From positions 64,001-128,000 of IMG/VR virus record IMGVR_UViG_3300045988_160113: 64,000 bases of DNA; one strand, written 5' to 3'. Below the pieces are notes generated by a model. That model was not told the DNA's origin, did no database searches, and was given only the letters and a program-made list of their open reading frames with translations. The DNA comes from a virus. Positions 1 to 64,000 of the stretch are shown here, piece by piece. How positions within the stretch are numbered: the stretch's first letter is position 1; every line of letters starts with the position of its first letter. The translations under genes were made by a program, and so were the position numbers.

Positions 1-31
1 TATTACTTATTCAGTTTATTGTTTTCTAAAA

Positions 32-292
32 TTACTTCTCTTCAGCGGCATCAGGATTGAAAGCCATACCATCCTCGGTAAGAGAAATGTACTTAACAAC
101 GACATCCTTGTCATCAGCACCCTTGATGTGCTCCTCAGTACGAACAGCATAGCCCTTCTTGCAGAGGCCAGTAACAGAACCAACAACAGTGGGGCCAGAA
201 ACACCAAGAGCATCAGCAATGTCCTTATTAGTTAGCTTGGAACCATAATTGTCCTTTAAGAAATCGAAAACACGGCGACTATTGATTGTCAT
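32..292 (-). CDS. small winged-helix/HTH DNA-binding protein
   Basis: 86 aa ORF; HTH-like segment TNKDIADALGVSGPTVVGSVTGLCKKGY; AAGGAG RBS upstream; preceded by three tandem promoter cassettes. Confidence 0.6.
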   Translation of the reverse strand: MTINSRRVFDFLKDNYGSKLTNKDIADALGVSGPTVVGSVTGLCKKGYAVRTEEHIKGADDKDVVVKYISLTEDGMAFNPDAAEEK

Positions 293-388
293 AACAAAAT
301 TCTCCTTTTAATAAATAAAATATATTTTTAATGGCACAAGCCACTAAATTCAATAAAATAATTTCTTTCCCTCTCACTTTCTGTAATT

Positions 389-417
389 AGTATACTAAAA
401 ATTTGAGAAAAAGTCAA
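389..417 (-). promoter_or_regulatory. sigma-70-like promoter cassette (proximal of three tandem copies)
   Basis: reverse strand: -35 TTGACT (412-417), 17-bp spacer, -10 TATACT (389-394), leader ACAGAAAGTGAGAGGGAAAG. Confidence 0.6.
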
Positions 418-478
418 ATTTCTTTCCAGTGAAATTTATAAGTTTTGCACTTATTTCTTTCTCATTCACTGTATAAAT

Positions 479-507
479 ATTATACCAAATATTTTCTGAA
501 AAGTCAA
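479..507 (-). promoter_or_regulatory. sigma-70-like promoter cassette (middle tandem copy)
   Basis: reverse strand: -35 TTGACT (502-507), 17-bp spacer, -10 TATAAT (479-484). Confidence 0.6.
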
Positions 508-590
508 ATTTTCACTTTACTCTTCAAGAAAAAATATAACATTTATAGAAAGCAATCAATTCATTTCTGTCTCTCTCACTTTCTATAAAT

Positions 591-619
591 ATTATACTCT
601 AAATTTTCTCAAAAGTCAA
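591..619 (-). promoter_or_regulatory. sigma-70-like promoter cassette (distal tandem copy)
   Basis: reverse strand: -35 TTGACT (614-619), 17-bp spacer, -10 TATAAT (591-596), leader ATTTATAGAAAGTGAGAGAG. Confidence 0.6.
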
Positions 620-635
620 AATTTCATTCTAACTT

Positions 636-3002
636 TTATAATGAGAAAATTGAAGTTGCTTTTTCTTTTGCTTTTAGTTTCAAAGCCTTTACACCCAAGC
701 TCCCCTTTGACGTCAAAGCTACTTCGCGCGTAGAAAATCTAATCGCCGCAGAACCAGTAGTTGTTACTACATCCATTACATCATTTGCTGGTAAAAAACC
801 AACAAGTTTTTCTCCGTCAGTAACTTTATGGAGTTTGGTTCCTTTTACATTACGATTAGTCTTGGGAAGTTCATCCAATGAAGTTCTACTAATCATGCCA
901 TCTGAAGTCAGTGATACGATTTCGTGCGCAGAACTATCAATAACCTGAGCGTCAATAACTTCATCACCATCATTGAGTTTTGCTCCTTGTACACCCATAG
1001 CAATTTTACCAACAGGGGTAATATCAGATGTACTAAATCGCATAAACTGACCACGCGTAGTAAGAAGTCCAATATCTTCATCATTTAGGAAAAGAATTTT
1101 ACAAAGATTATCACCCTCGCGCAGTTTGATAGCAGAAGAGCCACGGCCTGTTTTGGTTTTATATTCAGTAATTGCTGTCTTTTTTACAAGTCCATTCTTT
1201 GTAATGAAAACAATAAATTTACTTGCACTGGCTTTATCAAAGGAAGTGATATTTGTGATATACTCACCATCTGCTAACTTCAAAATTTCGCTCACATTGA
1301 TAAAAGCATTCAAAGGAAGGTCAGATAGAGGATAAGAATAACTCTTACCAAGATTAGAAAAAGCCATGAGAGTTCCAAGATTAGTATCTGCGACACTTTC
1401 AATGACACATTCACCATTTTGAAGTTTTATTTTACTTCCAGTTCCACCACGGCGCTGAGTAATTAGAGTGGACTGTTCGTTAGTATAAATGTTGCCATAA
1501 TTAGTCAGATTTACAATAAGAGACTTTTGTTCAATAACTTCACCCTCTTCATTAGACTGTAAATCCATAATTTGTGTTCTGCGCGCGTCTCCAAATTTGG
1601 TTACGACTTCACGAAGTCCATTTTCAATTTCTTTTTTGAGAAGAGTTTCATCATTTAGAATAGACTCAATGTGCGTGGCCTCTTTTTCAAGGTCGGCTTT
1701 TTCATTTTCAAGTTTGTTGATTTCAAGACGAGCAAGACGCGATAGCTTGATATCAAGAATTGCCTTGGCTTGTGCTTCATCAATAGAGAGTAAAGATTGA
1801 AGAGCCACATTCGCTGCGCGCGTATCAAAAGATTGTTTGATAGTGCGGACAACTTCATCAATCATATTGATTGCCTTGAGTAGACCATCAATAATATGAA
1901 GCCGCGCGCGAATTTTATTGAGATCAAATTCAAAACCACGGATATATACTGCGCGCTCATGGTCAAGATGAGATTGAAGAAGTTCCTTCCATGTAAAAAC
2001 TTTTGGATAGCGACCATTTTCAAGCATGGTCATATTGATAGTATAATGACTCTGTAGAGAAGTATTCTTATATAAATACTTCAATACTTTTTCTGGTGTT
2101 GCATGTTTAGTAAGATAAATTTTCAAATTACTTCTATAACCACTATTACCAGTCAAATCATTGAAACGCTCAATACCTGGATTTTCTTCACTCTCCAGAA
2201 TTTTTTCAAGTTGTTCACAAATTGTATTTGTATATACTCCAAAAGGAACTTCACTAACAATAAAACAACGCTCTTTTTGATTATATTCAAGAAGACTGCG
2301 AAGTTTACAAGCGAATCCTCTTCCATTGAGAAGTGATTCTTTTGTCTCTTTTGGATTGAGAATAATTGCTCCGGTAGCAAAATCAGGAAGAATAACAATA
2401 TCTTCTGCTGGAGTATCTGGTTCCCAAAGCAACTTGATAAGAACTTCATTGAGTTCTCTAATATTGAATTGAGGAACAGAACTTGCCATACCAACAGCAA
2501 TACCGCTACTACCATTTACAAGATTATAAAAACCCTTACTTGGTAAGACAGACGGATATTGAAGATTATCAGCGTAATTATCATGCCATTCCTCAATGGT
2601 ATTTTTCTGAATATCGGCAAATAAATAATTACAAGTTTCTGCTAATCTTGTAGATGTATAACGCTCTGCCGACCAACTACCAGAACTCATAAGTGTGCCT
2701 GAATTACCTTTTACTTCAGTAATAGGATATCTCATACTAAAGTTTTGTGCTGCGCGCATCATAATACCGACGCAAGAACTATCACCATGAATATAAAAAT
2801 CTTTCATAGCATCCCCCATAGGGGCATTAGTTTTTTCATAAGGTTTTTCATGGACATATTTATTACGCCACATGGAATAAAAGATTTGTCTAGCAGATGG
2901 TTTCAATAAATCACGAGAATCTACAAGTGCGCGAGACTGAAGAACTGCTCCACTATATTGAATAAAAGAATCTTTGATAATAGGAGTAAGATTTACTTCC
3001 AA
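636..3002 (-). CDS. type IIA DNA topoisomerase subunit A (GyrA/ParC-like)
   Basis: 788 aa; catalytic-Tyr motif AERYTSTRL; N-terminal LKPSARQIFYSM segment; repeated C-terminal beta-pinwheel-like segments. Confidence 0.9.
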   Translation of the reverse strand: MEVNLTPIIKDSFIQYSGAVLQSRALVDSRDLLKPSARQIFYSMWRNKYVHEKPYEKTNAPMGDAMKDFYIHGDSSCVGIMMRAAQNFSMRYPITEVKGNSGTLMSSGSWSAERYTSTRLAETCNYLFADIQKNTIEEWHDNYADNLQYPSVLPSKGFYNLVNGSSGIAVGMASSVPQFNIRELNEVLIKLLWEPDTPAEDIVILPDFATGAIILNPKETKESLLNGRGFACKLRSLLEYNQKERCFIVSEVPFGVYTNTICEQLEKILESEENPGIERFNDLTGNSGYRSNLKIYLTKHATPEKVLKYLYKNTSLQSHYTINMTMLENGRYPKVFTWKELLQSHLDHERAVYIRGFEFDLNKIRARLHIIDGLLKAINMIDEVVRTIKQSFDTRAANVALQSLLSIDEAQAKAILDIKLSRLARLEINKLENEKADLEKEATHIESILNDETLLKKEIENGLREVVTKFGDARRTQIMDLQSNEEGEVIEQKSLIVNLTNYGNIYTNEQSTLITQRRGGTGSKIKLQNGECVIESVADTNLGTLMAFSNLGKSYSYPLSDLPLNAFINVSEILKLADGEYITNITSFDKASASKFIVFITKNGLVKKTAITEYKTKTGRGSSAIKLREGDNLCKILFLNDEDIGLLTTRGQFMRFSTSDITPVGKIAMGVQGAKLNDGDEVIDAQVIDSSAHEIVSLTSDGMISRTSLDELPKTNRNVKGTKLHKVTDGEKLVGFLPANDVMDVVTTTGSAAIRFSTREVALTSKGSLGVKALKLKAKEKATSIFSL

Positions 3003-3033
3003 AGAAATTCCTCCTTTTACATTTTATATAATT

Positions 3034-3062
3034 ATTATAACAAAAATAGAGAGGAAAGTCAA
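3034..3062 (-). promoter_or_regulatory. promoter cassette upstream of the topoisomerase A gene
   Basis: reverse strand: TTGACT (3057-3062), 17 bp, TATAAT (3034-3039). Confidence 0.6.
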
Positions 3063-3078
3063 ATTTCCTCTCTACTCT

Positions 3079-3465
3079 TTATTCTCTAATTAGTGAGAAA
3101 TCAACATTTTTGAAAATAAAATCTGTTCGAGGTTCAACATCTTTGCCCATAAGACTATAAAGCAAATCAAAACTAAGCTGGTCTGGTTTGAACACATCAA
3201 GTCTTTGATATTCTGGAGTGAACATGGATTCATGGGCCTCTATTGCTTCGAGTGAACCAAGTCCCTTCGCGCGATGAACTTCACCTTTGATTTTACCCTG
3301 CTTACGCGCAGCATCAAATTCTTCATCATTGAAATAATAAGAACGATTTTTACCTTGCTCGACAATAAAAAGTGGAGAACGAAGCCAACAAAGGCGACCT
3401 TCCTCGATAAACTGAGGGGCAAGTTTTAGTAAACAAGCCATAACAAGAAGCCCGATATGATAACC
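3079..3465 (-). CDS. type IIA topoisomerase subunit B, exon 2 (C-terminal part of Toprim and tail)
   Basis: Begins GYHIGLLVMACLL, continuing the Toprim motif TDADSD|G from exon 1 (compare GyrB [20 protein letters not shown]); the ORF track start at 3477 is a TTG inside the intron. Confidence 0.8.
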   Translation of the reverse strand, partial: GYHIGLLVMACLLKLAPQFIEEGRLCWLRSPLFIVEQGKNRSYYFNDEEFDAARKQGKIKGEVHRAKGLGSLEAIEAHESMFTPEYQRLDVFKPDQLSFDLLYSLMGKDVEPRTDFIFKNVDFSLIRE

Positions 3466-4507
3466 CACTTTACCCAATATTTCTATTGGAGTAGACTATA
3501 TGTTACTCATTATAAAATGAGGATGCTCTTTCCCACCTACGTATCAATAGTAGGGGTACTCCCCTTCCGGGGGATAGTCGTTACAGGCTTCATTTACTAA
3601 CCCAAGCCTTTTGTTTTTTGCTATATACTGGAAGGTTTTTATAGGTGCGACCCCACAGTATTTGTTGTATTGTATTATAATTACATCTATCTTTATAATC
3701 ATTATAAATACTTTTCGCATCTTCTGAGACGTATCTTTGACGCATTTCTAGAACTTCTTTATCAGTAAATTTAGCATTGGTAGATTTTTCACCATCTGTG
3801 GCATGATATTTATAAAAGTTTTTATTTTCTTCTGTATAAACTTCCATTTTTATATCTTGCCAAGTGGAGCCATCCCAAATACTAGCAAATCCATCAAAGC
3901 TAATTTTATCTTTGAATAATTCATAAACTTCTCGTCTACGAAAATGCTCATCATAACAATTTCTTATATAAGCGACGTCTTCATTTGAAAGTTTTGTTCT
4001 GCCATTATTTTCACCACGGCCATTTTTCCCTCCGGGATGACAGTTGTAGCCAAAACCTTTATATGTGTCATAATAAGCAATCCAATAAATTTCTCTTTCA
4101 TCTAGATTTTCAAGAGAACACTCTTCGATTATTTCAAAATCGAAAGATTCAATTCCATATTTATGAATTGCTATATCTATCGCTAAATCTGTTTTTGTTT
4201 TATGTTCAGAAAATCTTCTATCTATATTATTTGATTGCCCAATATAAGATTTTCCATTTTGTTTCTTTGTAATTTTATATATGCCTATCATTGCGGCACC
4301 TCCCACAATTTTAGGCTTTGGGTTAGCAAATGATTCCCACGGGATCTGCGTGTCCTTTTTGAAAAAAGGATTTAGCTTCTCTTACCACCATAACCTTACG
4401 GTTTAGTTGCCCGTTAGCCTCTATTTATAAGTAGAATATGTAAACCCTAATTATAAAAATTTGAGACCCGATTGATAATCGAAAAGCATCTACAGACAGT
4501 TTTACTT
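3466..4507 (-). mobile_element. group I intron (about 1042 nt) with internal GIY-YIG homing endonuclease ORF
   Basis: Interrupts the Toprim motif between ...ICTDADSD and GYHIG...; the 5' exon ends in U (GAU) and the intron ends in G (..AAAGUG). Structured flanks include the GNRA hairpin CCCC-GGAA-GGGG and several other stems. Confidence 0.75.
3590..4291 (-). CDS. GIY-YIG homing endonuclease (intron-encoded)
   Basis: MIGIYKITKKQNGKSYIGQSNNIDRRFSEHK ... EIYWIAYYDTYKGFGYN; ATG at 4291 has a GGGAGG RBS (the track start at 4306 is GTG). Confidence 0.85.
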   Translation of the reverse strand: MIGIYKITKKQNGKSYIGQSNNIDRRFSEHKTKTDLAIDIAIHKYGIESFDFEIIEECSLENLDEREIYWIAYYDTYKGFGYNCHPGGKNGRGENNGRTKLSNEDVAYIRNCYDEHFRRREVYELFKDKISFDGFASIWDGSTWQDIKMEVYTEENKNFYKYHATDGEKSTNAKFTDKEVLEMRQRYVSEDAKSIYNDYKDRCNYNTIQQILWGRTYKNLPVYSKKQKAWVSK

Positions 4508-5980
4508 ATCTGAATCCGCATCTGTACAAATTCCAAGACGTCCATATCTAAGTTTCTTACTGTCGTATTTTCCAGGAACAATATTCATCGCGCTGAGAAG
4601 AAGTTTGATTTCTTCATTCTGAAAAATCTTTTCATCATCATTAGAAAGGCAGTTGATAATTTTACCTTTGACACACATTAGACCAGTTTTATCGGTATTA
4701 CGCGCCTGTGCCATACCATTGAGTGCACTGTCTCCCTCACAGACAAGAAGAATAGCATCTTGTCCAAGGAATTCTGCATCCTTGAGTTTATCTGATGCGA
4801 ATACTTTACGCTTCTGATTTTTTTCAATATCTTTCTGCGCATTCAAGACCTGAACTCGCGCGCGTTCTGCGGCGGCTTCTGCTTTAGCAATTTTAGTGAG
4901 AATTTCAATAACTTTATCAAAATCCCCTCTGCGGCGCGCGTAAAAATCTTTTAGGCAACTTGAAATCGCAGTAGCAGTTGCTGTTCCTGCTTCTTTATTA
5001 GCCAAAGCAGTTTTTGCTTGGTTAGAAAATTGGCCAACATGGACTTTGACGGAAACAAAACCCTCAAGACAATCTCGGATTTGTTCTCCAATGAATTTTG
5101 TTTTTGCGAGATTATTGAAAGTTCTTGTTAGAGAGGTTTTGAAAGAACTAATAAAAGCTCCACCATCAGGCATATAAAGACCATTTGCATAACCCTTGAT
5201 ACTACCTTTTTTAGTTACCCATTGTAGAGCAAGTTCTACTTTGCAATCTTCATCTTCATAAAAATAACTAAAAGGTTTGCCGATAGCATTTTCACTTTTT
5301 AGACCATCAATAAGTCCATTTTCAGAGAAGAAAATTTGTTCTTTTCCATCAATAATAAGAATAATTTTTAGCCCTTTAGTAAAATAAGACATTTCACGAA
5401 GCATATTTTTTAGAGATTCTTCATCAATAAAAATATCTCCGTAAACGGCTTCATCTGGAACATAAGTAATAATAGTTCCAGTTTTAGAATCCTTTGCTTT
5501 TGAAATTTTTACATCTGAAGTTGGAGTGGCACCTTCTTCATTGCTTTCAAATCGTTGAAAATAAATATTTCCATCTCTATGGACTTCTACTTCAAGCCAC
5601 TTTGCTGTATGACAAACTACTTTATTACCCTCACCATTGATACCAACCGAACTAACATAAGACCCTTCCTTATGTTTTGCTCCTGAGTGCGGAAGTAGAA
5701 AAGCTGCGGTAAGAGAGTTCACTCCATCATTACGAACCGCGCAAGGAATTCCACGCATATTATCAGATACACGAATTTTTCGTTCTTTTGTAAAAAGTTC
5801 AATTTTTAGAAAAGGATTTTCTGGTTTATATACTTCAAATTCATCCTGAACATTGACAATAAGTTCACGCAAACCAAGATTGATTGCTTCTTGACGGTCT
5901 GCGCTAAGATACATTCCAATTTTTTCTCTAAATGCTCGACCTGGAGATAAAGTTGTCAAGTCATTAGCGCCGTATGTCAT
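4508..5980 (-). CDS. type IIA topoisomerase subunit B, exon 1 (ATPase, transducer, N-terminal Toprim)
   Basis: GHKL-like N-terminus (GLRELIVNVQDE, GINGEGNK); Toprim LLVCEGDSA and ICTDADSD; the in-frame stop at 4502-4504 lies in intron sequence. Confidence 0.85.
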
Positions 5981-6710
5981 TTAGTATTTCCTCCAATCTT
6001 TCTTCAATATCTTCTTCATAAGTGATATAATATAATTTTATATTATTATTATCACAATATTCTTTTTTTATTATATCAGATTTTTGTCTTTCTTCAAATT
6101 TTTCTTTATTATTCCAACCTGAATTATGATATTTGAAATGAATATCTCCTTGATATTCTATTAGACAAAGTAATTCATTTTTATTATTGAAAATAGCAAA
6201 ATCATATCTATATTTCCCACCTTTTTCCGTAGAAAAATTTGGAAAAGAATATTCGGCTTTATAATTGATATTATGACTATTTAGATATCTGTTTATTGTC
6301 ATATTTCCAACAGAAGAAATACAACCACAAGAATTGGTGTCTCCGCATTTCAAATATTGATGTTGAACTTCACAAATATTACCACAATCACATTGGCATA
6401 ACCAGACTCTTCTTCTTTTTCCATTATCTTTAGTTATCCATCTTGAAAATGATAAAACAGTTAGACGACCAAATCTTTGTCCAGTCAAGTCTCCTCCACC
6501 ACGTTTCATGTTACTTTCTGCGGCTCGTTCTTTTTGATAACAGCCACAAGATTTAGTGTTACCACTTCGTAATTTTTTCCCACTTACTATTACTTCATTT
6601 CCACATTTACATCTACATTTCCATGTTGCTCGATTGTCTTTATCATTTGGAGCGCGTGCTATTACTGTGAGATAACCATAAGTATTACCTATTTCATTTT
6701 TTAGAGCCAT
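5964..6710 (-). CDS. homing-endonuclease-like protein: Zn-ribbon repeats plus PD-(D/E)XK/Vsr-like C-terminal core
   Basis: Repeated W.C.C.CGN..V....L.SG.T.SCGC modules; C-terminal YRYDFAIF...LIEYQGDIHF; overlaps the topoisomerase B start by 17 nt. Confidence 0.5.
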   Translation of the reverse strand: MALKNEIGNTYGYLTVIARAPNDKDNRATWKCRCKCGNEVIVSGKKLRSGNTKSCGCYQKERAAESNMKRGGGDLTGQRFGRLTVLSFSRWITKDNGKRRRVWLCQCDCGNICEVQHQYLKCGDTNSCGCISSVGNMTINRYLNSHNINYKAEYSFPNFSTEKGGKYRYDFAIFNNKNELLCLIEYQGDIHFKYHNSGWNNKEKFEERQKSDIIKKEYCDNNNIKLYYITYEEDIEERLEEILNDIRR

Positions 6711-6782
6711 TTATCTCACCTCCTTATTTATAAGTAAAACTGGACTAAACGGAATATAATAAATTCATACCATTATATTCCA

Positions 6783-6926
6783 TTAGTGAAAGCCCACCTC
6801 CACTTTTGTATTATCTTTTTTCTGTTCTAAAACTACAGAATCATTTCCATCATTCAATTTTATATAAAATTCTGAGGTAATTTCTTTGGCAAGTTGTTGA
6901 AGTTGCCCAACCTTTTCAAAATCCAT
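6783..6926 (-). CDS. hypothetical small protein (47 aa)
   Basis: ATG preceded by AAAAGGAGG and a promoter cassette; below the ORF-track size cutoff. Confidence 0.45.
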   Translation of the reverse strand: MDFEKVGQLQQLAKEITSEFYIKLNDGNDSVVLEQKKDNTKVEVGFH

Positions 6927-6955
6927 AATTGCCTCCTTTTCATTTTTATATTTAT

Positions 6956-6984
6956 ATTATACTATAAAATAAAAGAAAAGTCAA
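6956..6984 (-). promoter_or_regulatory. promoter cassette
   Basis: reverse strand: TTGACT (6979-6984), 17 bp, TATAAT (6956-6961). Confidence 0.6.
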
Positions 6985-7012
6985 ATTCTAAAAGAATCTG
7001 ACTTCTCAATTA

Positions 7013-7294
7013 TCATTCTGAAGATTTTTCTCCCCATGCTTCATATATCTCTTCTTTCGTAAAAGCCCATCCTTTACCATAAGTATCTGCTGTATATTTA
7101 TTATAGTCTGGGCCAGGCCAACCCCAAACATAGAAGAAACCAGTCTGGTCTTTGAACCAATCAAGACAATCTGTATTGATTGTAAAAATTTGCTTATCAA
7201 GAGAATCAGGAATCTTATTTGGGCTATACAAAAGGCTATAGATACAGTCATGCTTCATTACTTCGATATAGAAATTTTTTGTTTTGTCTAACAT
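7013..7294 (-). CDS. hypothetical protein
   Basis: 93 aa ORF packed directly downstream of the helicase gene, same strand. Confidence 0.55.
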   Translation of the reverse strand: MLDKTKNFYIEVMKHDCIYSLLYSPNKIPDSLDKQIFTINTDCLDWFKDQTGFFYVWGWPGPDYNKYTADTYGKGWAFTKEEIYEAWGEKSSE

Positions 7295-7298
7295 ATTC

Positions 7299-8345
7299 TC
7301 ACCACTTCATCATTGCTGGTTTCTTTTTTGGTTTATTTGTTACCCAAATCAACTTATCAATCGCACGAGTGGCTGCGACATAACTTACGCAACGTTCATC
7401 TGTATTATAGAATCGTGCGCCAATGACTACTACATTCTTACGTTCAAGACCTTTACTGGTATGAATAGTCAATACTTTGACTGTATCTCGTGCCATAGCC
7501 TCAGCAAATTCTTGAGCATCAAGTTCCGCGCGTTTGAAAGAATCACATGGAATACCTGCTTTTTCGAGAATGGATTTGATAGAAGAAAGTTCATTATTAG
7601 TGCGGCAAAGAACAAACCAGTCATTATAATGACCATCATTCTTGATTGCTTCGGCGATTTGAGAATTAGTGAATTCACCCTCAATTACTTGACCTTCAGT
7701 TCCGCGCATAGGGATAGAATAATCAACGTATTGTTTACCATTTTTCTTGATGATATCTTTAGCAAAAGAAAGAATTCTACTACCATTGCGATAGTTTTTA
7801 TTTAGGTCATATGTCATTACATCCCAATCTTGAGTTAGTTCAAGAAGTCTTGCGGGATTGGCCCCACGGAAACCGTATAATTCTTGGCGTGGGTCAAAGA
7901 ATATCATATAATTCTTAGGCTGGATCATATCTAACATAAAATATAATTCATTTTCTGTTGAATCCTGTCCTTCATCCAAAAGCAAATAGTCAACTTCTTT
8001 TATTGCCCATGGACGCTCTTTTATAATTTCAAAGAATTCATCAAAGTTTTCTTCTTGAATTAGTTTAGAAGTATCATAACCAGACATAAGTAATAGACGA
8101 TTACAATAAGCATGAACAGTTCCAATAAATAAGGATGGATAGTCTCCAATTCTTTTTCTCATTTCAATCGCGGCAGCATTAGTAAAAGTAATACATACTA
8201 CTTTTGATGGATCAGCACCATGTTCAAGGATATATTTTAGTCGTGCTGTAAGGCAGTGAGTTTTTCCTACAGCGACAGAGGACATTACTAATACTTTTGA
8301 TTCTTGTGTTTCTACTATTACTTTCTGCAAATCATTTAGTTCCAT
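7299..8345 (-). CDS. SF1 DNA helicase (UvrD/PcrA-like, compact)
   Basis: Walker A SSVAVGKTH; motif II LLLDEGQD; TIHTSKGLERKNVVV; YVAATRA. Confidence 0.85.
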   Translation of the reverse strand: MELNDLQKVIVETQESKVLVMSSVAVGKTHCLTARLKYILEHGADPSKVVCITFTNAAAIEMRKRIGDYPSLFIGTVHAYCNRLLLMSGYDTSKLIQEENFDEFFEIIKERPWAIKEVDYLLLDEGQDSTENELYFMLDMIQPKNYMIFFDPRQELYGFRGANPARLLELTQDWDVMTYDLNKNYRNGSRILSFAKDIIKKNGKQYVDYSIPMRGTEGQVIEGEFTNSQIAEAIKNDGHYNDWFVLCRTNNELSSIKSILEKAGIPCDSFKRAELDAQEFAEAMARDTVKVLTIHTSKGLERKNVVVIGARFYNTDERCVSYVAATRAIDKLIWVTNKPKKKPAMMKW

Positions 8346-8382
8346 AATTCAACTCCTATCTTCTCTTTCCACTATTTATTTT

Positions 8383-8411
8383 ATTATATTTCAATTTTCT
8401 CAAAAATTCAA
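8383..8411 (-). promoter_or_regulatory. promoter cassette
   Basis: reverse strand: TTGAAT (8406-8411), 17 bp, TATAAT (8383-8388). Confidence 0.55.
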
Positions 8412-8414
8412 ATT

Positions 8415-9509
8415 TTAGCCGCTTGCCTTCATGTTGAATCCATATTTATCCGCTCCATAGAATTCAATCCAGAATTTTTCGCGCGCGGATAGGTTTTCCT
8501 TTTCTACTCTTTCAATTACTTCAAAAGTAAAATTATCAATTCCTTGTTTCTCCATTGCGTCATGAATTGCTGCCCATGAAATAGTTCCAGTATGAAAAGC
8601 AGATTTACAATGCTGTTGCCAACGAGATTTGATATCGGTTGATTTGCCAATATAAATACGTTCGTCTGGCCCAGTAATTTTGTAAATACCACTAAAAGAT
8701 TCATTATTTAGCACACGCTTCTCCATTTCTTTCACTGGTCGCGCAATATAAAGGTCATAAATAAGTTTATATAATGAGGTAGTATCATTTAGACGAGGCA
8801 TGATAGACAATAATATTTGAATATCTTCTTTTGCGCCATCTGATAATTGGATTTTATAAAATTGACTTTGCTCTTCAACCGCACGCTTGCGAAGAATTGC
8901 TTCATTTATAAGTCTTTGTTTTTCTTTGAAGTCATTTACTTCGGATTGTAGACTTTCCTTCTGCGCGCATAATGAAAGAATATCATCATTTATAACTGCT
9001 TTTATTTCTTCTCCATACTCATTGATATTCTTTGCCATTTGGTCTTTAGAAGCCTGGACTTTCTCTTCCTCCGCGCGCAGAGTAGATTGAAGTTTTGTAA
9101 TTGCTTCAACTTTATGGTGCTGAAGTTGTTCATCTACTAAAGCAATACGATGATTTTTATAATCATTTAGTCTAATTTCATATGCGTTTTTCAAATTCTC
9201 AGTATGTTGGTATAGAATATCTTGTTGCTTCAAAGCATCAAGTCTTGCTTCATCTATTTGATTTCTAATTGTATTTAGAGAACGCTCTTGCGCGGCAATA
9301 GAACTATTATAATTTTGTTGTAATTGCTTTATTTCTATGTCATACTTTTCTTTTTCTAATCTATATTCTTCTTGTATTCTTCTTCTTTCTTCTACATATT
9401 CACTAAAGTCTCTTTCAGTTAACTTTAGATATTTATTCTTCAAATATTTTGATAATAAAATTATTGCTATTATTGCTACTAATATAATTATACCATATAT
9501 CATAACCAC
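8415..9509 (-). CDS. membrane-anchored coiled-coil protein with C-terminal GIY-YIG nuclease domain
   Basis: N-terminal TM segment IYGIIILVAIIAIILL; long heptad-rich middle; C-terminal SGIYKITGPDERIYIGKSTDIKSRWQQH...FWIEFYGADKYGFN. Confidence 0.7.
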   Translation of the reverse strand: MVMIYGIIILVAIIAIILLSKYLKNKYLKLTERDFSEYVEERRRIQEEYRLEKEKYDIEIKQLQQNYNSSIAAQERSLNTIRNQIDEARLDALKQQDILYQHTENLKNAYEIRLNDYKNHRIALVDEQLQHHKVEAITKLQSTLRAEEEKVQASKDQMAKNINEYGEEIKAVINDDILSLCAQKESLQSEVNDFKEKQRLINEAILRKRAVEEQSQFYKIQLSDGAKEDIQILLSIMPRLNDTTSLYKLIYDLYIARPVKEMEKRVLNNESFSGIYKITGPDERIYIGKSTDIKSRWQQHCKSAFHTGTISWAAIHDAMEKQGIDNFTFEVIERVEKENLSAREKFWIEFYGADKYGFNMKASG

Positions 9510-9540
9510 TCCTCCATAGTTATTTTATCCCTATAATTAT

Positions 9541-9569
9541 ATTATAGCATAAAAAGAAGAGAGTGTCAA
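9541..9569 (-). promoter_or_regulatory. promoter cassette overlapping an inverted repeat
   Basis: reverse strand: TTGACA (9564-9569), 17 bp, TATAAT (9541-9546); the -35 sits in the hairpin GAGAGTGTCA-aattc-TGACACTCTC, a possible terminator for the upstream gene. Confidence 0.55.
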
Positions 9570-9592
9570 ATTCTGACACTCTCAACTTTTGA

Positions 9593-10153
9593 TTAGAGCT
9601 TCCCATCCCTAGAAAGCGTATTATAATATCCAATGATAAAAGCATATTCAACATCCATTTGTCCATTTGTCAAGTTATTAGCCTTCAACAACTCATTATA
9701 TTTTTTGTGAATGTCAAATATATGATTGAAATCATCTAAAGTGGGGACTGTAACACCATGACGGCATTGTGTGGCGAAGTGGAGAATTTCATATCTAATG
9801 CGGTCAATTTCATTCTTGTCAACTTTTTCATTGAGAAGTTTTATCATATCATTTTGCGCGCGGTTTGTGTTTTCAATATCATCAAGTCGTTCATGGATAT
9901 CATCAATTTTACTAAAAATTTCCCCATAAATTTCTTCTTGATGAATTTTGAATTGTTCAATCAATGTGTCTGCGGTTTGTTTAGAAATTTCTTGAATTCT
10001 ATCTTTCCTTTTTTGTTCTCGCTTGGCGACACGTTTTTTGCCCGCGGTCGTAAATGTTTCCCAAAATTTGACTATTCCTAAAATTGCGCCGAGAAATCCC
10101 GCAATAGCAATGACTCCGCCAGAGAGATACTGTAAGTATTGTAAAATCATCAC
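9593..10153 (-). CDS. hypothetical membrane-anchored coiled-coil protein
   Basis: N-terminal hydrophobic segment GGVIAIAGFLGAILGIV followed by a charged helical region. Confidence 0.55.
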   Translation of the reverse strand: MMILQYLQYLSGGVIAIAGFLGAILGIVKFWETFTTAGKKRVAKREQKRKDRIQEISKQTADTLIEQFKIHQEEIYGEIFSKIDDIHERLDDIENTNRAQNDMIKLLNEKVDKNEIDRIRYEILHFATQCRHGVTVPTLDDFNHIFDIHKKYNELLKANNLTNGQMDVEYAFIIGYYNTLSRDGKL

Positions 10154-10214
10154 AACACCTCCCTTATCAAAGATAAGTAGTTTTAGTGACGGTAATTTAC
10201 AATGTTTTGAGCAC

Positions 10215-10595
10215 TCAAGGCGGAGTCAAATAATCATTATGAAATTTTGATTTTACGAGATATTGTGGTCGAAATAAATCGTTGAAATTATAAATTGTAG
10301 AAAGTTCCCAATAAGGAATACGGTAGAGTTTGAAATTGCGCGCGAGACAATAAGAATTTTTCTTACGGTCTCGTTCACGCGCGGCAAGATAACCTTTATG
10401 GTTTGTAAATTGAGAGATTTGTTGATAATGCTGAATACCATCATATTCAATATGAATTTGATAATCTGGCAAATAAAAATCAAATCTCAATGGGACATTT
10501 TTCTTTCCATGTAAATCTGGATAAGTTTTTTCTCTTTCAAACTTCACGTGCGCTGCGCGCAGAAGAGAAACAATGTAATCTTCTCCTTTACTCAT
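10215..10595 (-). CDS. PD-(D/E)XK (Vsr/DUF559-like) endonuclease-like protein
   Basis: LRFDFYLPDYQIHIEYDGIQHY core; start reassigned to ATG 10595 (MSKGEDY), which overlaps the ligase stop as ATGA. Confidence 0.5.
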   Translation of the reverse strand: MSKGEDYIVSLLRAAHVKFEREKTYPDLHGKKNVPLRFDFYLPDYQIHIEYDGIQHYQQISQFTNHKGYLAARERDRKKNSYCLARNFKLYRIPYWELSTIYNFNDLFRPQYLVKSKFHNDYLTPP

Positions 10596-11706
10596 TGGCA
10601 ATCTGAGAAAATTCGCACTCGCGTGCAGTCTTATCGGTTCGCCACTCAATAATCTTTGCATGACGGAACTTGAATGTATCCGGTTCAATTTCCATAGCAT
10701 TGATAGACACTACACGGTCAGTCCAGTTCTCTGGATTTTTGACAATACCTTCCTTGACTTCTTCAGTAATACCAGAAATCCAACCTACGGGATAAACTTC
10801 ATCGTTTCGATAGACACCAATTTCTACCGCGCTTGCCCAGTCATTATAATATCCCTTTGAAATTGGGTAATAAGGTTCACCAAGACTATACTGTTTATAG
10901 TAATCACCATAAACTTTTTCGCCTGTCTGCTCATTTAGCCAATATTTCCAATCTTCAATATGGTCACCATTATAAGCGCGTGTAGAAGGCTTATAACGAC
11001 CAGTCAGGAAACAATCAATGTAATTATCAAGTTCTTTCTTGATTTTGAGAGTTTTCTGTGCTGTGCGTTTACCTGGTTCAGCATGAGAATCAGCACGTGT
11101 AATAACAATACCTTCGCCACCAGAAGACATAACTCTCATAAGTTCATTCCAAAGAGCATCCCCTTCATAATACTTAGCAAAGCGAATATAAGAAGCATCC
11201 TGATACTTTTCGGCAATTTTAGCAAGAAGGTCAAAGCGTTCGCGCGCAGTGAGAGAAAGACAAGAATGACCATTATATGCCCATACGTCGAAGACATAAT
11301 ACCATAAGTATCCACTCTTTTCTTGACGAGCAATGGCTTTATCTTTCAGGCAACCCATAAAAGTCGTAACTTTTCGACTTGCACTATCTTTTTCAAGATG
11401 AATTTCACCAAGGAGGCAAGTACCATTAGGAAGAGCATTAAAGAAAGGTCTAAGTTGAGGAACCCATTCAAGTTTATCTGTCATCTCACCTTTGACATTT
11501 TCATTGCGCGCGCAAAGAAATAGATTACCATCTTCATCCTTTGTAAGCCTATAGTATACTCCATCGCGTTTCTCACTACCAAGATAATCTCCAGAATAGA
11601 TACGATTATGAATGTCAATTTTTACATTGGCTTTATTTTTTGCGAAAGACCAGTACTTCTCTGCTGGGAGATGATAAAAATCAATTCCATCAATATATCC
11701 ATTCAT
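10588..11706 (-). CDS. ATP-dependent DNA ligase
   Basis: Nucleotidyltransferase motif I SEKRDGVY (KxDG); LLGEIHL; EGIVITR; LKIKKE. Confidence 0.7.
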   Translation of the reverse strand: MNGYIDGIDFYHLPAEKYWSFAKNKANVKIDIHNRIYSGDYLGSEKRDGVYYRLTKDEDGNLFLCARNENVKGEMTDKLEWVPQLRPFFNALPNGTCLLGEIHLEKDSASRKVTTFMGCLKDKAIARQEKSGYLWYYVFDVWAYNGHSCLSLTARERFDLLAKIAEKYQDASYIRFAKYYEGDALWNELMRVMSSGGEGIVITRADSHAEPGKRTAQKTLKIKKELDNYIDCFLTGRYKPSTRAYNGDHIEDWKYWLNEQTGEKVYGDYYKQYSLGEPYYPISKGYYNDWASAVEIGVYRNDEVYPVGWISGITEEVKEGIVKNPENWTDRVVSINAMEIEPDTFKFRHAKIIEWRTDKTARECEFSQIANE

Positions 11707-12584
11707 AAATTACATTTCTCCTTTATATAATTATAGTTTATTTTATCAAAATCTGTATATGGGATTTCTATAAGTGGGATATTATTTTCTTTACAATATT
11801 CTTTTTTCATATTATCAGAATTTTCTTTATTCCACAAATTATTTTTATCATAATGTTGTTCACCTTGATATTCAATTAGACAATATAACTTATTATCAAT
11901 AAAAATAGCAAAATCAAAACGTAATGGATATATATTTTTTAGTTCTTGAAAAGAAAATTGTGTTTTGTAAGAAATATTATTTTTTTGTAAAATAGATAAT
12001 ATTTTTTGTTCTCCTTTAGAATTCATACAACCACAACTTTTTTTCGCTCCAGAGCATAATCTGCTAGTTGTAGATGAAGTAATATTACCACAATCACATT
12101 TACATTCCCAAATACTTTGTTTGTTTTTATCTTGTCCTATTTTTCTTATTACTACTAATTTTCCAAAACGCATATTAGTAATATCTTTTTCTACACATTT
12201 TTTGTAAAAATTTTCTTCTCTTAGACAACCGCAAGATTGTGTTTGCCCACTATGTAATCGTGAACTAACTACGGAACAAATATTGCCACAATCACATTGA
12301 CAAATCCATTTTATTTTTTTATCGTTAGATAGTTCTATATCTTTTTTTATAACAGTTAGTCTTCCGTATCTATTACCAACTTCAGAACAATTTTTACAAT
12401 CTTTACTGGTTCCTTTTGTTAAACATTGAGTATTTACTTCTTTTTCGTTGCCACATTCGCAACGACATAACCATTTTCTATTTCCTTTATATTCTATAAC
12501 TGTCCATTTGCTATTTTCTACTCCATGTTCTTTCATAACCCAACCAGTCATATCTATAAAATTATGAGGTCTTTTAGTTTTCAT
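11703..12584 (-). CDS. homing-endonuclease-like protein: Zn-ribbon repeats plus PD-(D/E)XK-like core
   Basis: Three W.C.C.CGN....SR/L.SG...SCGC modules; C-terminal LRFDFAIFIDNKLYCLIEYQGEQHY; paralog of 5964-6710. Confidence 0.5.
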   Translation of the reverse strand: MKTKRPHNFIDMTGWVMKEHGVENSKWTVIEYKGNRKWLCRCECGNEKEVNTQCLTKGTSKDCKNCSEVGNRYGRLTVIKKDIELSNDKKIKWICQCDCGNICSVVSSRLHSGQTQSCGCLREENFYKKCVEKDITNMRFGKLVVIRKIGQDKNKQSIWECKCDCGNITSSTTSRLCSGAKKSCGCMNSKGEQKILSILQKNNISYKTQFSFQELKNIYPLRFDFAIFIDNKLYCLIEYQGEQHYDKNNLWNKENSDNMKKEYCKENNIPLIEIPYTDFDKINYNYIKEKCNL

Positions 12585-12619
12585 GATTCACCTCTATATA
12601 ATTCTTTATTATACTTTTA

Positions 12620-12648
12620 TTATATTTCATTTTTCTTCAAAAGTCAAA
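12620..12648 (-). promoter_or_regulatory. promoter cassette
   Basis: reverse strand: TTGACT (12643-12648), 17 bp, TATAAT (12620-12625). Confidence 0.6.
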
Positions 12649-12726
12649 TTTCTTTTATATGAAAATGCTATACTTTTCTTTCAAAATATTTACTTCAAAA
12701 TAGAATAGAATTATAGGAGGCGCGCA

Positions 12727-12822
12727 ATGAATAAGAAATTACTTTATGCTGCGGCCGCGGCTTCAAGACGACGTATGTTGATTATGCGTCTTATTTGTGC
12801 TCTTGGTGGTGGATTGAAGTGA
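12727..12822 (+). CDS. hypothetical 31-aa peptide
   Basis: ATG with AGGAGG RBS; stop overlaps the GTG of the next ORF (GTGA). Confidence 0.35.
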   Translation: MNKKLLYAAAAASRRRMLIMRLICALGGGLK

Positions 12823-13136
12823 AAAAAGAAAAACAAAAAAAGAAAATCGAAGCATCAAAATTATTTACTGATTTATCTTTTGGCTTGGCTTTTGGTTTTG
12901 TAATTTTTTGTTGCTATGAAATGCATAGACTACAAGACCTTACTCCTATTACTTATCTTGGTGGAGGAATTTTGATTTTACTTGGTATTGTAGTAAATGC
13001 CTATATGAAACGTGCTGCGGCAAAAGATTTAGCACGACAGAAAATATATGAAACTCAAATGCTTTCAAAAATAAAACAAAAATATGGCGATGATTACCAA
13101 GAAGGAGAAGCACACGATACTGATGTAAAGATATAA
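12819..13136 (+). CDS. small membrane protein
   Basis: Two hydrophobic segments (LSFGLAFGFVIFCCY, GGGILILLGIVVNAY); start uncertain (GTG 12819, against TTG 12795 in the track). Confidence 0.45.
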   Translation: MKKEKQKKKIEASKLFTDLSFGLAFGFVIFCCYEMHRLQDLTPITYLGGGILILLGIVVNAYMKRAAAKDLARQKIYETQMLSKIKQKYGDDYQEGEAHDTDVKI

Positions 13137-13138
13137 TA

Positions 13139-13163
13139 AGAGGGTTGGAAATTCCAACCCTCT
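13139..13163. terminator. bidirectional intrinsic terminator between convergent genes
   Basis: AGAGGGTTGG-aaatt-CCAACCCTCT with flanking A/T tracts. Confidence 0.7.
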
Positions 13164-13166
13164 ATT

Positions 13167-13709
13167 TTATTCTGCACAACGAATAAGCCAATTTACAAAG
13201 GCATTCGCTTCATCTTGAAGATTATCAAGAGTAGAATTATTATTTACAAAATAATGATAAGGATAATTTTCAACACCATCATCTGAATCATTACCCATTA
13301 TTTTATTTGCCTCATCACGACGAACAAAAACTGCTGTTGCTCCATATTTATAAACATAATCATGGATTTCTTTTGGTTCGCGTACCATAATAAGAATATA
13401 TGTTGGATATGGAGTATCATTGAGACGGTCATATCTATTGGCTACATCTTCAACATTTTTCATAGTCAAATTTCCCCAAGGAGAATTTACTAATACTTTC
13501 TTCATATCGCTCAAAAACTTGCGCGCTTCTGGTGTTTTTTTACCATCCCATCCTGCGCGCGCAACAAGGTCTTTTACAAGACTTACTGAGGAATAAACAT
13601 ATGCTCTTCGACCACGAATACCGAGTTCTTTTGTTGTGTAATCAGCAAAACTCGATTTTCCTGACCTGGCATGACCATTAACAATTACATACTTAACCAT
13701 TTTCTGCAT
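13167..13709 (-). CDS. P-loop nucleotide kinase (dNMP-kinase-like)
   Basis: Walker A VNGHARSGKSSF near the N-terminus; about 180 aa. Confidence 0.5.
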   Translation of the reverse strand: MQKMVKYVIVNGHARSGKSSFADYTTKELGIRGRRAYVYSSVSLVKDLVARAGWDGKKTPEARKFLSDMKKVLVNSPWGNLTMKNVEDVANRYDRLNDTPYPTYILIMVREPKEIHDYVYKYGATAVFVRRDEANKIMGNDSDDGVENYPYHYFVNNNSTLDNLQDEANAFVNWLIRCAE

Positions 13710-14190
13710 TTCTCCTTCCTATTACTGCTAAGCTATCAGCATAATTATTCCATTGAGAAGTAAAATTATCCCCTTTTTGATGGCCTCTTACTTTTCGATA
13801 TTCAAATCGCGTATCATCAAAAGTTGGAATGAGTTCCTCCCATAGCTTTTTATTTGCTACTGGTGTCTTTTGAGATGTCATCCAACCATTAGTCATCCAT
13901 TTCAAATACCATCCTTGATTAGCACAATTTATAAGATAAGCACTATCTGTATAAATAATATATTCAAGTTCTCTAACAAAACCATTCTTACTCATCAAAT
14001 TTTTCTTGATATACTTTACTGCTTCTACTGCGGCAGTAAGTTCACCCCAGTTATTAGTGGTTCCTTTTTGACCACCATACTTAGAACAAACTATATTTTC
14101 TTTATCATCAAGAATAACATAACCCCAACCGCCTACTTGATTAGGTTGACCATTTCTTGTGCTAGCACCATCAGTAAAAATATAATACAT
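13693..14190 (-). CDS. ribonuclease HI
   Basis: FTDGAS, NNWGELTA, IYTDSAY, RGHQKGD...NNYADSLA (DEDD catalytic pattern). Confidence 0.85.
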   Translation of the reverse strand: MYYIFTDGASTRNGQPNQVGGWGYVILDDKENIVCSKYGGQKGTTNNWGELTAAVEAVKYIKKNLMSKNGFVRELEYIIYTDSAYLINCANQGWYLKWMTNGWMTSQKTPVANKKLWEELIPTFDDTRFEYRKVRGHQKGDNFTSQWNNYADSLAVIGRRNAENG

Positions 14191-14192
14191 AA

Positions 14193-14606
14193 TTATCCTT
14201 TCTTATAATAAGCGTCATAAATATAAGTAGCAATATCCAATGGTAATTTTTCATTATAAGATACTTCATGACAAAAATCAAGAGGAATAACTTTACCCTT
14301 ATTATTTTTCATGATAGGTTTCCATTTGAAATTATTTTTATATTTACGTTTGAATTTTATATAGGTAAGCAAATTAGTATTCAAATATAATGTTTTGTTT
14401 ATCATATTTGAATACATAGAAGCAATTTCAAATGTAGTAAGGTGATATTTAGATTTTGGATTGAAATGATATAATACTACATTATTATCTTTTACAATAG
14501 AATGTAAATATACAAATGAACTATTCAAAAATCTATCATAGTTATTATAATTTTTTTCCATTTCTTTTTTTGCCATAACATCATAATTTGAAGTATAATC
14601 TTCCAT
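14193..14606 (-). CDS. hypothetical protein
   Basis: 137 aa, first gene of the minus-strand arm, AGGAGGG RBS. Confidence 0.55.
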   Translation of the reverse strand: MEDYTSNYDVMAKKEMEKNYNNYDRFLNSSFVYLHSIVKDNNVVLYHFNPKSKYHLTTFEIASMYSNMINKTLYLNTNLLTYIKFKRKYKNNFKWKPIMKNNKGKVIPLDFCHEVSYNEKLPLDIATYIYDAYYKKG

Positions 14607-14638
14607 TTATTATAACCCTCCTATTTTATTATAATTAT

Positions 14639-14666
14639 ATTATACCAGATTTTTGAAGAAAATCAA
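14639..14666 (-). promoter_or_regulatory. promoter of the minus-strand arm
   Basis: reverse strand: TTGATT (14661-14666), 16 bp, TATAAT (14639-14644). Confidence 0.5.
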
Positions 14667-14806
14667 ATTTTGACTTTTGAAGAAAAATATATTATTTCGC
14701 GCGGGCGCGCATTTTATTATAATGTATAAATAATGGATGGCTGTACAAATTTGATTTTTCCTGAAAATTTTGGTATAGTATTTATAGAAAGTGAGGGTGA
14801 TAAGAA

Positions 14807-15103
14807 ATGGCTAAGTTGTCTGACGAAAAAATTGCTGAAATCCAAAAGCGATATGCTGAATGTGGTGTCTATGCTCAAGTTGCCAGAGAACTTGGTGTAT
14901 CTCCTGCTACCGTCAAGAAGTATGTTTCTTCCTCTGACTCTGCGCGCAGTTCAAAAGTTAGTGTTCCTATTACCAAATTTGAGAGTGAACCTCTTCCTAT
15001 TGAACAAATTGTGTCCCCTTTGACTCATCAAGGTTGGCTAGACTGGTGTTCATTTACTGACGATGATTTGAAAAGTGTTGAAAGTCTGAAAGGAGAATTA
15101 TAA
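14807..15103 (+). CDS. HTH DNA-binding protein
   Basis: YAQVARELGVSPATVKKYV helix-turn-helix; first plus-strand gene after the divergent region. Confidence 0.5.
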   Translation: MAKLSDEKIAEIQKRYAECGVYAQVARELGVSPATVKKYVSSSDSARSSKVSVPITKFESEPLPIEQIVSPLTHQGWLDWCSFTDDDLKSVESLKGEL

Positions 15104-15393
15104 TGAAGTGGTTTACACTTGAAGAAACTCCATATCATAATAACGAATGGACTATTCGACCTTCTAATAAATTTTATGAAACTTTTAGTGGTATTCATGG
15201 TTCTTATCTTGTTTATCCTGCGCGCTTGTGTGGATTTACATATGGAGACTGGTGTAGATACTGCCGAGATAATTATCAAGCAAAACTCTATGGTGGTTCT
15301 AAATATATTGTTGTAACTTTTCCTAACAAGGAAGATGCAAATACTTTAGCAAAATTTTTAGATGACAGAATGAATAAAATTGTAAAGGAGTAA
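15103..15393 (+). CDS. hypothetical protein
   Basis: 96 aa, ATGA overlap with the upstream gene. Confidence 0.55.
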   Translation: MKWFTLEETPYHNNEWTIRPSNKFYETFSGIHGSYLVYPARLCGFTYGDWCRYCRDNYQAKLYGGSKYIVVTFPNKEDANTLAKFLDDRMNKIVKE

Positions 15394-15398
15394 TTGAA

Positions 15399-15887
15399 AT
15401 GAAGGAAAAGAAGATTTATAAGATTGAGAATGAGGCTGCAAAGAAGAATCCTAAGCGCAATTACATTGAGTATTATGTGAACGAAGAGAAGAAGATTGTG
15501 ACCGCAGTTTTGACTGGCGTGCGTCAGGAAATGTCGAATATGTTTGAAAAGAAGTTTGCTAATGCTGGTTTTTCTGCGCGCCGCGATACTTGGTTTCTTG
15601 GTGGAATCGAAGCACTTTCTGATGTTATGAAGTTTATTCCTGATAAGATTGTAGCAAGTGCTACTTGCGCGCCAGAAGATGAATTTGATGTAGAGTTTGG
15701 TTGTAGTCTTGCTCGTATGCGTCTAATTGAAAAGCTTTATACGTATCGTGAGAGAGTTTCTTATGACCTGGCAGTAAAAGTTGGCATGATTCAGTGCGCT
15801 CTTATGGATTACAGTGAATTCTGCGGTATCAAGATTGAAAACCTTATGGAAGATATTGATGTTACTCTTTCCGAGCATAACTGGTAA
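15399..15887 (+). CDS. hypothetical protein
   Basis: 162 aa with AAGGAG RBS. Confidence 0.6.
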   Translation: MKEKKIYKIENEAAKKNPKRNYIEYYVNEEKKIVTAVLTGVRQEMSNMFEKKFANAGFSARRDTWFLGGIEALSDVMKFIPDKIVASATCAPEDEFDVEFGCSLARMRLIEKLYTYRERVSYDLAVKVGMIQCALMDYSEFCGIKIENLMEDIDVTLSEHNW

Positions 15888-15895
15888 TCAATAAT

Positions 15896-15923
15896 TTGAT
15901 TTTTACTAAAATTCAACTATAAT
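15896..15923 (+). promoter_or_regulatory. promoter
   Basis: TTGATT (15896-15901), 16 bp, TATAAT (15918-15923). Confidence 0.5.
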
Positions 15924-15954
15924 AAATATATAATCAATAAAGGAGATATGTAAA

Positions 15955-16275
15955 ATGGAAATGGAAAAGATGGCTATCAAGGCTCAGGCAGAAACCCGCG
16001 CAAATCTCTATCGTATTGTTACTGATGCTCTTGGTAGCGAAAATTTTGCTACTCAGCCAATCAAGGGTGGCCGTCTGATTGATCTCAACAATGGTTATTA
16101 TGCTAAGGTTTCTATTAGTATTATTGACCCCAATAATGTTGAACCTGCGATTCAGGCATATGCCGACCAGATGCGTGTGAATGCTGCTCGTGCTGCTGAG
16201 CGCGCAGAAAAGGAAGCAGAAAAGGCTCGTAAGGCCGCAGAGCGTGCGGCTAAGCGTGGAGAGAAGACCGAGTAA
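15955..16275 (+). CDS. hypothetical protein with Lys/Ala/Glu-rich basic tail
   Basis: 106 aa; AAGGAG RBS; C-terminal AARAAERAEKEAEKARKAAERAAKRGEK. Confidence 0.6.
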   Translation: MEMEKMAIKAQAETRANLYRIVTDALGSENFATQPIKGGRLIDLNNGYYAKVSISIIDPNNVEPAIQAYADQMRVNAARAAERAEKEAEKARKAAERAAKRGEKTE

Positions 16276-16291
16276 AAAAAAGAATAGATAA

Positions 16292-16317
16292 CGCCACAGG
16301 AAGCAATTCCTGTGGCG
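16292..16317 (+). terminator. stem-loop downstream of 15955-16275
   Basis: CGCCACAGG-aagcaatt-CCTGTGGCG; no clear U-tract. Confidence 0.4.
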
Positions 16318-16341
16318 CATAGTCATATTTGGAGGTAAATT

Positions 16342-16686
16342 ATGGAGAATATTATCGAGTTAGAAGTTGTAAATAAAAGTATTAGCACTAAATTTAGACA
16401 GAATAACTATGTTAGTGCTGGTGATGTGTATAAATTCAATTTTTCAAATGCTTGGGAGAAATTTTTAGGAGAGAATGCGCGCCTTCAAGCAACTTATTTG
16501 ATTGAGAATGGAAGACAAGATATTTATTACTTTGACCCACTAAAAGATTGTAAAAGTAACGCACCTGAGGAATTATTTAGAGAAGAAAATGAAGGAAAAA
16601 CTGTTTATCTTGGTGTTTGTGGTGTGCATGAAGACGGCACTATTTACCCCAGTGTTTATTATCGTTTAGGCGCTATCCGTCTATAA
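16342..16686 (+). CDS. hypothetical structural protein, paralog of the N-terminus of the next gene
   Basis: MENIIELEVVNKS...VYLGVCGVHEDGTIYPSVYYRLGAIRL aligns with MESTIELSVLKKE...VYFGIKGTY...YTTPYFRLGVLERG of 16771-19344. Confidence 0.55.
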   Translation: MENIIELEVVNKSISTKFRQNNYVSAGDVYKFNFSNAWEKFLGENARLQATYLIENGRQDIYYFDPLKDCKSNAPEELFREENEGKTVYLGVCGVHEDGTIYPSVYYRLGAIRL

Positions 16687-16770
16687 AATTCCTGATAGAT
16701 ATTCTTTTTTGCTATACGATGTAGTCCAAAAAATCACTTTATATTACAAGACGTATTGTGAGGTGATGAA

Positions 16771-19344
16771 ATGGAAAGCACGATTGAACTTTCAGTTCTA
16801 AAAAAAGAAATCCATTTTGTAAAGAAAGACAGTCTCACAACTGGACAACAAAGAAACTCCATGAAAATATCTTTCAATGGAAAAGAATGGAATGGACTAA
16901 CTAAGTATGGTGTGTTCAAAGTTGAAGATACTGTCAAAGATGTCTTGATTGCTAACTCTGATATAGAGATACCTGCCGAAGTTTGCACCCTTGACAATCT
17001 TGGTAAAGTGGTTTATTTTGGTATCAAAGGAACTTATACAGAGACTATTAGTGGAACGGAAACGGAAACTGTTTATACTACTCCTTATTTTAGACTTGGA
17101 GTACTTGAACGTGGTACAGAAACTTCTGGAAGTATACCAGAATATCCAACACAAAATGCCATTGATGCGGCAATTGAAAATGCGCGTAGATGGGCAGTTG
17201 GCCCAAGTTCTACAGATAAAGTTCCTACCGATACCAATAATGCGAAATATTGGAGTGACCAAGCAAAAGTAAATGTTGAAAATGTAAATGAGTATGCTAA
17301 TAAAGCAAAGGCAGAAGCAGACCGCGCAGAAACTGCGGCAAATACCGCTGTAGAAAGTGTAAAAGGTTCTGTTGAAGCCGCTGCGAAGAGCGCCCAAGAA
17401 GCGGGACAATATGCTGAGAATGCTAAGACCGCTGTAAGAGAGTATCCTCGTATTGATAGTCATGGTCACTGGGAAAGATACGACCCTGAGAGTGGTAAAT
17501 GGGTTGATACTGGCGCACTAGCAGAGTTCAAGATTAGGAAAACATATAGTACTATTGCTGAAATGAATGAACATTGGAGTGATAGTGATGTTTTTGTAAA
17601 TGATTTTGTAATGATTGCTGGTGAAGTTGAACCGGATAATGGCCAACTGTATGTCAAACTTGCTGATAGTAATGCTAAATATCAGTATATTGGTGACCTT
17701 AGTGGCGCTCAAGGTATCAAGGGTGAGAGTGCTTATGATATTGCAGTAGCGAAAAAGCAGTATGAAGGCACAGAAGATGATTTTGCGAAGTTCTTGGGAG
17801 AAGCAGTAAATAATGAACCTAAGAGACAAGAAGCAGAGACTGCTCGCAATAATGCCGAAAAAAATCGTAATGATGCTGAGTCTCTTCGCGCGCAGAATGA
17901 AACGCAACGAAAGACTGATGAATCTACTCGTCTATCAAATGAGACTGCGCGCATAGCAAATGAAAAAACTCGCGGTGAAAATGAAGATAGTAGAAAAGCA
18001 AATGAAGCAGACCGTGTAGAAAAAGAGACTGCTCGTGTCAATGCGGAAAAAAATCGTAATGATGCTGAGTCTCTTCGTGTGCAGAATGAAACACAACGAA
18101 AGACTGATGAAACTACTCGTTCTACAAATGAGACTGCCCGTGGTAATGCTGAGAAAGCTCGTAACGAAGCAGAAACTGCTCGTAATAATGCTGAATCTTC
18201 TCGCGCGACTGCCGAAACGAATCGTGATAAAGCAGAGATTACTCGCGCGCAAAACGAAGAAAAGCGAGTCAATGCTGAGTCTTCTCGTGTGACTGCTGAA
18301 GGAACTCGCGCGACCAATGAACAAACACGAATTGACACAGAAAAAGCTCGCAATGAAGCAGAGAGTAAGCGTGTGATTGCTGAAACTTCTCGTATTGAAT
18401 ATGAGAAAACGCGCGAATCAAATGAAAGTGCACGTGCAAAAGCAGAAATTTCACGTGCGAATGCTGAAACTAACCGTAATAATGCTGAGACTGCTCGTAA
18501 CAAAGCAGAAACCGCCCGTGATTCTGCCGAGTCTCTCCGCGCGCAGAATGAAATTCAACGTCAGTCAAATGAGACTGCGCGCGAAATATGGGAAGACTAT
18601 AACCAAGATAAAACTTATTACAAGGGAAATAAGGTAAGTCTCAATGGTAATAGTTATGTTTGTGTAGTCGAATCTACTACCAATCATCCTGGTCAATCTA
18701 ATGATTGGTTACTTATTGCTCAAAAGGGCGATGGACTAGTAATCAAAGATAAATATACTACAATTGAGGAACTTCGCGCGGCTAATCCTAATCATACTTA
18801 TACTTACCAAGTTGAGCAACCTAATGGTGAACTTTATATTTACTCTGATATTGCCGGTGATTGGGTATCTATTGGTGCTATCCAAGGACCGAAAGGTGAA
18901 ACTGGTGATAAGGGCGATAAAGGCGACCAAGGCATTCAAGGCAAGAAAGGTGATAAAGGTGATGCCTTTACTTATGCTGATTTTACTCCTGACCAACTCG
19001 CGGCGCTCAAGGGAGAAAAAGGTGATAAAGGTGACGCTTTTACTTATAATGACTTTACTCCTGAGCAACTTGCTTCTTTGAAAGGCGAAAAAGGCGACAA
19101 GGGTGACCCTGGTTCTTATACTGCTGGTACTGGTATTAAAATTGCCAATGGTGTTATTAGTGCGACCGCGGAAGTATATAAAGCGGGCGACGGCATTAGT
19201 ATCACTAATGGATTGATTAGTGCTTTACTTGGGGCTGGCCTCAAATTTGATACTGATAAAAAAATTACTCTTGATGAAACTACTTTTACGGAATATACAG
19301 ATGATGAAATTACCTCGATTTATAATTCTGTTGAAATTTCTTGA
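16771..19344 (+). CDS. tail fibre protein with long Asn/Glu/Arg/Ala-rich repeat rod and collagen-like repeats
   Basis: 857 aa; repeats ETARNNAEKNRNDAESLRAQNETQRKTDE...; Gly-X-Y run GPKGETGDKGDKGDQGIQGKKGDKGD plus two GEKGDKGD repeats. Confidence 0.8.
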   Translation: MESTIELSVLKKEIHFVKKDSLTTGQQRNSMKISFNGKEWNGLTKYGVFKVEDTVKDVLIANSDIEIPAEVCTLDNLGKVVYFGIKGTYTETISGTETETVYTTPYFRLGVLERGTETSGSIPEYPTQNAIDAAIENARRWAVGPSSTDKVPTDTNNAKYWSDQAKVNVENVNEYANKAKAEADRAETAANTAVESVKGSVEAAAKSAQEAGQYAENAKTAVREYPRIDSHGHWERYDPESGKWVDTGALAEFKIRKTYSTIAEMNEHWSDSDVFVNDFVMIAGEVEPDNGQLYVKLADSNAKYQYIGDLSGAQGIKGESAYDIAVAKKQYEGTEDDFAKFLGEAVNNEPKRQEAETARNNAEKNRNDAESLRAQNETQRKTDESTRLSNETARIANEKTRGENEDSRKANEADRVEKETARVNAEKNRNDAESLRVQNETQRKTDETTRSTNETARGNAEKARNEAETARNNAESSRATAETNRDKAEITRAQNEEKRVNAESSRVTAEGTRATNEQTRIDTEKARNEAESKRVIAETSRIEYEKTRESNESARAKAEISRANAETNRNNAETARNKAETARDSAESLRAQNEIQRQSNETAREIWEDYNQDKTYYKGNKVSLNGNSYVCVVESTTNHPGQSNDWLLIAQKGDGLVIKDKYTTIEELRAANPNHTYTYQVEQPNGELYIYSDIAGDWVSIGAIQGPKGETGDKGDKGDQGIQGKKGDKGDAFTYADFTPDQLAALKGEKGDKGDAFTYNDFTPEQLASLKGEKGDKGDPGSYTAGTGIKIANGVISATAEVYKAGDGISITNGLISALLGAGLKFDTDKKITLDETTFTEYTDDEITSIYNSVEIS

Positions 19345-19426
19345 CCATGAAGTTCTGAAAATTTTATATCTTACATTTTATTTTCCTACTTTAGAAATGG
19401 AATGAATTTGATAAGGAGGTAAGTGT

Positions 19427-19699
19427 ATGGCTCATATCCTGAGAAAAATTGGAAATGCTTCTAATGTATCTGTTTATAGATATGAAGCAGATACTGAAGC
19501 AGATATGCGCGCCATTGATGTCTCTATGGCTCCGATGGGCAGTCGCTGTTATATTATTGACACTGGTGATACTTATGCTCTAAACAGCAAAAAGGAATGG
19601 AAATCTGTTCCGAAAGGTTCTGGTGGCGATATTATCTATGATGGTGGCTCAGACAGTGGTTCTTCCGGTGACATTATTTACGATGGCGGTACTACGTGA
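19427..19699 (+). CDS. hypothetical protein
   Basis: 90 aa; AAGGAGG RBS; duplicated GDIIYDGG motif. Confidence 0.55.
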   Translation: MAHILRKIGNASNVSVYRYEADTEADMRAIDVSMAPMGSRCYIIDTGDTYALNSKKEWKSVPKGSGGDIIYDGGSDSGSSGDIIYDGGTT

Positions 19700-19709
19700 G
19701 GTGAAATAA

Positions 19710-20057
19710 ATGGCGCAAGTTATCAAGACTACGTTTAAGTTCCGTCGTAATACAGCAGAATATTGGAAGAATACAAATCCAGTTCTTGCTGACGGCGAAC
19801 CTTGTTTTGAACTTGATACTGGTAAACTAAAAATTGGTAATGGCACTACTGCGTATAATGATTTGAAGTATATCAATGGTGATTCAGTTCAAATTGAAGT
19901 TGCTACAAAGGATATTATTGGCGCAGTTTTGAGTTCTGATGAAAAGAATCAAGTTTCTGTTGATGAAAGCGGTCACATGGAAGTCAATGAAATTGGAGTT
20001 GAAAAACTAAGTGATACTGTTGGTGTTACTTTAGTTATTGATGGTGGTTCTTTTTGA
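19710..20057 (+). CDS. tail-fibre-associated protein with conserved N-terminal fibre module
   Basis: FKFRRNTAEYWKNTNPVLADGEPCFELDTGKLKIGNGTTAYNDLKYI. Confidence 0.6.
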   Translation: MAQVIKTTFKFRRNTAEYWKNTNPVLADGEPCFELDTGKLKIGNGTTAYNDLKYINGDSVQIEVATKDIIGAVLSSDEKNQVSVDESGHMEVNEIGVEKLSDTVGVTLVIDGGSF

Positions 20058-20081
20058 AATAACTAAATAGGAGGGAGACTA

Positions 20082-21194
20082 ATGGATAAGAAAGTTTTGA
20101 CCACTACGATTCAGTTGCGCCGTGCGACTGAGGTACAGTGGGAAGCTATCAAAGATAGTTTCATTCCTGCCGTGGGTGAACCTTGTGTTACTCTTGATGG
20201 TGATAATGCTGGCCAATTAAAAATTGGTGATGGTGTTACTCCTTGGGGTGAACTAAAATATTCTGGTGTTCATCTTGATGTACTCAAGATATATGGTGAT
20301 TCCGTAGAAGATACTTCTATGTTTATTGACGGTGTAAAGTATGATACTGCCGCAGAAGCAATCAATGCTGTTCCTGATGGTGGCACTGTCAAAATGACTG
20401 GCGGTCTCGGTGCAGATGAAATTATCAATGTAGAAAAAAAACTCACTCTCGATATGAATAGTGCGGTTATTGTTGATAATAATAAATGTCCTATGGAAAT
20501 TAGCACTAGTGGTGAACTTACTTTGTCTGGTAATGGTAGTGTTGAGTGTAATAAGAACGCTGAACCTGCTATTAATAACTGCGGCAAGATGATTATTGAA
20601 AATGGTAATTATACTCGTAAGGTTGATGAAAAGAATGATACTTTCTATACTATTCTAAATCATGGTGATACCGTTATTAACAATGGTATTTTTCAAGCAC
20701 CTGGTAATGTATCAAGTATGATTGAGAATGGTTATTGGGATTATAATTCTACCGACCCTAAGTATGGTCATGTTGTTGGAAAGAATGCTGAGACTTGTAT
20801 ATTGACTATCAATGATGGTACTTTTATCAATGCTTTTTATGTCATCAAGAATGATGATAATGGTATTGTAAACATCAATAGTGGTAAGTTCTATGGTACT
20901 ATTTTCCACAATGGTATTGAGATGACCATCAATAATGGATATTTTGAAGTTAGTGATGGAACTTACAATATTGGTCTAAGAAAGTTGAATGACAATATGA
21001 ATGCTGGTAAAACCACTATCAATGGTGGTACTTATATTTCTAATGGTACATCTAATTTCAAAATCAATGATGGCGAACCTGAAGTAATTATCAAAGGTGG
21101 TAAATTCAATAAAGAAGTTCCCGCCAGATTTATCGCTGAAGGATATAAGCAGAGTCTTGTCGATGGTTATTATGTTATAACCAAATCTGAGTAA
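20082..21194 (+). CDS. receptor-binding/depolymerase-like fibre protein (N-terminal fibre module plus beta-helix-like repeats)
   Basis: IQLRRATEVQWEAIKDSFIPAVGEPCVTLDGDNAGQLKIGDGVTPWGELKY; then repeated I(N/K)(N/D/G)G.(F/Y) turns (INNGIF, INDGTF, INSGKF, INNGYF, INGGTY, IKGGKF). Confidence 0.65.
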   Translation: MDKKVLTTTIQLRRATEVQWEAIKDSFIPAVGEPCVTLDGDNAGQLKIGDGVTPWGELKYSGVHLDVLKIYGDSVEDTSMFIDGVKYDTAAEAINAVPDGGTVKMTGGLGADEIINVEKKLTLDMNSAVIVDNNKCPMEISTSGELTLSGNGSVECNKNAEPAINNCGKMIIENGNYTRKVDEKNDTFYTILNHGDTVINNGIFQAPGNVSSMIENGYWDYNSTDPKYGHVVGKNAETCILTINDGTFINAFYVIKNDDNGIVNINSGKFYGTIFHNGIEMTINNGYFEVSDGTYNIGLRKLNDNMNAGKTTINGGTYISNGTSNFKINDGEPEVIIKGGKFNKEVPARFIAEGYKQSLVDGYYVITKSE

Positions 21195-21207
21195 GGAGGA
21201 ATGAGTT

Positions 21208-21579
21208 ATGTTCAATATTGCTTATGCTAATAAAGATAAAATTCAAAATAGTATTGCTCAAGGCGTCATTCCTGCTGAAAGTTTGATTATTACCAATAAT
21301 GAGGAAGGTAAGGCTGAACTCAGTTACTATGATGAAAATGGCAATTTAAAGAGTATTGTTAAGAAAACTCAGTTTGAAAGTGAAGCAGAAGCTCGTCTTT
21401 GGACTGCTAAATATAATTATACTGGTGAGAATATTAGTGTCTACGATGCTAAAAGCGGCCAATGGAATAGTTATATTGTTAGTGTTGGTGGCGATATCAA
21501 TAAGATTGCTAAAGCCGAAGATGTTGAGTCTTTCATGGAAGACTTGATTATTGATGGCGGCGGTGCTCCTCTAAAGTAA
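21208..21579 (+). CDS. hypothetical tail-associated protein
   Basis: 123 aa within the fibre block, AAGGAGG RBS. Confidence 0.55.
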   Translation: MFNIAYANKDKIQNSIAQGVIPAESLIITNNEEGKAELSYYDENGNLKSIVKKTQFESEAEARLWTAKYNYTGENISVYDAKSGQWNSYIVSVGGDINKIAKAEDVESFMEDLIIDGGGAPLK

Positions 21580-21586
21580 AGGAGGA

Positions 21587-22111
21587 GTGAATATTGTGGC
21601 AAAATTAATCAATACTACTATCAAACTGAGAAGGGATAATGATTATAACTACAGTAAAGTAGCAGATAGTTTTATCCCCATGAAAGGCGAGCCAGTACTT
21701 GTAGATACTGAACAATATGGACTTAGATTCAAAATTGGTGACGGTGTCACTTCTTATGGTGCGCTTGCTTATGCTGATGATAATAATAATGTAGTTTTAC
21801 TTGGTTATTATCTGAATAGTAAATTTTATATTGATAGCACTTATACAGTTGAATTAGAAAAAAATGAAAATAAACTGTATATTGATAAGAATACTTATAC
21901 AGTATATATTTGGGATAAAGAGAATTATATTCCACTTAGTCCCGAAGCTACTGAAACTGTTGCGGGCATGATGAAACTTTATCAAACTTCTGGTAATAAT
22001 ACTGATGGTACTATGAGCCAGAAAGCTATTACTGAAGGCGTAAATGCTATCAAATTTGAATTAGATGGGCAAGATAAAGAGTGTCTTGTTCTTGACCTCC
22101 CTTGGGACTAA
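21587..22111 (+). CDS. fibre protein with N-terminal fibre module
   Basis: IKLRRDNDYNYSKVADSFIPMKGEPVLVDTEQYGLRFKIGDGVTSYGALAY; GTG start (21587 or 21596). Confidence 0.6.
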   Translation: MNIVAKLINTTIKLRRDNDYNYSKVADSFIPMKGEPVLVDTEQYGLRFKIGDGVTSYGALAYADDNNNVVLLGYYLNSKFYIDSTYTVELEKNENKLYIDKNTYTVYIWDKENYIPLSPEATETVAGMMKLYQTSGNNTDGTMSQKAITEGVNAIKFELDGQDKECLVLDLPWD

Positions 22112-22174
22112 GGGAGTAAATTGATACAAATATGGAAAACCACATTGTAAATAAAATTGAAAGGAGATTTTATT

Positions 22175-23845
22175 ATGGCTGATATTTCTAAAATCAAGCT
22201 TGCTAACGGCACAACTGTTACTTTGAAAGATGTTCAAGGTCGCACTGATATGACTACTCTTCTTGGTAAACATGCTCTTGAATCTCTTGGTGCTGCCGCT
22301 TGGAAGGCAGTTGCCACTGAAATTTCTGGTGAAGGCCTTGTTGATGCTTCTGTTGTTAAGGCCTATGTTGATTCTCAAGTTGGGCAAATTCATAGTTTTG
22401 ATGTTGTAATTGATGCCGATGGTGGAGCTACTGGTCCTTCTGTGGCTGCTTCTAAAGACACTATGTATAAGATTTACATGGTTGCTGATGCTCAAGCTTC
22501 TGCTGGTACTTATATTGAGTGGATTACTATTCGTTCTGGGGTTAAAGACCCTTATACCTATGCTTGGGAAAAAATTGGTTCCACCAAGACTGACCTTAGT
22601 GGTTATATTTCTAATACTATTACCATTGCTGGTATTCGACTTAACAGAGATATTTCTGTCTCTGACCTTCAGAAAGCTCTTACTCTTGGTTCTATGGCCT
22701 ATGCTGATAAAGCTTCTGGTTCTGGCTCCGTTGAGACTGTTGATAGTATTACCATGAAAGAAGTCACTGTTGCTGGTAATGCTGCTGTTACTTTCAAGGC
22801 TGCTGATGCTACTCTCACTAAGGCTAATTATACCCCTGCTGGTAAGGTTACTGGTTCTGCCATTTCTGGAGGTTCTATTGCTGTTACTTTGAAGGATTCT
22901 GCTACTAAGACTGCGGCCACTCTTAGCACCTCTGAGTTCACTCCTGCTGGTACTATCGCCGCCAAGGAGGGTGGTTCCTTCTCTGCTTTGAAGTCTGCCG
23001 CTTTCGGCGCTTCTGAAGATGGTGTTCAGATTGAGGGTACTGTCAGTGCTCCTGCAATTTCTCTTACCGCTGCTGACAAGACTTTTGCTACTGGTTTGAC
23101 TGGTGGTAGTAAGGCTTCCTTTACTGAGGGCGCTTTTACTCCTGCCGCAATTCAGGATGGTTTTTATACTGCTGGTAAGGCCGCTACTTGGACTGGTGCT
23201 GATTATACCGCTCCCAGTATGGGTGAGGCTTCCAAAGCAAAGTTTGCTTCTGAGGGTATTGTCGCCAGTCTTGATGCTGAAGATGCTGAATGCCTAGTAT
23301 TTACCACTGCTGGTACTGCTGATGCTGTTACTGCTCAGGGCGCCTTCAATGCTGGTAATGTTAACTTTGGTACTTTCAATGGTGGTTCTGCTACCGTTAT
23401 CGATACTACTAAGTTCTCTGGTGGTTCTAAGGATGCTGATACTTTCGTTGCTAATGAACTTCAGACTGCTACTACTGGCAAGGTAAGTGAAGTTTCTGCC
23501 GCCGCTCTTGCTAATGCTCCTGTATTCACCGGTGAGAAGTATGCTATTGCTACTACTACTGATACCGCTCTCAAGGATGTCGCCTTTACTGCTACCAATA
23601 GTGCTACTATTGTTGATAAAGTTGAGTATGTCAAGCCTGAAATTGATGCTGCTACCTTTACTGGTACTGCTGCTACTCTTGGCTTTACTGGTACTGAGGT
23701 TGAGAATGCTCTTGTTACTAGCGTTAGTTATGATAAGGCCGATACCATTGCCGCATTTAGTGTTGCTGTTACTCCTGAGACCGATATTATCAAGAAGACT
23801 GCTAAAACTGTTGAGGTTGAAGTTTCTCCTGTCGCTAAGCAGTAA
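22175..23845 (+). CDS. Ala/Thr/Gly-rich tail fibre protein
   Basis: MADISKIKLANGTTVTLKD N-terminus, a motif shared with the next two small ORFs; 556 aa, low complexity; ATG 22175 has an AAAGGAG RBS. Confidence 0.65.
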   Translation: MADISKIKLANGTTVTLKDVQGRTDMTTLLGKHALESLGAAAWKAVATEISGEGLVDASVVKAYVDSQVGQIHSFDVVIDADGGATGPSVAASKDTMYKIYMVADAQASAGTYIEWITIRSGVKDPYTYAWEKIGSTKTDLSGYISNTITIAGIRLNRDISVSDLQKALTLGSMAYADKASGSGSVETVDSITMKEVTVAGNAAVTFKAADATLTKANYTPAGKVTGSAISGGSIAVTLKDSATKTAATLSTSEFTPAGTIAAKEGGSFSALKSAAFGASEDGVQIEGTVSAPAISLTAADKTFATGLTGGSKASFTEGAFTPAAIQDGFYTAGKAATWTGADYTAPSMGEASKAKFASEGIVASLDAEDAECLVFTTAGTADAVTAQGAFNAGNVNFGTFNGGSATVIDTTKFSGGSKDADTFVANELQTATTGKVSEVSAAALANAPVFTGEKYAIATTTDTALKDVAFTATNSATIVDKVEYVKPEIDAATFTGTAATLGFTGTEVENALVTSVSYDKADTIAAFSVAVTPETDIIKKTAKTVEVEVSPVAKQ

Positions 23846-23848
23846 TAA

Positions 23849-23953
23849 ATGGCTGAAATTTCTAAAATCAAATTGCCAGACAATACCGAGTACAACCTAA
23901 AGGACGAAGAACTTCGTACTATGTTGGAAATTTTGTTGGGTAATAAAAATTGA
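23849..23953 (+). CDS. small ORF repeating the fibre N-terminal motif (34 aa)
   Basis: MAEISKIKLPDNTEYNLKD...; possibly a truncated fibre paralog. Confidence 0.35.
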   Translation: MAEISKIKLPDNTEYNLKDEELRTMLEILLGNKN

Positions 23954-24032
23954 TAGAGATATGGAACGGGGAGACTCCGGTTTCTCCGTTCCTACTTTAG
24001 AATAGAAACAAAGTGCTTCAAGGAGGGGTAAA

Positions 24033-24221
24033 ATGGCAAAGATAAAGACAATCAAACTTCCCAATGATACCTCTGCGCGCGAAGTATATGATGTTGGCGC
24101 AGTCAGATTTGATGAAAAAGGTAATCTGACAGAAGCACAAAAAACTATCGCGCGTGCTAATGTTGGCGTAGAAGAGTATACTGCCGACGAGATTGAGAAT
24201 ATTTGGAATAGTACAACGTAA
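24033..24221 (+). CDS. small fibre-motif protein
   Basis: MAKIKTIKLPNDTSAREVYD; AAGGAGGGG RBS. Confidence 0.5.
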   Translation: MAKIKTIKLPNDTSAREVYDVGAVRFDEKGNLTEAQKTIARANVGVEEYTADEIENIWNSTT

Positions 24222-24229
24222 GTAAATAG

Positions 24230-24251
24230 GGTGGGAGTAAATACTCCCACC
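24230..24251 (+). terminator. intrinsic terminator
   Basis: GGTGGGAGT-aaat-ACTCCCACC followed by a T-containing tract. Confidence 0.65.
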
Positions 24252-24262
24252 TTAGTAAAAAT

Positions 24263-24291
24263 TTGACGTGGAAAGTAATTTGTGGTATAAT
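24263..24291 (+). promoter_or_regulatory. promoter of the DGR operon (extended -10)
   Basis: TTGACG (24263-24268), 17 bp, TGgTATAAT (-10 at 24286-24291); followed by an untranslated leader of about 260 nt. Confidence 0.6.
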
Positions 24292-24555
24292 TATTATAGT
24301 GGATAAGAAATCTGCCTGGCTTGGAATGATAGTCAGTATAGCCCTTGAAAGTGATAGGGAGAAGAAGTTGACGGACGCTGAGCCAGTGGGTGAAGTGTCT
24401 GTTTTTTTATGTATATATTATATTCTGCGCACTTGTGAATTTTTTATAAAAGAAGATAGTGATTTTTATAGATTTTATACAAGGCCACGCGTAAGGATAG
24501 AAAGAATATAAATTGGCCTGCGCGAAAAGTGTAAGAGATAATAAAGGAGGTACAA

Positions 24556-24768
24556 ATGAGTAAGAATGTGAATGCTTGTAAAAGCGACAATACTGAAAAC
24601 TGGAATAAGGCAGTAAATTTTGTGCCTTCAAAGGGAGAAGTAATTATTTACTCTGATGTTGAACAGATGAAAGTCGGTGATGGAGTAAATAGTGTTGTCA
24701 ATTTGCCATTTAAGGACAGAGAATATGAGGATAAGGAAATTGAAGAGATTTATAATTCTGTGAGGTGA
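24556..24768 (+). CDS. small protein with fibre N-terminal module
   Basis: TENWNKAVNFVPSKGEVIIYSDVEQMKVGDGVNSVVNLPF; AAGGAGG RBS. Confidence 0.6.
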   Translation: MSKNVNACKSDNTENWNKAVNFVPSKGEVIIYSDVEQMKVGDGVNSVVNLPFKDREYEDKEIEEIYNSVR

Positions 24769-24772
24769 AAGT

Positions 24773-25522
24773 ATGGGAATTATTATGTTGAATAACAAGG
24801 TTCTGGTGAATCAGAATAAGATTGCGATGTATATACCTCCTTTTGAACCACCTGCTAAAGGTTCGATTGTAAAGATGAATTTGGATGGGACTGAAAGACA
24901 GTATAGAGTATTGAGTGTAAATGGAAACGTTTGTAAAGTATTAGGAATGTGGGATGACTTTGCAAGCAAATATAATGAAACAAGTACAACTACTACTTTC
25001 GGAAGCACTACTGCTCAGAAATACGAAGGTTCTACTTTAGATACCTATTTAAATACTACTTGGTATAATACATTAACTAGTGCTGCTAAGGCGGCTATTG
25101 TACCTGAGAATGTAGTACAGTATTGTTATAAATATTATGATGAACCAAATACTCCAAATACACCTACATATACATATCAATATCAGCATAACTGGTCTAA
25201 TTCAGATTATGAAAATGCCGATAATGTAGGCAATGTAACTGTTGGAGAACGTAACGTGTTTGCTTTAGATTTGAAGGATATTTTTGATTATATGGGAAAA
25301 GTGTGTATTACATCTGATGAACTAATGATTATGTTTTGGAATAGTACAACTAAAGTATCTAAATATCTATGGTTGCGGTCCTCTCTTGCCGACTATTCTT
25401 ACGGTGCGTGGATTGTGTCCGGTGACACTGGTAATTTGAGCTACACTGGTGTTGCTAATAGTTGTGTCGTGCGGCCCGCGCTTAATCTAGATATGTCCAA
25501 AATCCAGTACACCCTCGTGTGA
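24773..25522 (+). CDS. DGR target protein (receptor-binding candidate with C-terminal variable lectin-fold-like tail)
   Basis: C-terminal WLRSSLADYSYGAWIVSGDTGNLSYTGVANSCVVRPAL is encoded by the VR matching the TR. Confidence 0.85.
   Translation: MGIIMLNNKVLVNQNKIAMYIPPFEPPAKGSIVKMNLDGTERQYRVLSVNGNVCKVLGMWDDFASKYNETSTTTTFGSTTAQKYEGSTLDTYLNTTWYNTLTSAAKAAIVPENVVQYCYKYYDEPNTPNTPTYTYQYQHNWSNSDYENADNVGNVTVGERNVFALDLKDIFDYMGKVCITSDELMIMFWNSTTKVSKYLWLRSSLADYSYGAWIVSGDTGNLSYTGVANSCVVRPALNLDMSKIQYTLV
25373..25484 (+). repeat. DGR variable repeat (VR)
   Basis: Aligns without gaps to TR 26006-26117; all 19 mismatches lie at TR adenines; identical GC-rich 3' end GTCGTGCGGCCCGCG. Confidence 0.9.
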
Positions 25523-25529
25523 GCGGGTA

Positions 25530-25555
25530 GCTGGAGGCGCCTCAGCGCCGACAGC
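25530..25555 (+). promoter_or_regulatory. GC-rich hairpin downstream of VR (candidate DGR homing-enhancing structure)
   Basis: GCTG-ga-GGCGC-ctca-GCGCC-ga-CAGC inside an isolated GC-rich tract (25521-25566) in AT-rich DNA. Confidence 0.5.
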
Positions 25556-25618
25556 GTCCGCGGAGGAAAATATTTTCTAAAAATTATCAAATAACATTTT
25601 ATAAGGAGATTTTATTCA

Positions 25619-25993
25619 ATGGCTGAATTCAATCTTATCAATCGTGCAGAAAATATGGTTGACTATTTATTAACAATTACAGATAAAGCACCTAAAAAAC
25701 TTCGCTCAGATATTATCCCAGAACTTCGTAGAGCAAGTTTCAAATGTATTCAAGCAATCATTAAAGCTAATAATTGTCCACTTGACAAAACTCAACCTTA
25801 TTATACTGAACTTAGAAAACAATACCAACTTGAAACTAAAAGTTTTCTTCAAACAATTAGTGCTTATTCTGAGATTTGTATGAAGCATAACTACATTACT
25901 AAGAAACAATTCGATGTACTAAACGACCATATTTTCAAATGTCAAGATACCCTTATAAAATGGATGACTTCAGATGAAAATCGTTTGAAGTAA
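25619..25993 (+). CDS. avd: DGR accessory variability determinant (Avd-like four-helix-bundle protein)
   Basis: 124 aa basic helical protein located between the target gene and the TR, the canonical DGR position. Confidence 0.7.
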   Translation: MAEFNLINRAENMVDYLLTITDKAPKKLRSDIIPELRRASFKCIQAIIKANNCPLDKTQPYYTELRKQYQLETKSFLQTISAYSEICMKHNYITKKQFDVLNDHIFKCQDTLIKWMTSDENRLK

Positions 25994-26005
25994 CAGGTAT
26001 ATAAC

Positions 26006-26117
26006 TTGCGGTCCTCTAATGCCGACAATTCTAACAATGCGTGGAATGTGAACGGTAACAATGGTAATTTGAACAACAATGATGTTACTAATAGTAATGT
26101 CGTGCGGCCCGCGATTA
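26006..26117 (+). repeat. DGR template repeat (TR)
   Basis: Asn-codon rich (AAT/AAC) copy of the VR, 13 nt after the avd stop and upstream of the RT. Confidence 0.9.
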
Positions 26118-26260
26118 GGAAATAAAACAAAGATTTGTTTATAGTAACATGGGTTCTATACAATATCTTTTTTCTAAGGAGTTATATCCCTTCTGTAAAA
26201 AGAAAAATATTACTTGTGTATGATTATATCGTAACTATGTAATCTGCACTTCTTAGGAGG

Positions 26261-27193
26261 TTGCACAAGTTGTATAAAGAAATTTTGTGTAATTTTGATA
26301 ATATTTATAAAGCTTATAAAATAGCTCATAGAGGAAAAACAGATGATAAAGAAGTAATTGAGTTTGATAAAGATAAGATATATAATTTGAAAAAATTACA
26401 AGAAAAACTATTGAATAAACAATGGGATGAAATATTTACCTATTATAGGTTTGTAATTACCGACCCGAAGAAAAGAACTGTTGATGCTTTACATTTTGAA
26501 GGTAGAATAGTTCAACACGTTCTTTGTGATTTGATATTGAGACCTTACTTTGAAAGAAGATTGATAAAGGAAAATGCGGCTTGTAGAATAAATAAAGGAA
26601 CTGAGTACGCAGTGAATTTATTGAAAAAAGGTATTATTGAATATTATAAGAAAAATGATGACGGTTATGTTCTTCAAGCCGATGTTCATAAATATTTTCC
26701 AAGTATTGATAGAAAGAAATTGAAGGAGATAATTGATTATCCAAATAAAGAGATTTTAGAATTGATTCATTGGATTATTGATTGCGCGCCTGGCAATGGT
26801 ATTCCTATTGGTAATCAGTCTTCACAATGGTTTGCTTTATATTATTTGGATAAAATTGATAGAATTATCAAAGAGAAGTATAGATGTAAGATTTATGTCA
26901 GATATATGGATGATTTGATAGTTATAGATAAAAGTAAAGATAAACTAAAAAGAATTTTAGGTGATATTATACGAATCGGCCGAGAATTCGGATTGGAATT
27001 CAATGGAAAGACGCAAATATTCCCGCTAAGAAAAGGAATTTGTTTTTTGAGTTGGAAGTTCATTAGAAAAGAAAATATAATAAAACTGTTGAATCCAAGA
27101 AAGAAGTCAGGGAAAATAAAGAAGATAAAAGAAATTTTCAATGAAGGACCTGATAAGTTTGGGAGCGTTTTCAGTCTATGCGCGCCTACTTAA
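26261..27193 (+). CDS. DGR reverse transcriptase
   Basis: GIPIGNQSSQWFALYYL (DGR-type IGxxxSQ motif); YVRYMDDLIV (YxDD); non-ATG start (TTG 26261 or 26270) after GGAGG. Confidence 0.9.
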   Translation: MHKLYKEILCNFDNIYKAYKIAHRGKTDDKEVIEFDKDKIYNLKKLQEKLLNKQWDEIFTYYRFVITDPKKRTVDALHFEGRIVQHVLCDLILRPYFERRLIKENAACRINKGTEYAVNLLKKGIIEYYKKNDDGYVLQADVHKYFPSIDRKKLKEIIDYPNKEILELIHWIIDCAPGNGIPIGNQSSQWFALYYLDKIDRIIKEKYRCKIYVRYMDDLIVIDKSKDKLKRILGDIIRIGREFGLEFNGKTQIFPLRKGICFLSWKFIRKENIIKLLNPRKKSGKIKKIKEIFNEGPDKFGSVFSLCAPT

Positions 27194-27263
27194 GATTAGG
27201 AAACACTTACTATTTTAGAAAGAAAAGACTGATATATAATTATATATAAAGGAGGTCACCTAT

Positions 27264-28082
27264 ATGAAATATGTTGGCGAAAATGCCCTCAAAAAATGGA
27301 CTTCATTAGTCAAGTCCGACATAAAGAAAAAACTCGACAAAAACCAAGGCACTGCTAATTCTGGCAAAATTCTTGGTGTCAATGCGACTGGTGAAGTTGC
27401 ACCTACTGATACTGAGGTTGCTACTCTGGTGGACGTCCCCAATGGGATTGTAAAGGGAGATGGGAGTACACTGAGTGCGGCAGTAGCAGGGACGGACTAT
27501 ATGGCTCCAGTTACCGGTGGTTCTTCCGGTCAAGTGCTGACGAAAACCGCCGATGGGCAGGAGTGGGCAGACGCGGCGGGGGGCGATGTGTTCTGGATTC
27601 ACGCGACGTTGAGCGGGGCTACCGTTACCGCAGACAAAACCCCCAGCGAAGTCAAAGAAGCAATGGTAGCTGGGAAATTATGCCTTTTGGATATTGGTTT
27701 TCCATATCCAACATTGGTTGGAGGCGATGTGCGGAATGTGTCGGGTATTCCTCAAAGCATAATATTTACAGCAGTTAAAGAGAAAAGTAAGGATTCAGAA
27801 GCAGGAACAGTCTACTCAGTGACATGCAGTTTTACAGTCGATGCATGGCAGGCTCTCACAAAAACCATTATCCCAAGAATACCTATACCGAATAGCTCCA
27901 ACGAGGGCAAATTTGTAAAATCGATCTATGATGATGGTGACGAGGCGTATTATGCACGCTGGCAACCCATCGCCCCCTCCGACATCGGCGCTATCGCAAG
28001 CGGCAACATCGTCAAGCAGACGCTTGTGAACGTTGAGACCACGCCGACCGAGAACTACGCCATCAACTGGCTGTTCGGCTAA
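27264..28082 (+). CDS. tail fibre protein, compositionally chimeric
   Basis: AT-rich N-terminus; GSTLSAAVAGTDYMAPV fibre motif; switches to GC-rich coding from about 27430. Confidence 0.65.
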   Translation: MKYVGENALKKWTSLVKSDIKKKLDKNQGTANSGKILGVNATGEVAPTDTEVATLVDVPNGIVKGDGSTLSAAVAGTDYMAPVTGGSSGQVLTKTADGQEWADAAGGDVFWIHATLSGATVTADKTPSEVKEAMVAGKLCLLDIGFPYPTLVGGDVRNVSGIPQSIIFTAVKEKSKDSEAGTVYSVTCSFTVDAWQALTKTIIPRIPIPNSSNEGKFVKSIYDDGDEAYYARWQPIAPSDIGAIASGNIVKQTLVNVETTPTENYAINWLFG

Positions 28083-28092
28083 GGAGGCGCGC

Positions 28093-29223
28093 ATGGCTAC
28101 ATTTACTGTAGAGATAACGCCAGATTCTAGCAACGGTACTATCGCCCACGCAGTCGGAAAGTTTTCCGGAGGGTCAAGCAGCTATAAAGGTCGGCGACGC
28201 ATGAACGTTACCGTCAGCGGCGTCGGGACATTTTCTGCGTTATCGCCGGAGACAAGCGGAGGCGAAAACACTTTTTCTCTCGACATCACGGGGCTGACGC
28301 CGGGGACAACGTACAACTGGAGCGCGTCACTCTACTACAAACATACGTCCGGGGGTTGGGTGACAGCAGGATCGCAGTACGATAAATCCGGAAGCTTTAC
28401 GACGAAAAGTAAAACCCCTACATTACCAAAAACGCTCGTCAACGGCACTGCTTACGACGTTAAGGGCGGGAAGTGCCTCGTCAACGGCACGGTGTACAAT
28501 ATCCTCAAGGGCAGGACGCTTATCGGCGGGACGGGGTATGATATTGCGCTGTCGAGCGCGGGGACAAAGATTGAGACGCTGAACGTGGGACAATCAGTAT
28601 ATGCAAATGTTGGTGGCGTGCGCAAGGAATTCATCGTTGTCCATCAGGGCAAGCCAAGTTCTTTGTACGATGATTCCTGCAATGGCACTTGGCTGTTGAT
28701 GAAGGATATCTACGAGAATAGGCAGTGGAACAGTTCCGATTCCAACGTATATGAAACCAGCACGGTCAACACTTACCTTAACGGGCCGTTTCTTGGGCTG
28801 TTTGACTCTAACATTCAAGGGATTATCAAACAGGTCAAGATACCGTACCGCAAAGGTGGCGGCAGCGGCACTGACCAGTCCGGCGCAAATGGCCTGTCCG
28901 CGAAGATATTTTTGTTGTCTGGTTACGAAGTAGGCTGGACGACCAGCAACCACGAGTTGTTCCCACAGGATGGCGCGAAGCTGTCCTACTTTGAGTCTGG
29001 GACCGGCACGTCCGCCAACAAGAAGCGCATTGCGTACCTGGACGGCTCGGTCGCCATCTGGTGGCTCCGCTCCCCGAACATCGGCTACACCGACGGGGTA
29101 TGGCGCATCAGCGCCGGTGGCAGCTACGACTACAACAACGCATCCCGCTCGTACGGCATCCGCCCCTGCATCATTCTCCCGTCCACTACCCTCGTGGATG
29201 ACGAATTCAATCTTACCACTTAA
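28093..29223 (+). CDS. GC-rich fibre/receptor-binding protein with VR-like C-terminal tail
   Basis: ATG 28093 after AAGGAGG; C-terminal IWWLRSPNIGYTDGVWRISAGGSYDYNNASRSYGIRPCIIL and internal TVNTYLNGPF parallel the DGR target protein. Confidence 0.65.
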   Translation: MATFTVEITPDSSNGTIAHAVGKFSGGSSSYKGRRRMNVTVSGVGTFSALSPETSGGENTFSLDITGLTPGTTYNWSASLYYKHTSGGWVTAGSQYDKSGSFTTKSKTPTLPKTLVNGTAYDVKGGKCLVNGTVYNILKGRTLIGGTGYDIALSSAGTKIETLNVGQSVYANVGGVRKEFIVVHQGKPSSLYDDSCNGTWLLMKDIYENRQWNSSDSNVYETSTVNTYLNGPFLGLFDSNIQGIIKQVKIPYRKGGGSGTDQSGANGLSAKIFLLSGYEVGWTTSNHELFPQDGAKLSYFESGTGTSANKKRIAYLDGSVAIWWLRSPNIGYTDGVWRISAGGSYDYNNASRSYGIRPCIILPSTTLVDDEFNLTT

Positions 29224-29235
29224 AGGAGTGAAACT

Positions 29236-30036
29236 ATGTCAACTTACATCAAAGTCAACAACACCGAATACCCCGCGACCATCACGGGCGAGCACAAAGA
29301 CCGCACGTGGGGTGAGCGCGAGGTCAAGAACATCCGCCTGACGATGACCGCCACCGAGGCGGCGGCGCTGCTACCCGACAACACGCCGTGGAGCATCGTA
29401 CAGCGCGACACCGTACCTAAGTACGATGAGGACGGCAAGCCCACGGGCGAGACCGAGGAGGTCGTCAACGAGTGGGACAACAGCGCGTACAGCCTGAGCG
29501 GGGCGATCACCGACCACCGCGACGGCACGGTCACGGTCAAGATGGGAAAGCCCACGGAGACCGAGAGCGCCAAAGCGACCGTCACCGCCCTTGCTGGCGA
29601 GCCGGTCACATACGCCCGCGCGGTGGAGCTACGCCCCATTATCGAGCAGACAGCGGTCAGCCTGAGCGACGGCGAGGCGGCAAGCGTGCCGGAACTCATC
29701 ACAGCATGGGCGTACCCCGTTGATTACGCTGAGGGCGACCGCAGGAGCTACGGCGGTAAGGTGCACAAGTGCCGTCAGGCACATACCTCGCAGGCCGACT
29801 GGACGCCGGACAAGACGCCCGCGTTGTGGGCGGTCATCGACGCCGAGCACGCGGGCACGCAGGCAGACCCCATCCCGGCAGCGCGCGGCATGGAGTACGA
29901 GTACGGCAAGTACTACCTCGACGGCGAGGACGGCAAGGTGTACCTCTGCGAGCGCACGGGCGAGCAGGCGGGCGGCAAGATCACGCTGCAATACCTGCCG
30001 CACGAGCTGGTGGGCAACTATTTCAAGGCGGCCTAA
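29236..30036 (+). CDS. GC-rich structural protein with CBM5/12-like carbohydrate-binding C-terminus
   Basis: YGGKVHKCRQAHTSQADWTPDKTPALWAVI resembles the aromatic CBM5/12 motif; AAGGAG RBS. Confidence 0.5.
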   Translation: MSTYIKVNNTEYPATITGEHKDRTWGEREVKNIRLTMTATEAAALLPDNTPWSIVQRDTVPKYDEDGKPTGETEEVVNEWDNSAYSLSGAITDHRDGTVTVKMGKPTETESAKATVTALAGEPVTYARAVELRPIIEQTAVSLSDGEAASVPELITAWAYPVDYAEGDRRSYGGKVHKCRQAHTSQADWTPDKTPALWAVIDAEHAGTQADPIPAARGMEYEYGKYYLDGEDGKVYLCERTGEQAGGKITLQYLPHELVGNYFKAA

Positions 30037-30167
30037 GGTCGCAGAAAGGGAGCGAACCAATGGGAGATTTGGCAAGGGTCGTATCGGTGTGCTCGGAGAT
30101 CACGGTTATCCTCAGTGCGTAAAGTAAGAGTCCAACAAAATTTCAACAAAAATTTTTCTCTCGAAAT

Positions 30168-30196
30168 TTGACTTTTCTTCAAACTTCAACTATAAT
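30168..30196 (+). promoter_or_regulatory. promoter cassette
   Basis: TTGACT (30168-30173), 17 bp, TATAAT (30191-30196). Confidence 0.65.
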
Positions 30197-30292
30197 ATAA
30201 TTAGAGAGTGGGAAGAGAACACTCTCCTACCTTATTTACTTATTTTTCTTTCTCTTCCCACTCTACTACATTATACTATGGAGGAATTTACC

Positions 30293-30646
30293 ATGTCTGA
30301 ATCCGCTCATCATGCTCCTGCGCCCGTTCCGCAACCGATTCCAGTTTATAAAACCGTCGATATTTCTACAGTCAAACGACAAGGTGATACTTGGTTACTA
30401 AACTCTCAACTCACCTATACCGATTCTCAAAACTTCTCATCTGTCCATTTTATCTCAAATGGTCAATCATTTACCGCTATTTCTCATTACCCAAAAGACA
30501 ATTCCGAATGTCTTTATTATGACCTCATCAAAGTCAATAACGGCTCTCCATTTTGGCTTGATGATAACTATCGAGTAATATCACTTACTCATAAACCAGA
30601 TAAGAAATTACTCGCCTGGCTTACTGCTAATGGCGTAAAGATATAG
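30293..30646 (+). CDS. hypothetical protein
   Basis: ATG 30293 (MSESAHH) lies 8 nt after GGAGG; the track start at 30278 contains that RBS. Confidence 0.55.
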   Translation: MSESAHHAPAPVPQPIPVYKTVDISTVKRQGDTWLLNSQLTYTDSQNFSSVHFISNGQSFTAISHYPKDNSECLYYDLIKVNNGSPFWLDDNYRVISLTHKPDKKLLAWLTANGVKI

Positions 30647-30653
30647 ATTTTTA

Positions 30654-30680
30654 GGAGAGCGGAAGCTCTTCTTTTTTTAT
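30654..30680 (+). terminator. intrinsic terminator
   Basis: AGAGC-ggaa-GCTCT followed by TTCTTTTTTT. Confidence 0.6.
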
Positions 30681-30692
30681 AGGAGGAATATA

Positions 30693-31484
30693 ATGACAGA
30701 ACAAAACCTGCGTAGGCTAGTAGTAGACACATTCTGTTCCTATAATGGTGCCAAACAGAATTCTACTAAACACAAAAACCTTATTGACACATACAACACA
30801 ATTATCCCTCTTCCTCGTGGAGTGAAGATGACTTACTCCATGTCTTGGTGTGCGGCAACAGTAAGCGCGATTTCACAGAAGCTTGGACTGACAGATATTC
30901 TTCTTCCTGAGTGTTCCTGCTCCAAAATGATTGAAGCGTATCAAAAAATTGGCCGCTGGGAAGAGCGTGATAACTATGTTCCTCAGATTGGCGACTTAGT
31001 TATGTATGACTGGCAAGATGGAAGTGATTATGTTAGTGTAGATAATACCGGTGCACCCGACCATGTTGGTATGGTGGTTGATGTGAATAAGGCTTCGAAA
31101 ATGATGAGAATTATCGAAGGGAATAAAGGAACTCCATCAACTTGTGGATATCGATCACTACAAATCAATGGACGATTTATTAGAGGATTCTGTTTACCAG
31201 ATTATGCAAAGGCTGCTAAGACATACAAGACAAGTTCCACTACAAAAATTGAATATTGTAGCGTAAACCTACCAGTTCTCACTCAAGGCGCGACTGGACA
31301 AACTGTAGAGACACTACAAGTTATACTGCGCGCGCTGGGATATAAGATTGATTTAGATGGTTCTTTCGGTCCTGCGACGGCGAATGCACTCAGTCAGTTC
31401 CAGAAAGGGAGTGGCCTAGCGGTTGATAAGTCCTGTGGACCTCTTACATGGACCGCTTTGATTACAGGAGGAGAATTGAAATGA
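30693..31484 (+). CDS. endolysin: CHAP/NlpC-P60-like hydrolase plus PG_binding_1 domain
   Basis: Candidate catalytic Cys in MSWCAATV and His in PDHVGMVV; C-terminal LRALGYKIDLDGSFGPATANALSQFQ. Confidence 0.8.
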   Translation: MTEQNLRRLVVDTFCSYNGAKQNSTKHKNLIDTYNTIIPLPRGVKMTYSMSWCAATVSAISQKLGLTDILLPECSCSKMIEAYQKIGRWEERDNYVPQIGDLVMYDWQDGSDYVSVDNTGAPDHVGMVVDVNKASKMMRIIEGNKGTPSTCGYRSLQINGRFIRGFCLPDYAKAAKTYKTSSTTKIEYCSVNLPVLTQGATGQTVETLQVILRALGYKIDLDGSFGPATANALSQFQKGSGLAVDKSCGPLTWTALITGGELK

Positions 31485-32467
31485 AATACTATGTATCTAA
31501 TGGTATCAAAATTATTGAATGCGCGCCCAGTGAATTCAAAGTGGTCATGGTGAATCAACACAAGAAAAATGTGCGCAAGTCCACTTTTGTAAATGCGAAT
31601 TTCTTTGCGGGTGGGCAGAAACTCAACAATGAAGTATTCACGTTACCAGTAAATCACCTTATTTGTGATTATGAAGCAAGTGGAAACTCGGAGCGGATTC
31701 GTAATGAGCAGCGTGGCACTTTCAAAGGTAATAAATATTACTATGATTCTTACTCTTACGGCGCACCCACTGACCAATTCTATCATAAAACCTTGACTGT
31801 CTTGGCTATCAAGAACAAAAAGCCAAGCATCTTTGATATGGCTGTATTGGATAAGTCATATGAATATCTTGTTGCTGGTATTCCAGTAATGAAGAATGGC
31901 AAGGATGTAAAGTGGAAGACTTATGTTTCTAAGCAAGGTTGGACTGGTGGTGAGCTATATGGAACCTATCACATTTTTGCTGGTTTGAAGAATGGAACTG
32001 ACACTATTTACCTAATGAGTTGGAAAACTACTTCTTCAAATTTGATTTATAGTGGTGAAGCATTTAGAAGGTTCTCAGCGATGGGTTTTAGGGATGTCAT
32101 CAAGCTTGATGGCGGTGGCAGTGAGATTATGAGGTATAACAATGTTACCAAGCACGCGACTGCTGAAAATCGGCAAATCAGCGCCATTATTGAGGTAGTT
32201 GGTAAAGAAGTTGCTACAACTCCAAATCGTCCACAGAGCAAGGCTAATCCATACGCAGTCCCCACCAAGGCTCTCAAACGTGGCTCGACTGGTAATGGAG
32301 TTCGCTGGATGCAGTTCCAACTAAATAAAGCTGGATTTACTTGTTCTATTGATGGCTCTTTCGGCCCAGCAACTGAGAAGGCACTCAAGTCCTATCAATC
32401 TGCGCGCAGTCTCGAAGTTGATGGAAGCTGTGGTCCTGCTACTCGCGCGGCATTGAAGAAGGAATAA
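31481..32467 (+). CDS. second cell-wall-binding lysin-like protein (phosphodiester-glycosidase-like plus PG_binding_1)
   Basis: VIKLDGGGSEIM motif; C-terminal LNKAGFTCSIDGSFGPATEKALKSYQ; ATG 31481 has a GGAGGAG RBS and overlaps the upstream stop. Confidence 0.6.
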   Translation: MKYYVSNGIKIIECAPSEFKVVMVNQHKKNVRKSTFVNANFFAGGQKLNNEVFTLPVNHLICDYEASGNSERIRNEQRGTFKGNKYYYDSYSYGAPTDQFYHKTLTVLAIKNKKPSIFDMAVLDKSYEYLVAGIPVMKNGKDVKWKTYVSKQGWTGGELYGTYHIFAGLKNGTDTIYLMSWKTTSSNLIYSGEAFRRFSAMGFRDVIKLDGGGSEIMRYNNVTKHATAENRQISAIIEVVGKEVATTPNRPQSKANPYAVPTKALKRGSTGNGVRWMQFQLNKAGFTCSIDGSFGPATEKALKSYQSARSLEVDGSCGPATRAALKKE

Positions 32468-32468
32468 T

Positions 32469-32497
32469 TTGACTTTTGAATTCTTTTATGATATAAT
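32469..32497 (+). promoter_or_regulatory. promoter cassette (extended -10)
   Basis: TTGACT (32469-32474), 17 bp, TGaTATAAT (32492-32497). Confidence 0.65.
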
Positions 32498-32542
32498 ATA
32501 TATAAAGGTGGATGACACCAATAAATATGAGAGGATTATAAA

Positions 32543-32761
32543 ATGGTAAAGCTAAGCGTAACAGAAAAGTATCGTGCAGAGACTCGTGAGGAAGCAGAAG
32601 ATTTCATTCGTGCACAGCGTGAGAATGGAGCTAAGGAAGGGTATGATATTACTAAAGCTGAGTATACCCATAAAGACAAGAAAAAGGGTGGGGAGATTAT
32701 TGATTCGTGTGAAGTAGTCACCATCACTAAGGTCTATTGTGGTATGTGGGACATGGAGTAA
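32543..32761 (+). CDS. hypothetical protein
   Basis: 72 aa, charged. Confidence 0.55.
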   Translation: MVKLSVTEKYRAETREEAEDFIRAQRENGAKEGYDITKAEYTHKDKKKGGEIIDSCEVVTITKVYCGMWDME

Positions 32762-32763
32762 CT

Positions 32764-32931
32764 ATGGAAAAAACCTATACTTGCTACACTTGCCTCAATT
32801 TTGATGAACTTTGCTCCAAACTCGAAAATGGTGAGCGGCCTCCAAAAATTTGTAAAAAGTGCGCATGGCATGAGCAGGGAGATGAACTCCCTCTCAAGAA
32901 GCGCCCTAATTATATTTCAATGAATCTATAA
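32764..32931 (+). CDS. small Cys-containing (zinc-ribbon-like) protein
   Basis: CYTC...CKKC pairs; ATG 32764. Confidence 0.5.
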   Translation: MEKTYTCYTCLNFDELCSKLENGERPPKICKKCAWHEQGDELPLKKRPNYISMNL

Positions 32932-32943
32932 GGAGAATCAACT

Positions 32944-33357
32944 ATGGAAATTTTTCAACAGTGTCTAACCGAACTACTCCGTGTAGTAGTCCTTGTTATC
33001 ATCGCCGGTTTTGGTGTTCTTGCCCGTATGTATCTTGTTCCTCTACTCAAGTCTTGGGTTGAAAAGGCTAAGTCTGCCGCAGATAAAGCTGGTATTGACC
33101 TAACTGCCGAACAGGTTGAACAGGCAAAGAAGATTATTGCTGCGATGGTTGCTTCGGCATATCGTTTAAAGCTCGGTGGTAAGATTGAAGATGCTAAGGC
33201 TTATGTCAATGAGCTGGCAAAGACTGAACTTGCTAAACTTGGCATTGAACTGAGTGATGAAATGATTGATGAGTTTCGTCGTGCGGCGCTTGGTGAGCTT
33301 GAGCGCACTATGGCCGAGTGGAAGACTCTTACTGAAATTGAGGGAGAGACAGAGTAA
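32944..33357 (+). CDS. holin-like membrane protein
   Basis: N-terminal TM segment VVVLVIIAGFGVLARMYLV then a long hydrophilic helical tail; adjacent to the lysins. Confidence 0.45.
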   Translation: MEIFQQCLTELLRVVVLVIIAGFGVLARMYLVPLLKSWVEKAKSAADKAGIDLTAEQVEQAKKIIAAMVASAYRLKLGGKIEDAKAYVNELAKTELAKLGIELSDEMIDEFRRAALGELERTMAEWKTLTEIEGETE

Positions 33358-33376
33358 TCTGTCTCTCTTTTTTTTG
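33345..33376 (+). terminator. intrinsic terminator
   Basis: AGAGACAG-agtaat-CTGTCTCT followed by a T9 tract. Confidence 0.75.
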
Positions 33377-33380
33377 AAAT

Positions 33381-33409
33381 TTGATTTTTGAAGAAAAATT
33401 TTGTATAAT
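33381..33409 (+). promoter_or_regulatory. promoter cassette
   Basis: TTGATT, 17 bp, TGTATAAT; leader ATTATAGAAAGTGAGGAAAG. Confidence 0.65.
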
Positions 33410-33433
33410 GATTATAGAAAGTGAGGAAAGATT

Positions 33434-33658
33434 ATGAAAGGTATTGAGGAAATTTTATACCATTTCAAGGCTTGGTTTAGAAGTCTTGGCTTATCAGTAT
33501 ATAATGTAAAGTTATGGCGGGAAGAAGAAACTAAAAATGTATATGTAGGAAGTCAGTTTTTCTTTAGATATAAAGCAGCAAAATTTTGGAAAGATAGCTG
33601 GGATGAAGATAAAGAAATTACTGCTACTATCACTAAAGAAACCGTATTCTTATTTTGA
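33434..33658 (+). CDS. hypothetical protein
   Basis: 74 aa behind a promoter cassette. Confidence 0.55.
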   Translation: MKGIEEILYHFKAWFRSLGLSVYNVKLWREEETKNVYVGSQFFFRYKAAKFWKDSWDEDKEITATITKETVFLF

Positions 33659-33660
33659 TT

Positions 33661-33828
33661 ATGAAAGTAGAAAAAGGAACTATTGCTAAACTTCGTCGTT
33701 GCGCGCGGATTGAACCATTGTTTCCAGAGTTGAAATGGTGGCAGAAAATTTATTTGAGAATCTATGAAAGGGTACGGGGTGTATTATGGAAGATAAGAAG
33801 GAAGATAGGAATTCGACCTCGAAGATGA
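33661..33828 (+). CDS. hypothetical small basic protein (55 aa)
   Basis: ATG ORF below the track cutoff, overlaps the next small ORF. Confidence 0.3.
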   Translation: MKVEKGTIAKLRRCARIEPLFPELKWWQKIYLRIYERVRGVLWKIRRKIGIRPRR

Positions 33829-33935
33829 CTCCTGAACAGTTAGAAAAATGGCTTGCTCTGCGTAAGAAGTGTCATGTGCATAAGAGCAAGAAAGACTATA
33901 CTCGAAAGGAGAAGCATAAGAAACAGTATGAATAA
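33786..33935 (+). CDS. hypothetical small basic protein (49 aa)
   Basis: ATG ORF, Lys-rich. Confidence 0.3.
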   Translation: MEDKKEDRNSTSKMTPEQLEKWLALRKKCHVHKSKKDYTRKEKHKKQYE

Positions 33936-34137
33936 AAATATTATATTTGGATTCAAACTTGCTTTGGCAGTATTTTGCTCGGTATTTAGCTTGATTTTAC
34001 CTTATGTATTTCTTTTTTATATTGTTACTCATCCTGTTTGGTGGATTTGGCTGTTAGGATTTCCTACTCTTGCCGCGCTAATTGCTCTTGAAGTATGTAT
34101 TTGTGAATATATATGGGAGGAATGGATTGATGATTGA
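33928..34137 (+). CDS. small membrane protein
   Basis: MNKNIIFGFKLALAVFCSVFSLILPYVFLFYIV...; two TM segments. Confidence 0.5.
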   Translation: MNKNIIFGFKLALAVFCSVFSLILPYVFLFYIVTHPVWWIWLLGFPTLAALIALEVCICEYIWEEWIDD

Positions 34138-34726
34138 TAATTTTGAGAATATAAAGAATATTCCAGTTACAAATATGACTATTGGAGATATTTTGAAATA
34201 TTTTGAAGTTGTTACTGAACGTGAACACAATAGTGAAGAAGAAGTAAAGAGAAGTATGTCTGAGGTTGCTAATCGTTTTATGGTAGAAGCGATGTATAAA
34301 TATTATAATCCTAATGAATATCAAAGCGAGACATCAAAGGTTTCTATGCGCAAGGATGGCGAAAACTGGGAAAAAGGGGGAATAATTAGTGGTTATTTTT
34401 ATCCACCCAATTCACGAGCGGCTATTGTCAGAGAATTGACAAATAAATTCAAAGATGATTTGATTCGAGGGAAAATTTTATTTTCAGAAGAGAATAAAAA
34501 TTTTTTCTTCAAAACCGCAGACCATCCTACCTGTAAACTTACTCTTAGCATCGAAGATGGTAATTTAGTTATTACTTATTATATTGGTGATACCGTTTAT
34601 ACCAAGAAAATTTTACCTGACTCTTCCGATTTTGTAAATAAAAGTGACGAATTTTGGAAAAAGTATGGGGAAATTATTATATCTTCGTCCAATGAGTTGG
34701 TTGCGCAAATCAATGAAGGTCATTGA
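34130..34726 (+). CDS. hypothetical protein (paralog pair A)
   Basis: IPVTNMTIGDILKYFEVVTEREHNSEEEVKRSMSEVANRFMVEAMYK aligns with the next gene. Confidence 0.55.
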   Translation: MIDNFENIKNIPVTNMTIGDILKYFEVVTEREHNSEEEVKRSMSEVANRFMVEAMYKYYNPNEYQSETSKVSMRKDGENWEKGGIISGYFYPPNSRAAIVRELTNKFKDDLIRGKILFSEENKNFFFKTADHPTCKLTLSIEDGNLVITYYIGDTVYTKKILPDSSDFVNKSDEFWKKYGEIIISSSNELVAQINEGH

Positions 34727-34747
34727 CTAGGAGAAATATCCTAAAAT

Positions 34748-34776
34748 TTGATTTAGTAAGAAATATTTGCTATAAT
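34748..34776 (+). promoter_or_regulatory. promoter cassette
   Basis: TTGATT, 17 bp, TGCTATAAT. Confidence 0.65.
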
Positions 34777-34830
34777 ATTTATAGAAAATTGAGACAAATT
34801 ATATTTGAAAGGAGAAGTGTAAGAAAGATT

Positions 34831-35511
34831 ATGCTGAATAATGAAGATTATTCAAAGGTGTTGAAAAAGCCTATCAAAGACATGACTATTGGTGATGTAG
34901 TTGAATACTTTGATATCATCTGCGCGCGGAAACATGGCGGTGATGAAGATGTAAAGCGCACTGCTTCTGAATTGAAGGCGCGTTTTATTATGGAAGCTCT
35001 CTATAAGAATGATGAGTTTTTTTCGAAAGAGCGGCAAGGAAATGTAATCAACGATTGGTATAATAAGACTTGTAAAGACGGTCATCTAATATTAGTACCT
35101 TCTTCTTATGAAATTGCCCAAGCAAGAAACTATCTTGATTCTGATTGTAGGCTGCTGTCTCCTCAACTGTTGCGAGACCGACAGAGTGCGAAGGAACTAA
35201 AGAATTTGGTTAGGGAATTTTGTGAAGATAGAGATGCTGGTAGACTTATTCACCCTAATAGTGTCTGTGCCAATCCCGTTTTTGATAGAGTAAATGGGAA
35301 AACTCGACTTATAATTTCCAAGATTGCTAATAATCAACTTTTCGTTCGAGTAATTATCAATGGTTCAGCAAGATATTTCTATGTCAATGTAAGGTTCAAT
35401 AGAACACCATTTGCTTATAATTGGTGGAAGATGTATAGTCGTCGCATTACAAAGAAACTTGGGAAAATTATCGACAAACTTGAGAAAGGAGATTATAATG
35501 AACAATTTTGA
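34831..35511 (+). CDS. hypothetical protein (paralog pair B)
   Basis: PIKDMTIGDVVEYFDIICARKHGGDEDVKRTASELKARFIMEALYK. Confidence 0.55.
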   Translation: MLNNEDYSKVLKKPIKDMTIGDVVEYFDIICARKHGGDEDVKRTASELKARFIMEALYKNDEFFSKERQGNVINDWYNKTCKDGHLILVPSSYEIAQARNYLDSDCRLLSPQLLRDRQSAKELKNLVREFCEDRDAGRLIHPNSVCANPVFDRVNGKTRLIISKIANNQLFVRVIINGSARYFYVNVRFNRTPFAYNWWKMYSRRITKKLGKIIDKLEKGDYNEQF

Positions 35512-36148
35512 TGTAACCATTCTTACCCCACAGGGAGATAACTATGTAAAATTATATCCTCTTATTAATGGAGCAATACTTAAAACCAGTCAGTCTAAAC
35601 CTGGCAGTTTCAAAAATATTGATATTGAACTAACCAATGAAGGCCTTGAGCAATTGCGCGTATGGCTTGATTGTTACTTCAAAGAACATGAAGAAGACGA
35701 AAAGAAACAAAAGCTAATTTCTAATCGTATGGCCACATATGAAGTATATATTGAAGGATTAGCAGATTTCAAAATTGTCAACTCCGAGATTCCTAAAAAT
35801 ACCATTGAGTATTTCAATCACCTAAAAAATTATCTTGATTTTTCAGTTCTCACACCACAATTATATGCTTCTCTTCGTCATACAGTTCTTATGGGATTTT
35901 ACAAAGTAAGTGAAAAAGCAACTCATAAGCTCACTTTAGAATTTTTGATGAGTGGCAATTCAGTAAATACAATTTTGTATAAAATTGAAAGTTGCGATGA
36001 CCATATTGGGAGATATGAATTTACAGACGAAGGACTCAAAATTATCCCATTGGGCACAGCTGGGCTAGCAGAAGACCTAAACTTCAAACTTTGCGCGAAA
36101 GCTATCAAAGATATTTATAATGAATTTATGGAGACTGATTATGAATAA
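35498..36148 (+). CDS. hypothetical protein
   Basis: ATG 35498 after AAGGAG. Confidence 0.55.
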   Translation: MNNFDVTILTPQGDNYVKLYPLINGAILKTSQSKPGSFKNIDIELTNEGLEQLRVWLDCYFKEHEEDEKKQKLISNRMATYEVYIEGLADFKIVNSEIPKNTIEYFNHLKNYLDFSVLTPQLYASLRHTVLMGFYKVSEKATHKLTLEFLMSGNSVNTILYKIESCDDHIGRYEFTDEGLKIIPLGTAGLAEDLNFKLCAKAIKDIYNEFMETDYE

Positions 36149-36155
36149 TCAAATT

Positions 36156-36184
36156 TTGACTTTTTAGAAAAAATTTGTTATAAT
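36156..36184 (+). promoter_or_regulatory. promoter cassette driving a tRNA
   Basis: TTGACT, 17 bp, TGTTATAAT; leader ATTTATAGAAAGTTGAGAGAG. Confidence 0.65.
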
Positions 36185-36279
36185 ATTTATAGAAAGTTGA
36201 GAGAGAAACAACTTTCTATGATGGCTGCACGGTGGTTTTGCGGTTCCATCGGTCAACATAAATAAACCGTAGTATATAT

Positions 36280-36356
36280 GGCACTGTAACCCAATTGGCA
36301 GAGGTAAATCACTCAAAATGATTGAAGTATGAATTCGAATTTCATCAGTGCCACCA
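36280..36356 (+). tRNA. tRNA with anticodon CAA (Leu by code) but short variable arm
   Basis: GGCACTG/CAGTGCC acceptor, A73, encoded CCA; AATCA-CTCAAAA-TGATT anticodon arm; ATGAA-TTCGAAT-TTCAT T arm; 3-bp D stem with 11-nt loop; 5-nt variable region. Confidence 0.65.
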
Positions 36357-36452
36357 TAAAGAATTTGGGATAGAGCAGAAAAGCGCACCTGCTTGATAAG
36401 AGTAACTCCCTCTTCCCTTATTCTTATCTTATGGAGTTAGTAAGGAGTAAAA

Positions 36453-37154
36453 ATGGAAGAATATGGCATATTTCAAATTCTTGAAAAGTTAGATGAAAGA
36501 GATAAATATCATCATCAATTATGTCGTATTAGATGCAAATATTGTGGAAGAGAATTTATTCGAGCATATAGTCAAGTAAAAGCTCCGTCTTCTTACACAA
36601 CGGTTTGTAACCATAAAAGGAAAAATGGTGAAGATGTTCAGTATGGGATACACTGGAAAAATTCTCGTATAAGAAGTATTTATGCTGGAATTATATCTCG
36701 TTGTTTCAATGAGGAGGATAGAGATTATCGTTTTTATGGAGCAAAAGGGGTTTCTATTTGTAAAGATTGGCAAGAGAATCCTTTACATTTTGAAGATTGG
36801 GCTTTAGCTAATGGTTATAAAGATAATCTAACTATTGATAGAGAAGATGAGACTAAAGATTATTCACCTGATAATTGTCGATGGATAACAGGAGAAGAAA
36901 ATGCTCGTTGGAAATCAACAACAAATCGAATTGATGTTGATGGAGAAATAAAAACTGGACAGCAATGGGCTAAATATTTGGGTTTTGGTCCAAATCTTAT
37001 AAATAGTTATATTAGAAAATATGGATGGGATAATACTGTAGAATTTATTCGTCGTTATAAAGCACATCCATATCAAGGATTGCTACCTCATAAAACAAGT
37101 TATTATTCTATGTATATGTCTGATAATTATAAAAAGGAGAACAATAATGAATAA
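36453..37154 (+). CDS. HNH-family homing-endonuclease-like protein
   Basis: YGAKGVSICKDW...LTIDREDETKDYSPDNCRWITGEENARWK; N-terminal CRIRCKYCG zinc-ribbon. Confidence 0.5.
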   Translation: MEEYGIFQILEKLDERDKYHHQLCRIRCKYCGREFIRAYSQVKAPSSYTTVCNHKRKNGEDVQYGIHWKNSRIRSIYAGIISRCFNEEDRDYRFYGAKGVSICKDWQENPLHFEDWALANGYKDNLTIDREDETKDYSPDNCRWITGEENARWKSTTNRIDVDGEIKTGQQWAKYLGFGPNLINSYIRKYGWDNTVEFIRRYKAHPYQGLLPHKTSYYSMYMSDNYKKENNNE

Positions 37155-37362
37155 TTATTCCTACTTTATTGGCGATCGTGTTTTTGTAAAGGATTATGGT
37201 GTTGGAACTATCACCAAGATTGACGAGAAGTCGCGTGACTTCACCTATTTCGTCCGTTTCAAGGGACACGCAAGAGGCTGGTTCCCTGAGTATCGTCTGA
37301 GCGAGTATGTGGAACCAGTTGTGAAGGTAGAATCTTCTGATGAGGAAGTATCTACCCTGTAA
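37147..37362 (+). CDS. hypothetical protein
   Basis: 71 aa, ATGA-type overlap. Confidence 0.5.
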   Translation: MNNYSYFIGDRVFVKDYGVGTITKIDEKSRDFTYFVRFKGHARGWFPEYRLSEYVEPVVKVESSDEEVSTL

Positions 37363-37382
37363 ATCCATTATCGACTAACTTT

Positions 37383-37448
37383 TCGCGGCCTTGTGTAAAT
37401 TGCTTCATTTATAGATAGATTTTTTGGTAAATTTATACAAGGCCGCGA
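37383..37448 (+). repeat. long inverted repeat / stem-loop
   Basis: TCGCGGCCTTGT...ACAAGGCCGCGA (12 bp, extendable) around a loop of about 40 nt. Confidence 0.6.
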
Positions 37449-37490
37449 TAAGAGTTTGCTCTGCGCGCAGAATGTGAGAAAGGAGTAATT

Positions 37491-37697
37491 ATGACTTGCC
37501 TTGAACATTTGATTGAGAACACTCTTGATAGTTTCAGTAAACGAAAACCCGTCCAAGAAATCTGTGATAGAATTAGAGAAGATGTAAATTTATCTGGCTC
37601 TGGTCTTACTGTTGAGCAGTGTTATGAAATTTGTCAGTTCATTTTTTACGATGTTCTTCCCTATTCTAATTATTATTTAGAAGATAACAGATACTAA
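37491..37697 (+). CDS. hypothetical protein
   Basis: 68 aa, AAGGAG RBS. Confidence 0.55.
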   Translation: MTCLEHLIENTLDSFSKRKPVQEICDRIREDVNLSGSGLTVEQCYEICQFIFYDVLPYSNYYLEDNRY

Positions 37698-37700
37698 AAT

Positions 37701-37729
37701 TTGATTTTTCTCAAAATTTCTGCTATAAT
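37701..37729 (+). promoter_or_regulatory. promoter cassette
   Basis: TTGATT, 17 bp, TGCTATAAT. Confidence 0.65.
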
Positions 37730-37760
37730 ATTTATAGAAAGTTGAGAGGAGATACATAAA

Positions 37761-37979
37761 ATGAATACCTTGAATTTTGGTGAATTTTACAATGAACTCG
37801 ATGAGAGTGGTAATTCCACTGGTCGTGTCTATAAATGCATTGGTATCGCCGCAGATTATTACCAGACTGGTGAGGAAGTAGTTCTTATGGCTCGTATTGG
37901 TGATGGTGGCTATTCTAATGGTTTGCTTTATATTCCTGTTGGAGATTTCATGGTAGATTTCGAGGAGATTCGAAAATGA
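37761..37979 (+). CDS. hypothetical protein
   Basis: 72 aa behind a cassette. Confidence 0.55.
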   Translation: MNTLNFGEFYNELDESGNSTGRVYKCIGIAADYYQTGEEVVLMARIGDGGYSNGLLYIPVGDFMVDFEEIRK

Positions 37980-38176
37980 ATGAAGATTATGTAAAGGGAG
38001 AAATGTTAGAAAATTTCTCCAATTCTAACAAAAATCCAGACTATCCTATTATTTGGAGCGATACTGTATGGGAAGATATGAATGTTCCTATGTCTTGTCG
38101 AATGTGCAGTAATCATCCTATCAATGGTGGAAGTGGAATTTGCTGGTGCGTTCTCGGAGTTCCAGAAATTAGGTAA
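37976..38176 (+). CDS. hypothetical Cys-rich small protein
   Basis: 66 aa; CRMCSNHP...CWC. Confidence 0.5.
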   Translation: MNEDYVKGEMLENFSNSNKNPDYPIIWSDTVWEDMNVPMSCRMCSNHPINGGSGICWCVLGVPEIR

Positions 38177-38182
38177 ATAAAT

Positions 38183-38257
38183 ATGGGCGTGGTGTAATTG
38201 GTAGCATAATAGTCTCCAAAACTATTGGTTTTCGTTCAAGTCGAAACGCTCATGCCA
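38183..38257 (+). tRNA. trnW: tRNA-Trp (CCA)
   Basis: ATGGGCG/CGCTCAT acceptor; ATAGT-CTCCAAA-ACTAT; TTTCG-TTCAAGT-CGAAA; encoded CCA. Confidence 0.8.
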
Positions 38258-38263
38258 TGCCAC

Positions 38264-38294
38264 GGCGTCGTAGTGTAATTGGCAACACGGTGCG
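38264..38294 (+). pseudogene. tRNA 5' half only (acceptor strand, D arm, 5' anticodon-stem strand)
   Basis: GGCGTCG-TA-GTGT-AATTGGCA-ACAC-G-GTGCG, then AT-rich sequence leading into the GIY-YIG ORF; no matching 3' half (CGCAC...CGACGCC) seen downstream. Confidence 0.4.
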
Positions 38295-38357
38295 TAATAA
38301 ATAAAAGGAAAGGGTAATAAAAGGAAGAGAGGTATTTTATTTTATGGAGTGGTAGTA

Positions 38358-39137
38358 ATGAAAAAGATTGGTATTTATAAAATTATAAATACGGTGAATG
38401 GGAAAATTTATGTTGGTCAGTCTATAAATATTTATGACAGATGGACACAGCATAAGTATAAAAGTATCTATTCTGAAGAATTGGGGTATAACTCCGCAAT
38501 TCATGCTGCAATGAGGAAATATGGTTTTGAAAATTTTGTATTTGAAATTATTGAAGAATGTGAACCGGAATTATTAGACGAAAGAGAAAGATATTGGATT
38601 GAAAAATTGAATTCTTTGACTCCAAATGGTTACAATATCATGCCTGGAGGACAGAAAAATAAAAGAATAATTCATAGATGCTGTGATTGTGGAGCGATAA
38701 TTAGCAAAGGTGCGAAAAGATGTGAAAAATGTGCTCATAAAAATCAAGAAAGAGCAAAAAATCCTTTTGAACCTTTGGAATTAGCAGAAGAAATTAAAGA
38801 AAAGGGCTTTGAAGCTTTGGGCAAAGAGTATGGGTATACAAATGGGCGCCCTATAAAAAAATGGTGTAAGCAACTTGGTTTACCAGTGTATAAAGAAGAA
38901 ATTATTAAATGGTATGATGAACAAATGGGGATAAAACCTCCTGAAAAAGTTCAAAAAAAGAATAAGGAAAGGCCAGTTTATAAAATAGATTTACAAACAG
39001 GAGAGATTTTAGAAGTTTTTTCAAGCATAGCAGAAGCAGCAAGAAGCATTGGAAAAAAGAAAGGTAACCATATTACAGAGGTTTGTAAAGGAAAATTTCT
39101 TTCTGCTTATGGCTATGGGTGGAAATATGTAGAATAA
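38358..39137 (+). CDS. GIY-YIG homing endonuclease
   Basis: IGIYKIINTVNGKIYVGQSINIYDRWTQHK...RYWIEKLNSLTPNGYN; zinc-ribbon CCDCG...CEKC; the stop abuts tRNA-Gly. Confidence 0.85.
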   Translation: MKKIGIYKIINTVNGKIYVGQSINIYDRWTQHKYKSIYSEELGYNSAIHAAMRKYGFENFVFEIIEECEPELLDERERYWIEKLNSLTPNGYNIMPGGQKNKRIIHRCCDCGAIISKGAKRCEKCAHKNQERAKNPFEPLELAEEIKEKGFEALGKEYGYTNGRPIKKWCKQLGLPVYKEEIIKWYDEQMGIKPPEKVQKKNKERPVYKIDLQTGEILEVFSSIAEAARSIGKKKGNHITEVCKGKFLSAYGYGWKYVE

Positions 39138-39139
39138 AT

Positions 39140-39213
39140 GTCGTATTGGTGTAATGCTAGCATAAGACACTTCCAATGTCTTGGTGGCAGTTGGAATCTG
39201 CTATACGACCCCA
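39140..39213 (+). tRNA. trnG: tRNA-Gly (UCC)
   Basis: GTCGTAT/ATACGAC; AGACA-CTTCCAA-TGTCT; encoded CCA; T-loop TTGGAAT. Confidence 0.75.
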
Positions 39214-39315
39214 TCGTCACACACTCCGTGACGAAAATTCTCTTTCCCCCCTTTCCTTTGCCCTGGCAGGCGGCATTATAGTCTGCTTTCCCCCTCAATA
39301 GTAATATATATATAT

Positions 39316-39392
39316 GGAGCAGTAACTCAGTTTGGTAGAGTAGCGGTCTTTTAAGCCGTCTGTCGGGTGTTCGAATCACCTCTGCTTCACCA
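39316..39392 (+). tRNA. trnK: tRNA-Lys (UUU)
   Basis: GGAGCAG/CTGCTTC; GCGGT-CTTTTAA-GCCGT; GGGTG-TTCGAAT-CACCT; CCA. Confidence 0.8.
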
Positions 39393-39395
39393 TAC

Positions 39396-39471
39396 GGGAG
39401 ATTAGCTCAGTTGGTAGAGCGCGTGACTGTTAATCACGATGGCGTAAGTTCGAACCTTACATTTCCCGCCA
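39396..39471 (+). tRNA. trnN: tRNA-Asn (GUU)
   Basis: GGGAGAT/ATTTCCC; CGTGA-CTGTTAA-TCACG; GTAAG-TTCGAAC-CTTAC; CCA. Confidence 0.85.
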
Positions 39472-39618
39472 AGGTTACCACTGAGCCGTAAAGTGGCGGG
39501 TGAAATTCTCGATAGCTGGGGTCTGAGTTTTACGCTATCTCTTTTGACATGGGGTTAAAGCGGTTAATCAGAATTAAATGAGGAAACAGTGTCATTAATC
39601 TCTACCAGCAAATTTTAT

Positions 39619-39695
39619 GGGACAATAGCTTATGAGGTCTGAGCACTGGTCTGAAAAACCAGAGGGTGATGGATCGTTACCATCTTGTCCCACCA
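39619..39695 (+). tRNA. trnF: tRNA-Phe (GAA)
   Basis: GGGACAA/TTGTCCC; CTGGT-CTGAAAA-ACCAG; GATGG-ATCGTTA-CCATC; CCA. Confidence 0.75.
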
Positions 39696-39724
39696 TTTGA
39701 AATTCATTATAAAGATGACGCTAT

Positions 39725-39799
39725 GGTGCGGTAGTTTAGTTGGTAAAACGGAGGACTTATAATCCTTTGTCTCTTGTTCAAACCAAGGGCGCACCACCA
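39725..39799 (+). tRNA. trnI: tRNA-Ile (UAU, AUA-reading)
   Basis: GGTGCGG/GCGCACC (one mismatch); GAGGA-CTTATAA-TCCTT; TCTTG-TTCAAAC-CAAGG; CCA. Confidence 0.75.
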
Positions 39800-39808
39800 C
39801 TTCAAAAT

Positions 39809-39837
39809 TTGACAAATCCACAAATTTTTGCTATACT
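39809..39837 (+). promoter_or_regulatory. promoter
   Basis: TTGACA, 17 bp, TGCTATACT. Confidence 0.6.
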
Positions 39838-39888
39838 ATATGTACAAACTAAGAAATGAATCTAAATAATTTTGAAAAGGAGAACGAA

Positions 39889-41784
39889 ATGAATAACACT
39901 ATTGACCTTACTAAGGCACTTCTCCATTTTTCCCATGTGGTTCTTGATACTACTTCTACTGGTCGTGGTAATTATTTTACTAACGATGATTTTATGGAGT
40001 GTGGTATTTTATTCCTCAAGTCTGATGGCACTGAATTCAAGGGTGTAATTCCCGAAGACATTGCTAAACTCGTTTTCGACGAATTTGACATCACTCATTC
40101 TGCTATCAATACTTTTCATAAGTCTTGGGAGAAGGTAGCAAATGCTGATTATAATCAGCTACTCATTGAGCAGGTACTTCATTATATGTCTACTTATGGC
40201 ATGGAATTTTTTGGTGCTCGCGCAGTGCCTATGATTCCCGTTGAGGAACTAATCGCTGACCCGAATGCTCGTCCTAGTTATAATGCCATTCGTATTATTA
40301 CTGTTGTAAGCGAGGACGAAGCACAGAAGCTTATCAATGAGTTTCTTATGTCTGTCAAGGCTCCTAACCAGATGTTTATGCCCGAGTATGAGGCTTATGT
40401 TCGCTCGGCTACTATTACCGCAGAGGACATTGCTTCTTTTGAGTTGAAGTGCGTCTGGTATGAGTATCATAATAGCGTGCCTGAGCGTGGTCAGGAGTTT
40501 TTGCGCTATGCGATGTATAAGATGATTGGGTCTACTTTGATTATCAAGAACAATCGTACTATCAAGTCTCTTCAGAGTGCTTGTGAGCGCGAACCTGCCA
40601 AGGCATATAACCTGTTTAAGAATGCGAATACGGTGGAATTAGCTAAGTGCTTCTTCCGTTTCAAGCCTTTGTTCCTTGCATTCAAGAAGTCTAAGCCTTG
40701 TGCGCCGATTATCAATGAGATTCGTCGTCTTGCTGATGTATTCCATAAGCCTATGGGTGAACTGACCATTCAGAATGTGTCTAAGCTGATGAAGCAGGGT
40801 CGCTATGAAGAGGCTGGTAAGGTTCTCAAGACCGCAGATAATCGTCAGTTAATCAAGTTGATGAATTATTTTGCTACGGATGATAGAGTAAAAGCGCCTG
40901 CTGTTTTCAACATTCGCAATGGCAAGATTCATGTTCGTGAGGATTTCAAGCGTTTGAATGCCGGTGCAGCAATGGTTTTTGCGGAACTCGTAGAGAAGAA
41001 TCAGTATTCTCTTGCTGGTAAAACTTTCTATATTCCCTCTTATATCCATTATGCTGCGCCTGTGAGTGAAAAGCAGATGATTGGTGATATTCCTTATGGC
41101 ACTCTGCTTGAAGCACCTCAATCTGGTAAGTTCTCTGCGGCGATTTGCTGGGATAACTACAAGGGAATGAGAACTGATATTGACCTGCATATGAATAGCA
41201 AGAATGCTTCGTTTGGTTGGAATAGTGCTTATCGTGGCCGTGATGGAGAGATTCTGTACTCTGGTGATATGACCGATGCAACTCATGGTGCGGCTGAAGC
41301 ATTTTATTTTGAACCACAGGAAGATGTGTTTATTCTGAGCGCAAATAACTATACTGGTGTGCCGAACGTGCCTTTCAAGTTTTTCATTAGTGATGCTCAA
41401 CCTAAAGCGCGTTCTTATCGTGATGCGACTCCTCCTATTGATGTGGAGAGTGCCCTGTTCCCTGCCGTTCCTCTTCGCTTTGCGGCAGGTAATGGAACCG
41501 GTATTGGTATTTTCAATGGCTGCGACTTCTACTTTTATGGTGGAATGCTCGATAGGGGTATTGTTCCTGACCGGAATAAGTATCCTATGTTCATTGATGG
41601 TATTGTTGACCGACTGGATAGAATGATGGACCTCGAAGTTTTCATTCGTATCTGCGGCGGCACTGTTATCAATGAGATGCCTGAGGATGGAGAGATTGAT
41701 AAGGATATTATCGACCTTTCTCCTAACACTCTTACTGCGCGCACCCTATTTGACATTGTTGATGGGGTGCTCGCTAAGAAGTAA
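39889..41784 (+). CDS. large hypothetical protein with possible TerD-like beta-sandwich segment
   Basis: ATG 39889 after AAAGGAG; helical N-terminal two-thirds; TDIDLHMNSKN...ILYSGDMTDATHGAAEAFYF resembles the TerD DxDxS...SGDNxTG pattern (weak). Confidence 0.6.
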   Translation: MNNTIDLTKALLHFSHVVLDTTSTGRGNYFTNDDFMECGILFLKSDGTEFKGVIPEDIAKLVFDEFDITHSAINTFHKSWEKVANADYNQLLIEQVLHYMSTYGMEFFGARAVPMIPVEELIADPNARPSYNAIRIITVVSEDEAQKLINEFLMSVKAPNQMFMPEYEAYVRSATITAEDIASFELKCVWYEYHNSVPERGQEFLRYAMYKMIGSTLIIKNNRTIKSLQSACEREPAKAYNLFKNANTVELAKCFFRFKPLFLAFKKSKPCAPIINEIRRLADVFHKPMGELTIQNVSKLMKQGRYEEAGKVLKTADNRQLIKLMNYFATDDRVKAPAVFNIRNGKIHVREDFKRLNAGAAMVFAELVEKNQYSLAGKTFYIPSYIHYAAPVSEKQMIGDIPYGTLLEAPQSGKFSAAICWDNYKGMRTDIDLHMNSKNASFGWNSAYRGRDGEILYSGDMTDATHGAAEAFYFEPQEDVFILSANNYTGVPNVPFKFFISDAQPKARSYRDATPPIDVESALFPAVPLRFAAGNGTGIGIFNGCDFYFYGGMLDRGIVPDRNKYPMFIDGIVDRLDRMMDLEVFIRICGGTVINEMPEDGEIDKDIIDLSPNTLTARTLFDIVDGVLAKK

Positions 41785-41792
41785 ATAAATTT

Positions 41793-42234
41793 TTGGCATA
41801 GAGAGTTCCTTTTTTCTATAATCTTGCCGAGAGATAGACTAATACCTATTATTAGGACTATCTTTTGGCGCATACTTGAAGAAAACTCTCCGCCAACGAT
41901 TAGCATAGATAGTTCCTTTATGGAGAAAATACTATCCGCTAATCCTATATAAGCGCACAAGTAGTTCCTTTATTCAAATATTAAGAAACAATAATTTACA
42001 CTACTCGCGCTAATCACCTCCTTACGCCGCATAGAAAGTTCCTCTAAAAAGGTATTCTTCAGAAAATATTGATTTACTTTCCGCGGCAATTTACTTTGAA
42101 TGTATAGCATCGAGAGTTCCTTTTGCCGAAAGGCGCTAGACTGCTAATCTAATTTTCACTCTCCGCTATATTGGTCGCATAAGAACTTCCTTTTTCTAAT
42201 AGATATTTAGGTTATTTATGTTAGTTCTCGCGAC
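41793..42234 (+). repeat. array of six tandem covarying stem-loops with conserved GCATAGAnAGTTCCTTT motif
   Basis: Units 41793-41896, 41898-41944, 41952-42011, 42026-42087, 42103-42170, 42174-42234. Each has an outer clamp, a 5' ATA bulge, a GAnAGT/ACTnTC helix, a single 3' C and a loop starting TCC; arms change in a compensatory way. Confidence 0.8.
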
Positions 42235-42240
42235 TAAAAT

Positions 42241-42269
42241 TTGAAATTTTTATAAAAGTATTATATAAT
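42241..42269 (+). promoter_or_regulatory. promoter cassette
   Basis: TTGAAA, 17 bp, TATAAT; leader ATATATAGAAAGTGAGGGAAAG. Confidence 0.65.
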
Positions 42270-42294
42270 ATATATAGAAAGTGAGGGAAAGAAT

Positions 42295-42747
42295 ATGAGA
42301 TTTTATTCTGATATGCTTGAGAAGTTTTTTGATAGTGAAGAAGAGTGTCTTTGGGCTGAGAAGGAAACTCTTGATAAGAGTCGTAAAGCAATTCAGCGTG
42401 CGAATGATGAACTAGAACTCAAAGACCTTCATAAGAAAATTAGCAATTTGCGTGCAGAGCTTGAGAATAGTTTTGAAGAGTATTATCGGCTTCAGTATGT
42501 GTATTTTGATAATTATGGTGTTCTTTGTGACATGACTGAAGAAGAAGGCCATCCTGACCCTGTGGGTGAAAAGGGTGAAAAGGGTGACTGTGACTGTGAT
42601 TGTGTCTGTAAGTGTAGCGATGATGATAATTGTGATTGTGCCACTAAGGATGAAGATGATTTCAATCCTATCACCATTCATATGACCACTTATCGTCCTT
42701 TCAAGGATACTTATCCTCATCTGTGGAAATTTTTTGGAGGTAAGTGA
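42295..42747 (+). CDS. hypothetical protein with Cys/Asp-rich C-terminal half
   Basis: 150 aa; GEKGEKGDCDCDCVCKCSDDDNCDC. Confidence 0.55.
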   Translation: MRFYSDMLEKFFDSEEECLWAEKETLDKSRKAIQRANDELELKDLHKKISNLRAELENSFEEYYRLQYVYFDNYGVLCDMTEEEGHPDPVGEKGEKGDCDCDCVCKCSDDDNCDCATKDEDDFNPITIHMTTYRPFKDTYPHLWKFFGGK

Positions 42748-42748
42748 T

Positions 42749-43027
42749 ATGTTTATTCCTGCTAATCCATCTGTTTTTCCTTGTGAAAATTGTACACATC
42801 GTGGTATTTGTAAATATGAAGATGATGTAATGAGTTTTGTTCGCTGTGCTAAATTGCCTGAACAAGAATGCTTGTCTATCAAGTATGAATGTAAGTATAA
42901 GACTTATACAAATTTGTTTGGTGGATATAGGGATTTTGAAGTGACTAAGATTAGTAATACTAATGGTTGTACTACTTCTCGTCCTTATACTATTGATACA
43001 TCTTCAGAATGTATTGATAAAATTTGA
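42749..43027 (+). CDS. hypothetical Cys-rich protein
   Basis: ATG 42749 after GGAGG. Confidence 0.5.
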   Translation: MFIPANPSVFPCENCTHRGICKYEDDVMSFVRCAKLPEQECLSIKYECKYKTYTNLFGGYRDFEVTKISNTNGCTTSRPYTIDTSSECIDKI

Positions 43028-43052
43028 CAAAATCTAAAATTTCTGATATAAT
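43024..43052 (+). promoter_or_regulatory. promoter cassette driving a noncoding transcript
   Basis: TTGACA, 17 bp, TGATATAAT; leader ATATTCAGAAAGTGAGAGGAG; no credible ORF follows. Confidence 0.65.
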
Positions 43053-43092
43053 ATATTCAGAAAGTGAGAGGAGAACTAAATCTCCTCAATAT

Positions 43093-43168
43093 AGCAGTAG
43101 GGAGAAACGGTTTCCTCGCTTGGCTCATAACCAAGAGACATCTGGGTCAGCACCAGTTACCGCAACCA
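43093..43168 (+). ncRNA. tRNA-like module (anticodon-like CAU) with non-canonical T-loop
   Basis: 76-nt cloverleaf: CTTGG-CTCATAA-CCAAG arm, T-arm TCTGG-GTCAGCA-CCAGT, 3' TACCGCA-A-CCA; 5/7 acceptor pairs. Confidence 0.45.
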
Positions 43169-44361
43169 CAATTAAAAACAATGAGGCTAACGGCAGTTGC
43201 ATCAACGAAAGTTGATTAGACGGGTCGGGGTTAGCAAAGAAAGGTTAACAGGTAGTGCAGCGGTAGGTAACAAATCCGTAAGTCGAAATGAGTTGGGAAA
43301 ACCAAATGATACGGCTTAGTCCTTCGTAAGAAGTTGAAGAGAGATTTTAGGTAAAAGGTAACAACTTTTAACTGCTCTTCGTAATTGACCATGAAACAGG
43401 GTCATAGCTACCACTCATTGTTTTTAGATGTTTTATCAAAGAAGACGAATGGTTGGTGAGTCTCAAAACAACCCAACTACCACATTACTAATCATCGCTA
43501 CTCGTGGTTAGTAAGTTGTTTTAGAAGTAGCAAACCTACGAGTATGGTAGGCGGCGCGGTAATAGTCGTAAAGGGTGAGGTAAAGCTGAATTATCATTTG
43601 AGGTAGTTTCTTTCTCCTAGCCAAAAACAGAAACCGGTGCGCAGTCGTGAAATGCGGGAATGGTAGATAAGCCTTAGTGTACTACTCATACGGTTGTGAG
43701 TTCTCCTATGTATCTTGAGAACTCTCGGCGGCGAATGCCTAAATCTCCCCGCCCGCGCGGTTATAGCGGCGTTTACCAAACTGTTATTCGATAAAATGGT
43801 TTGGAAGTGCGAGTAGTAACTTGGAATTACTCCCGAAAGCAACGGTTAGATTGCTCAACTTGCTAGACTCAAGTTGACAAATGGGAGGTGGCCCCTCCTA
43901 TGTCTCCCACGCAACACTAAGCGCGGGCGTATATGGGAAATAGTCAACCATATACTTATTGGGTTGAGAGTGTAATATTATACATAAAATCCCTCTGCGC
44001 GCAGAGTAAATCTGCGGTATCGTAGTAAAAACTCTACAAAAAAACTATATCAAAGGGACGACTCTAAACGAGGTAAGGGAAACAAAGTAAAGAGTACATT
44101 CTCTTAGGCTACTTTGGTATTATATGTGGTGTGGTTGAGGAGTATGGGCGACGATACACCGGAATGCGGAGTTAGCGACATACTGTGTAGATGGCGAGTC
44201 AACAGAGCGATATAGTTTATTTTGGCTTCCTTTCCGCTCTTGCGGGATGACTCTAGGATAGCGATACTACAAAGTAAAGGAGGACTGTGATTTATTCATA
44301 GCCCTCTTTTGCTTTACCAAAATTGTGTATTTTTAGGTAGAAAATTTTACTTAGTAATAAG

Positions 44362-44386
44362 AGGTTATAAAATTATAACCTTTTAT
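44362..44386 (+). terminator. intrinsic terminator closing the noncoding unit
   Basis: AGGTTATAA-TTATAACCT palindrome followed by TTTTAT. Confidence 0.55.
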
Positions 44387-44417
44387 AATATATTTTATAA
44401 AACAAGGAGGGAATAAT

Positions 44418-45029
44418 ATGGATAATATAGTTGTTTCCATTCCCGAACGTGCGAACACAACCATCCCTGACCCAAGTCTATTATGGTATTATGAAGACTT
44501 AGAAGATAGAGTTTATCAATTGGTTGGAGAGGTTGATGAAGGTTTGCTAGATTTCTCACGCCACGTTATTAGATGGAATAGAGAAGATAAAGGAAAACCA
44601 GTTGAAGAGCGTAAGCCTATAAAATTATTTTTCTTTAGTCCTGGTGGAAGTCTTGATATAAATTATTCTGTCATTGATATTATTCGCTTGAGCAAAACTC
44701 CTATTATTGGCATCAATATGGGTGTTTGTTGTTCTGCGGCGGCGTATATTTATCTTGCTTGCCATAAGCGTTATATGCTCCCTCATTCTTATTTTGTATT
44801 TCATCAAGGCAGTTCTCAAATGTCAGGAACTTATGGTGAAGTTGTTGCTATTATGACTGATTATCAGAATCAAGTTGCTGAATTAAGTTCCTTTATGGAA
44901 GAGAGAACTACTTATACTAGTGAGGAAATTACTGACAATATCGTTACTGAATGGTATGTAAGGGAAGAGGAAGCTCTTGAAAAGGGAGTATGCCACGAAG
45001 TAATAGAAGATATAGAGGTGCTATTATAA
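44418..45029 (+). CDS. ClpP-family serine protease
   Basis: FFFSPGGSLD...GINMGVCCSAAAYIYLACHKRYMLPHSYFVFHQ matches the ClpP S14 pattern (xSPGGxV, GxAAS, R..lp....iHQ). Confidence 0.8.
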   Translation: MDNIVVSIPERANTTIPDPSLLWYYEDLEDRVYQLVGEVDEGLLDFSRHVIRWNREDKGKPVEERKPIKLFFFSPGGSLDINYSVIDIIRLSKTPIIGINMGVCCSAAAYIYLACHKRYMLPHSYFVFHQGSSQMSGTYGEVVAIMTDYQNQVAELSSFMEERTTYTSEEITDNIVTEWYVREEEALEKGVCHEVIEDIEVLL

Positions 45030-45857
45030 GTGGGATATATTTATAAGATTAGCAATACTGTAAATAATAAAGTTTATATAGGGCAAACCTCTCGAACGGT
45101 AGAAAAAAGATGGAATTTACATAAGCGAACAGCAAAAAATCCTTCTTATCTATCTTATTCATATCCTTTATATCAAGCTATGAGAAAATATGGTATAGAT
45201 AATTTTCAAATTGAAGTTATTGAAGAAACTGATAATAAAAATTTGAATGAGCGAGAAGTTTATTGGATATCTTATTATGATTCATATAATAAAGGTTATA
45301 ATATGACTTTAGGTGGAGATGGCCATTATAAATATGAAGATGAAGATTTTTTAGAATTATGGAATCAAGGGTATAATGCTGCTCAAATTACAGAAATGCT
45401 ACATTGTGATAGACATACAGTCGCCGATAGGCTATCTCAATTAGTTCCAAATTATTCTAATTTACAAAAAGAGAGACAAACTCCTTCAAGATATTCTTTT
45501 GAAAAAGAGCAAAAAATTAGAGAATGCTGGGATAAAGGAATGAGTTCTAAACAGATTCAAGAAGAATTAGGAATAAATAGAAAAGGTATAAAGGGATATC
45601 TGGTAAAATATAAAAATTTTTCCGAAGAAGACTGGGAAAAAAGAAATTATGTTCAAAGAAAAAATAGCAACCCTCAAAAAATTGCTATAAAACAATTGAC
45701 TTTAGATGGTCAAGAAGTAGCAGTACATCAATCTATTGCTGATGCTGGAAGAGCAGTTGGAGATGTTAGACGAAGTGCCAATATTCGCGCTTGTCTTATT
45801 GGAAAACAAATAACGGCATATGGATACAAATGGCAATATGCTGATAAGGAGAACTAA
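45030..45857 (+). CDS. GIY-YIG homing endonuclease (free-standing)
   Basis: GYIYKISNTVNNKVYIGQTSRTVEKRWNLHK...VYWISYYDSYNKGYNMTLGG; GTG start directly after the ClpP stop. Confidence 0.85.
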   Translation: MGYIYKISNTVNNKVYIGQTSRTVEKRWNLHKRTAKNPSYLSYSYPLYQAMRKYGIDNFQIEVIEETDNKNLNEREVYWISYYDSYNKGYNMTLGGDGHYKYEDEDFLELWNQGYNAAQITEMLHCDRHTVADRLSQLVPNYSNLQKERQTPSRYSFEKEQKIRECWDKGMSSKQIQEELGINRKGIKGYLVKYKNFSEEDWEKRNYVQRKNSNPQKIAIKQLTLDGQEVAVHQSIADAGRAVGDVRRSANIRACLIGKQITAYGYKWQYADKEN

Positions 45858-45862
45858 ACTAT

Positions 45863-46690
45863 ATGGATTATACTGGATACAAAAGTATTATTCTTGATGA
45901 TAAGGACTTAGCACAGTTATATCAAGATGGAACTGTTGATGGCCTTGAACTATATGAAAATGAATACCTCGCGGTTATGAATGAGAATGAGGAAATAGTT
46001 GATAAGTTCAAAATGAAGAAGGGCGGTTTAGAAAAAGTCCCATTTTATAGTTTCGAATCTCGTCAAATGGGAACTGTCAAACCAAAGACTTTTGAACAGC
46101 ATTTTGCTATGGATTTATTGCGAGATAGACAAATTACAGTAAAAATGATACGTGGTGTGTATGGAAGTGGAAAAGACTACCTTATGTCTGCATACGCTAT
46201 CGAAGCCCTTGAAAAGGGTTATTATAATAAAATTGTTTATATTCGCCCTAATGTGTCTCTAAAGGATGTTCCCGAGACTGGTTATCTCAAAGGTTCAATT
46301 ATGGATAAATTGGGTTGGACTTTAGGCCCTCTTTATGATAAATGGGGTGGAGAAGATGGTGTCCAAATGATGATTGATAATGGTCAATTAGAACTTGCTC
46401 CTTTACAATTTATTCGCGGTCGTAGTTTTGAGAATTGTTTGATTTATGTTTCTGAAGGACAGAACATTACGACTGAAGTTGCTAAATTGCTCCTTGGCCG
46501 AGTTGGAGAAAATTCTGCTCTCATTATCAATGGTGATACGCATCAGACAGATAATAGAGTATATGAACGTGATAATGGTGTTCTAAAGATGATTGACCGT
46601 CTCAAAGGTCATCCTCTCTTCGGCTACATTTATCTTTCTCAAACCCTACGTAGTGAAACTGCTAATTTAGCAAATCTTCTCGATGACTAA
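45863..46690 (+). CDS. phoH: PhoH-like ATPase
   Basis: Walker A GVYGSGKDYL; FIRGRSFENCLIYVSEGQNIT (PhoH RGR..DEAQN-type motif). Confidence 0.85.
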   Translation: MDYTGYKSIILDDKDLAQLYQDGTVDGLELYENEYLAVMNENEEIVDKFKMKKGGLEKVPFYSFESRQMGTVKPKTFEQHFAMDLLRDRQITVKMIRGVYGSGKDYLMSAYAIEALEKGYYNKIVYIRPNVSLKDVPETGYLKGSIMDKLGWTLGPLYDKWGGEDGVQMMIDNGQLELAPLQFIRGRSFENCLIYVSEGQNITTEVAKLLLGRVGENSALIINGDTHQTDNRVYERDNGVLKMIDRLKGHPLFGYIYLSQTLRSETANLANLLDD

Positions 46691-46697
46691 TTATTTC

Positions 46698-46727
46698 GGG
46701 CGGCGTCTCTGCGCGCCGCCCATTTTT
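46698..46727 (+). terminator. intrinsic terminator
   Basis: GGGCGGCG-tctctgcg-CGCCGCCC then ATTTTTAT. Confidence 0.75.
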
Positions 46728-46741
46728 ATGGAAGTGATGAA

Positions 46742-48391
46742 ATGGCGAACCTATTGGGTGAAAGTAAGCAACTTGCCAGCAAATTTGTATTCTACGACCA
46801 ACTAAAAGAGTATGACCCTGGTACTATTCAACGCTCTCTATACGATAGCGCTGTTTCTGCTGGTGAAGCAGTTCTTGCTCTCAATAAACCAGAGTCGCGA
46901 GCAGCATTCATCGCTTCTAATCTGCGCGCGCAAGCAAGAAATGAAGCACAGAAAGATATAATGTTGCTCAATACTTACTTTGGTGGGAATTATAATATTG
47001 ACGATGTTTATAATAAAGATATTGGTAAAAAAATCACCATTGCTCTCAATGAAGCACTCAATTTGAAAGATATTTTTCAACGCAATTATGACCGTATTGT
47101 AAATGAGAAAGGTGATGGGCGCGCAGCAAAGGTTACTATTTCTTCTGTTATGGAGAGTTATGTAATAACAGAAATTAGAAACAGTTGGCCTACTATTTGT
47201 AATCATGTATTGAAACGCTTAGCAGATAGTAATGGTGAATACTCTATCGCGCAAGCAATAGAGGAAGAATTCAATTCTGAATATATAAAGAAAGTTATTG
47301 GACGCGCGCTGGACAAAGCATTAGCATCACCTACTTGGACTGGTGGAAATGATAATCCTTTCAAAGAATTAGTGGACTATTTGAATACCCATAAAGACCG
47401 TCGCAATGAAATTCTTGACAAAATGTGGCAGTATTTAGGAATTGATAGATTGAAACAAAATATGGTAGAAAATATTACTAATTCTGAACAATTGAAGAAT
47501 TTCAAAAATAGCCGAAAGAGCGGAAAAATAAATTTGACTACTTCAATCAAAAGCGGAGTCCAGCGAGGGCTTATGGGAGAAGCACTTTCTCAAGTTGTTA
47601 GTGAGGCCGCGGTAAAATTGAATACAGAGAATACTAAGTTTACTTCTGAGCAAGTTGGCTCTATCGGCGCGAAGCCAGATGTAATATTAGGTTTTCAAAT
47701 CAAAGTGGATACTATTAGTGGTATTATGACTAATGATAGATTCAAAGGGTCTGATAGGGAAACTAATCGAAGTAGATTTATTGAAATCAATGAGCATTTG
47801 AAGAGATTGAATAAAGGAATTGTTGTCTACTCTAATGTAAAAGATTACGCACTTGGTCAAGATTTCAAGAGACGTGGTGGTTTTTCTACTGGTGGAGACA
47901 TGACATTAGATACCTATGCTAATATAATGAAAAAGACAAAAACAGGCGAGTTCATTGGCGCTGTTGCTAATGCTATGGATAAAGCAGTATTTGGCGATGA
48001 TAAGCATAGGCAAGCAATTTTAGAAATGATAACTCAAGATATGGCAAACTTTTTGTTCGATGATGTATTTACCGTTGGTAAAGAAATGACTGGCGGCGCA
48101 ACTGCGATACATCTGATGAATTTAGATGGAGTATATATTCCAGTTTCATATTTACTATTGCTTTTAGCAGAAGCATTTGAAAAGGAAGATAAGAATAATT
48201 ATCGAGATATTTTCTATCCAACTATTAGGTATACGGAAATTTTATATCCTGATGGCGGTGAAGGCCATGAGGGAGATAATATATGGTCTTTTGAAGACTG
48301 GAAGAGACAGAGAGACGACGCACTAAACAAGATTACTATTGGCGCTCATTTTGCGCGCAGTTTTGTTGATATTGTAAAGGAATTGAAATAA
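46742..48391 (+). CDS. hypothetical protein (549 aa)
   Basis: Long ORF, no motif recognised. Confidence 0.65.
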   Translation: MANLLGESKQLASKFVFYDQLKEYDPGTIQRSLYDSAVSAGEAVLALNKPESRAAFIASNLRAQARNEAQKDIMLLNTYFGGNYNIDDVYNKDIGKKITIALNEALNLKDIFQRNYDRIVNEKGDGRAAKVTISSVMESYVITEIRNSWPTICNHVLKRLADSNGEYSIAQAIEEEFNSEYIKKVIGRALDKALASPTWTGGNDNPFKELVDYLNTHKDRRNEILDKMWQYLGIDRLKQNMVENITNSEQLKNFKNSRKSGKINLTTSIKSGVQRGLMGEALSQVVSEAAVKLNTENTKFTSEQVGSIGAKPDVILGFQIKVDTISGIMTNDRFKGSDRETNRSRFIEINEHLKRLNKGIVVYSNVKDYALGQDFKRRGGFSTGGDMTLDTYANIMKKTKTGEFIGAVANAMDKAVFGDDKHRQAILEMITQDMANFLFDDVFTVGKEMTGGATAIHLMNLDGVYIPVSYLLLLLAEAFEKEDKNNYRDIFYPTIRYTEILYPDGGEGHEGDNIWSFEDWKRQRDDALNKITIGAHFARSFVDIVKELK

Positions 48392-48621
48392 TGAAAGTAA
48401 GAACTATAAAGAAAGATAAACTATTGGAGTTAGTGAGCAATTATAATTGGGACCCGATTCCTAAAGAAGTAGTCGACCATTGGCTTTGTATTTGGGGTTT
48501 GACTATTGAGATTGAACCCGAGACGCGCGCTGAAGAAAATGAAGCAAAGAAAACAGACTGCGCGCAGAACGAAATAAAAGAACAAAAAAATAATGATAAT
48601 AAAGTAGAGGAAGAGCATTAG
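48391..48621 (+). CDS. hypothetical protein
   Basis: 76 aa, TAATG overlap. Confidence 0.55.
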   Translation: MKVRTIKKDKLLELVSNYNWDPIPKEVVDHWLCIWGLTIEIEPETRAEENEAKKTDCAQNEIKEQKNNDNKVEEEH

Positions 48622-48631
48622 TCTCTTCCTC
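48607..48631 (+). terminator. intrinsic terminator
   Basis: GAGGAAGAG-cattagt-CTCTTCCTC then TTTCT. Confidence 0.7.
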
Positions 48632-48639
48632 TTTCTAAT

Positions 48640-48668
48640 TTGAAAATTTTAGAAATATATGATATAAT
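48640..48668 (+). promoter_or_regulatory. promoter cassette
   Basis: TTGAAA, 17 bp, TGATATAAT; leader ATATATAGAAAGTGGAAAGAG. Confidence 0.65.
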
Positions 48669-48700
48669 ATATATAGAAAGTGGAAAGAGAGGAACTAAAA

Positions 48701-49003
48701 ATGTATAAATCCAATAAGTATTCTGCTCAGAGAGATGCTATCATTGAGGGTTGCGCAATGGTGAAACTTGCTGAAGCAAGTGATGCCCTTACTCTTGATG
48801 AAATTATTTGCGGCGAGCCACTTCTTGCTGGAGTAAGCACTCAGAAGCTCGCGCGAGTAATGATGAAGTTTGTTGATATGGGTTTCGTGGTAAAGTCTAA
48901 GCGCCGCGATGGTAAGATGATTTATAAAACTGTTGCTAAGATGGAAGAAGAGGGATATGAGAGAGACCCTGTTACTCATTTGTTTGGAGGAGAAATGGCA
49001 TGA
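48701..49003 (+). CDS. winged-helix-like small protein
   Basis: ATG 48701; LDEIICGEPLLAGVSTQKLARVMMKFVDMGFVVKSKRRDGKMIYK. Confidence 0.5.
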   Translation: MYKSNKYSAQRDAIIEGCAMVKLAEASDALTLDEIICGEPLLAGVSTQKLARVMMKFVDMGFVVKSKRRDGKMIYKTVAKMEEEGYERDPVTHLFGGEMA

Positions 49004-49230
49004 CTGATTTGAAGTATTATATTGGTAATACAGTTGAAGATACTGTTATGGTAACTCCCGATGATAAAGCAATTTATTTTGATACAGAAGAAGAAGCACA
49101 GTTTTTCTTTGATAACTATCTTACACCCGAAGACAGAGAAATTGCTATTATCATTCATTGTATTTTGTTTTATGATGGTGGCTATGTAAATTGGAAAGAA
49201 TATAAAAAAGAGTTAGAACAGGAGGAATAA
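49000..49230 (+). CDS. hypothetical protein
   Basis: 76 aa, ATGA overlap. Confidence 0.55.
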   Translation: MTDLKYYIGNTVEDTVMVTPDDKAIYFDTEEEAQFFFDNYLTPEDREIAIIIHCILFYDGGYVNWKEYKKELEQEE

Positions 49231-49231
49231 T

Positions 49232-50425
49232 ATGACTGTTCATGATACTTATGATAATCTAATGGAAGTCCAAAAGTTTATTCTTGACCACGAAAATTGG
49301 AAAGAACTCTTGGAAAATCCTCCTTACTGCCTGAAGATTACCGTAGAGGGTACTCTTATTATGTTCAATTATAGTCAGTTGGATTCTGATTTCTATAATC
49401 CTATCGTCAAGGAATGCCGTGGTTTGATTCTTGATAAAAATACTTACCGAGTTGTGTGTCGCGCGATGGATAAGTTTATGAATGCTGAGGAAGGTGCAAG
49501 TGACCTCAATAAAATCAACTGGTTTGATTTTCAGATTCAGACTAAAATTGATGGGTCTTTGATTCGTCTTTATCATTATAACGGCGAATGGCACGTGTCC
49601 ACCAGTGGTACGATTGATGCCTTCAATGCACCTCTCAATGTTGGCGGTTACAAGACTTTCGGTGATTTATTTGCGGCAGCACTATGGAAGTATATCAATC
49701 CTGAGTGTTTTTATGGAATGCTTGACCCTACTCATACTTATTGGTTTGAGTTGACTTCTCCGTATAACCGCGTTGTTATTCCTTATGATGAAATTGAATT
49801 GACTTTTCTTGGTTGGCGCGCAAATTATGCTCCCTATAAGGAAAAGTGGCCCTCTCAGTCAGTTGTCGCAGAGTATATTCCTATTGCTAGTAGGCTTCCT
49901 CGTCAATCTTATCAGTCTCTCCGCGCGCTGGCTGATTCATTGCCTTGGAATGAAGAGGGCTTTGTAATTTGTGATAATAATTTCCATCGTGTCAAGGTGA
50001 AGTCTCCTGCTTGGATTTCTGCGCACTATCTGCGGAATAATGGCATTCAGCCTGACCGTAGACTTATTGATGTTATCCTACATGGTGAGCAGGAAGAATT
50101 GCTTACTTATGCTCCTGAATATACCGACCGTCTACACGAACTTCAAGCAATGATGGAAGAGTATCACCTGCGCGCTGATGAACTTTTTAGTGTTTATTTG
50201 GAAATGTATATTGGTTTGGATTGTCCTGGCCGCGCATGGTTCGCAAAAACTGTAAAGAAGAATAAAGAAGATTGTGAACCGTATTTGTTTTGGGCTTTCA
50301 GTAAGATTTATGGCACTCCGCGCGGTGAAATGGATGATAATAAAGATTATTCTTTCAAGAGATATGAGAAGGAAAATCTTGATGCGCGCAAGTGGGTAAG
50401 ATTGTTGAAGTTGAAGGAGGAATAA
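49232..50425 (+). CDS. ATP-dependent RNA ligase (Rnl1-like)
   Basis: Motif I QTKIDGSLI (KxDGS); ECRGLILD upstream; EEGFVICD (motif IV-like); VKVKSP (motif V-like). Confidence 0.6.
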   Translation: MTVHDTYDNLMEVQKFILDHENWKELLENPPYCLKITVEGTLIMFNYSQLDSDFYNPIVKECRGLILDKNTYRVVCRAMDKFMNAEEGASDLNKINWFDFQIQTKIDGSLIRLYHYNGEWHVSTSGTIDAFNAPLNVGGYKTFGDLFAAALWKYINPECFYGMLDPTHTYWFELTSPYNRVVIPYDEIELTFLGWRANYAPYKEKWPSQSVVAEYIPIASRLPRQSYQSLRALADSLPWNEEGFVICDNNFHRVKVKSPAWISAHYLRNNGIQPDRRLIDVILHGEQEELLTYAPEYTDRLHELQAMMEEYHLRADELFSVYLEMYIGLDCPGRAWFAKTVKKNKEDCEPYLFWAFSKIYGTPRGEMDDNKDYSFKRYEKENLDARKWVRLLKLKEE

Positions 50426-50426
50426 T

Positions 50427-51257
50427 ATGACTCGTGAAGAGAGAATTATGAATGGCGTGAAAGACCATTGGGACGATGCACAGAGAAATGGTCAGATGCC
50501 ACAGTTTTCATTAGGAATTTTTCTTCAAGGAAGTCAGAACTATGGCCTTGATTATGAGGGTAGTGATATTGATACCAAGTTGATTACTCTTCCAACTTTC
50601 AAGAGCATTATTCATAATGATGCGCCTGTTAGCACAACTTTTGTAAGAGAGAATAATGAGCATACTGATTACAAAGATGTGAGATTGTATATTAAGAATT
50701 TCAAGAAACAGAATATCAATTTTTTGGAGATTTTATTTACAAATTTTGGGATTGTAAACAAGAGATTTGAGGAAGATTGGCTTAGTCTCCAGTTGAATAG
50801 AGAAAGGATTGCTCATTACAATCGTTTTCGCGCGCTGAAAGTGATGAAGGGAATGACGCTTGAGAAGTATGCGGCACTTGAACATCCGTATCCATCTAAG
50901 AAAGAGGTATTGGAGAAGTACTCATTCGACCCAAAACAACTTCACCATATCCTTCGTCTCAATGACTTCATTAGCCGTTATACCCAAGAAGAGTCTTTTG
51001 CAGATTGTCTTATTCCTACTAATCCAGAATTCCTTATCGAAGTAAAGAAAGGCAATGTATACGATTTGGACCGCGCGCGAGAAGTAGCCAAGAAAGTCGT
51101 TGCTAATACTGTTGAAATCGCTGATAAATTCTGCGAACTTATTCCTGACCGCGGCGACCCTATTGTTGATGAAATTCTTGACGAGTTTCTTTGCAATGTA
51201 ATGAAAGAGTCTCTTAGTTTGGAGTTCAGTAATTTTTACTGTTCAGAAATATATTGA
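50427..51257 (+). CDS. Pol-beta-superfamily nucleotidyltransferase
   Basis: FLQGSQNYGLDYEGSDIDTKL (GS-x9-13-DxD signature). Confidence 0.6.
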   Translation: MTREERIMNGVKDHWDDAQRNGQMPQFSLGIFLQGSQNYGLDYEGSDIDTKLITLPTFKSIIHNDAPVSTTFVRENNEHTDYKDVRLYIKNFKKQNINFLEILFTNFGIVNKRFEEDWLSLQLNRERIAHYNRFRALKVMKGMTLEKYAALEHPYPSKKEVLEKYSFDPKQLHHILRLNDFISRYTQEESFADCLIPTNPEFLIEVKKGNVYDLDRAREVAKKVVANTVEIADKFCELIPDRGDPIVDEILDEFLCNVMKESLSLEFSNFYCSEIY

Positions 51258-51278
51258 CCAAGGAATTATCTACGATTT

Positions 51279-51307
51279 TTGACTTTTTCTCAAATTTTTG
51301 ATATAAT
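51279..51307 (+). promoter_or_regulatory. promoter cassette
   Basis: TTGACT, 17 bp, TGATATAAT; leader ATATATAGAAAGTGAGGAAAG. Confidence 0.65.
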
Positions 51308-51332
51308 ATATATAGAAAGTGAGGAAAGAGTT

Positions 51333-52064
51333 ATGGATATTGTTTCGCTTCGTGAACAGTGGAAGCCTTTCTTTGATAAAATTAGACAGACCAAGGAGTT
51401 TGAAGAGTTTACTAAAGACCCTTGGTCTCGGTCTTTTTCTCATCTTTGCGAGGCCATCAAGGAAAATTTTCCTGACTTTGCTTTTACTTCTGATAGTGGT
51501 GAAACAAAGTTTGTGATTATTCCAGAAGATTATGACATAGTTCTCAAGTTTCCTAATGCTCCGACAAGACATGACTTTTCTATTGATTATTGTCTTGTTG
51601 AAGCAAGAAATTATCGCGCGGCAGTAGAGAAGCATTTAGATAAATATTTTGCTTGGTGCGATAAACTTTTTGACGTATATACGCCTAATGGGTATTATCC
51701 TATTTATGTTATGGAAAAGGTAAACTGTGATGAACAGTCTATCAATGAAGAGTTGATGGATTGGTTCAATAACAACTATGATGAACCCGATTCTAAAGAT
51801 GAAAAAGAAATGATTGAGTATGAAGATACTCTTCAGGAATTTTCCGATGGCTCTAGTGTTGCTGTTGACCTTTGGTTTGAGTCTATTTTCTCTGATGACT
51901 ATATGCGTCTTATTCAGTTTTTCGCTACTAATCTTATTGATGATATCCATAGTGGTAATCTTGGATATCGCAATGGAGAAATTGTTATCATTGATTATTG
52001 CGGTTACAGCACACTTTTCAATTCCAAACTTCCTAAAGATTGGTATTCAAAGTATGGTTTTTGA
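51333..52064 (+). CDS. hypothetical protein
   Basis: ATG 51333 right after the cassette leader. Confidence 0.6.
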   Translation: MDIVSLREQWKPFFDKIRQTKEFEEFTKDPWSRSFSHLCEAIKENFPDFAFTSDSGETKFVIIPEDYDIVLKFPNAPTRHDFSIDYCLVEARNYRAAVEKHLDKYFAWCDKLFDVYTPNGYYPIYVMEKVNCDEQSINEELMDWFNNNYDEPDSKDEKEMIEYEDTLQEFSDGSSVAVDLWFESIFSDDYMRLIQFFATNLIDDIHSGNLGYRNGEIVIIDYCGYSTLFNSKLPKDWYSKYGF

Positions 52065-52151
52065 TGGATTCTTCTGCTCAAAATTCCTCTTATAATAGGG
52101 AGAACTCTCCCTTTATAATATATTTATGCGGCTTGCCGCAGAGGAGGAAAT

Positions 52152-52949
52152 ATGGCTAACAAACATATGAAATCCTCAAACATTATTCTTATGGTTGTTA
52201 TTGTATTTATGGTGATGATGGGAACTGGATTTTACTCATTATGCCATGCAAACGACACAGAGGTTCTGCGCGCGGAGAAAACGCAAGAATATGAAAGTGT
52301 TGAAGTAGCAACCAAAGACCCAAATGAGTTGAAACAACTCATGGCAGAGTGTGAGAGTACAATGAAGACCGCCAATATTATGGCAGAGTCAGCAAGAACC
52401 CTTGGATATGATGAGGGACATATAATTATTGCTCTTGCGAAAGAAGATTATGGACGCGCGCAGAAAGAATATGAAGTATACTGTGCAGTCTATGATGACA
52501 TAATGAAAGTATGGGAGGAATGTGCGGCTGAATATCCTGCGGCCACTCAAGCATGGTTATATTTATATAACCTTGGATATTCTGATTCAGTAATTGCTGG
52601 TATTATCGGTAATATGATGGTTGAATGTGGTGGGCATACTCTTGCTCTAAATCCAACTATCTATTCTAAGGATGGATACTATGGTCTTTGTCAATGGAAT
52701 AAGAATTATGGTATTCATGGAACTTCTATTGAAGTTCAATTAGATTATTTAGCTAATAGTATTGAAGAAACATTTGATAATTTTGGTTATCTTTACCAAC
52801 GAGGCTTTGATTATTCCAGTTTTATGAGTCTCACGAGTGAAAAAGAAGCGGCTTTAGCATTTGCTAGAGTGTATGAACGTTGTACTATATTTTCCTACGG
52901 CGCGCGTAGAGCATGTGCAACTACGGCCTATAATTACTTTGTGAAGTAA
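52152..52949 (+). CDS. membrane-anchored phage lysozyme-like peptidoglycan hydrolase
   Basis: N-terminal TM segment IILMVVIVFMVMMGTGF; AGIIGNMMVECGGHTLALNP...YGLCQWN resembles the phage tail-lysozyme motif. Confidence 0.5.
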   Translation: MANKHMKSSNIILMVVIVFMVMMGTGFYSLCHANDTEVLRAEKTQEYESVEVATKDPNELKQLMAECESTMKTANIMAESARTLGYDEGHIIIALAKEDYGRAQKEYEVYCAVYDDIMKVWEECAAEYPAATQAWLYLYNLGYSDSVIAGIIGNMMVECGGHTLALNPTIYSKDGYYGLCQWNKNYGIHGTSIEVQLDYLANSIEETFDNFGYLYQRGFDYSSFMSLTSEKEAALAFARVYERCTIFSYGARRACATTAYNYFVK

Positions 52950-52974
52950 GTAAGATAAAGAATAATGTTTGAGG

Positions 52975-53006
52975 AGAGGACGTTTATAATGAGCGTCCTC
53001 TTTTTC
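52975..53006 (+). terminator. intrinsic terminator
   Basis: AGAGGACG-11 nt-CGTCCTCT then TTTTCT. Confidence 0.7.
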
Positions 53007-53010
53007 TAAT

Positions 53011-53039
53011 TTGATTTTTTCTGAAAATTTTAGTATAAT
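53011..53039 (+). promoter_or_regulatory. promoter cassette
   Basis: TTGATT, 17 bp, TAGTATAAT. Confidence 0.6.
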
Positions 53040-53059
53040 ATTTATATAAAATAAGGAGA

Positions 53060-53464
53060 GTGGTATTATTGTTTAGAATTATTGGAAGTTTTTATTTGTT
53101 TGTTTGTTTTTTCAATATTCTTTACTTTATTGTAGTTATTACTGATACACTCAGAGAAGTGAATAATGGTTTACATGAACTACAGCAGAATATTGATACC
53201 GTAACAAATGGAAAGATGGATATTGAGATTCCTTTAGTTGGAATTAGTGTGATAAAATCATGGCCTTATTTACTTCATTCTATTATTCCTATTTGGCATT
53301 TGGCTCTCTTTTATACTTTTATTACAAAGAGAGATAAAGTTTATAATACTTTTTATACAGTGTTTCAAGGTAAGGCTGTCAAAAATGTTAGCGAAGTTAT
53401 GGAAAGTATTGGTGTAAAAGACTTCGGCAAAGAAATGGAGGAAAATCATGACGACGTTTTATGA
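53060..53464 (+). CDS. membrane protein
   Basis: Hydrophobic N-terminus; start uncertain (GTG 53060 or TTG 53069 after AAGGAG). Confidence 0.5.
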   Translation: MVLLFRIIGSFYLFVCFFNILYFIVVITDTLREVNNGLHELQQNIDTVTNGKMDIEIPLVGISVIKSWPYLLHSIIPIWHLALFYTFITKRDKVYNTFYTVFQGKAVKNVSEVMESIGVKDFGKEMEENHDDVL

Positions 53465-53705
53465 AATTAGAGCAGAATACTTTGATACGGATAATAAGGA
53501 TAGTAATGTTGGTACATTTAGGGGTTATGTTTGTGCACAGAACTATGCTAATGCCGCGGCAATTGTTGAAAAAGAGTTTGAAGGAATTTTGATTAGTATG
53601 AGTTTACTTGAAACTAACTGCGGCCCTATTCTAGATGTAGACGATACTGGTCCTGATAAAATTGATTGGAAGATTAGGGAGAATGGTGGTAAGAATGAAG
53701 AATAA
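53448..53705 (+). CDS. hypothetical protein
   Basis: 85 aa. Confidence 0.55.
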   Translation: MTTFYEIRAEYFDTDNKDSNVGTFRGYVCAQNYANAAAIVEKEFEGILISMSLLETNCGPILDVDDTGPDKIDWKIRENGGKNEE

Positions 53706-53865
53706 ATCTTTCAATCAGGAGACTTGGGAGAAAGCTATTGAAAAACTTCATGAATTAGGAATTAGTACAGTTCATGAAGATGGAACTCTTTTGACTGGTT
53801 ATGAACTTTTAGAAGCAATGGCTGAAAAATGGTCTGAATTGGAGGGAATTTTCAATGAAGAATAA
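53695..53865 (+). CDS. hypothetical protein
   Basis: ATG 53695 (MKNKSFNQETWEK). Confidence 0.5.
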   Translation: MKNKSFNQETWEKAIEKLHELGISTVHEDGTLLTGYELLEAMAEKWSELEGIFNEE

Positions 53866-54214
53866 AGAAGTTCTCAAGTTACGTCGTAAAATTTGTAAAG
53901 GTTTTCGCGTGCTGAATAATAATCTTCGTGATGATTATCTTTGGCGTGGTAGATTTGAAGTACGTATGAAAGATTTCCAATATAGGAAATATTTCGATAA
54001 TAGTGGTTATCAAGTTTGGGTCTGCGCGCAGTTTATTGACCATAAGACTGGTCAAACTAAAGACCTGTGGGGAAATTATTTTGATTGGACTAGTGGTTGG
54101 AAAGTATTCGTAGCAATGAATGTTTTTATTGTTGAAGATTGCCATGTTTGGGAATATGATAAAGAAGACCCAAACTATCCAACTAATGATAAAACTGTGT
54201 ATAGGAGTAAATGA
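53855..54214 (+). CDS. hypothetical protein
   Basis: 119 aa. Confidence 0.55.
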   Translation: MKNKEVLKLRRKICKGFRVLNNNLRDDYLWRGRFEVRMKDFQYRKYFDNSGYQVWVCAQFIDHKTGQTKDLWGNYFDWTSGWKVFVAMNVFIVEDCHVWEYDKEDPNYPTNDKTVYRSK

Positions 54215-54215
54215 T

Positions 54216-54527
54216 ATGACTTACGAAGAGTTTCTGGATTTTGTCAAGGGCTATGATGAGTTCAATAATTATGTGAATAGTCTATATGAATTGGGTATGG
54301 TAACTGATGATTGTCCTATTATGGAAATGTACGGTTATTATGCCAAGGCGATTTGTAAGAATTTTGGTGCGGACTATGCTTGGTTTTTGAATTGGGCAGA
54401 TGATAAGTGCCTTCATGTCAAAGACTATAGTGATAATCATCCTGGTATTGATTTTTGGGTGCGCGATGGCTTGGAAATGTATAAGTTCCTACAATCTGAG
54501 ACTGCGCGCGAAGAGTGCTGGATTTGA
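54216..54527 (+). CDS. hypothetical protein
   Basis: ATG 54216 after AGGAG. Confidence 0.55.
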   Translation: MTYEEFLDFVKGYDEFNNYVNSLYELGMVTDDCPIMEMYGYYAKAICKNFGADYAWFLNWADDKCLHVKDYSDNHPGIDFWVRDGLEMYKFLQSETAREECWI

Positions 54528-54536
54528 TAAGCAAAT

Positions 54537-54565
54537 TTGAAATTTTCTCAAACTTATTATATAAT
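54537..54565 (+). promoter_or_regulatory. promoter cassette
   Basis: TTGAAA, 17 bp, TATAAT; leader ATATGTAGAAAGTGAGAGAG. Confidence 0.65.
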
Positions 54566-54571
54566 ATATGT

Positions 54572-54780
54572 AGAAAGTGAGAGAGAAAAAGATAATAAAA
54601 TTCAGAAGGGCGTTCACTTCTCTATAAGGATAAAGAATAGTCCATACCTCTCAAAGTGCTATTCAATAAGGTTAGATTATAAGTAGGTATGATAGTTCTG
54701 CTAATAAACTTGAATAGAGTCAATGACGTTGTGGCTTTGATTGTATGATACCTCCAAAAGAATTTTATTAGAAAGAAAGT
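54572..54780 (+). ncRNA. structured leader or small RNA of about 200 nt between a cassette leader and a second leader copy
   Basis: CTATTCAA...TTGAATAG (8 bp) and CATACCT...AGGTATG helices; a second GAAAGAAAGTGAGGGAAAAG RBS-leader at 54770-54790 precedes the next ATG. Confidence 0.4.
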
Positions 54781-54793
54781 GAGGGAAAAGAAT

Positions 54794-55165
54794 ATGTATG
54801 CTTATTTTTGTTTGACTGCTGAATACACTGTCAAGGATGGTGAAAAAATCGACGAAGCCAAAGAAAGCGATTGTCTTTATGATGTTTCCATTGACGCTAA
54901 AATCGATTTTGACTATTCTGCTGCGCGAAAAGTGAAAGTTGGTAGGCTTGGCGATATTCTTGATGATACTTTTGAGTGGAATACTTACTACGAAGATATT
55001 CTAAGACTTAGCCGTGAACACCCAAATGTTCTCTTTGACCTTTACTATGAAGATACAGAAGAGTTCGCAAGCGCGCATATCTACTTTATTGCTGGACTTT
55101 ATCAGTATAGTCCTGCGATTGTAAAGTATGAAGAGTTTGACTCGAATAAATTATGTTCATATTGA
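54794..55165 (+). CDS. hypothetical protein
   Basis: ATG 54794. Confidence 0.55.
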   Translation: MYAYFCLTAEYTVKDGEKIDEAKESDCLYDVSIDAKIDFDYSAARKVKVGRLGDILDDTFEWNTYYEDILRLSREHPNVLFDLYYEDTEEFASAHIYFIAGLYQYSPAIVKYEEFDSNKLCSY

Positions 55166-55178
55166 GAGGAGATTGATT

Positions 55179-55367
55179 ATGAGAGACCCTAATCGTATTT
55201 ATGTTATTTGTTCTCAGATTGCTAAAGCTTGGTATGATAATGTCCCTGATTGGCGTTTTACTCAGATGTTATGTAATTTTCTCTCTTATATGGGTTCCGA
55301 TTGTTTCTATATGGAAGATGAAGTATTTATGGAAAAATTCAACGAGTATATGAGGACACTTGTATGA
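55179..55367 (+). CDS. hypothetical protein
   Basis: ATG 55179 after GAGAGGAG. Confidence 0.55.
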   Translation: MRDPNRIYVICSQIAKAWYDNVPDWRFTQMLCNFLSYMGSDCFYMEDEVFMEKFNEYMRTLV

Positions 55368-55534
55368 ATGTATTTTTACTTCGAGTTATATTGACAATTC
55401 TTATCGGTTCTTTTTGGTATGAAGCCAAAAGAATTTTTGAATTAGAGAAGAGAGAAAATGGCGCGCGAATATTTATGTATTGTTATACGGTGCTGTTGAT
55501 TTTGGTACTGTGTTTTATTTGGTTTTTGATGTGA
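55364..55534 (+). CDS. small two-TM membrane protein (56 aa)
   Basis: MNVFLLRVILTILIGSFWY...VLLILVLCFIWFLM; ATGA overlap. Confidence 0.45.
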   Translation: MNVFLLRVILTILIGSFWYEAKRIFELEKRENGARIFMYCYTVLLILVLCFIWFLM

Positions 55535-55550
55535 AAGGAGAGTGATGTGT

Positions 55551-56112
55551 ATGGCAATCTGGATTACTTCAGATTGGCATTAGGCATTTTTGCCATGATA
55601 GAGAATTTCTTTATAAGCCACGCGGTTTTGATAATATTCAAGATATGAATCGTGCAATTATTCAGAGGCATAATAAACTGGTAAACTGGGATGATGATGT
55701 CTATACTCTTGGTGATTGTATGCTCAATAATAACGATGAGGGAAGAAGTTGCATTGCTCAGTTGAATGGACAAATTCATATTATTAGAGGAAACCACGAC
55801 AGTAATGGCCGTATGGAAATCTATCGTGGCCTTCATAATGTAGTTGAAGTGTGCGAAGGTAAATTCCTGCGCAATGGAAAATACCATTTCTATCTTTCTC
55901 ATTATCCTTGTCTTACGAGTAATTGGGATGAAGATAAACCTCTCAAGGCGCGCATGACGAATTTGTGTGGTCATAGTCATACTAAAGACCATTTTGCAGA
56001 CTGGGGCAAAGGTCTAATTTTTCATTGTGAAATGGATACAAATAATTGTGAACCCATTCTTCTTGATGATATTATCAAGAAAATTGAAATCAAGTTAGGA
56101 GAAAATAAATGA
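55551..56112 (+). pseudogene. calcineurin-like metallophosphoesterase with an internal frame change
   Basis: MAIWITSDWH (motif I, frame of 55551) hits TAG at 55581. The remainder, RHFCHDREFLYKPRGF...GDCM...RGNHDSN...CGHSH, continues in the +1 frame (track ORF 55645-56112). Confidence 0.6.
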
Positions 56113-56477
56113 ATACTGGAAAAATTATTGCTCTCGGTGCAGTGAGTGCTATTGCTATCAATGCGCTTGGTTATTTTGCGATGAATACCGGCATTGGCTA
56201 TAATATTATCGTATTTGGCTGTATTGCCATTGTGGAAGTTCTTGCTATTATTGCTTTTGTGAAGTGGATTTTTGCTCCGCGCGCGGAAGAAAAGATTACT
56301 TCTCGTGGTAAGCGCGCACCATCCAATGCTTTCAAAGATGGCGATGTGGCACTTTATAATTCCGATACTGGTGATTATGATGTGCTTAGTGATTACGAAG
56401 CGCCTGATATTGACCTAAAGGAAGCATATGATAACCTCGATAAGACACTTGAGAATTGTGATGTAAAGGAGAACTAA
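56109..56477 (+). CDS. membrane protein
   Basis: Two TM segments in the N-terminal half. Confidence 0.55.
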   Translation: MNTGKIIALGAVSAIAINALGYFAMNTGIGYNIIVFGCIAIVEVLAIIAFVKWIFAPRAEEKITSRGKRAPSNAFKDGDVALYNSDTGDYDVLSDYEAPDIDLKEAYDNLDKTLENCDVKEN

Positions 56478-56478
56478 A

Positions 56479-56982
56479 ATGCTTGTTGTTCTTGTTGGCC
56501 CTTCGTATAGTGGTAAGTCAACTGTATGTGAATTTTTCAAGAGATATTATAAGATGCAGGAACTTCCTATGTATGTTGTTTGTCCTGATGATATTCGTGA
56601 AGAACTTCTTGGTGATGCTAGCGACCAGTCAAATGGCAAGATGATTTTTGAGACTGCTTATGAAAGAGTAGACAAGGCACTAAATTCTTCTTTGAATACT
56701 GTTTTCTTTGATGCTACTTCGCTTACTCCTGCGCGCAGAAAGCCTCTTATTGAAATTGCGAAGAAACATAAAACGTGTTGCTTTGCCGTGGTTATGCCTA
56801 ACTTTACTGAAGAAGAACTCACTGCGCGCGCAGCAACTCGTGAACGTAAGGTTCCTTTAGATGTGGTCTACGCGCAGAAACAGAGAATGATTTATCCTAA
56901 TGTTGAAGAAGGCTTTGATTATACTATGGAGATTCCGAAGTCTTCATTGGATATTATGAAGGAGCGACTAAATGATTGTTAG
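56479..56982 (+). CDS. P-loop kinase (polynucleotide-kinase-like)
   Basis: MLVVLVGPSYSGKST Walker A at the N-terminus; about 167 aa. Confidence 0.55.
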   Translation: MLVVLVGPSYSGKSTVCEFFKRYYKMQELPMYVVCPDDIREELLGDASDQSNGKMIFETAYERVDKALNSSLNTVFFDATSLTPARRKPLIEIAKKHKTCCFAVVMPNFTEEELTARAATRERKVPLDVVYAQKQRMIYPNVEEGFDYTMEIPKSSLDIMKERLNDC

Positions 56983-57568
56983 TATTCTTGCTATTCTTGC
57001 TATTGTAATATTCACTGGTTCGTTTATTACCAATTTTATTTTTCGTTATCAAGCATATAAGAAAAATGACCATTATTTTTATCATGACACTTGGTATGGA
57101 GATAAACCTAAAATTTGGGCTTATTTTGGAGAATGGCTTTTGCTAATTCTTGTCATTGGTTTTTTATATGTTTTTATCAGTTTTGGTATTTATATATTTA
57201 CTGAGGGTTCAGATAATTTTACCCATTATGAAAAAGATAATGAATGGACTATTTATGCTTTAGATGATTCCATTGGTGCAAGTGGAAGATTTTTCCTTGG
57301 TAGCGGCAGAATTGATTCAGATATCTATTATTATTATGTTTATAATACTGTTCATGGGCAGAAAATTGGAAAGCTTCGCGCTTCTAATGTATATCTAAAA
57401 TATGATGATGATAACCATTATATTGAAAAGTATAGTAGGCATTATAATGATGATTTGAAGACTAAACTATTGGTAACTCAGTTATTCACTAAATGCGAAG
57501 ATAGTTATTATGTTATTTATATTCCAGAAGGTAGTATTACAAATGATTTTACTGTTGATTTACAGTAA
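56972..57568 (+). CDS. membrane protein
   Basis: Two TM segments (ILAILAIVIFTGSFITNFIF; LLLILVIGFLYVFISFGIYIF). Confidence 0.55.
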   Translation: MIVSILAILAIVIFTGSFITNFIFRYQAYKKNDHYFYHDTWYGDKPKIWAYFGEWLLLILVIGFLYVFISFGIYIFTEGSDNFTHYEKDNEWTIYALDDSIGASGRFFLGSGRIDSDIYYYYVYNTVHGQKIGKLRASNVYLKYDDDNHYIEKYSRHYNDDLKTKLLVTQLFTKCEDSYYVIYIPEGSITNDFTVDLQ

Positions 57569-57583
57569 TTTAGTAACTAAAAT

Positions 57584-57612
57584 TTGAAATTTTCTGAAGT
57601 ATATGATATAAT
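57584..57612 (+). promoter_or_regulatory. promoter cassette
   Basis: TTGAAA, 17 bp, TGATATAAT; leader ATATATAGAAAGTGAGAGAAAG. Confidence 0.65.
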
Positions 57613-57639
57613 ATATATAGAAAGTGAGAGAAAGAGAAA

Positions 57640-57843
57640 ATGAGAATTCTTTTTATTATACTGTTTATCATTGGTGTTGCAGTTTTTCTTTTTTGTTTTA
57701 TTCAATGGTGTTTTGCTTTGGCTAATATTAGTAGTAAAAATGATTCAAAAGAAATTGAAAGAATACTTTATTGGAATCTGTGGATTGCATTTTCTGCTCT
57801 TTATATAAACATTATCAATATTTTATTCAAACTTTGTGTATGA
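57640..57843 (+). CDS. small membrane protein
   Basis: 67 aa, two TM segments. Confidence 0.55.
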   Translation: MRILFIILFIIGVAVFLFCFIQWCFALANISSKNDSKEIERILYWNLWIAFSALYINIINILFKLCV

Positions 57844-58016
57844 AGAAAAAAATTATGAAGAAGAAGATTGTTGAAAAGTTATCTGAACTTGAGAGACGAG
57901 ATAAATTCTTCACTGAGTTAGAAGAAACTTGTCCCATTCATTATGAAGGAACAGATATTGTAGCAGATGTTTCTCTTGATGTGGAATTTATCTTTCAAAA
58001 TTTGAAAAATTCATAA
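57840..58016 (+). CDS. hypothetical small protein
   Basis: ATG 57840 (MKKKIMKKKIVEK), ATGA overlap. Confidence 0.45.
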   Translation: MKKKIMKKKIVEKLSELERRDKFFTELEETCPIHYEGTDIVADVSLDVEFIFQNLKNS

Positions 58017-58030
58017 ATCTTTGCTATAAT
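58002..58030 (+). promoter_or_regulatory. promoter cassette
   Basis: TTGAAA, 17 bp, TGCTATAAT; leader ATTTATAGAAAGTGAGAGAG. Confidence 0.65.
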
Positions 58031-58059
58031 ATTTATAGAAAGTGAGAGAGGTAAACAAA

Positions 58060-58272
58060 ATGAATAGAAGTGAGTTCTTTGAATTAGTTCATGATGTTGT
58101 TGATACATATGGTGTTTATTCTTGCCTTGATAATGAGGATGACATTGAAGAGAATAATCTCTGGTTCAACTGTCCAAATTGTGGAGACCCAATTTTGTAT
58201 GACGATTTCAAGAACGACAAAGACCTTCATGCCGGCTTCTGTCCGATTTGTGAATCTCAACTTTTTGATTGA
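58060..58272 (+). CDS. small zinc-ribbon protein
   Basis: CPNCG...CPIC; ATG 58060. Confidence 0.55.
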   Translation: MNRSEFFELVHDVVDTYGVYSCLDNEDDIEENNLWFNCPNCGDPILYDDFKNDKDLHAGFCPICESQLFD

Positions 58273-59419
58273 TAAATCCTTTCAATACTCGAATGGTCGG
58301 TGAGAGTATAAATAACCTGACTACCATGGTGAAACGGTAGTAGCCAACCAGTATAGAGGAGTTCGATTCTCTGAACCGCGGCGTTCGACTCGTCCGGTGC
58401 GAGGGCAAAACTGGTATAGCGCGAAGAAATTGGAGAGCCAGATGACGCGCTACTCTCTGATGCTGGTCAGTCTCACGTCTTGCAGAAAGCATCTAAAACA
58501 CGGGGTACGCTGAGCATTAGTCGATGCGGCGGCTTCCTAGGAGAGTTCTAACCTAGGCCAAGGTTTATGAACACCGCAAGTAAGGTTCTTCTTTTCGAGG
58601 GTGATGTATTGTGAGGAAGGGCTGAAAGACTTAGATGGGAAGTAATGATGATTACTCGATCTAAGTGTGTAGAAAATTAGAATCGAAGACCTCGTAGCGG
58701 CCGTAGCGAGGCTACCGTGTGGACGGTAATCGTGTCCTCCAAAGTGCTAGGCAAAGCGGGCATACAGAGTGGTGATTGAACAGTTATTGGCTAGTCCACT
58801 CATTGAAGCTACTAATCCTGACGTCGGAGGTAGTAGTTGACGGCAATCAAAAAGATTGTAAGTCCATGGAACTAATGCGCTGTGCTCATTGTCTATGGCA
58901 TGACTGTGAAGACTCAATAGGATGTCTTCCAAAACGATGTGAGAAGTCGTGCAGAGTGGTGATAACACTAGCCCACTCAATAAATCCAGATGATACTGGT
59001 TGAGTTGTGTGTAAGGAAGAGGTAAGGTTGGTGTGCGGTATATAAAGAAGGCCGTGATTAGCATACAACAAAAAATACAGACGAGGGGTTAGGTAATGTG
59101 ATGGATTCGGCGGGTGAAAGTCCCGTGGAGGTAGTCTGTATTCTAATTCTAATTCTAAAAACCTACATAGAAGTAATTCCACCTTGAGAAGGGTCGTCAT
59201 TCGACGAAGTATAAGTTGAGTACTACTTATACTAATAAAACAGACTGGTGGTTGAGTAGGTCATCTGGATTCTTCTAATAGGTAGCAGTCACCTACGTCA
59301 AGCGGGCCTTGTATCACGGTTTCCCGCGGAAGGCTGTAGACTGTGAGAGTGTGATAGTAAATGGGAACAGGGGAGGCCCTCAAGCACACGGGCGAGCGCA
59401 CGCCTTTCTCCCTATATAT

Positions 59420-59488
59420 GCTTAGTTGGTGTAAGGGGTAGCATAAGCCGCGGAAGCGGAGACTCTGGTTCGAACCCAGAACTAAGCA
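59420..59488 (+). ncRNA. tRNA-like module with anticodon arm replaced by a GNRA-capped hairpin
   Basis: GCTTAGT/ACTAAGC acceptor; GTGT-AAGGGGTA-GCAT D arm; CCGC-GGAA-GCGG; TCTGG-TTCGAAC-CCAGA T arm; no CCA. Confidence 0.45.
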
Positions 59489-59567
59489 CAGTAATGTGGT
59501 AACTACCATGCTCAACGCGCGAGAGTACCCGGAAGGTAGTTGACAGCCAGGAAAGACTGGCAGGCCT

Positions 59568-59636
59568 GGTCGATTAGTGTAACGGTAGCACGCCATCCTT
59601 TTATGGAGGAAGAGAGGTTCGACTCCTATGCGATCT
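59568..59636 (+). ncRNA. degenerate tRNA-like module (UUU-type loop)
   Basis: GTGT-AACGGTA-GCAC D arm; CCATC-CTTTTAT-GGAGG (one mismatch); AGAGG-TTCGACT-CCTAT; poor acceptor pairing; no CCA. Confidence 0.35.
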
Positions 59637-59745
59637 CAATTATTTATTAGGTAGTCATTACTCCATCGCGAGGAGCCTAAACAAGAGTAAAAGAATGACT
59701 GGCACTCTGGAAAGACGGAGAGACGTCTATAAAGAGGTAGTTGAT

Positions 59746-59952
59746 ATGGATTGGAAAGAAGTTGTTATTTGTGCGCCAGAGGACGCCGTAAAGAAAGCAA
59801 TAAAGTTTTGTGAAAGTCATGAGTGCGTGGAATGTCCAATTCATATCAATGATATTGAGCATAGAACAAAGTATGATAAATGTTGTGAATTTGTTCCTTG
59901 TGTGGCTAATTTGATTTATGAGTTGGTTGTGCACCCACATTATGAACTTTAG
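59746..59952 (+). CDS. small Cys-rich protein
   Basis: ATG 59746 after AAGAGG; CAPED...CESHECVECP...CCEFVPC. Confidence 0.5.
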   Translation: MDWKEVVICAPEDAVKKAIKFCESHECVECPIHINDIEHRTKYDKCCEFVPCVANLIYELVVHPHYEL

Positions 59953-59955
59953 TTT

Positions 59956-59994
59956 GGTCGGTTAGTCAAGTGGGCTAAGACACAAGGTTTTGGA
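59956..59994 (+). tRNA. tRNA-Gln (UUG), 5' half of a split gene
   Basis: GGTCGGT-TA-GTC-AAGTGGGCTAA-GAC-A-CAAGG-TTTTGGA. Confidence 0.6.
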
Positions 59995-60123
59995 GATGGT
60001 AATATAGCAATTATTGATTCTTACAGTAAAGAAGAATTAGAAAGTATTATCAAAAGTTCTTATTCTTATAAAGAAGTTCTTGAAAAATTAGGTTATTATA
60101 GTCATAGCGGAAGTTCTTATAAA

Positions 60124-60732
60124 ATGCTACAAGATAGAATTCAAAAATATAATATAGATATATCTCATTTTACTAAGAAAAAGAATATTGTTCGGAATGA
60201 AGAGAATATATTTATAAAAGATTCTACTGTTTCTCAGCATTGTTTACGAGATTGGTATTTGAAAGGTAAATATACTGAGTATAAATGCTCTATCTGTGGA
60301 CAGGAACCTTTTTGGCAAGGTAAGCCTCTTACGCTTATTTTGGATCACATAAATGGGAAAAACCATGATGATAGATTGGAAAATCTTCGATGGGTTTGTC
60401 CTAATTGTAATCAACAATTAGATACTACTGGCTATAGAAAATTCAGAACGGAACAAAAAAGCAAGAAAGAATATTTTTGTTCAAATTGTGGTAAAAAAAT
60501 ATCTAAAGGTTCTACTTTATGTGTAGAATGTTTAGGGAAAACTAACCGGATTTGTGAACGACCGAATAGACAAGAATTGAAAAATATGATAAGAACAATG
60601 AACTTTGTTGATATTGGTAAAAAATATAATGTATCTGATAACGCTATTAGAAAATGGTGCGATACTTATAATTTGCCTCGGCTTGCTACACTTATAAAAC
60701 AAATTCCCGATAACGAATGGGAAAAAATCTAA
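60124..60732 (+). CDS. HNH homing endonuclease inside the split tRNA-Gln gene
   Basis: LILDHINGKNHDDRLENLRWVCPNCN (HNH) plus Cys4 ribbons. The frame is open from 59953 through the tRNA 5' half, and upstream residues NIAIIDSYSKEELESIIKSSYSYKEVLEKLGY look like part of the protein, so the true start is probably upstream or non-ATG. Confidence 0.8.
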   Translation: MLQDRIQKYNIDISHFTKKKNIVRNEENIFIKDSTVSQHCLRDWYLKGKYTEYKCSICGQEPFWQGKPLTLILDHINGKNHDDRLENLRWVCPNCNQQLDTTGYRKFRTEQKSKKEYFCSNCGKKISKGSTLCVECLGKTNRICERPNRQELKNMIRTMNFVDIGKKYNVSDNAIRKWCDTYNLPRLATLIKQIPDNEWEKI

Positions 60733-60769
60733 CCTTGGAACAGGAGTTCGATTCTCCTACCGACTCCCA
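60733..60769 (+). tRNA. tRNA-Gln (UUG), 3' half of a split gene
   Basis: CCTTG-GAAC-AGGAG-TTCGATT-CTCCT-ACCGACT-C-CCA; joined to 59956-59994 it gives a canonical 76-nt cloverleaf. Confidence 0.6.
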
Positions 60770-61012
60770 CGAGTGAGCATTGGGCCAACTAACACTCTCA
60801 AAAATGATTGTCCCTTCTTCACCCTCCGCGTGGGCTACTCATAGCACAGAGACCACAAATGCGCGGCCATTATCAAAAGTCAAAAATCCTTGGCTTTGTA
60901 TAAGTATAGTTCTACTGGTTGAGCAACAGTATGATAATACTTTAGTTTGATGGTTGATGTGTAGAGACTTTACTTGGTTCGGCTCGGAAGTGGGTAAAGT
61001 CTTGATTTATTT

Positions 61013-61087
61013 AGAGGATTAGTGGACCAGTGGACACGCTCGGCTTTGACCCGAGAGAAAGACGGCCAGCACGTCTATCCTCTGCCA
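61013..61087 (+). tRNA. tRNA-like gene with UUG (Gln) anticodon and non-canonical T-loop
   Basis: AGAGGAT/ATCCTCT acceptor, G73, CCA; CTCGG-CTTTGAC-CCGAG; T arm AGACG-GCCAGCA-CGTCT lacks TTC. Confidence 0.5.
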
Positions 61088-61111
61088 TAATAATTTTATA
61101 AGAAGGGAGAT

Positions 61112-61753
61112 ATGAACGGTTATATTTATAAAATTACTAACGATATAAATGATAAAGTATATATCGGAAAAACATTATTGAATATTGAAAAAAGATTTCT
61201 TCAACATAAAAACGATAGTCGGAGAATTAGATTAGAAGTTCGTCCATTATACCGAGCAATAAAAAAATATGGATGTGAACATTTTTATGTTGAATTAGTA
61301 GAAGAATGCCCAATAAAAGAATTATCTAATAGAGAAATTTATTGGATTGATTTTTATGATTCATATAAAAATGGATATAATGCTACTATGGGTGGAGAAG
61401 GTAAACAATTTTATGATTATGACATTATCGTAAGTGAATTTTTATCTGGTAAAACAACAAAAGAAATAATGAATGATTTGGGTTGTTGTATTGAAACTGT
61501 ACGTAATGCTTTACATTTAGCAAATATAGATATAAATACAAATAATTATAAAAAGTATCAAAAGAATTTTGTAGCAAAGGATAAAGACAAAAAAATTGTT
61601 CAAAATTTTTTGACTAAAAGAGAAGCCGCAGAATGGCTAATCAAAAATGGTTATTCCAAAACCGATAACATTAAAAGTATTACAAGTGTAATTGGCCGAG
61701 TATTGAATGGTCAGCGAGAAAAAGCTTATCATTTTTATTGGGAGTATACTTAG
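61112..61753 (+). CDS. GIY-YIG homing endonuclease
   Basis: NGYIYKITNDINDKVYIGKTLLNIEKRFLQHK...IYWIDFYDSYKNGYNATMGG. Confidence 0.85.
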   Translation: MNGYIYKITNDINDKVYIGKTLLNIEKRFLQHKNDSRRIRLEVRPLYRAIKKYGCEHFYVELVEECPIKELSNREIYWIDFYDSYKNGYNATMGGEGKQFYDYDIIVSEFLSGKTTKEIMNDLGCCIETVRNALHLANIDINTNNYKKYQKNFVAKDKDKKIVQNFLTKREAAEWLIKNGYSKTDNIKSITSVIGRVLNGQREKAYHFYWEYT

Positions 61754-61804
61754 TTTATCAAATCTACCTGCGCCGCCATAAGAATTTATAAAGGAGAATT
61801 ATCT

Positions 61805-61927
61805 ATGAATTTTCGTACTTACGACCATTATCTCAATCGTATTTCTAAGCTAATGTCTAAGGGTGATACTAATAAGCGTCTGGTCAATAAGACCAAGCGT
61901 CGTCTGAACCAGATGAAGGAGAAGTAA
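61805..61927 (+). CDS. hypothetical small basic protein (40 aa)
   Basis: ATG after AAGGAG; TAATG overlap with the next gene. Confidence 0.4.
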   Translation: MNFRTYDHYLNRISKLMSKGDTNKRLVNKTKRRLNQMKEK

Positions 61928-62199
61928 TGAAGAAGGTATTTATGTTTTGTCTTGCGCTGGTTATGTGCTTGGTGATTACTGCTTGTAATGGTCATAACAG
62001 TATTGGTGCTGATGCCGACGCGGCCATTCCAGTCTTTACCGACACCGGTATTCGAGTGAAGAATCATCAGGACCGTGTGTATAGTATTGTCAAAGATACG
62101 AATGGTTTTCTTTATTATTGCTCCGATGTAGAAGGTACTCTTGCTCCTGTTTATAGTGAGTATGGGCTTCCTACTAAAGATATGGATATGTTTGATTGA
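61927..62199 (+). CDS. lipoprotein
   Basis: Signal peptide with lipobox MKKVFMFCLALVMCLVITAC. Confidence 0.65.
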   Translation: MKKVFMFCLALVMCLVITACNGHNSIGADADAAIPVFTDTGIRVKNHQDRVYSIVKDTNGFLYYCSDVEGTLAPVYSEYGLPTKDMDMFD

Positions 62200-62203
62200 T
62201 AGC

Positions 62204-62237
62204 CGCGCCGTGAGAGACGATGTTCTTTCACGGCGCG
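62204..62237 (+). terminator. GC-rich stem-loop (possible terminator)
   Basis: CGCGCCGTGA-14 nt-TCACGGCGCG; weak U-tract. Confidence 0.45.
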
Positions 62238-62295
62238 TGGTCTATAAATTGGTAGGAAAATAGGCTGCGCGAAGAGTGAGAAGATATAATGAAAT

Positions 62296-62324
62296 TTGAA
62301 AATTTGTTATAGTTATGATATAAT
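62296..62324 (+). promoter_or_regulatory. promoter cassette
   Basis: TTGAAA, 17 bp, TGATATAAT; leader TATTATAGAAAGTGAGGGAG. Confidence 0.65.
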
Positions 62325-62348
62325 TATTATAGAAAGTGAGGGAGAGTA

Positions 62349-62564
62349 ATGAATAAACAGTATATTGACCATATAGTTTTTTGGGGTAAGCAATGCGCTA
62401 CAATGAACAAAATTCAGGAAGCAAGAATTGCCTTACTTGATGAAATTATTTTCTATAATGATATGGTAGTTATTCTTTACGACTATGACCCTCGTGCAGC
62501 ACAGGAGTTATATTGGAAAACGCATAATATTTTTATTACCAATTTTCCAAAGGAGGAAGAATAA
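62349..62564 (+). CDS. hypothetical protein (paralog of the next gene)
   Basis: ...EIIFYNDMVVILYDYDPRAAQELYWKTHNIFITNFP aligns with 62566-62811. Confidence 0.55.
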   Translation: MNKQYIDHIVFWGKQCATMNKIQEARIALLDEIIFYNDMVVILYDYDPRAAQELYWKTHNIFITNFPKEEE

Positions 62565-62565
62565 T

Positions 62566-62811
62566 ATGAAACGTGACCTTTATCTTGATTATCTTATTCG
62601 TTGGAACAAGGCAGATAAAATTGCTCTTAGAGTGAATGAAGCAGAACAAAAGTTTCTTGAAGAAGTTCTTTTTTGGAATAGACTGGGTATGATTTTATGT
62701 TCTTGTGATTTGAAAACTTCAAGAGAACTTAATGATTGGGTTGGTAACGTTCTCTTTACCAACTATCCTGAGTATTGCGATAAACTTTCGGAGTATCATA
62801 ATGCTGACTAA
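62566..62811 (+). CDS. hypothetical protein (paralog of the previous gene)
   Basis: ATG 62566 after AGGAGG; ...EVLFWNRLGMILCSCDLKTSRELNDWVGNVLFTNYP. Confidence 0.55.
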   Translation: MKRDLYLDYLIRWNKADKIALRVNEAEQKFLEEVLFWNRLGMILCSCDLKTSRELNDWVGNVLFTNYPEYCDKLSEYHNAD

Positions 62812-63214
62812 ATCGCAACGTGCTTATTTTCGTGCTGCGCGCGCAGTGAGTGAATTGTCAGATTATCCGCGACATCATCTTGGTTGTGTGATTGTTGATA
62901 AACATAGAATTGTATCGAGTGGATATAACAGTAATACAAAATGTGATTCTATTCAGGCAAAAATGGATATTGAAAGACACGGAGTATTCTGTCCTGGTAA
63001 AGTTCACGCTGAATGCGCGGCGTTGATGCCGATTTTGAAGAATAAGATAAGTTTGAGTAATGCTGAACTTTATGTGTATAGAGAACATAAAAATGGAAGT
63101 TTGGCTATGAGTAGACCTTGTCCTAGTTGTATGAAGTTGATTAGAAAATGCGGAATTAGATATATCAATTATACAACTGAAGATGGATATGCGTTTGAGA
63201 CATTGGAGGTTTGA
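62801..63214 (+). CDS. dCMP (deoxycytidylate) deaminase
   Basis: HAECAAL and PCPSCMKLI zinc-binding motifs; ATG 62801. Confidence 0.85.
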   Translation: MLTKSQRAYFRAARAVSELSDYPRHHLGCVIVDKHRIVSSGYNSNTKCDSIQAKMDIERHGVFCPGKVHAECAALMPILKNKISLSNAELYVYREHKNGSLAMSRPCPSCMKLIRKCGIRYINYTTEDGYAFETLEV

Positions 63215-63426
63215 GTATGGATTGTGGGTATGGACATGGAGAATGTAAAGCTCCAGATACACAATGCCCTCATTGGCAAGGAACTTTTTGTGAGTTAGAC
63301 CAAGGACCGATTATGCGCGACTGTCACAAGTGTGTTTATGAAGGTGCTTATGGTGGTTGTCATGAAAGTCCACTTGGTTGTAAGAAATATAAACGTGATG
63401 CTCCTGATGGAGGGTATTATGGATAA
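63211..63426 (+). CDS. small Cys/His-rich protein
   Basis: 71 aa; multiple C/H clusters. Confidence 0.5.
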   Translation: MSMDCGYGHGECKAPDTQCPHWQGTFCELDQGPIMRDCHKCVYEGAYGGCHESPLGCKKYKRDAPDGGYYG

Positions 63427-63432
63427 TTTAGA

Positions 63433-63486
63433 GTTGCTAAAGTTTTGTTCTGCGCGCGGAGTGAAAGTTTAGCAACTTTCTTTTTA
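63433..63486 (+). terminator. intrinsic terminator with GCGCGC in the loop
   Basis: GTTGCTAAA...TTTAGCAAC followed by TTTCTTTTT. Confidence 0.65.
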
Positions 63487-63490
63487 TAAT

Positions 63491-63519
63491 TTGAAATTTT
63501 CAGAAATATATGGTATAAT
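63491..63519 (+). promoter_or_regulatory. promoter cassette
   Basis: TTGAAA, 17 bp, TGGTATAAT; leader ATATATAGAAAATGAGAGAGG. Confidence 0.65.
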
Positions 63520-63550
63520 ATATATAGAAAATGAGAGAGGGGAATTGATT

Positions 63551-63850
63551 ATGAAATATATTATTCGTGATACCTCTACTTATCCTTGGTTTTCGTTTTG
63601 TGTTTGTTCTACTGAATCTGATGCTGAGGAAATGGTACTTGCGCTGAGTGAAGAAGAACTTTACCAGGCTTGGTTTTCTTATACTCAGATAAAGGAAGAT
63701 GATGAACCTGATTTTTGGGAAAATATTAGGATTTATAAAGAGCGCTGTTTCGCGGCTGGTAATACAGTTATTTATAAGACCTTGTTTTGTTTAGCAATTT
63801 ATTGTGATACTCCCAATGGTTGGGACTACATGGAAATTGAGGAGGTTTGA
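63551..63850 (+). CDS. hypothetical protein
   Basis: ATG 63551 directly after the cassette leader. Confidence 0.55.
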   Translation: MKYIIRDTSTYPWFSFCVCSTESDAEEMVLALSEEELYQAWFSYTQIKEDDEPDFWENIRIYKERCFAAGNTVIYKTLFCLAIYCDTPNGWDYMEIEEV

Positions 63851-63852
63851 GT

Positions 63853-64000
63853 ATGAAATATGCAATTTACGCTGGTTTGGGTGGTAGTTTTGGTGGAGCT
63901 ACTTTTCAGTATGTAGATGATTTTAACACTGAAGAAGATGCTCTGGATACTGCATATTTGCTTGCAGTCCAGGAATACGAAAGTTATGAAGGTCTTCATG
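63853..64000 (+). CDS. hypothetical protein (5' fragment, runs off the window)
   Basis: ATG after GGAGG; open to the window end. Confidence 0.45.
   Translation, partial: MKYAIYAGLGGSFGGATFQYVDDFNTEEDALDTAYLLAVQEYESYEGLH

What the first reader, a model, noticed from the sequence alone, without database searches (positions are those of the whole stretch)
41793..42234. Six tandem stem-loops with compensatory covariation and a conserved GCATAGAnAGTTCCTTT core, downstream of a 632-aa unknown protein
**Shared architecture.** Between the stop of 39889-41784 and the next promoter lie six consecutive units built the same way:
- An outer clamp helix: TTGGC/GCCAA, GATTAGC/GCTAATC, AGCGC/GCGCT, GCCGC/GCGGC, TATAGC/GCTATA, GTCGC/GCGAC.
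- A 3-4 nt 5' bulge: ATA in four units, ACAA and ATC in the others.
- An inner helix: GAGAGT/ACTCTC, GATAGT/ACTATC, GTAGT/ACTAC, GAAAGT/ACTTTC, GAGAGT/ACTCTC, AGAACT/AGTTCT.
- A single C (TC in one unit) opposite the bulge.
- A loop that always starts TCC(T/C)T and then varies in sequence and length, from about 14 to about 75 nt.

**Why it matters.** The clamps are unrelated in sequence yet always complementary, and the third inner-helix position covaries. That is the signature of a selected hairpin, in RNA or single-stranded DNA, with a sequence-specific recognition face.

**What it is not.** It is not a CRISPR array, not a terminator series (no U-tracts) and not tRNA. I do not recognise it as a described element.

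**Possible roles (speculative).** Multimeric binding sites or a decoy RNA for a phage or host protein, a packaging or replication structure, or a processed small-RNA array.
Basis: seen in the sequence. Interest (0 to 1): 0.85.

Follow-up and report, generated by a model that had tools for sequence, protein, structure and literature searches.

The report
Hairpin RNA array with partner protein
The six hairpins are real, conserved small structured RNAs that always travel with the unknown protein gene next to them, in many phages and in bacterial RNA-repair operons; together they look like an undescribed counterpart of the Ro60/Y-RNA particle.

Summary
Window 41793-42234 (+) holds six units with one architecture: variable clamp helix ending in G-C, AUA-type 3-nt bulge, inner helix RRNRGU/ACYNYY, UCCUUU, variable loop, single bulged C. 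No Rfam family matches.

- **It is a selected sense-strand structure.** Stems covary heavily and carry 83 G·U pairs against 4 A·C, as expected of an RNA.
- **It has a partner protein.** Homologs of the upstream 631/642-aa ORF lie next to such hairpins in 25 of 26 phage loci and 17 of 18 genome-collection loci (mostly Bacteroidota) fetched by protein alone. These include cyanophages S-CRM01 and S-CBWM1 and gut phage Phass-1.
- **The context is RNA repair.** In Chryseobacterium the pair sits between RtcB and RlaP, comparable to the slot Ro60/Y RNA holds in Salmonella.
- **The loops carry tRNA parts.** In relatives they hold YrlA-like tRNA mimics, anticodon-stem-loop look-alikes or whole CUA-anticodon tRNAs.
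- **The protein is uncharacterised.** It has no Pfam, NCBIfam, PHROG or PDB relative and is not a TROVE protein.

Best reading: an undescribed Y-RNA-like ribonucleoprotein module tied to tRNA repair or surveillance. The RNA-protein partnership is well supported. The biochemical role is inferred.

The parts
39856..41784 (+). Gene of the partner protein: 642 aa from the first ATG, or 631 aa from the near-invariant Met at 39889.
   Evidence: - Homologs lie next to the hairpins in 14 pattern-derived loci, 25 of 26 protein-derived phage loci and 17 of 18 genome-collection loci.
- The family has 1676 clusters at 50% identity.
- It has no Pfam, PHROG, NCBIfam, PADLOC or PDB match.
- AlphaFold2 model: pLDDT 78.
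41793..41896 (+). Unit 1: TTGGC / AUA / GAGAGU / UCCUUU / 78-nt loop with its own long hairpin / ACUCUC / C / GCCAA.
   Evidence: (z = -7.0).
41898..41944 (+). Unit 2: GAUUAGC / AUA / GAUAGU / 17-nt loop / ACUAUC / C / GCUAAUC.
   Evidence: 44.9 bits, E = 7e-10.
41952..42011 (+). Unit 3: AGCGC / ACA / AGUAGU / 34-nt loop / ACUACU / C / GCGCU.
   Evidence: 38.2 bits.
42013..42024 (+). Spacer AUCACCUCCUUA between units 3 and 4. It looks like the 3' end of 16S rRNA (the anti-Shine-Dalgarno sequence).
   Evidence: - Read directly.
- AUCACCUCCUU is kept in the orthologous arrays L054 and L096 and is absent from 94 other loci.
- Its meaning is unknown.
42026..42087 (+). Unit 4: GCCGC / AUA / GAAAGU / UCCUCU / 36-nt loop / ACUUUC / C / GCGGC.
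   Evidence: 37.6 bits.
42103..42170 (+). Unit 5: UAUAGC / AUC / GAGAGU / 40-nt loop / ACUCUC / C / GCUAUA. The loop holds a GCC-GAAA-GGC hairpin and an anticodon-stem-loop look-alike, UAGA-CUGCUAA-UCUA, at 42137-42151.
   Evidence: -.
- In the orthologous units the 'anticodon' reads GUU (L096) and UUU (L054) on the same stem.
42174..42234 (+). Unit 6: GUCGC / AUA / AGAACU / 35-nt loop / AGUUCU / C / GCGAC.
   Evidence: 40.5 bits.
39809..39837 (+). Promoter-like site (TTGACA, 17-nt spacer, TATACT, with an upstream TG) ahead of the protein gene. It probably drives the gene plus the array as one transcript.
   Evidence: -. This is a consensus match only.
- No terminator-like site lies between the gene and the array.
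42241..42269 (+). Next promoter-like site (TTGAAA, 17-nt spacer, TATAAT), which marks the downstream edge of the array.
   Evidence: This is a consensus match only.
49232..50425 (+). Context: a T4 Rnl1-type RNA ligase gene. A P-loop kinase (56479-56982) and a metallophosphoesterase (55645-56112) lie further on.
   Evidence: - Pfam: RNA_lig_T4_1 at 3.4e-16, AAA_33 at 2.9e-16 and Metallophos_2 at 2.1e-05.
- Their membership in the module is inferred, not shown.

Best explanation
**What it is.** The six units are small structured RNAs, probably transcribed with the upstream gene. Each is a copy of a modular RNA with two parts:
- A constant stem: a C-G closing pair, an A-rich 3-nt bulge opposite a single bulged C, a 6-bp helix ending in U-A, then single-stranded UCCUUU.
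- A freely variable apical module.

**How it most likely works.**
- The constant stem is the docking site for the protein encoded next door (39856/39889-41784).
- The complex is a functional counterpart of Ro60 with its Y RNAs. The protein sits on the stem. The loop presents a tRNA-like module or other element to enzymes or nucleases that act on tRNA.
- In bacteria the pair works within RtcB-RlaP RNA-repair operons.
- In large phages it lies in or beside tRNA gene clusters. There it probably helps keep the tRNA pool working against host tRNA-cleaving defences, by recruiting repair or processing enzymes or by acting as a tRNA or anticodon-loop mimic.

**Shown versus inferred.**
- Shown: the structure, the folded strand, and the gene linkage with the protein and with RNA-repair genes.
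- Shown: tRNA-like loop contents in relatives.
- Inferred: direct binding, whether the units are processed into separate RNAs, and the biochemical role.
For: **Structure.**
- 95.5% of cells are paired and 9 of 11 pairs change on both sides. None of 500 shuffles reaches the observed score, and slid registers collapse to 30-52% paired.
- 93 of 131 5' cores have a true 3' partner, against 0 for a false partner. G·U outnumbers A·C by 83 to 4.
- The orthologous arrays L054 and L096 keep stems and core while loops diverge.

**Partner protein.**
- tblastn finds the ORF family beside the arrays in 14 loci that were found by RNA pattern alone.
- In the reverse direction, 25 of 26 IMG/VR loci fetched by protein alone carry model hits. 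All 54 hits lie on the gene's strand, within about 700 nt of it.
- 17 of 18 loci fetched by protein from the bacterial and archaeal genome collection (14 of them Bacteroidota) carry hairpins, in nearly all cases directly upstream of the gene.
- Isolated phages S-CRM01 (g174), S-CBWM1 (gp22) and Phass-1 carry both.

**RNA-repair context.**
- The Chryseobacterium paridis operon reads: divergent WYL regulator, RtcB, hairpins, protein, RlaP, RlaP.
- RtcB linkage is kept in 7 further Chryseobacterium species and in Psychroserpens, and RlaP linkage in most of them. A phage locus has RlaP downstream, and Tenacibaculum has RtcB plus an Rnl1-like ligase.
- The window encodes Rnl1, a P-loop kinase and a phosphoesterase.
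- ROT/TROVE with a tRNA-like RNA partner is a described RNA-repair platform (PMC7824862). The rsr-yrlBA-rtcBA gene order in Salmonella is from my own knowledge.

**tRNA-like cargo.**
- YrlA-like permuted tRNA domains occur in the loops of L035, S-CRM01, L070 and L072. Rfam YrlA scores them 34-41 bits, below its gathering score of 69.
- Flavobacteriia have a normal-order tRNA-like RNA with the motif in place of the anticodon loop.
- Complete tRNAs with a CUA anticodon sit inside some units.
- Anticodon-stem-loop look-alikes occur in 20 of 129 loops, against 5.9 in shuffles.

**Acting in trans.** Units also lie 2.5-11 kb from the protein gene, among tRNA genes: in S-CBWM1 (L051 3371-3425) and in L040 (12848-14400).
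Against: - No experiment shows binding, transcription or processing.
- None of the six loops in this window holds a tRNA-like domain. The tRNA link here rests on one anticodon-loop look-alike and on relatives.
- The protein has no recognisable RNA-binding or Ro60/TROVE fold. Foldseek against PDB gives nothing below E = 0.02. A profile search of PDB sequences finds nothing.
- The invariant Asp/His/Glu cluster (D441, D443, H445, D471, E481) could mean the protein is an enzyme that acts on the RNA rather than a platform.
- The covariation set was selected partly by pairing, so the percentage paired is inflated. The anchored control and the protein-first searches offset this.
- RNA-repair genes are close by only in some lineages. 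In the window, Rnl1 is 7.5 kb away.
Confidence: 0.6

Rival explanations
1. **Processing cassette.** The conserved stem is a cleavage signal, and the neighbouring protein is the endoribonuclease. It would work as Cas6 does on CRISPR repeats or ToxN on ToxI. Cutting at the bulges would release the loop contents (tRNAs, tRNA mimics, short hairpins) from a multi-unit transcript, possibly with regulated timing.
For: - Whole tRNAs with a CUA anticodon lie inside units, with leader and trailer paired into the stem.
- Units are packed 1-15 nt apart.
- The protein has an invariant acidic/His cluster.
- Hairpins directly abut tRNA and tmRNA genes.
Against: - Many loops are too short to be useful cargo. 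Unit 2's loop is 17 nt, 6 of which are the constant UCCUUU.
- In Flavobacteriia the motif is closed at the clamp end and sits inside a tRNA-like RNA, so it flanks nothing.
- No nuclease fold or family was detected.
- The inner helix and UCCUUU, which would remain with the released piece, are the most conserved parts.
Confidence: 0.15
2. **Cis-acting autoregulatory elements.** The hairpins are part of the mRNA of the neighbouring gene. The protein binds them to control its own translation or mRNA stability, and they have no role in trans.
For: - In most loci the hairpins lie immediately upstream of the gene on the same strand. In bacteria they end about 20 nt before the start codon.
Against: - In this window, L054, L096 and L056 the array is downstream of the stop codon.
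- Some units lie 2.5-11 kb away among tRNA genes.
- Loops carry tRNA-like domains and whole tRNAs.
- Two to six or more copies, each with a different loop, are more than a simple operator needs.
Confidence: 0.12
3. **Decoys only.** The hairpins act without a dedicated protein partner. They would be tRNA or anticodon-loop mimics that soak up host anticodon nucleases or other tRNA-binding defence proteins.
For: - Anticodon-stem-loop look-alikes are enriched in the loops.
- The 'anticodon' of unit 5 changes between close relatives (GCU, GUU, UUU) on a constant stem.
Against: - It does not explain the invariant stem core, nor the near-obligate linkage to one protein family.
- It does not explain the presence of the pair in bacterial repair operons.
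- Most loops have no such look-alike (109 of 129).
Confidence: 0.08
4. **DNA-level element.** The repeats act as iterons, or as single-stranded DNA hairpins, for replication, packaging or recombination (attC-like).
For: - The direct-repeat half of each unit resembles an iteron series.
- attC sites also keep their structure rather than their sequence. This point is from my own knowledge.
Against: - G·U outnumbers A·C by 83 to 4, which shows selection on one strand with wobble pairs allowed, as in RNA.
- Units are always on the strand of the adjacent gene and of the tRNA genes.
- Spacing is irregular.
- The element occurs in bacterial chromosomes inside operons.
- No integrase or replication-initiator gene is linked to it.
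Confidence: 0.03

Closest known systems
Bacterial Y RNAs (YrlA/YrlB, Rfam RF02553) with Ro60/Rsr, as in the Salmonella rsr-yrlBA-rtcBA RNA-repair operon
   Same: - Several small RNAs are encoded beside one large protein gene.
- The RNAs are modular: a terminal stem carrying a conserved bulged protein-site-like motif, plus a variable module.
- At least one RNA per locus in many relatives carries a tRNA-like domain of T arm, closed acceptor-like stem and D arm (PMC4201824).
- The pair is linked to RtcB.
- It occurs in both bacteria and phages.
   Different: - The partner is not a TROVE/vWA protein.
- The Rsr-site motif GNCGAAN0-1G on the 5' strand is absent. Instead the stem has GC-AUA-RRNRGU-UCCUUU ... 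ACYNYY-C-GC.
- Rfam YrlA scores stay at 34-41 bits, below its gathering score of 69, and only where a tRNA-like loop exists.
- The six window units have no tRNA-like domain.
- Arrays of up to six or seven units are larger than known Y RNA loci.
Metazoan Y RNA Ro60-binding helix (a conserved helix with a single bulged C and a 3-nt bulge on the opposite strand; Green et al. 1998, recalled from memory)
   Same: - A short conserved helix is interrupted by one bulged C and by a 3-nt bulge on the other strand.
   Different: - Here the two bulges face each other instead of lying 2 bp apart.
- The bulged C is on the 3' strand.
- The helix sequence is unrelated.
- The resemblance is a lead only and was not tested.
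Repeat-RNA/processing-protein pairs (CRISPR repeat with Cas6; ToxI with ToxN)
   Same: - Tandem structured units lie next to the gene of a protein that plausibly recognises them.
- A variable segment sits between constant parts.
   Different: - The constant parts are short, and the stems covary instead of being identical.
- There are no cas or toxN genes.
- The variable parts resemble tRNA pieces rather than spacers.
Leader-trailer processing stems around stable RNAs (RNase III stems of rRNA operons; archaeal bulge-helix-bulge stems)
   Same: - In a few units a complete tRNA is enclosed by a paired leader and trailer with bulges.
   Different: - The helix is far shorter than an RNase III substrate.
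- The bulge geometry is 3 nt opposite 1 nt, not bulge-helix-bulge.
- Most units enclose no stable RNA.

Membership tests
Y RNA / YrlA (Rfam RF02553) | Reaches the Rfam gathering score of 69 bits. | tested here: not met
   - No YrlA hit in window 41000-43000 even at E <= 10.
- Relatives with tRNA-like loops score 34-41 bits.
Y RNA / YrlA (Rfam RF02553) | Encoded next to, and bound by, a Ro60/Rsr (TROVE-domain) protein. | tested here: not met
   - The adjacent protein has no TROVE or any other Pfam hit, even at E <= 10 across 31 family members.
- Foldseek against PDB returns no Ro60 structure.
- The 30 window ORFs scanned against Pfam show no TROVE. The smaller ORFs were not scanned.
- Binding cannot be tested with these tools.
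Y RNA / YrlA (Rfam RF02553) | Rsr-site motif GNCGAAN0-1G (or GGUCCGA) near the 5' end, in the terminal stem (PMC4201824). | tested here: not met
   - The 5' strands read ..GC-AUA-RRNRGU-UCC.
- The only GNCGAANG match, GCCGAAAG at 42125-42132, lies in the loop of unit 5 as part of a GAAA-tetraloop hairpin. About 0.2 matches are expected by chance in 460 nt, by my estimate.
Y RNA / YrlA (Rfam RF02553) | tRNA-like domain: T arm, closed acceptor-like stem and D arm. | tested here: not met
   - Absent from all six window loops.
- Present in family members elsewhere: L035, S-CRM01, L070, L072 and the Flavobacteriia.
Y RNA / YrlA (Rfam RF02553) | Modular stem-plus-variable-module RNAs encoded in RNA-repair (RtcB) gene neighbourhoods. 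| tested here: met
   - RtcB, hairpins, protein, RlaP operon in Chryseobacterium and Psychroserpens.
- The window carries Rnl1, a kinase and a phosphoesterase.
tRNA | Cloverleaf detected by ARAGORN or the Rfam tRNA model. | tested here: not met
   - None in 41793-42234.
- The tRNA genes lie at 36280-39799 and at 59567.
CRISPR array | Near-identical direct repeats at a regular period, with unique spacers and cas genes nearby. | tested here: not met
   - Only a 17-nt core repeats. Start-to-start spacings are 107, 52, 74, 78 and 70 nt. The stems differ between units.
- No cas domains were found in the scanned ORFs.
Intrinsic terminators | GC-rich hairpin followed by a U tract. | tested here: not met
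   No terminator-like site in 41785-42800.
Integron attC sites / single-stranded DNA recombination hairpins | R''/L''-L'/R' boxes (RYYYAAC ... GTTRRRY), cassettes with ORFs, and a linked integrase. | tested here: not met
   - No such boxes appear in the sequence.
- There are no ORFs between units and no integrase was seen.
- The G·U to A·C ratio of 83:4 points to RNA.

The most novel reading that the evidence does not exclude
**A second, Ro60-independent 'Y-RNA-like' ribonucleoprotein system.**
- A large, unnamed protein family (over 1,600 clusters at 50% identity) recognises a small bulged-stem tag.
- Evolution has grafted that tag onto many tRNA-related forms: free hairpins, anticodon-stem-loop mimics, circularly permuted tRNA mimics, tRNA-like RNAs with the tag in place of the anticodon loop, and even functional amber-suppressor tRNAs.
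- Bacteroidota would use it in RtcB-RlaP tRNA repair.
- Large phages of cyanobacteria and gut Bacillota would use it to protect or control their tRNA supply. In stop-codon-recoded phages it may gate maturation of the suppressor tRNA.
Probability: 0.45. Interest if true: 0.9.

Novelty: new variant of a known kind. Interest (0 to 1): 0.82.

Why it matters
**New biology**
- It would add a second RNA-protein platform to bacterial and phage RNA repair, alongside Ro60/Y RNA.
- It would give a first functional handle on a very common 'hypothetical' phage protein. Examples are S-CRM01 g174, S-CBWM1 gp22 and the Phass-1 protein WIC39683.1.
- It would give a reason for non-tRNA sequence inside phage tRNA clusters.

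**Wider leads**
- The same stem tag attached to tRNA mimics, anticodon-loop mimics and real suppressor tRNAs suggests a general way of marking tRNA-shaped RNAs for one protein.
- That bears on phage counter-defence against anticodon nucleases.
- It also bears on how recoded phages time suppressor tRNA activity.

**Testability.** Cultivable systems exist: Chryseobacterium, and Synechococcus with phage S-CRM01. The idea can be tested directly.

Tried and rejected
**Known RNA families**
- Rfam found no family for the units, at E <= 10 on the region and at gathering score on the whole window.
- The top hit, rli31 at 25 bits against a gathering score of 80, is noise.

**Minus-strand coding reading**
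- On the minus strand the core reads AAAGGAACUNUCUAUG, which looks like a ribosome-binding site plus start codon.
- I rejected it. In L034 the putative ORF stops after 3 codons. It cannot explain the covarying clamps. G·U to A·C asymmetry points to the plus strand.

**Spliced permuted or split tRNA**
- My first idea was a bulge-helix-bulge-like splicing scaffold for permuted or split tRNAs.
- I dropped it because the implied junctions lie at different tRNA positions and at different distances from the stem in the two L035 units.
- The YrlA-type unspliced architecture explains them, as do the Rfam YrlA alignments.

**K-turn.** Not fitted: there are no tandem G·A pairs after the bulge (read from the sequence).

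**Protein identity**
- No hit from Pfam (single sequences and 31 members), PHROGs, NCBIfam, PADLOC, PDB sequence or profile searches, or Foldseek against PDB.
- Foldseek against BFVD gave four unannotated or loosely named viral proteins, one labelled 'tellurium resistant like'.
- The motifs WD..DIDLH and SGDMTDA look TerD-like by eye. But hhalign of the family against a TerD sequence recalled from memory gave a probability of 0.2. I make no TerD claim.
- The 549-aa neighbour (46742-48391) also has no PDB or Pfam match.

**Searches that returned nothing**
- Megablast of 39800-44500 against GenBank phages found no match.
- The first protein-pattern scan of IMG/VR with the single sequence found nothing. 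The alignment-based scan worked.

**Literature**
- I found nothing on this RNA or protein.
- Burroughs and Aravind, NAR 2016, is the most likely place for a prior mention, and it is not held.
Full report
**1.

Window 41793-42234 (+) lies between the stop codon of the ORF ending at 41784 and a promoter-like site at 42241-42269. It contains six back-to-back units of one design:
- a clamp helix of unrelated sequence that always ends in G-C;
- a 3-nt bulge beginning with A (AUA x4, ACA, AUC);
- a 6-bp inner helix (RRNRGU paired to ACYNYY) ending in U-A;
- single-stranded UCC(U/C)U;
- a variable loop of 17-78 nt;
- one bulged C opposite the 3-nt bulge.

Supporting results:
- ViennaRNA reproduces this fold for each unit and for the whole 461-nt stretch. 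The z-score is -6.9 and 0 of 100 shuffles fold as well.
- The 17-nt core is over-represented: 8 matches against 0.92 expected, 6 of them here.
- ARAGORN finds no tRNA in the region.
- Rfam finds no family, even at E <= 10.
- No terminator-like site is present.

**2. The element is widespread and its structure is under selection**

Two pattern scans of IMG/VR and a structural scan of my own found the same units in many unrelated phage contigs of 13-504 kb. They usually lie in or beside tRNA gene clusters, on the tRNA strand.

Tests of the structure:
- **Covariation.** On 63 non-identical units trimmed to the constant parts, 95.5% of cells pair and 9 of 11 pairs show changes on both sides. None of 500 shuffles reaches the observed covariation. 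Every slid register drops to 30-52% paired.
- **Control for selection bias.** Those units had been picked partly by pairing, so I anchored on the 5' core alone. 93 of 131 cores have a correct 3' partner, and none has an information-matched false partner.
- **Folded strand.** G·U pairs outnumber A·C by 83 to 4. The folded strand is therefore the sense strand, as expected for RNA.
- **Model specificity.** A covariance model (R1) hits the window only at the six units.

- L054 (neighbouring protein 49% identical) has six units with at least six compensatory pair changes.
- In L096 (protein 89% identical) UCCUUU is 100% identical, the inner helices 93%, the clamps 88% and the loops 55%, with indels in the loops.

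**3. The hairpins have a protein partner**

The ORF upstream of the array is 642 aa from the ATG at 39856. It is 631 aa from the near-invariant Met at 39889.

Linkage, tested in both directions:
- Homologs (24-49% identity) sit directly beside the hairpins in 14 loci found through the RNA pattern alone.
- Of 26 IMG/VR loci fetched with the protein alone, 25 carry R1 hits. The exception lacks upstream DNA. All 54 hits lie on the gene's strand, within about 700 nt upstream or downstream of it, in loci mostly about 13 kb long.
- GenBank phages with the gene also have the hairpins: gut phage Phass-1 and Synechococcus phages S-CRM01 (g174) and S-CBWM1 (gp22). In the two cyanophages the gene lies inside a tRNA cluster.

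Other observations:
- Some units lie 2.5-11 kb from the gene, among tRNA genes. This argues for RNAs that act in trans.
- The protein family is large: 1676 clusters at 50% identity.
- Every member that carries a name is called 'hypothetical'.

**4. The genomic context is RNA repair**

The protein also occurs in the bacterial and archaeal genome collection. Fourteen of the 18 loci are Bacteroidota: Chryseobacterium x8, Mesonia, Tenacibaculum, Zunongwangia, Psychroserpens, Roseivirga and a Cyclobacteriaceae MAG. The other four are MAGs of other taxa. In the Bacteroidota loci one to three hairpins lie directly upstream of the gene, and 17 of the 18 loci carry at least one model hit.

- In C. paridis the operon reads: divergent WYL regulator, RtcB RNA ligase, hairpins, the protein, then two RlaP nucleotidyltransferases.
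- RtcB linkage is kept in 7 further Chryseobacterium species and in Psychroserpens, and RlaP linkage in most of them.
- A 269-kb phage contig has RlaP downstream. Tenacibaculum has RtcB and an Rnl1-like ligase nearby.
- This is comparable to the slot that Ro60 (rsr) and its Y RNAs hold in the Salmonella rsr-yrlBA-rtcBA operon (gene order from my own knowledge). A ROT/TROVE protein with a tRNA-like RNA partner is a recognised RNA-repair platform in cellular organisms, and a subset of jumbo phages encode such a protein (PMC7824862).
- The window itself encodes a T4 Rnl1-type ligase (49232-50425), a P-loop kinase and a metallophosphoesterase.

**5. The variable loops are tRNA-related in many relatives**

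- **Permuted tRNA mimics.** In L035, S-CRM01, L070 and L072 the loop holds a T arm, a closed acceptor-like stem and a D arm. This is the circularly permuted tRNA mimic that defines YrlA (PMC4201824). Rfam YrlA scores these at 34-41 bits, below its gathering score of 69, because the stem part does not match.
- **Normal-order tRNA-like RNAs.** In Flavobacteriia the first RNA of the locus has the same parts in normal tRNA order, with perfect 7-bp acceptor stems in L085 and L091. The tagged hairpin replaces the anticodon loop.
- **Whole tRNAs.** In Phass-like phages and in L046 a complete tRNA lies inside a unit. Its anticodon is CUA, or it has an 8-nt anticodon loop.
- **Anticodon-loop look-alikes.** Short loops are enriched for these: 20 of 129 against 5.9 in shuffles.

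In the window only unit 5 has such a look-alike (UAGA-CUGCUAA-UCUA). Its orthologs keep the stem but read GUU or UUU in place of GCU. The window's six units are therefore the 'short' members of the family.

**6. The protein remains unidentified**

- AlphaFold2 gives a moderately confident model: pLDDT 78, pTM 0.71. It shows an N-terminal alpha/beta part, a helical-repeat region (about residues 150-340), a beta-sandwich (about 345-560) and a C-terminal part.
- Invariant residues include many Arg/Lys in the helical region and a cluster of D441, D443, H445, S469-G470-D471 and E481 in the sandwich.
- Nothing significant came from Foldseek against PDB, from PDB sequence or profile searches, or from Pfam, PHROGs, NCBIfam and PADLOC.
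- BFVD gives only four uncharacterised viral proteins.
- An apparent TerD-like motif was not supported by hhalign.
- The protein is not a TROVE/vWA protein.

**7. Interpretation**

The best-supported account is a ribonucleoprotein module. The constant bulged stem is the protein's docking site, and the loop is an exchangeable, often tRNA-like, module. The complex works with tRNA repair or surveillance functions, much as Ro60 works with Y RNAs.

- **Shown:** the structure, the strand, the conservation, the two-way gene linkage, the repair-operon context and the tRNA-like loop contents in relatives.
- **Inferred:** binding, processing into separate RNAs and the biochemical role.

Rival accounts:
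- A Cas6/ToxN-like processing cassette. Whole tRNAs inside units favour it. The 17-nt loops and the Flavobacteriia layout disfavour it.
- Purely cis autoregulation. Arrays downstream of the gene, distant copies and tRNA cargo disfavour it.
- Partner-less decoys. These do not explain the linkage.
- A DNA-level element. The G·U to A·C asymmetry and the constant strand disfavour it.

**8. Novelty**

The element fails the membership tests for Y RNA/YrlA: there is no Ro60, no Rsr-site motif, and scores stay below the Rfam gathering score. It nonetheless works like that kind by architecture and context, so I file it as a new variant of a known kind.

I found no description of it in Rfam 15 or in the searchable literature. 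One likely source, Burroughs and Aravind 2016, could not be read.

Noticed in passing
window 43186-43313 (+): A RAGATH-33 RNA (Rfam RF03102) scores 129.9 bits against a gathering score of 120.4. It lies about 1 kb downstream of the array. It is a known motif class; I know of no assigned function.
   Followed up: no
window 42013-42024 (+); L054 8179-8189; L096: The spacer between units 3 and 4 reads AUCACCUCCUUA, the same as the 3' end of 16S rRNA (the anti-Shine-Dalgarno sequence). AUCACCUCCUU is kept in the two orthologous arrays and is absent from 94 other loci.
   Followed up: partly
window 42137-42151; L096 and L054 orthologous unit 5: An anticodon-stem-loop look-alike keeps its stem (UAGA/UCUA) and its C-U...A-A loop frame. 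Its 'anticodon' reads GCU in the window, GUU in L096 and UUU in L054. This looks like diversification of a tRNA mimic.
   Followed up: partly
L040 12905-13020 (-), L041 2298-2413 (+), L046 2720-2837 (+): Complete tRNAs are nested inside hairpin units. Two are amber-suppressor-type tRNAs (CUA) in Phass-like phage contigs; Phass-1 itself recodes TAG. The third has an 8-nt anticodon loop (CUAU). Leader and trailer pair into the conserved stem, which may gate tRNA maturation.
   Followed up: partly
L049 (Phass-1 OQ749652) 9680-10118; L034 2511-2949: - A tmRNA gene (Rfam, 78-82 bits) starts 8 nt after the last hairpin.
- It is not annotated in the Phass-1 record, and the word tmRNA does not occur in the Phass-1 paper.
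- The annotated CDS WIC39680.1 (L049 9214-9513) overlaps the hairpin array and may be a false gene call.
   Followed up: partly
L085 about 5525-5640; L091 about 5425-5540; L081 5496-5593: Flavobacteriia encode a tRNA-shaped RNA between rtcB and the protein gene. In L085 and L091 it has a perfect 7-bp acceptor stem, a D arm and a T arm, and its anticodon loop is replaced by the tagged hairpin. The L081 copy is more degenerate. ARAGORN and Rfam tRNA do not call it at threshold.
   Followed up: partly
window 36280-39799 (+) and 59567-59637 (+): Eight tRNA genes are present: Leu, Trp, Gly, Lys, Asn, Phe, Ile(UAU) and a second Lys. In the cluster at 36280-39799 they are interleaved with homing-endonuclease genes: HNH at 36453-37154 and GIY-YIG at 38349-39137. 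A further GIY-YIG gene lies at 45030-45857.
   Followed up: no
window 49232-50425, 55645-56112, 56479-56982 (+): An RNA-repair toolkit is present: a T4 Rnl1-like RNA ligase, a metallophosphoesterase and a P-loop (AAA_33) kinase.
   Followed up: partly
window 48680-49003 (+); L017, L020, L022, L025, L026, L034: A 107-aa ORF of unknown function has 41% identical homologs just downstream of the hairpin array and tmRNA in Phass-like contigs. It may be a further component, or the match may only reflect shared gene order.
   Followed up: no
window 636-5980 (-): Phage-encoded topoisomerase genes: a GyrA/ParC-like gene (788 aa) and a GyrB-like gene (492 aa). A DNA ligase (10588-11706) and a UvrD-like helicase (7299-8345) also lie on the minus strand.
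   Followed up: no

Follow-up and report, generated by a model that had tools for sequence, protein, structure and literature searches.

A noncoding operon of a human gut phage, probably divided by tRNA-like elements into separate RNAs that include a large structured RNA analogous to ROOL and GOLLD

Organization of the locus

The window analysed here is a stretch of 64,000 nt of viral DNA (positions 64,001 to 128,000 of IMG/VR record IMGVR_UViG_3300045988_160113). On its + strand, at 43024-43052, it carries a sigma-70-type promoter with an extended -10 element (TTGACA-17-TGaTATAAT, 12/12 consensus matches), which overlaps the stop codon of an upstream 97-aa ORF and is followed by about 1.3 kb that contain many hairpins, terminators and no conserved ORF. 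The G+C content of this noncoding region is 0.40-0.48 versus 0.32-0.35 in its flanks, in line with the enrichment noted in the initial annotation. A tRNA island is found at 36280-39800, and the gene beyond the noncoding region, at 44418..45029 on the + strand, encodes a ClpP-like protease (Pfam CLP_protease, 3.4e-20). Recombination has made a mosaic of the region, and genes for homing endonucleases are plentiful nearby. The phage also codes for a ligase of the T4 Rnl1 type and for kinase/phosphatase-like proteins.

The promoter is one of 21 of the extended -10 type in the window, where 1.4 are expected, and it is kept in the related locus L022; no strong promoter is internal to the noncoding region. 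It forms part of a promoter-leader cassette of which eight copies can be aligned. In the other copies an ATG lies 5-10 nt past the Shine-Dalgarno-like leader, whereas here the Shine-Dalgarno-like sequence is locked up in a leader hairpin, GAGGAGA/UCUCCUC, at 43068..43087 on the + strand (MFE -11.1 kcal/mol, z -3.66), and no start codon comes after it, so the earlier observation of a cassette without a gene behind it holds.

That the region has no protein product, as had also been proposed, is borne out by several lines of evidence. The longest ORF within 43053-44417 has only 83 codons, and the reassignment of any single stop codon never opens a frame of more than 120 codons there, for which reason an alternative genetic code was rejected. 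In the majority of the 15 homologues, stop codons or frameshifts interrupt the antisense ORF at 43594-43842. No open frame, standard or recoded, is conserved, and the indels that separate homologues of the conserved core described below include lengths of 1, 2, 11 and 14 nt, which are not multiples of three.

Downstream of the leader, at 43094..43168 on the + strand, the minimum free energy fold is a cloverleaf, in agreement with the tRNA-like module with a CAU loop and an odd T-loop that had been described at this position. Its anticodon loop has 7 nt (CUCAUAA), its T-loop reads GUCAGCA and not the canonical UUCRANY, pairing in the acceptor stem is incomplete owing to an A-C mismatch, and the tail is AACCA, with two nucleotides ahead of the CCA. 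ARAGORN made no call on 43094-43168 with its threshold lowered to as little as 70%, and the Rfam tRNA model (RF00005) gave no match to it at E<=10. Sister versions of the element are called tRNA-Met(CAT) at relaxed ARAGORN thresholds (at 90% in L022 and at 80% in L027), and the element aligns with a genuine tRNA-Met(CAU) that precedes the ROOL RNA of a more distant phage, L002. The element is a decayed tRNA-Met(CAU), or pseudo-tRNA, descended from a tRNA gene.

A complete RAGATH-33 domain

An Rfam scan, suggested with the initial annotation as a check on it, matched a known family in this region, RAGATH-33 (RF03102), and left the core of the large RNA unmatched. The RAGATH-33 match, at 43186-43313 on the + strand, scores 129.9 bits, above the gathering score of 120.4, and covers model positions 1-113 of 113; this segment is a full-length member of the family. 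About 130 nt of the region were therefore already catalogued, which speaks against one new RNA over the whole of it.

The Rfam model spans only the 5' half of a complete RNA domain of 252 nt, located at 43174..43425 on the + strand. The domain is closed by a terminal helix (43176-43185 / 43414-43423) and contains a long-range helix, GGUAGU/GCUACC (43251-43256 / 43407-43412), both on the + strand and both covarying. In the RF03102 model the sequence AGGUAGU is marked as unpaired, whereas here part of it pairs with the 3' GCUACC. Of the helices in the model, the first hairpin is never broken, the second and the 3' hairpins covary, and further helices covary as well. Across 43174-43425 there are 49 consensus pairs, 24 of which show compensatory changes, compared with 15.8±1.8 in shuffled alignments (none of 500 reached the observed value) and 3-8 in slid controls. 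Homology extends over approximately 43168-43440 in 18 viral contigs. In 19 IMG/VR phage contigs RAGATH-33 lies inside tRNA arrays, often tightly flanked by tRNAs; same-strand tRNAs closely bracket it in many loci, in about ten of which a tRNA ends some 10 nt upstream. A match in L018 was a chance occurrence of the RAGATH-33 pattern within other sequence and was discarded.

A further idea, that RAGATH-33 resembles a tmRNA or a tRNA and has GGCUA/UAGCU-ACCA as its acceptor end, was considered and rejected. The 3' strand of the candidate acceptor helix is altered in L002 and L006 with no compensating change in GCUAA, which is evidence against such an end, and CUACC pairs with GGUAG instead of forming the acceptor helix, in a pairing that covaries. 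A candidate tmRNA tag frame within the domain is not conserved between sub-groups, and ARAGORN found no tmRNA. A literature search on RAGATH-33 found no paper; a 2017 paper reportedly described the 224 motifs. The catalogued motif should be corrected, since it takes in just the 5' half of a closed unit, approximately 250 nt long, that resides in phage tRNA arrays.

The minihelix and the modular layout of the locus

Between the RAGATH-33 domain and the large RNA, at 43449..43482 on the + strand, is an element of about 35 nt that we call the minihelix, a 6-7-bp hairpin of the form AUGG-YY-GG...CC-RR-CU followed by ACCA. Its pairing is kept across loci in six stem variants (UU/AA, CC/GG, CU/AG, UC/GA, UC/GG and UU/AG), the last two of which use a G-U wobble. 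In four loci (L024, L025, L041 and L043) a true tRNA-Cys(GCA)-CCA takes the place of the minihelix at the same junction, and in both cases no base separates the large RNA from the ACCA of the minihelix or the CCA of the tRNA-Cys. The stem, at 6-7 bp, falls short of classic RNase P minihelix substrates. A second copy of the minihelix, at 58288-58326, stands before a further region without ORFs (58273-59745, about 1.45 kb), for which five compensatory pairs were counted versus 0-3 in slid controls, among sequences that are very similar to each other.

The layout of the locus is modular. Sister phages gain and lose modules independently, at 99.8-100% identity to the window in ClpP DNA: L027 is without the RAGATH-33 domain, and L022 is without both the RAGATH-33 domain and the tRNA-like element downstream of the leader. 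These losses bear on the initial proposal of a single giant RNA of about 1.3 kb, which would extend from promoter to terminator as one molecule with a tRNA-like 5' domain. Such a molecule would fit the presence of one promoter with no strong internal one, and there is a precedent in GOLLD, which carries tRNAs internally (PMC12286853; also our phiCbK control). It is nevertheless very unlikely, given that modules come and go separately in near-identical phages, that the RAGATH-33 domain is self-closed and is found alone in 19 other phage contigs, that a real tRNA stands between the upstream modules and the large RNA in four loci, and that no predicted helix links the upstream modules to the core.

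The large structured RNA

The large RNA starts with a clade-specific 5' module of 115 nt, W, at 43483..43597 on the + strand, which contains the hairpins UUACUAAUC/GGUUAGUAA and CCUAC/GUAGG (alignment A1) and shows little sequence variation among homologues. In other sub-clades unrelated modules, X or Y, occupy the place of W, such that three unrelated 5' modules are found ahead of one conserved core, and the minihelix is also found ahead of X and Y. Since X and Y are also met in L001, L003 and L011, where the core is absent, it is possible that W is a separate small RNA and not a 5' domain.

The conserved core, of approximately 715 nt, extends over 43598..44315 on the + strand and is represented by 16 distinct homologues that are 79-89% identical to the window. 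It consists of local hairpins at the 5' side and a multi-helix domain at the 3' side, and the block 44131-44215 is nearly invariant. The consensus structure has 190 predicted pairs, for which 98.9% of cells are paired across the 16 homologues. When this alignment was tested for covariation, as had been advised at the outset, 24 compensatory pairs were found, versus 10.7±1.8 in shuffles (0 of 500 as high) and 2-5 in slid controls, although several of these changes were inherited as recombined blocks and the independent events are fewer than the cell counts suggest. The 3' domain includes two long-range helices, 43803-43808 / 44225-44230 and 44037-44051 / 44209-44224, each with one compensatory change, which makes the global fold tentative. 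An RNAalifold helix between 43598-43602 and 44350-44354 is distrusted, as it spans the terminator and is invariant. All of the hairpins named in the initial annotation are present at their positions, and its GGAGG...CCTCC and GTATATGG...CCATATAC pairings are helices of the consensus structure, the latter of which covaries. The MFE of 43426-44390 is -296 kcal/mol on the + strand (z -6.2) and -258 on the - strand; from this asymmetry of 38 kcal/mol, together with the promoter, the terminators and the G-U pairs, we infer transcription of the + strand. The characterization of this DNA as a noncoding, structured region that opens with a tRNA-like module is thus supported.

A decayed protein gene, or the remnant of an intron or mobile element with no function as RNA, might be looked for in a recombination mosaic with abundant homing endonuclease genes. 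Decay is hardly credible as an explanation, however: more than 20 independent assemblies contain the region intact, compensatory changes maintain its pairing, and no ORF is conserved in it. In addition, Rfam models of group I and group II introns, known ribozymes and riboswitches had no match at E<=10 in 42900-44500; the sole match to an intron family at this threshold, at 59108-59129, is negligible and lies outside the region.

At 44271..44315 on the + strand is an intrinsic terminator, T1, which comprises an A-tract, a G+C-rich stem and UUUUGCUUU (-24 kcal/mol, z -6.73). It is conserved and includes one pair that changes in a compensatory way, U-A being replaced by C-G in six sequences (helix 27); it is probably the 3' end of the large RNA. 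Further downstream, at 44357..44386 on the + strand, an A+U-rich 13-bp hairpin is followed by a U-rich run (-12.8 kcal/mol, z -4.3) and also has one compensatory pair (helix 28). This is the palindromic terminator with which the initial annotation ended the unit; the hairpin exists, but the far stronger T1 had been missed. The second hairpin may be a weaker terminator or a part of the upstream region of the ClpP-like gene.

The ClpP-like gene comes right after the large RNA in every homologous locus, with only weak promoter-like sites in between. Because ClpP is always next and no good promoter separates the two, a role in cis through terminator read-through is conceivable, and the whole could be a long structured 5' leader that regulates the ClpP-like/PhoH operon by using the two tandem terminator-like hairpins as regulated attenuators. 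We consider this unlikely, since known leaders come nowhere near 715-830 nt and about 27 helices, T1 is as strong as a constitutive terminator, and no alternative antiterminator pairing was seen; moreover, three genes part the ROOL RNA from ClpP in the phage locus L031, discussed below.

Phage structured RNAs listed by Fremin et al. (2023) span only 29-151 nt. The family of the large RNA is narrow, being confined to one clade of gut phages with at least 79% identity. Among 50,697 phage records, blastn found none that matched 43000-44420, and neither peptide patterns of the ClpP-like protein nor an exact 23-mer of the invariant block found anything in IMG/VR, where the single member, L040, has a 1-nt deletion within that 23-mer. 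Scanning of genome contigs with a 20-mer gave two matches, in Gracilimonas and Ottowia MAGs, but nhmmer showed no homology there, so both arose by chance, and the scan of genome contigs gave no prophage host.

Relationship to ROOL and GOLLD

To our knowledge, very few large, intricately folded RNAs of bacteria and phages have been described, namely OLE, GOLLD, ROOL, HEARO and raiA. GOLLD, like ROOL, forms cages as seen by cryo-EM. The ROOL cage is a homo-oligomeric nanocage, and GOLLD has a variable 5' region, a conserved 3' region and an association with tRNA-Met (PMC12286853). The large RNA described here shares its setting with ROOL: a phage locus, tRNA-like elements directly upstream and a tRNA island nearby. 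It shares with ROOL its large size, its many helices and its adjoining tRNAs, and with GOLLD the proximity to tRNA islands and a variable 5' part before a conserved 3' part, which is a resemblance only.

Gene order provides a closer link. Two phages that are more distantly related also carry the ClpP-PhoH block, with ROOL on its upstream side. The order in L002 is RAGATH-33, tRNAs, tRNA-Met, ROOL (302 bits), ClpP (47%), PhoH and a homologue of the 549-aa protein, and in L031 it is tRNAs, ROOL (326 bits), three genes, ClpP (68%) and PhoH. The order in L002 matches that of the window (RAGATH-33, tRNAs, large RNA, ClpP, PhoH), and the new RNA has the position of the ROOL of L002, which is flanked on one side by the tRNA island, including RAGATH-33 and a tRNA-Met, and on the other by ClpP and PhoH. 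In L031-L035, where ClpP is 68% identical, the new large RNA is absent.

This shared niche, with adjoining tRNAs or tRNA-Met, the ClpP-PhoH block in two related phages and an identical order in one of them, could be taken to mean that the large RNA is a highly diverged ROOL or GOLLD and no new class, as could its similar size and the GOLLD-like way in which a variable 5' part leads into a conserved 3' part (PMC12286853). The searches make such a relationship improbable. Even with relaxed filters, the ROOL (RF03087) and GOLLD (RF02032) models had no match at E<=10 in 42900-44500, nor at E<=1 in the homologous loci L022, L036, L037, L043 and L045, whereas positive controls in the same pipeline reached 302 bits (L002) and 326 bits (L031) for ROOL and 165 bits (phiCbK) for GOLLD. 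None of the conserved sequence blocks of ROOL is visible in the core, nhmmer with a profile of the core found no match in the ROOL loci, and the core had no match to any Rfam family at E<=10. The core, at approximately 715 nt, also differs from ROOL (about 580 nt) in length, and unlike GOLLD it has no embedded tRNA. The initial annotation had suggested either a member of the GOLLD and ROOL classes or a new, larger class. The RNA is of the same kind, but it belongs to neither family, and with a length of about 715 nt for the core alone and about 830 nt when the 5' module is included, it is not larger than GOLLD, which is about 800 nt and similar in size.

A proposed tRNA-punctuated operon

Taken together, these data suggest that the locus is a noncoding operon of a human gut phage, of a type that occurs in phage tRNA islands, from which separate modules, among them a new RNA analogous to ROOL and GOLLD, are freed from a tRNA-punctuated precursor, a reading to which we assign a probability of roughly two in three. 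The strong, early-type promoter at 43024-43052 would drive a single precursor of approximately 1.25 kb that probably ends at T1. It would carry the structured modules described above, which are the decayed tRNA-Met(CAU), the 252-nt RAGATH-33 domain, the ACCA hairpin and the large RNA with its 115-nt 5' module and approximately 715-nt core. The tRNA-like elements would serve as punctuation, so that host tRNA-processing enzymes cut the precursor and free each RNA, with RNase P cutting at the 5' sides of these elements and 3'-end maturation taking place after CCA.

Punctuation by tRNAs and tRNA-like processing signals is familiar from mitochondrial tRNA punctuation, from the mascRNA of MALAT1 and from RNAs that lie between tRNAs in the tRNA arrays of bacteria and phages. 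As in these systems, the RNA units here are parted by tRNAs or tRNA-derived elements that end in CCA, and a real tRNA and the minihelix are interchanged at the same junction. However, the minihelix is far smaller than a tRNA, and the pseudo-tRNA has lost the T-loop consensus.

The large RNA itself would be a structural RNA that stands on its own and is no leader of ClpP, a counterpart of ROOL and GOLLD without homology to them. Our best guess is that it is abundant, possibly self-assembling, and that it acts on the tRNA or translation side of infection. A bolder idea, which we regard as possible but doubtful, is that the core at 43598-44315 is a giant phage RNA of a third class, one that evolved independently and does the job of ROOL and GOLLD, for example as a self-assembling RNA-only particle, and that the ACCA minihelix is a general tRNA-mimicking signal for cutting large noncoding RNAs out of polycistronic precursors.

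If the proposed operon is real, the non-homologous replacement at one genomic slot would offer a comparative handle on the purpose of ROOL-type RNAs, and the occurrence of a sequence-unrelated RNA of similar size in the position of ROOL would mean that two or three different folds can meet the need of that slot. The new RNA would also be a well-defined object for cryo-EM and oligomerisation work, and punctuation by a pseudo-tRNA and an ACCA minihelix could explain how such RNAs mature.

A probable composite noncoding operon

The initial annotation described the stretch at 43053-44386 as promoter-led, noncoding, raised in G+C and structured, and this observation is correct, since the promoter and leader, coding, composition and folding data agree. 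The extended -10 promoter at 43024-43052 (TTGACA, 17 nt, TG-n-TATAAT) is perfect; there are 21 such sites in the window versus 1.4 expected by chance, and the leader downstream of this one is common to at least seven other copies. In those copies an SD-like GAGAGRAGA is followed by an ATG within 5-10 nt, whereas the 43024 copy has no start codon and its SD is paired within a hairpin (43068-43087). The cassette, TTGAMW-N14-TGnTATAATATATATAGAAAGTGAGAG, recurs at 21 window sites (e.g. 48640, 51279, 57584, 58002 and 63491) and defines a promoter class, specific to the phage, whose initial transcribed region is conserved. Between 43053 and the ClpP-like gene at 44418 the longest frame is 83 codons, and reassignment of TGA, TAG or TAA opened no frame there. 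G+C is 0.40-0.48 inside the stretch versus 0.32-0.35 in its flanks, and 43426-44390 folds at -296 kcal/mol (z -6.2) on the + strand and at -258 kcal/mol (z -4.8) on the - strand. The stretch had been proposed to be a single giant RNA; we consider it probable that it is instead a composite operon.

tRNA-Met relic and RAGATH-33 domain

At the operon head, the tRNA-like cloverleaf noted initially (43094-43168, anticodon loop CUCAUAA) was recovered as the MFE fold, complete with its odd T-loop. Its defects are this non-canonical loop, GUCAGCA, an acceptor stem with an A-C mismatch, and two nucleotides ahead of CCA. ARAGORN made no call for the window element, while the copy in sister phage L027 is called tRNA-Met(CAT) at 80% of the threshold and the version in sister phage L022 at 90%. 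Together with the promoter, the element aligns with the promoter and genuine tRNA-Met(CAU) of L002, a related phage (63.9 bits, Rfam tRNA model). It is a decayed tRNA-Met gene retained at the head of the operon.

A search of Rfam release 15, suggested earlier with GOLLD and ROOL in mind, found neither family and found RAGATH-33 (RF03102) instead, at 43186-43313 (129.9 bits; gathering score 120.4). Besides tRNAs this is the sole match above the gathering score in that release; within the stretch GOLLD, ROOL, HEARO, OLE, raiA, introns and tRNA are absent, and the rest at E<=10 is only noise. Using a degenerate core pattern, we recovered 19 true RAGATH-33 loci, all of them within tRNA arrays, in large IMG/VR phage contigs (67-219 kb); a twentieth pattern match, L018, was a chance match and was dropped. 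Homology to the window spans approximately 43168-43440, more than twice the length of the Rfam model. Roughly ten loci have a same-strand tRNA whose end lies about 10 nt upstream of the element; in seven of them the next tRNA begins about 17 nt downstream.

Alignment of 19 distinct copies yields a closed domain of 252 nt, in which both Rfam hairpins are retained alongside several extra ones. Nine of the ten pairs of its terminal helix (43176-43185/43414-43423) covary, and a long-range helix, GGUAGU/GCUACC (43251-43256/43407-43412), covaries in L002, L006 and L014. Of the 49 consensus pairs (98.4% of cells paired), 24 carry compensatory changes, versus 15.8±1.8 in shuffled alignments (0/500 reach 24) and 3-8 in slid controls. 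A tRNA-like or tmRNA-like acceptor stem plus ACCA at the ends was tested and rejected. RAGATH-33 itself is already known; what is new is its full extent and its structure.

Modular organization

An exact look-up of the ClpP-like protein returned sister phages from gut metagenomes as well as the contig of the window itself. In L022 (ClpP DNA 99.8% identical to the window) 133 nt with a different tRNA-Met-like element replace 43096-43445, and L027 (also 99.8%) has the window's tRNA-like element and lacks RAGATH-33. In L024 (ClpP DNA 100%), L025, L041 and L043 CAUUACUAAUC, the base after 43482, directly follows a genuine tRNA-Cys(GCA) whose CCA is gene-encoded. At this junction the window has a minihelix of about 35 nt (43449-43482; AUGG-YY-GG...CC-RR-CU, then ACCA). 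Its stem occurs as UU/AA, CC/GG, CU/AG, UC/GA, UC/GG and UU/AG across loci, and therefore the pairing is kept. Two groups of farther relatives (L036/L040/L044/L047 and L037/L045/L046) carry unrelated modules, X and Y, in place of 43483-43597, and so we place the start of the conserved core at 43598. X and Y also follow a minihelix without the core in loci L001, L003 and L011.

The modules are structured and independent of one another. At their boundaries tRNA, pseudo-tRNA and minihelix can replace each other, and the next module begins directly after CCA. The pseudo-tRNA and minihelix are ordinary in kind, yet of interest as punctuation. A repeated hairpin of about 34 nt, ATAGTCT...AGACTAT with an A/U-rich tail, lies at module or tRNA ends (L036:3187-3220, L048:3047-3080, L008:2078-2110) and is a possible further punctuation or terminator signal. 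Large IMG/VR phages of 165-216 kb have noncoding arrays some 3 kb long (L001 ~1750-4660, - strand; L003 7400-9900), which run RAGATH-33, minihelix, module X, odd tRNA, minihelix, module Y plus unknown sequence, and tRNA-Leu. Small modules are common to many phages as a mosaic at 73-95% identity, and several metagenome contigs break at or near module junctions of the RNA locus.

A large structured RNA

Synteny and scans with an invariant 17-22-mer gathered core homologues from more than 20 independent assemblies; the 16 distinct sequences among them share 79-89% identity with the window over the core (43598-44315). RNAalifold gives 190 pairs in 28 helices, with 98.9% of cells pairing. The covariation sought from such an alignment by the initial annotation is present: 24 pairs have compensatory double changes, in excess of shuffles (10.7±1.8, 0/500) and slid controls (2-5). 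The clearest helix, 43606-43613/43626-43634, exists in four different sequence versions; 43693-43707/43716-43729, 43782-43785/43795-43798 and 43929-43935/43949-43955 are also well supported. Hairpin tips are gained and lost as indels of, for example, 1, 2, 11 and 14 nt. The sole sizeable ORF, 43594-43842 on the antisense strand, is broken in most homologues. We put the probability of the core being a real, new structured RNA at roughly 85%.

An almost invariant block, 44131-44215, lies inside two long-range helices (43803-43808/44225-44230 and the 15-bp 44037-44051/44209-44224). Each helix has one compensatory change only, so we treat the overall architecture as provisional. The 3' end is most likely an intrinsic terminator at 44271-44315 (-24 kcal/mol, z -6.7). 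The hairpin initially taken as the terminator exists at 44357-44386, but it is weaker (-12.8 kcal/mol), and the stronger one had been overlooked.

The core is 86-87% identical to those of L022, L024 and L027 while the flanking ClpP DNA is 99.8-100% identical, so the RNA locus (43600-43930) is a recombination mosaic relative to the sister loci, and some covariation is inherited in blocks. Against farther relatives L036 and L037 the core is 80-82% identical, a little above the 76% of ClpP third codon positions.

A second large RNA is a candidate at 58273-59745 (+ strand), an ORF-free stretch of about 1.45 kb with 47% G+C after a 70-aa gene. It opens with another minihelix (58288-58326) and contains an uncalled tRNA-like stretch (~59420-59490) and, near its 3' end, a weak tRNA-Lys (59567-59637). 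Beyond a sub-threshold tRNA match no convincing Rfam family was found there at E<=5. Its folding energy has a z-score of -2.85 (MFE). In nine sister contigs the stretch is conserved at 84-95%, with module-sized indels directly after the minihelix; these sequences are too alike for a firm covariation signal (5 pairs, versus 0-3 in controls).

Relationship to ROOL and GOLLD

The same cmscan pipeline detects ROOL in L002 (302 bits) and in the related locus L031 (326 bits) and GOLLD in phiCbK (165 bits), and it found nothing in the core; by this test, the only one on sequence and structure available for the two families, the core therefore falls outside both. ROOL and GOLLD are phage RNAs by tRNA islands, associated with tRNA-Met, and GOLLD joins a variable 5' part to a conserved 3' part (PMC12286853). 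The new RNA resembles both in adjoining tRNA islands and in its tRNA-Met association, and GOLLD in its variable 5' and conserved 3' parts.

Position is the strongest link between the new RNA and ROOL. The ROOL RNAs (L002:4468-5062, - strand; L031:1361-1997, + strand) each stand upstream of a ClpP-PhoH block that is homologous to that of the window, and in L002 a promoter and tRNA-Met(CAU) homologous to window 43019-43168 stand ahead of ROOL. The order in L002 is RAGATH-33, tRNAs, tRNA-Met(CAU), ROOL, ClpP (47% identity), PhoH and a homologue of the 549-aa protein; in the window, tRNA-Met relic, RAGATH-33, minihelix, new RNA, ClpP, (GIY-YIG), PhoH and the 549-aa protein; and in L031, tRNAs, ROOL, three genes, ClpP (68% identity) and PhoH. 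Because these orders correspond, the new RNA occupies the ROOL slot. In L024/L025 (2443-4425) PhoH is split into 111-aa and 173-aa products around an inserted 271-aa ORF that faintly matches LAGLIDADG, which suggests an intron or homing-endonuclease insertion.

Proposed processing and neighbourhood

Promoter, leader and terminators are present. One precursor is probably transcribed from 43024, and host tRNA-processing enzymes would recognise the tRNA-like elements and release the RAGATH-33 RNA and the large RNA. The latter would then be a free-standing structural RNA, an analogue of ROOL and GOLLD. A cis-regulatory role for ClpP, the gene that follows at 44418-45029, is a possible alternative to a free-standing RNA, and our confidence in any specific function is low.

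Seven tRNAs, among them Ile(UAU), Leu(CAA) and Trp(CCA), form an island at 36280-39800 of the window; a GIY-YIG/NUMOD1 homing-endonuclease gene (38349-39137) lies between tRNAs of this island. Elsewhere, Rfam tRNA matches of 120-142 nt (L031:1131-1272, L022:1467-1591, L001:5793-5912) point to phage tRNA genes with 50-70-nt insertions, possibly introns. A T4 Rnl1-type RNA ligase (PF09511; 49232-50425), an AAA_33/KTI12-like kinase (56479-56982) and a phosphoesterase-like protein with relatives matching Metallophos_2 (55645-56112) look like a tRNA-repair set flanking the noncoding loci.

The 715-830-nt RNA was not found in Rfam 15, in 50,697 phage records, in the literature searched or in 185,579 species-representative genomes. 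It is narrowly distributed: one human-gut phage clade and one contig in IMG/VR. To us it represents a new class of a known kind, the large phage RNAs associated with tRNA islands. Its neighbourhood of tRNA island, ligase, and kinase-like and phosphoesterase-like proteins is no proof of function, but it agrees with the RNA acting on the tRNA/translation side of infection.
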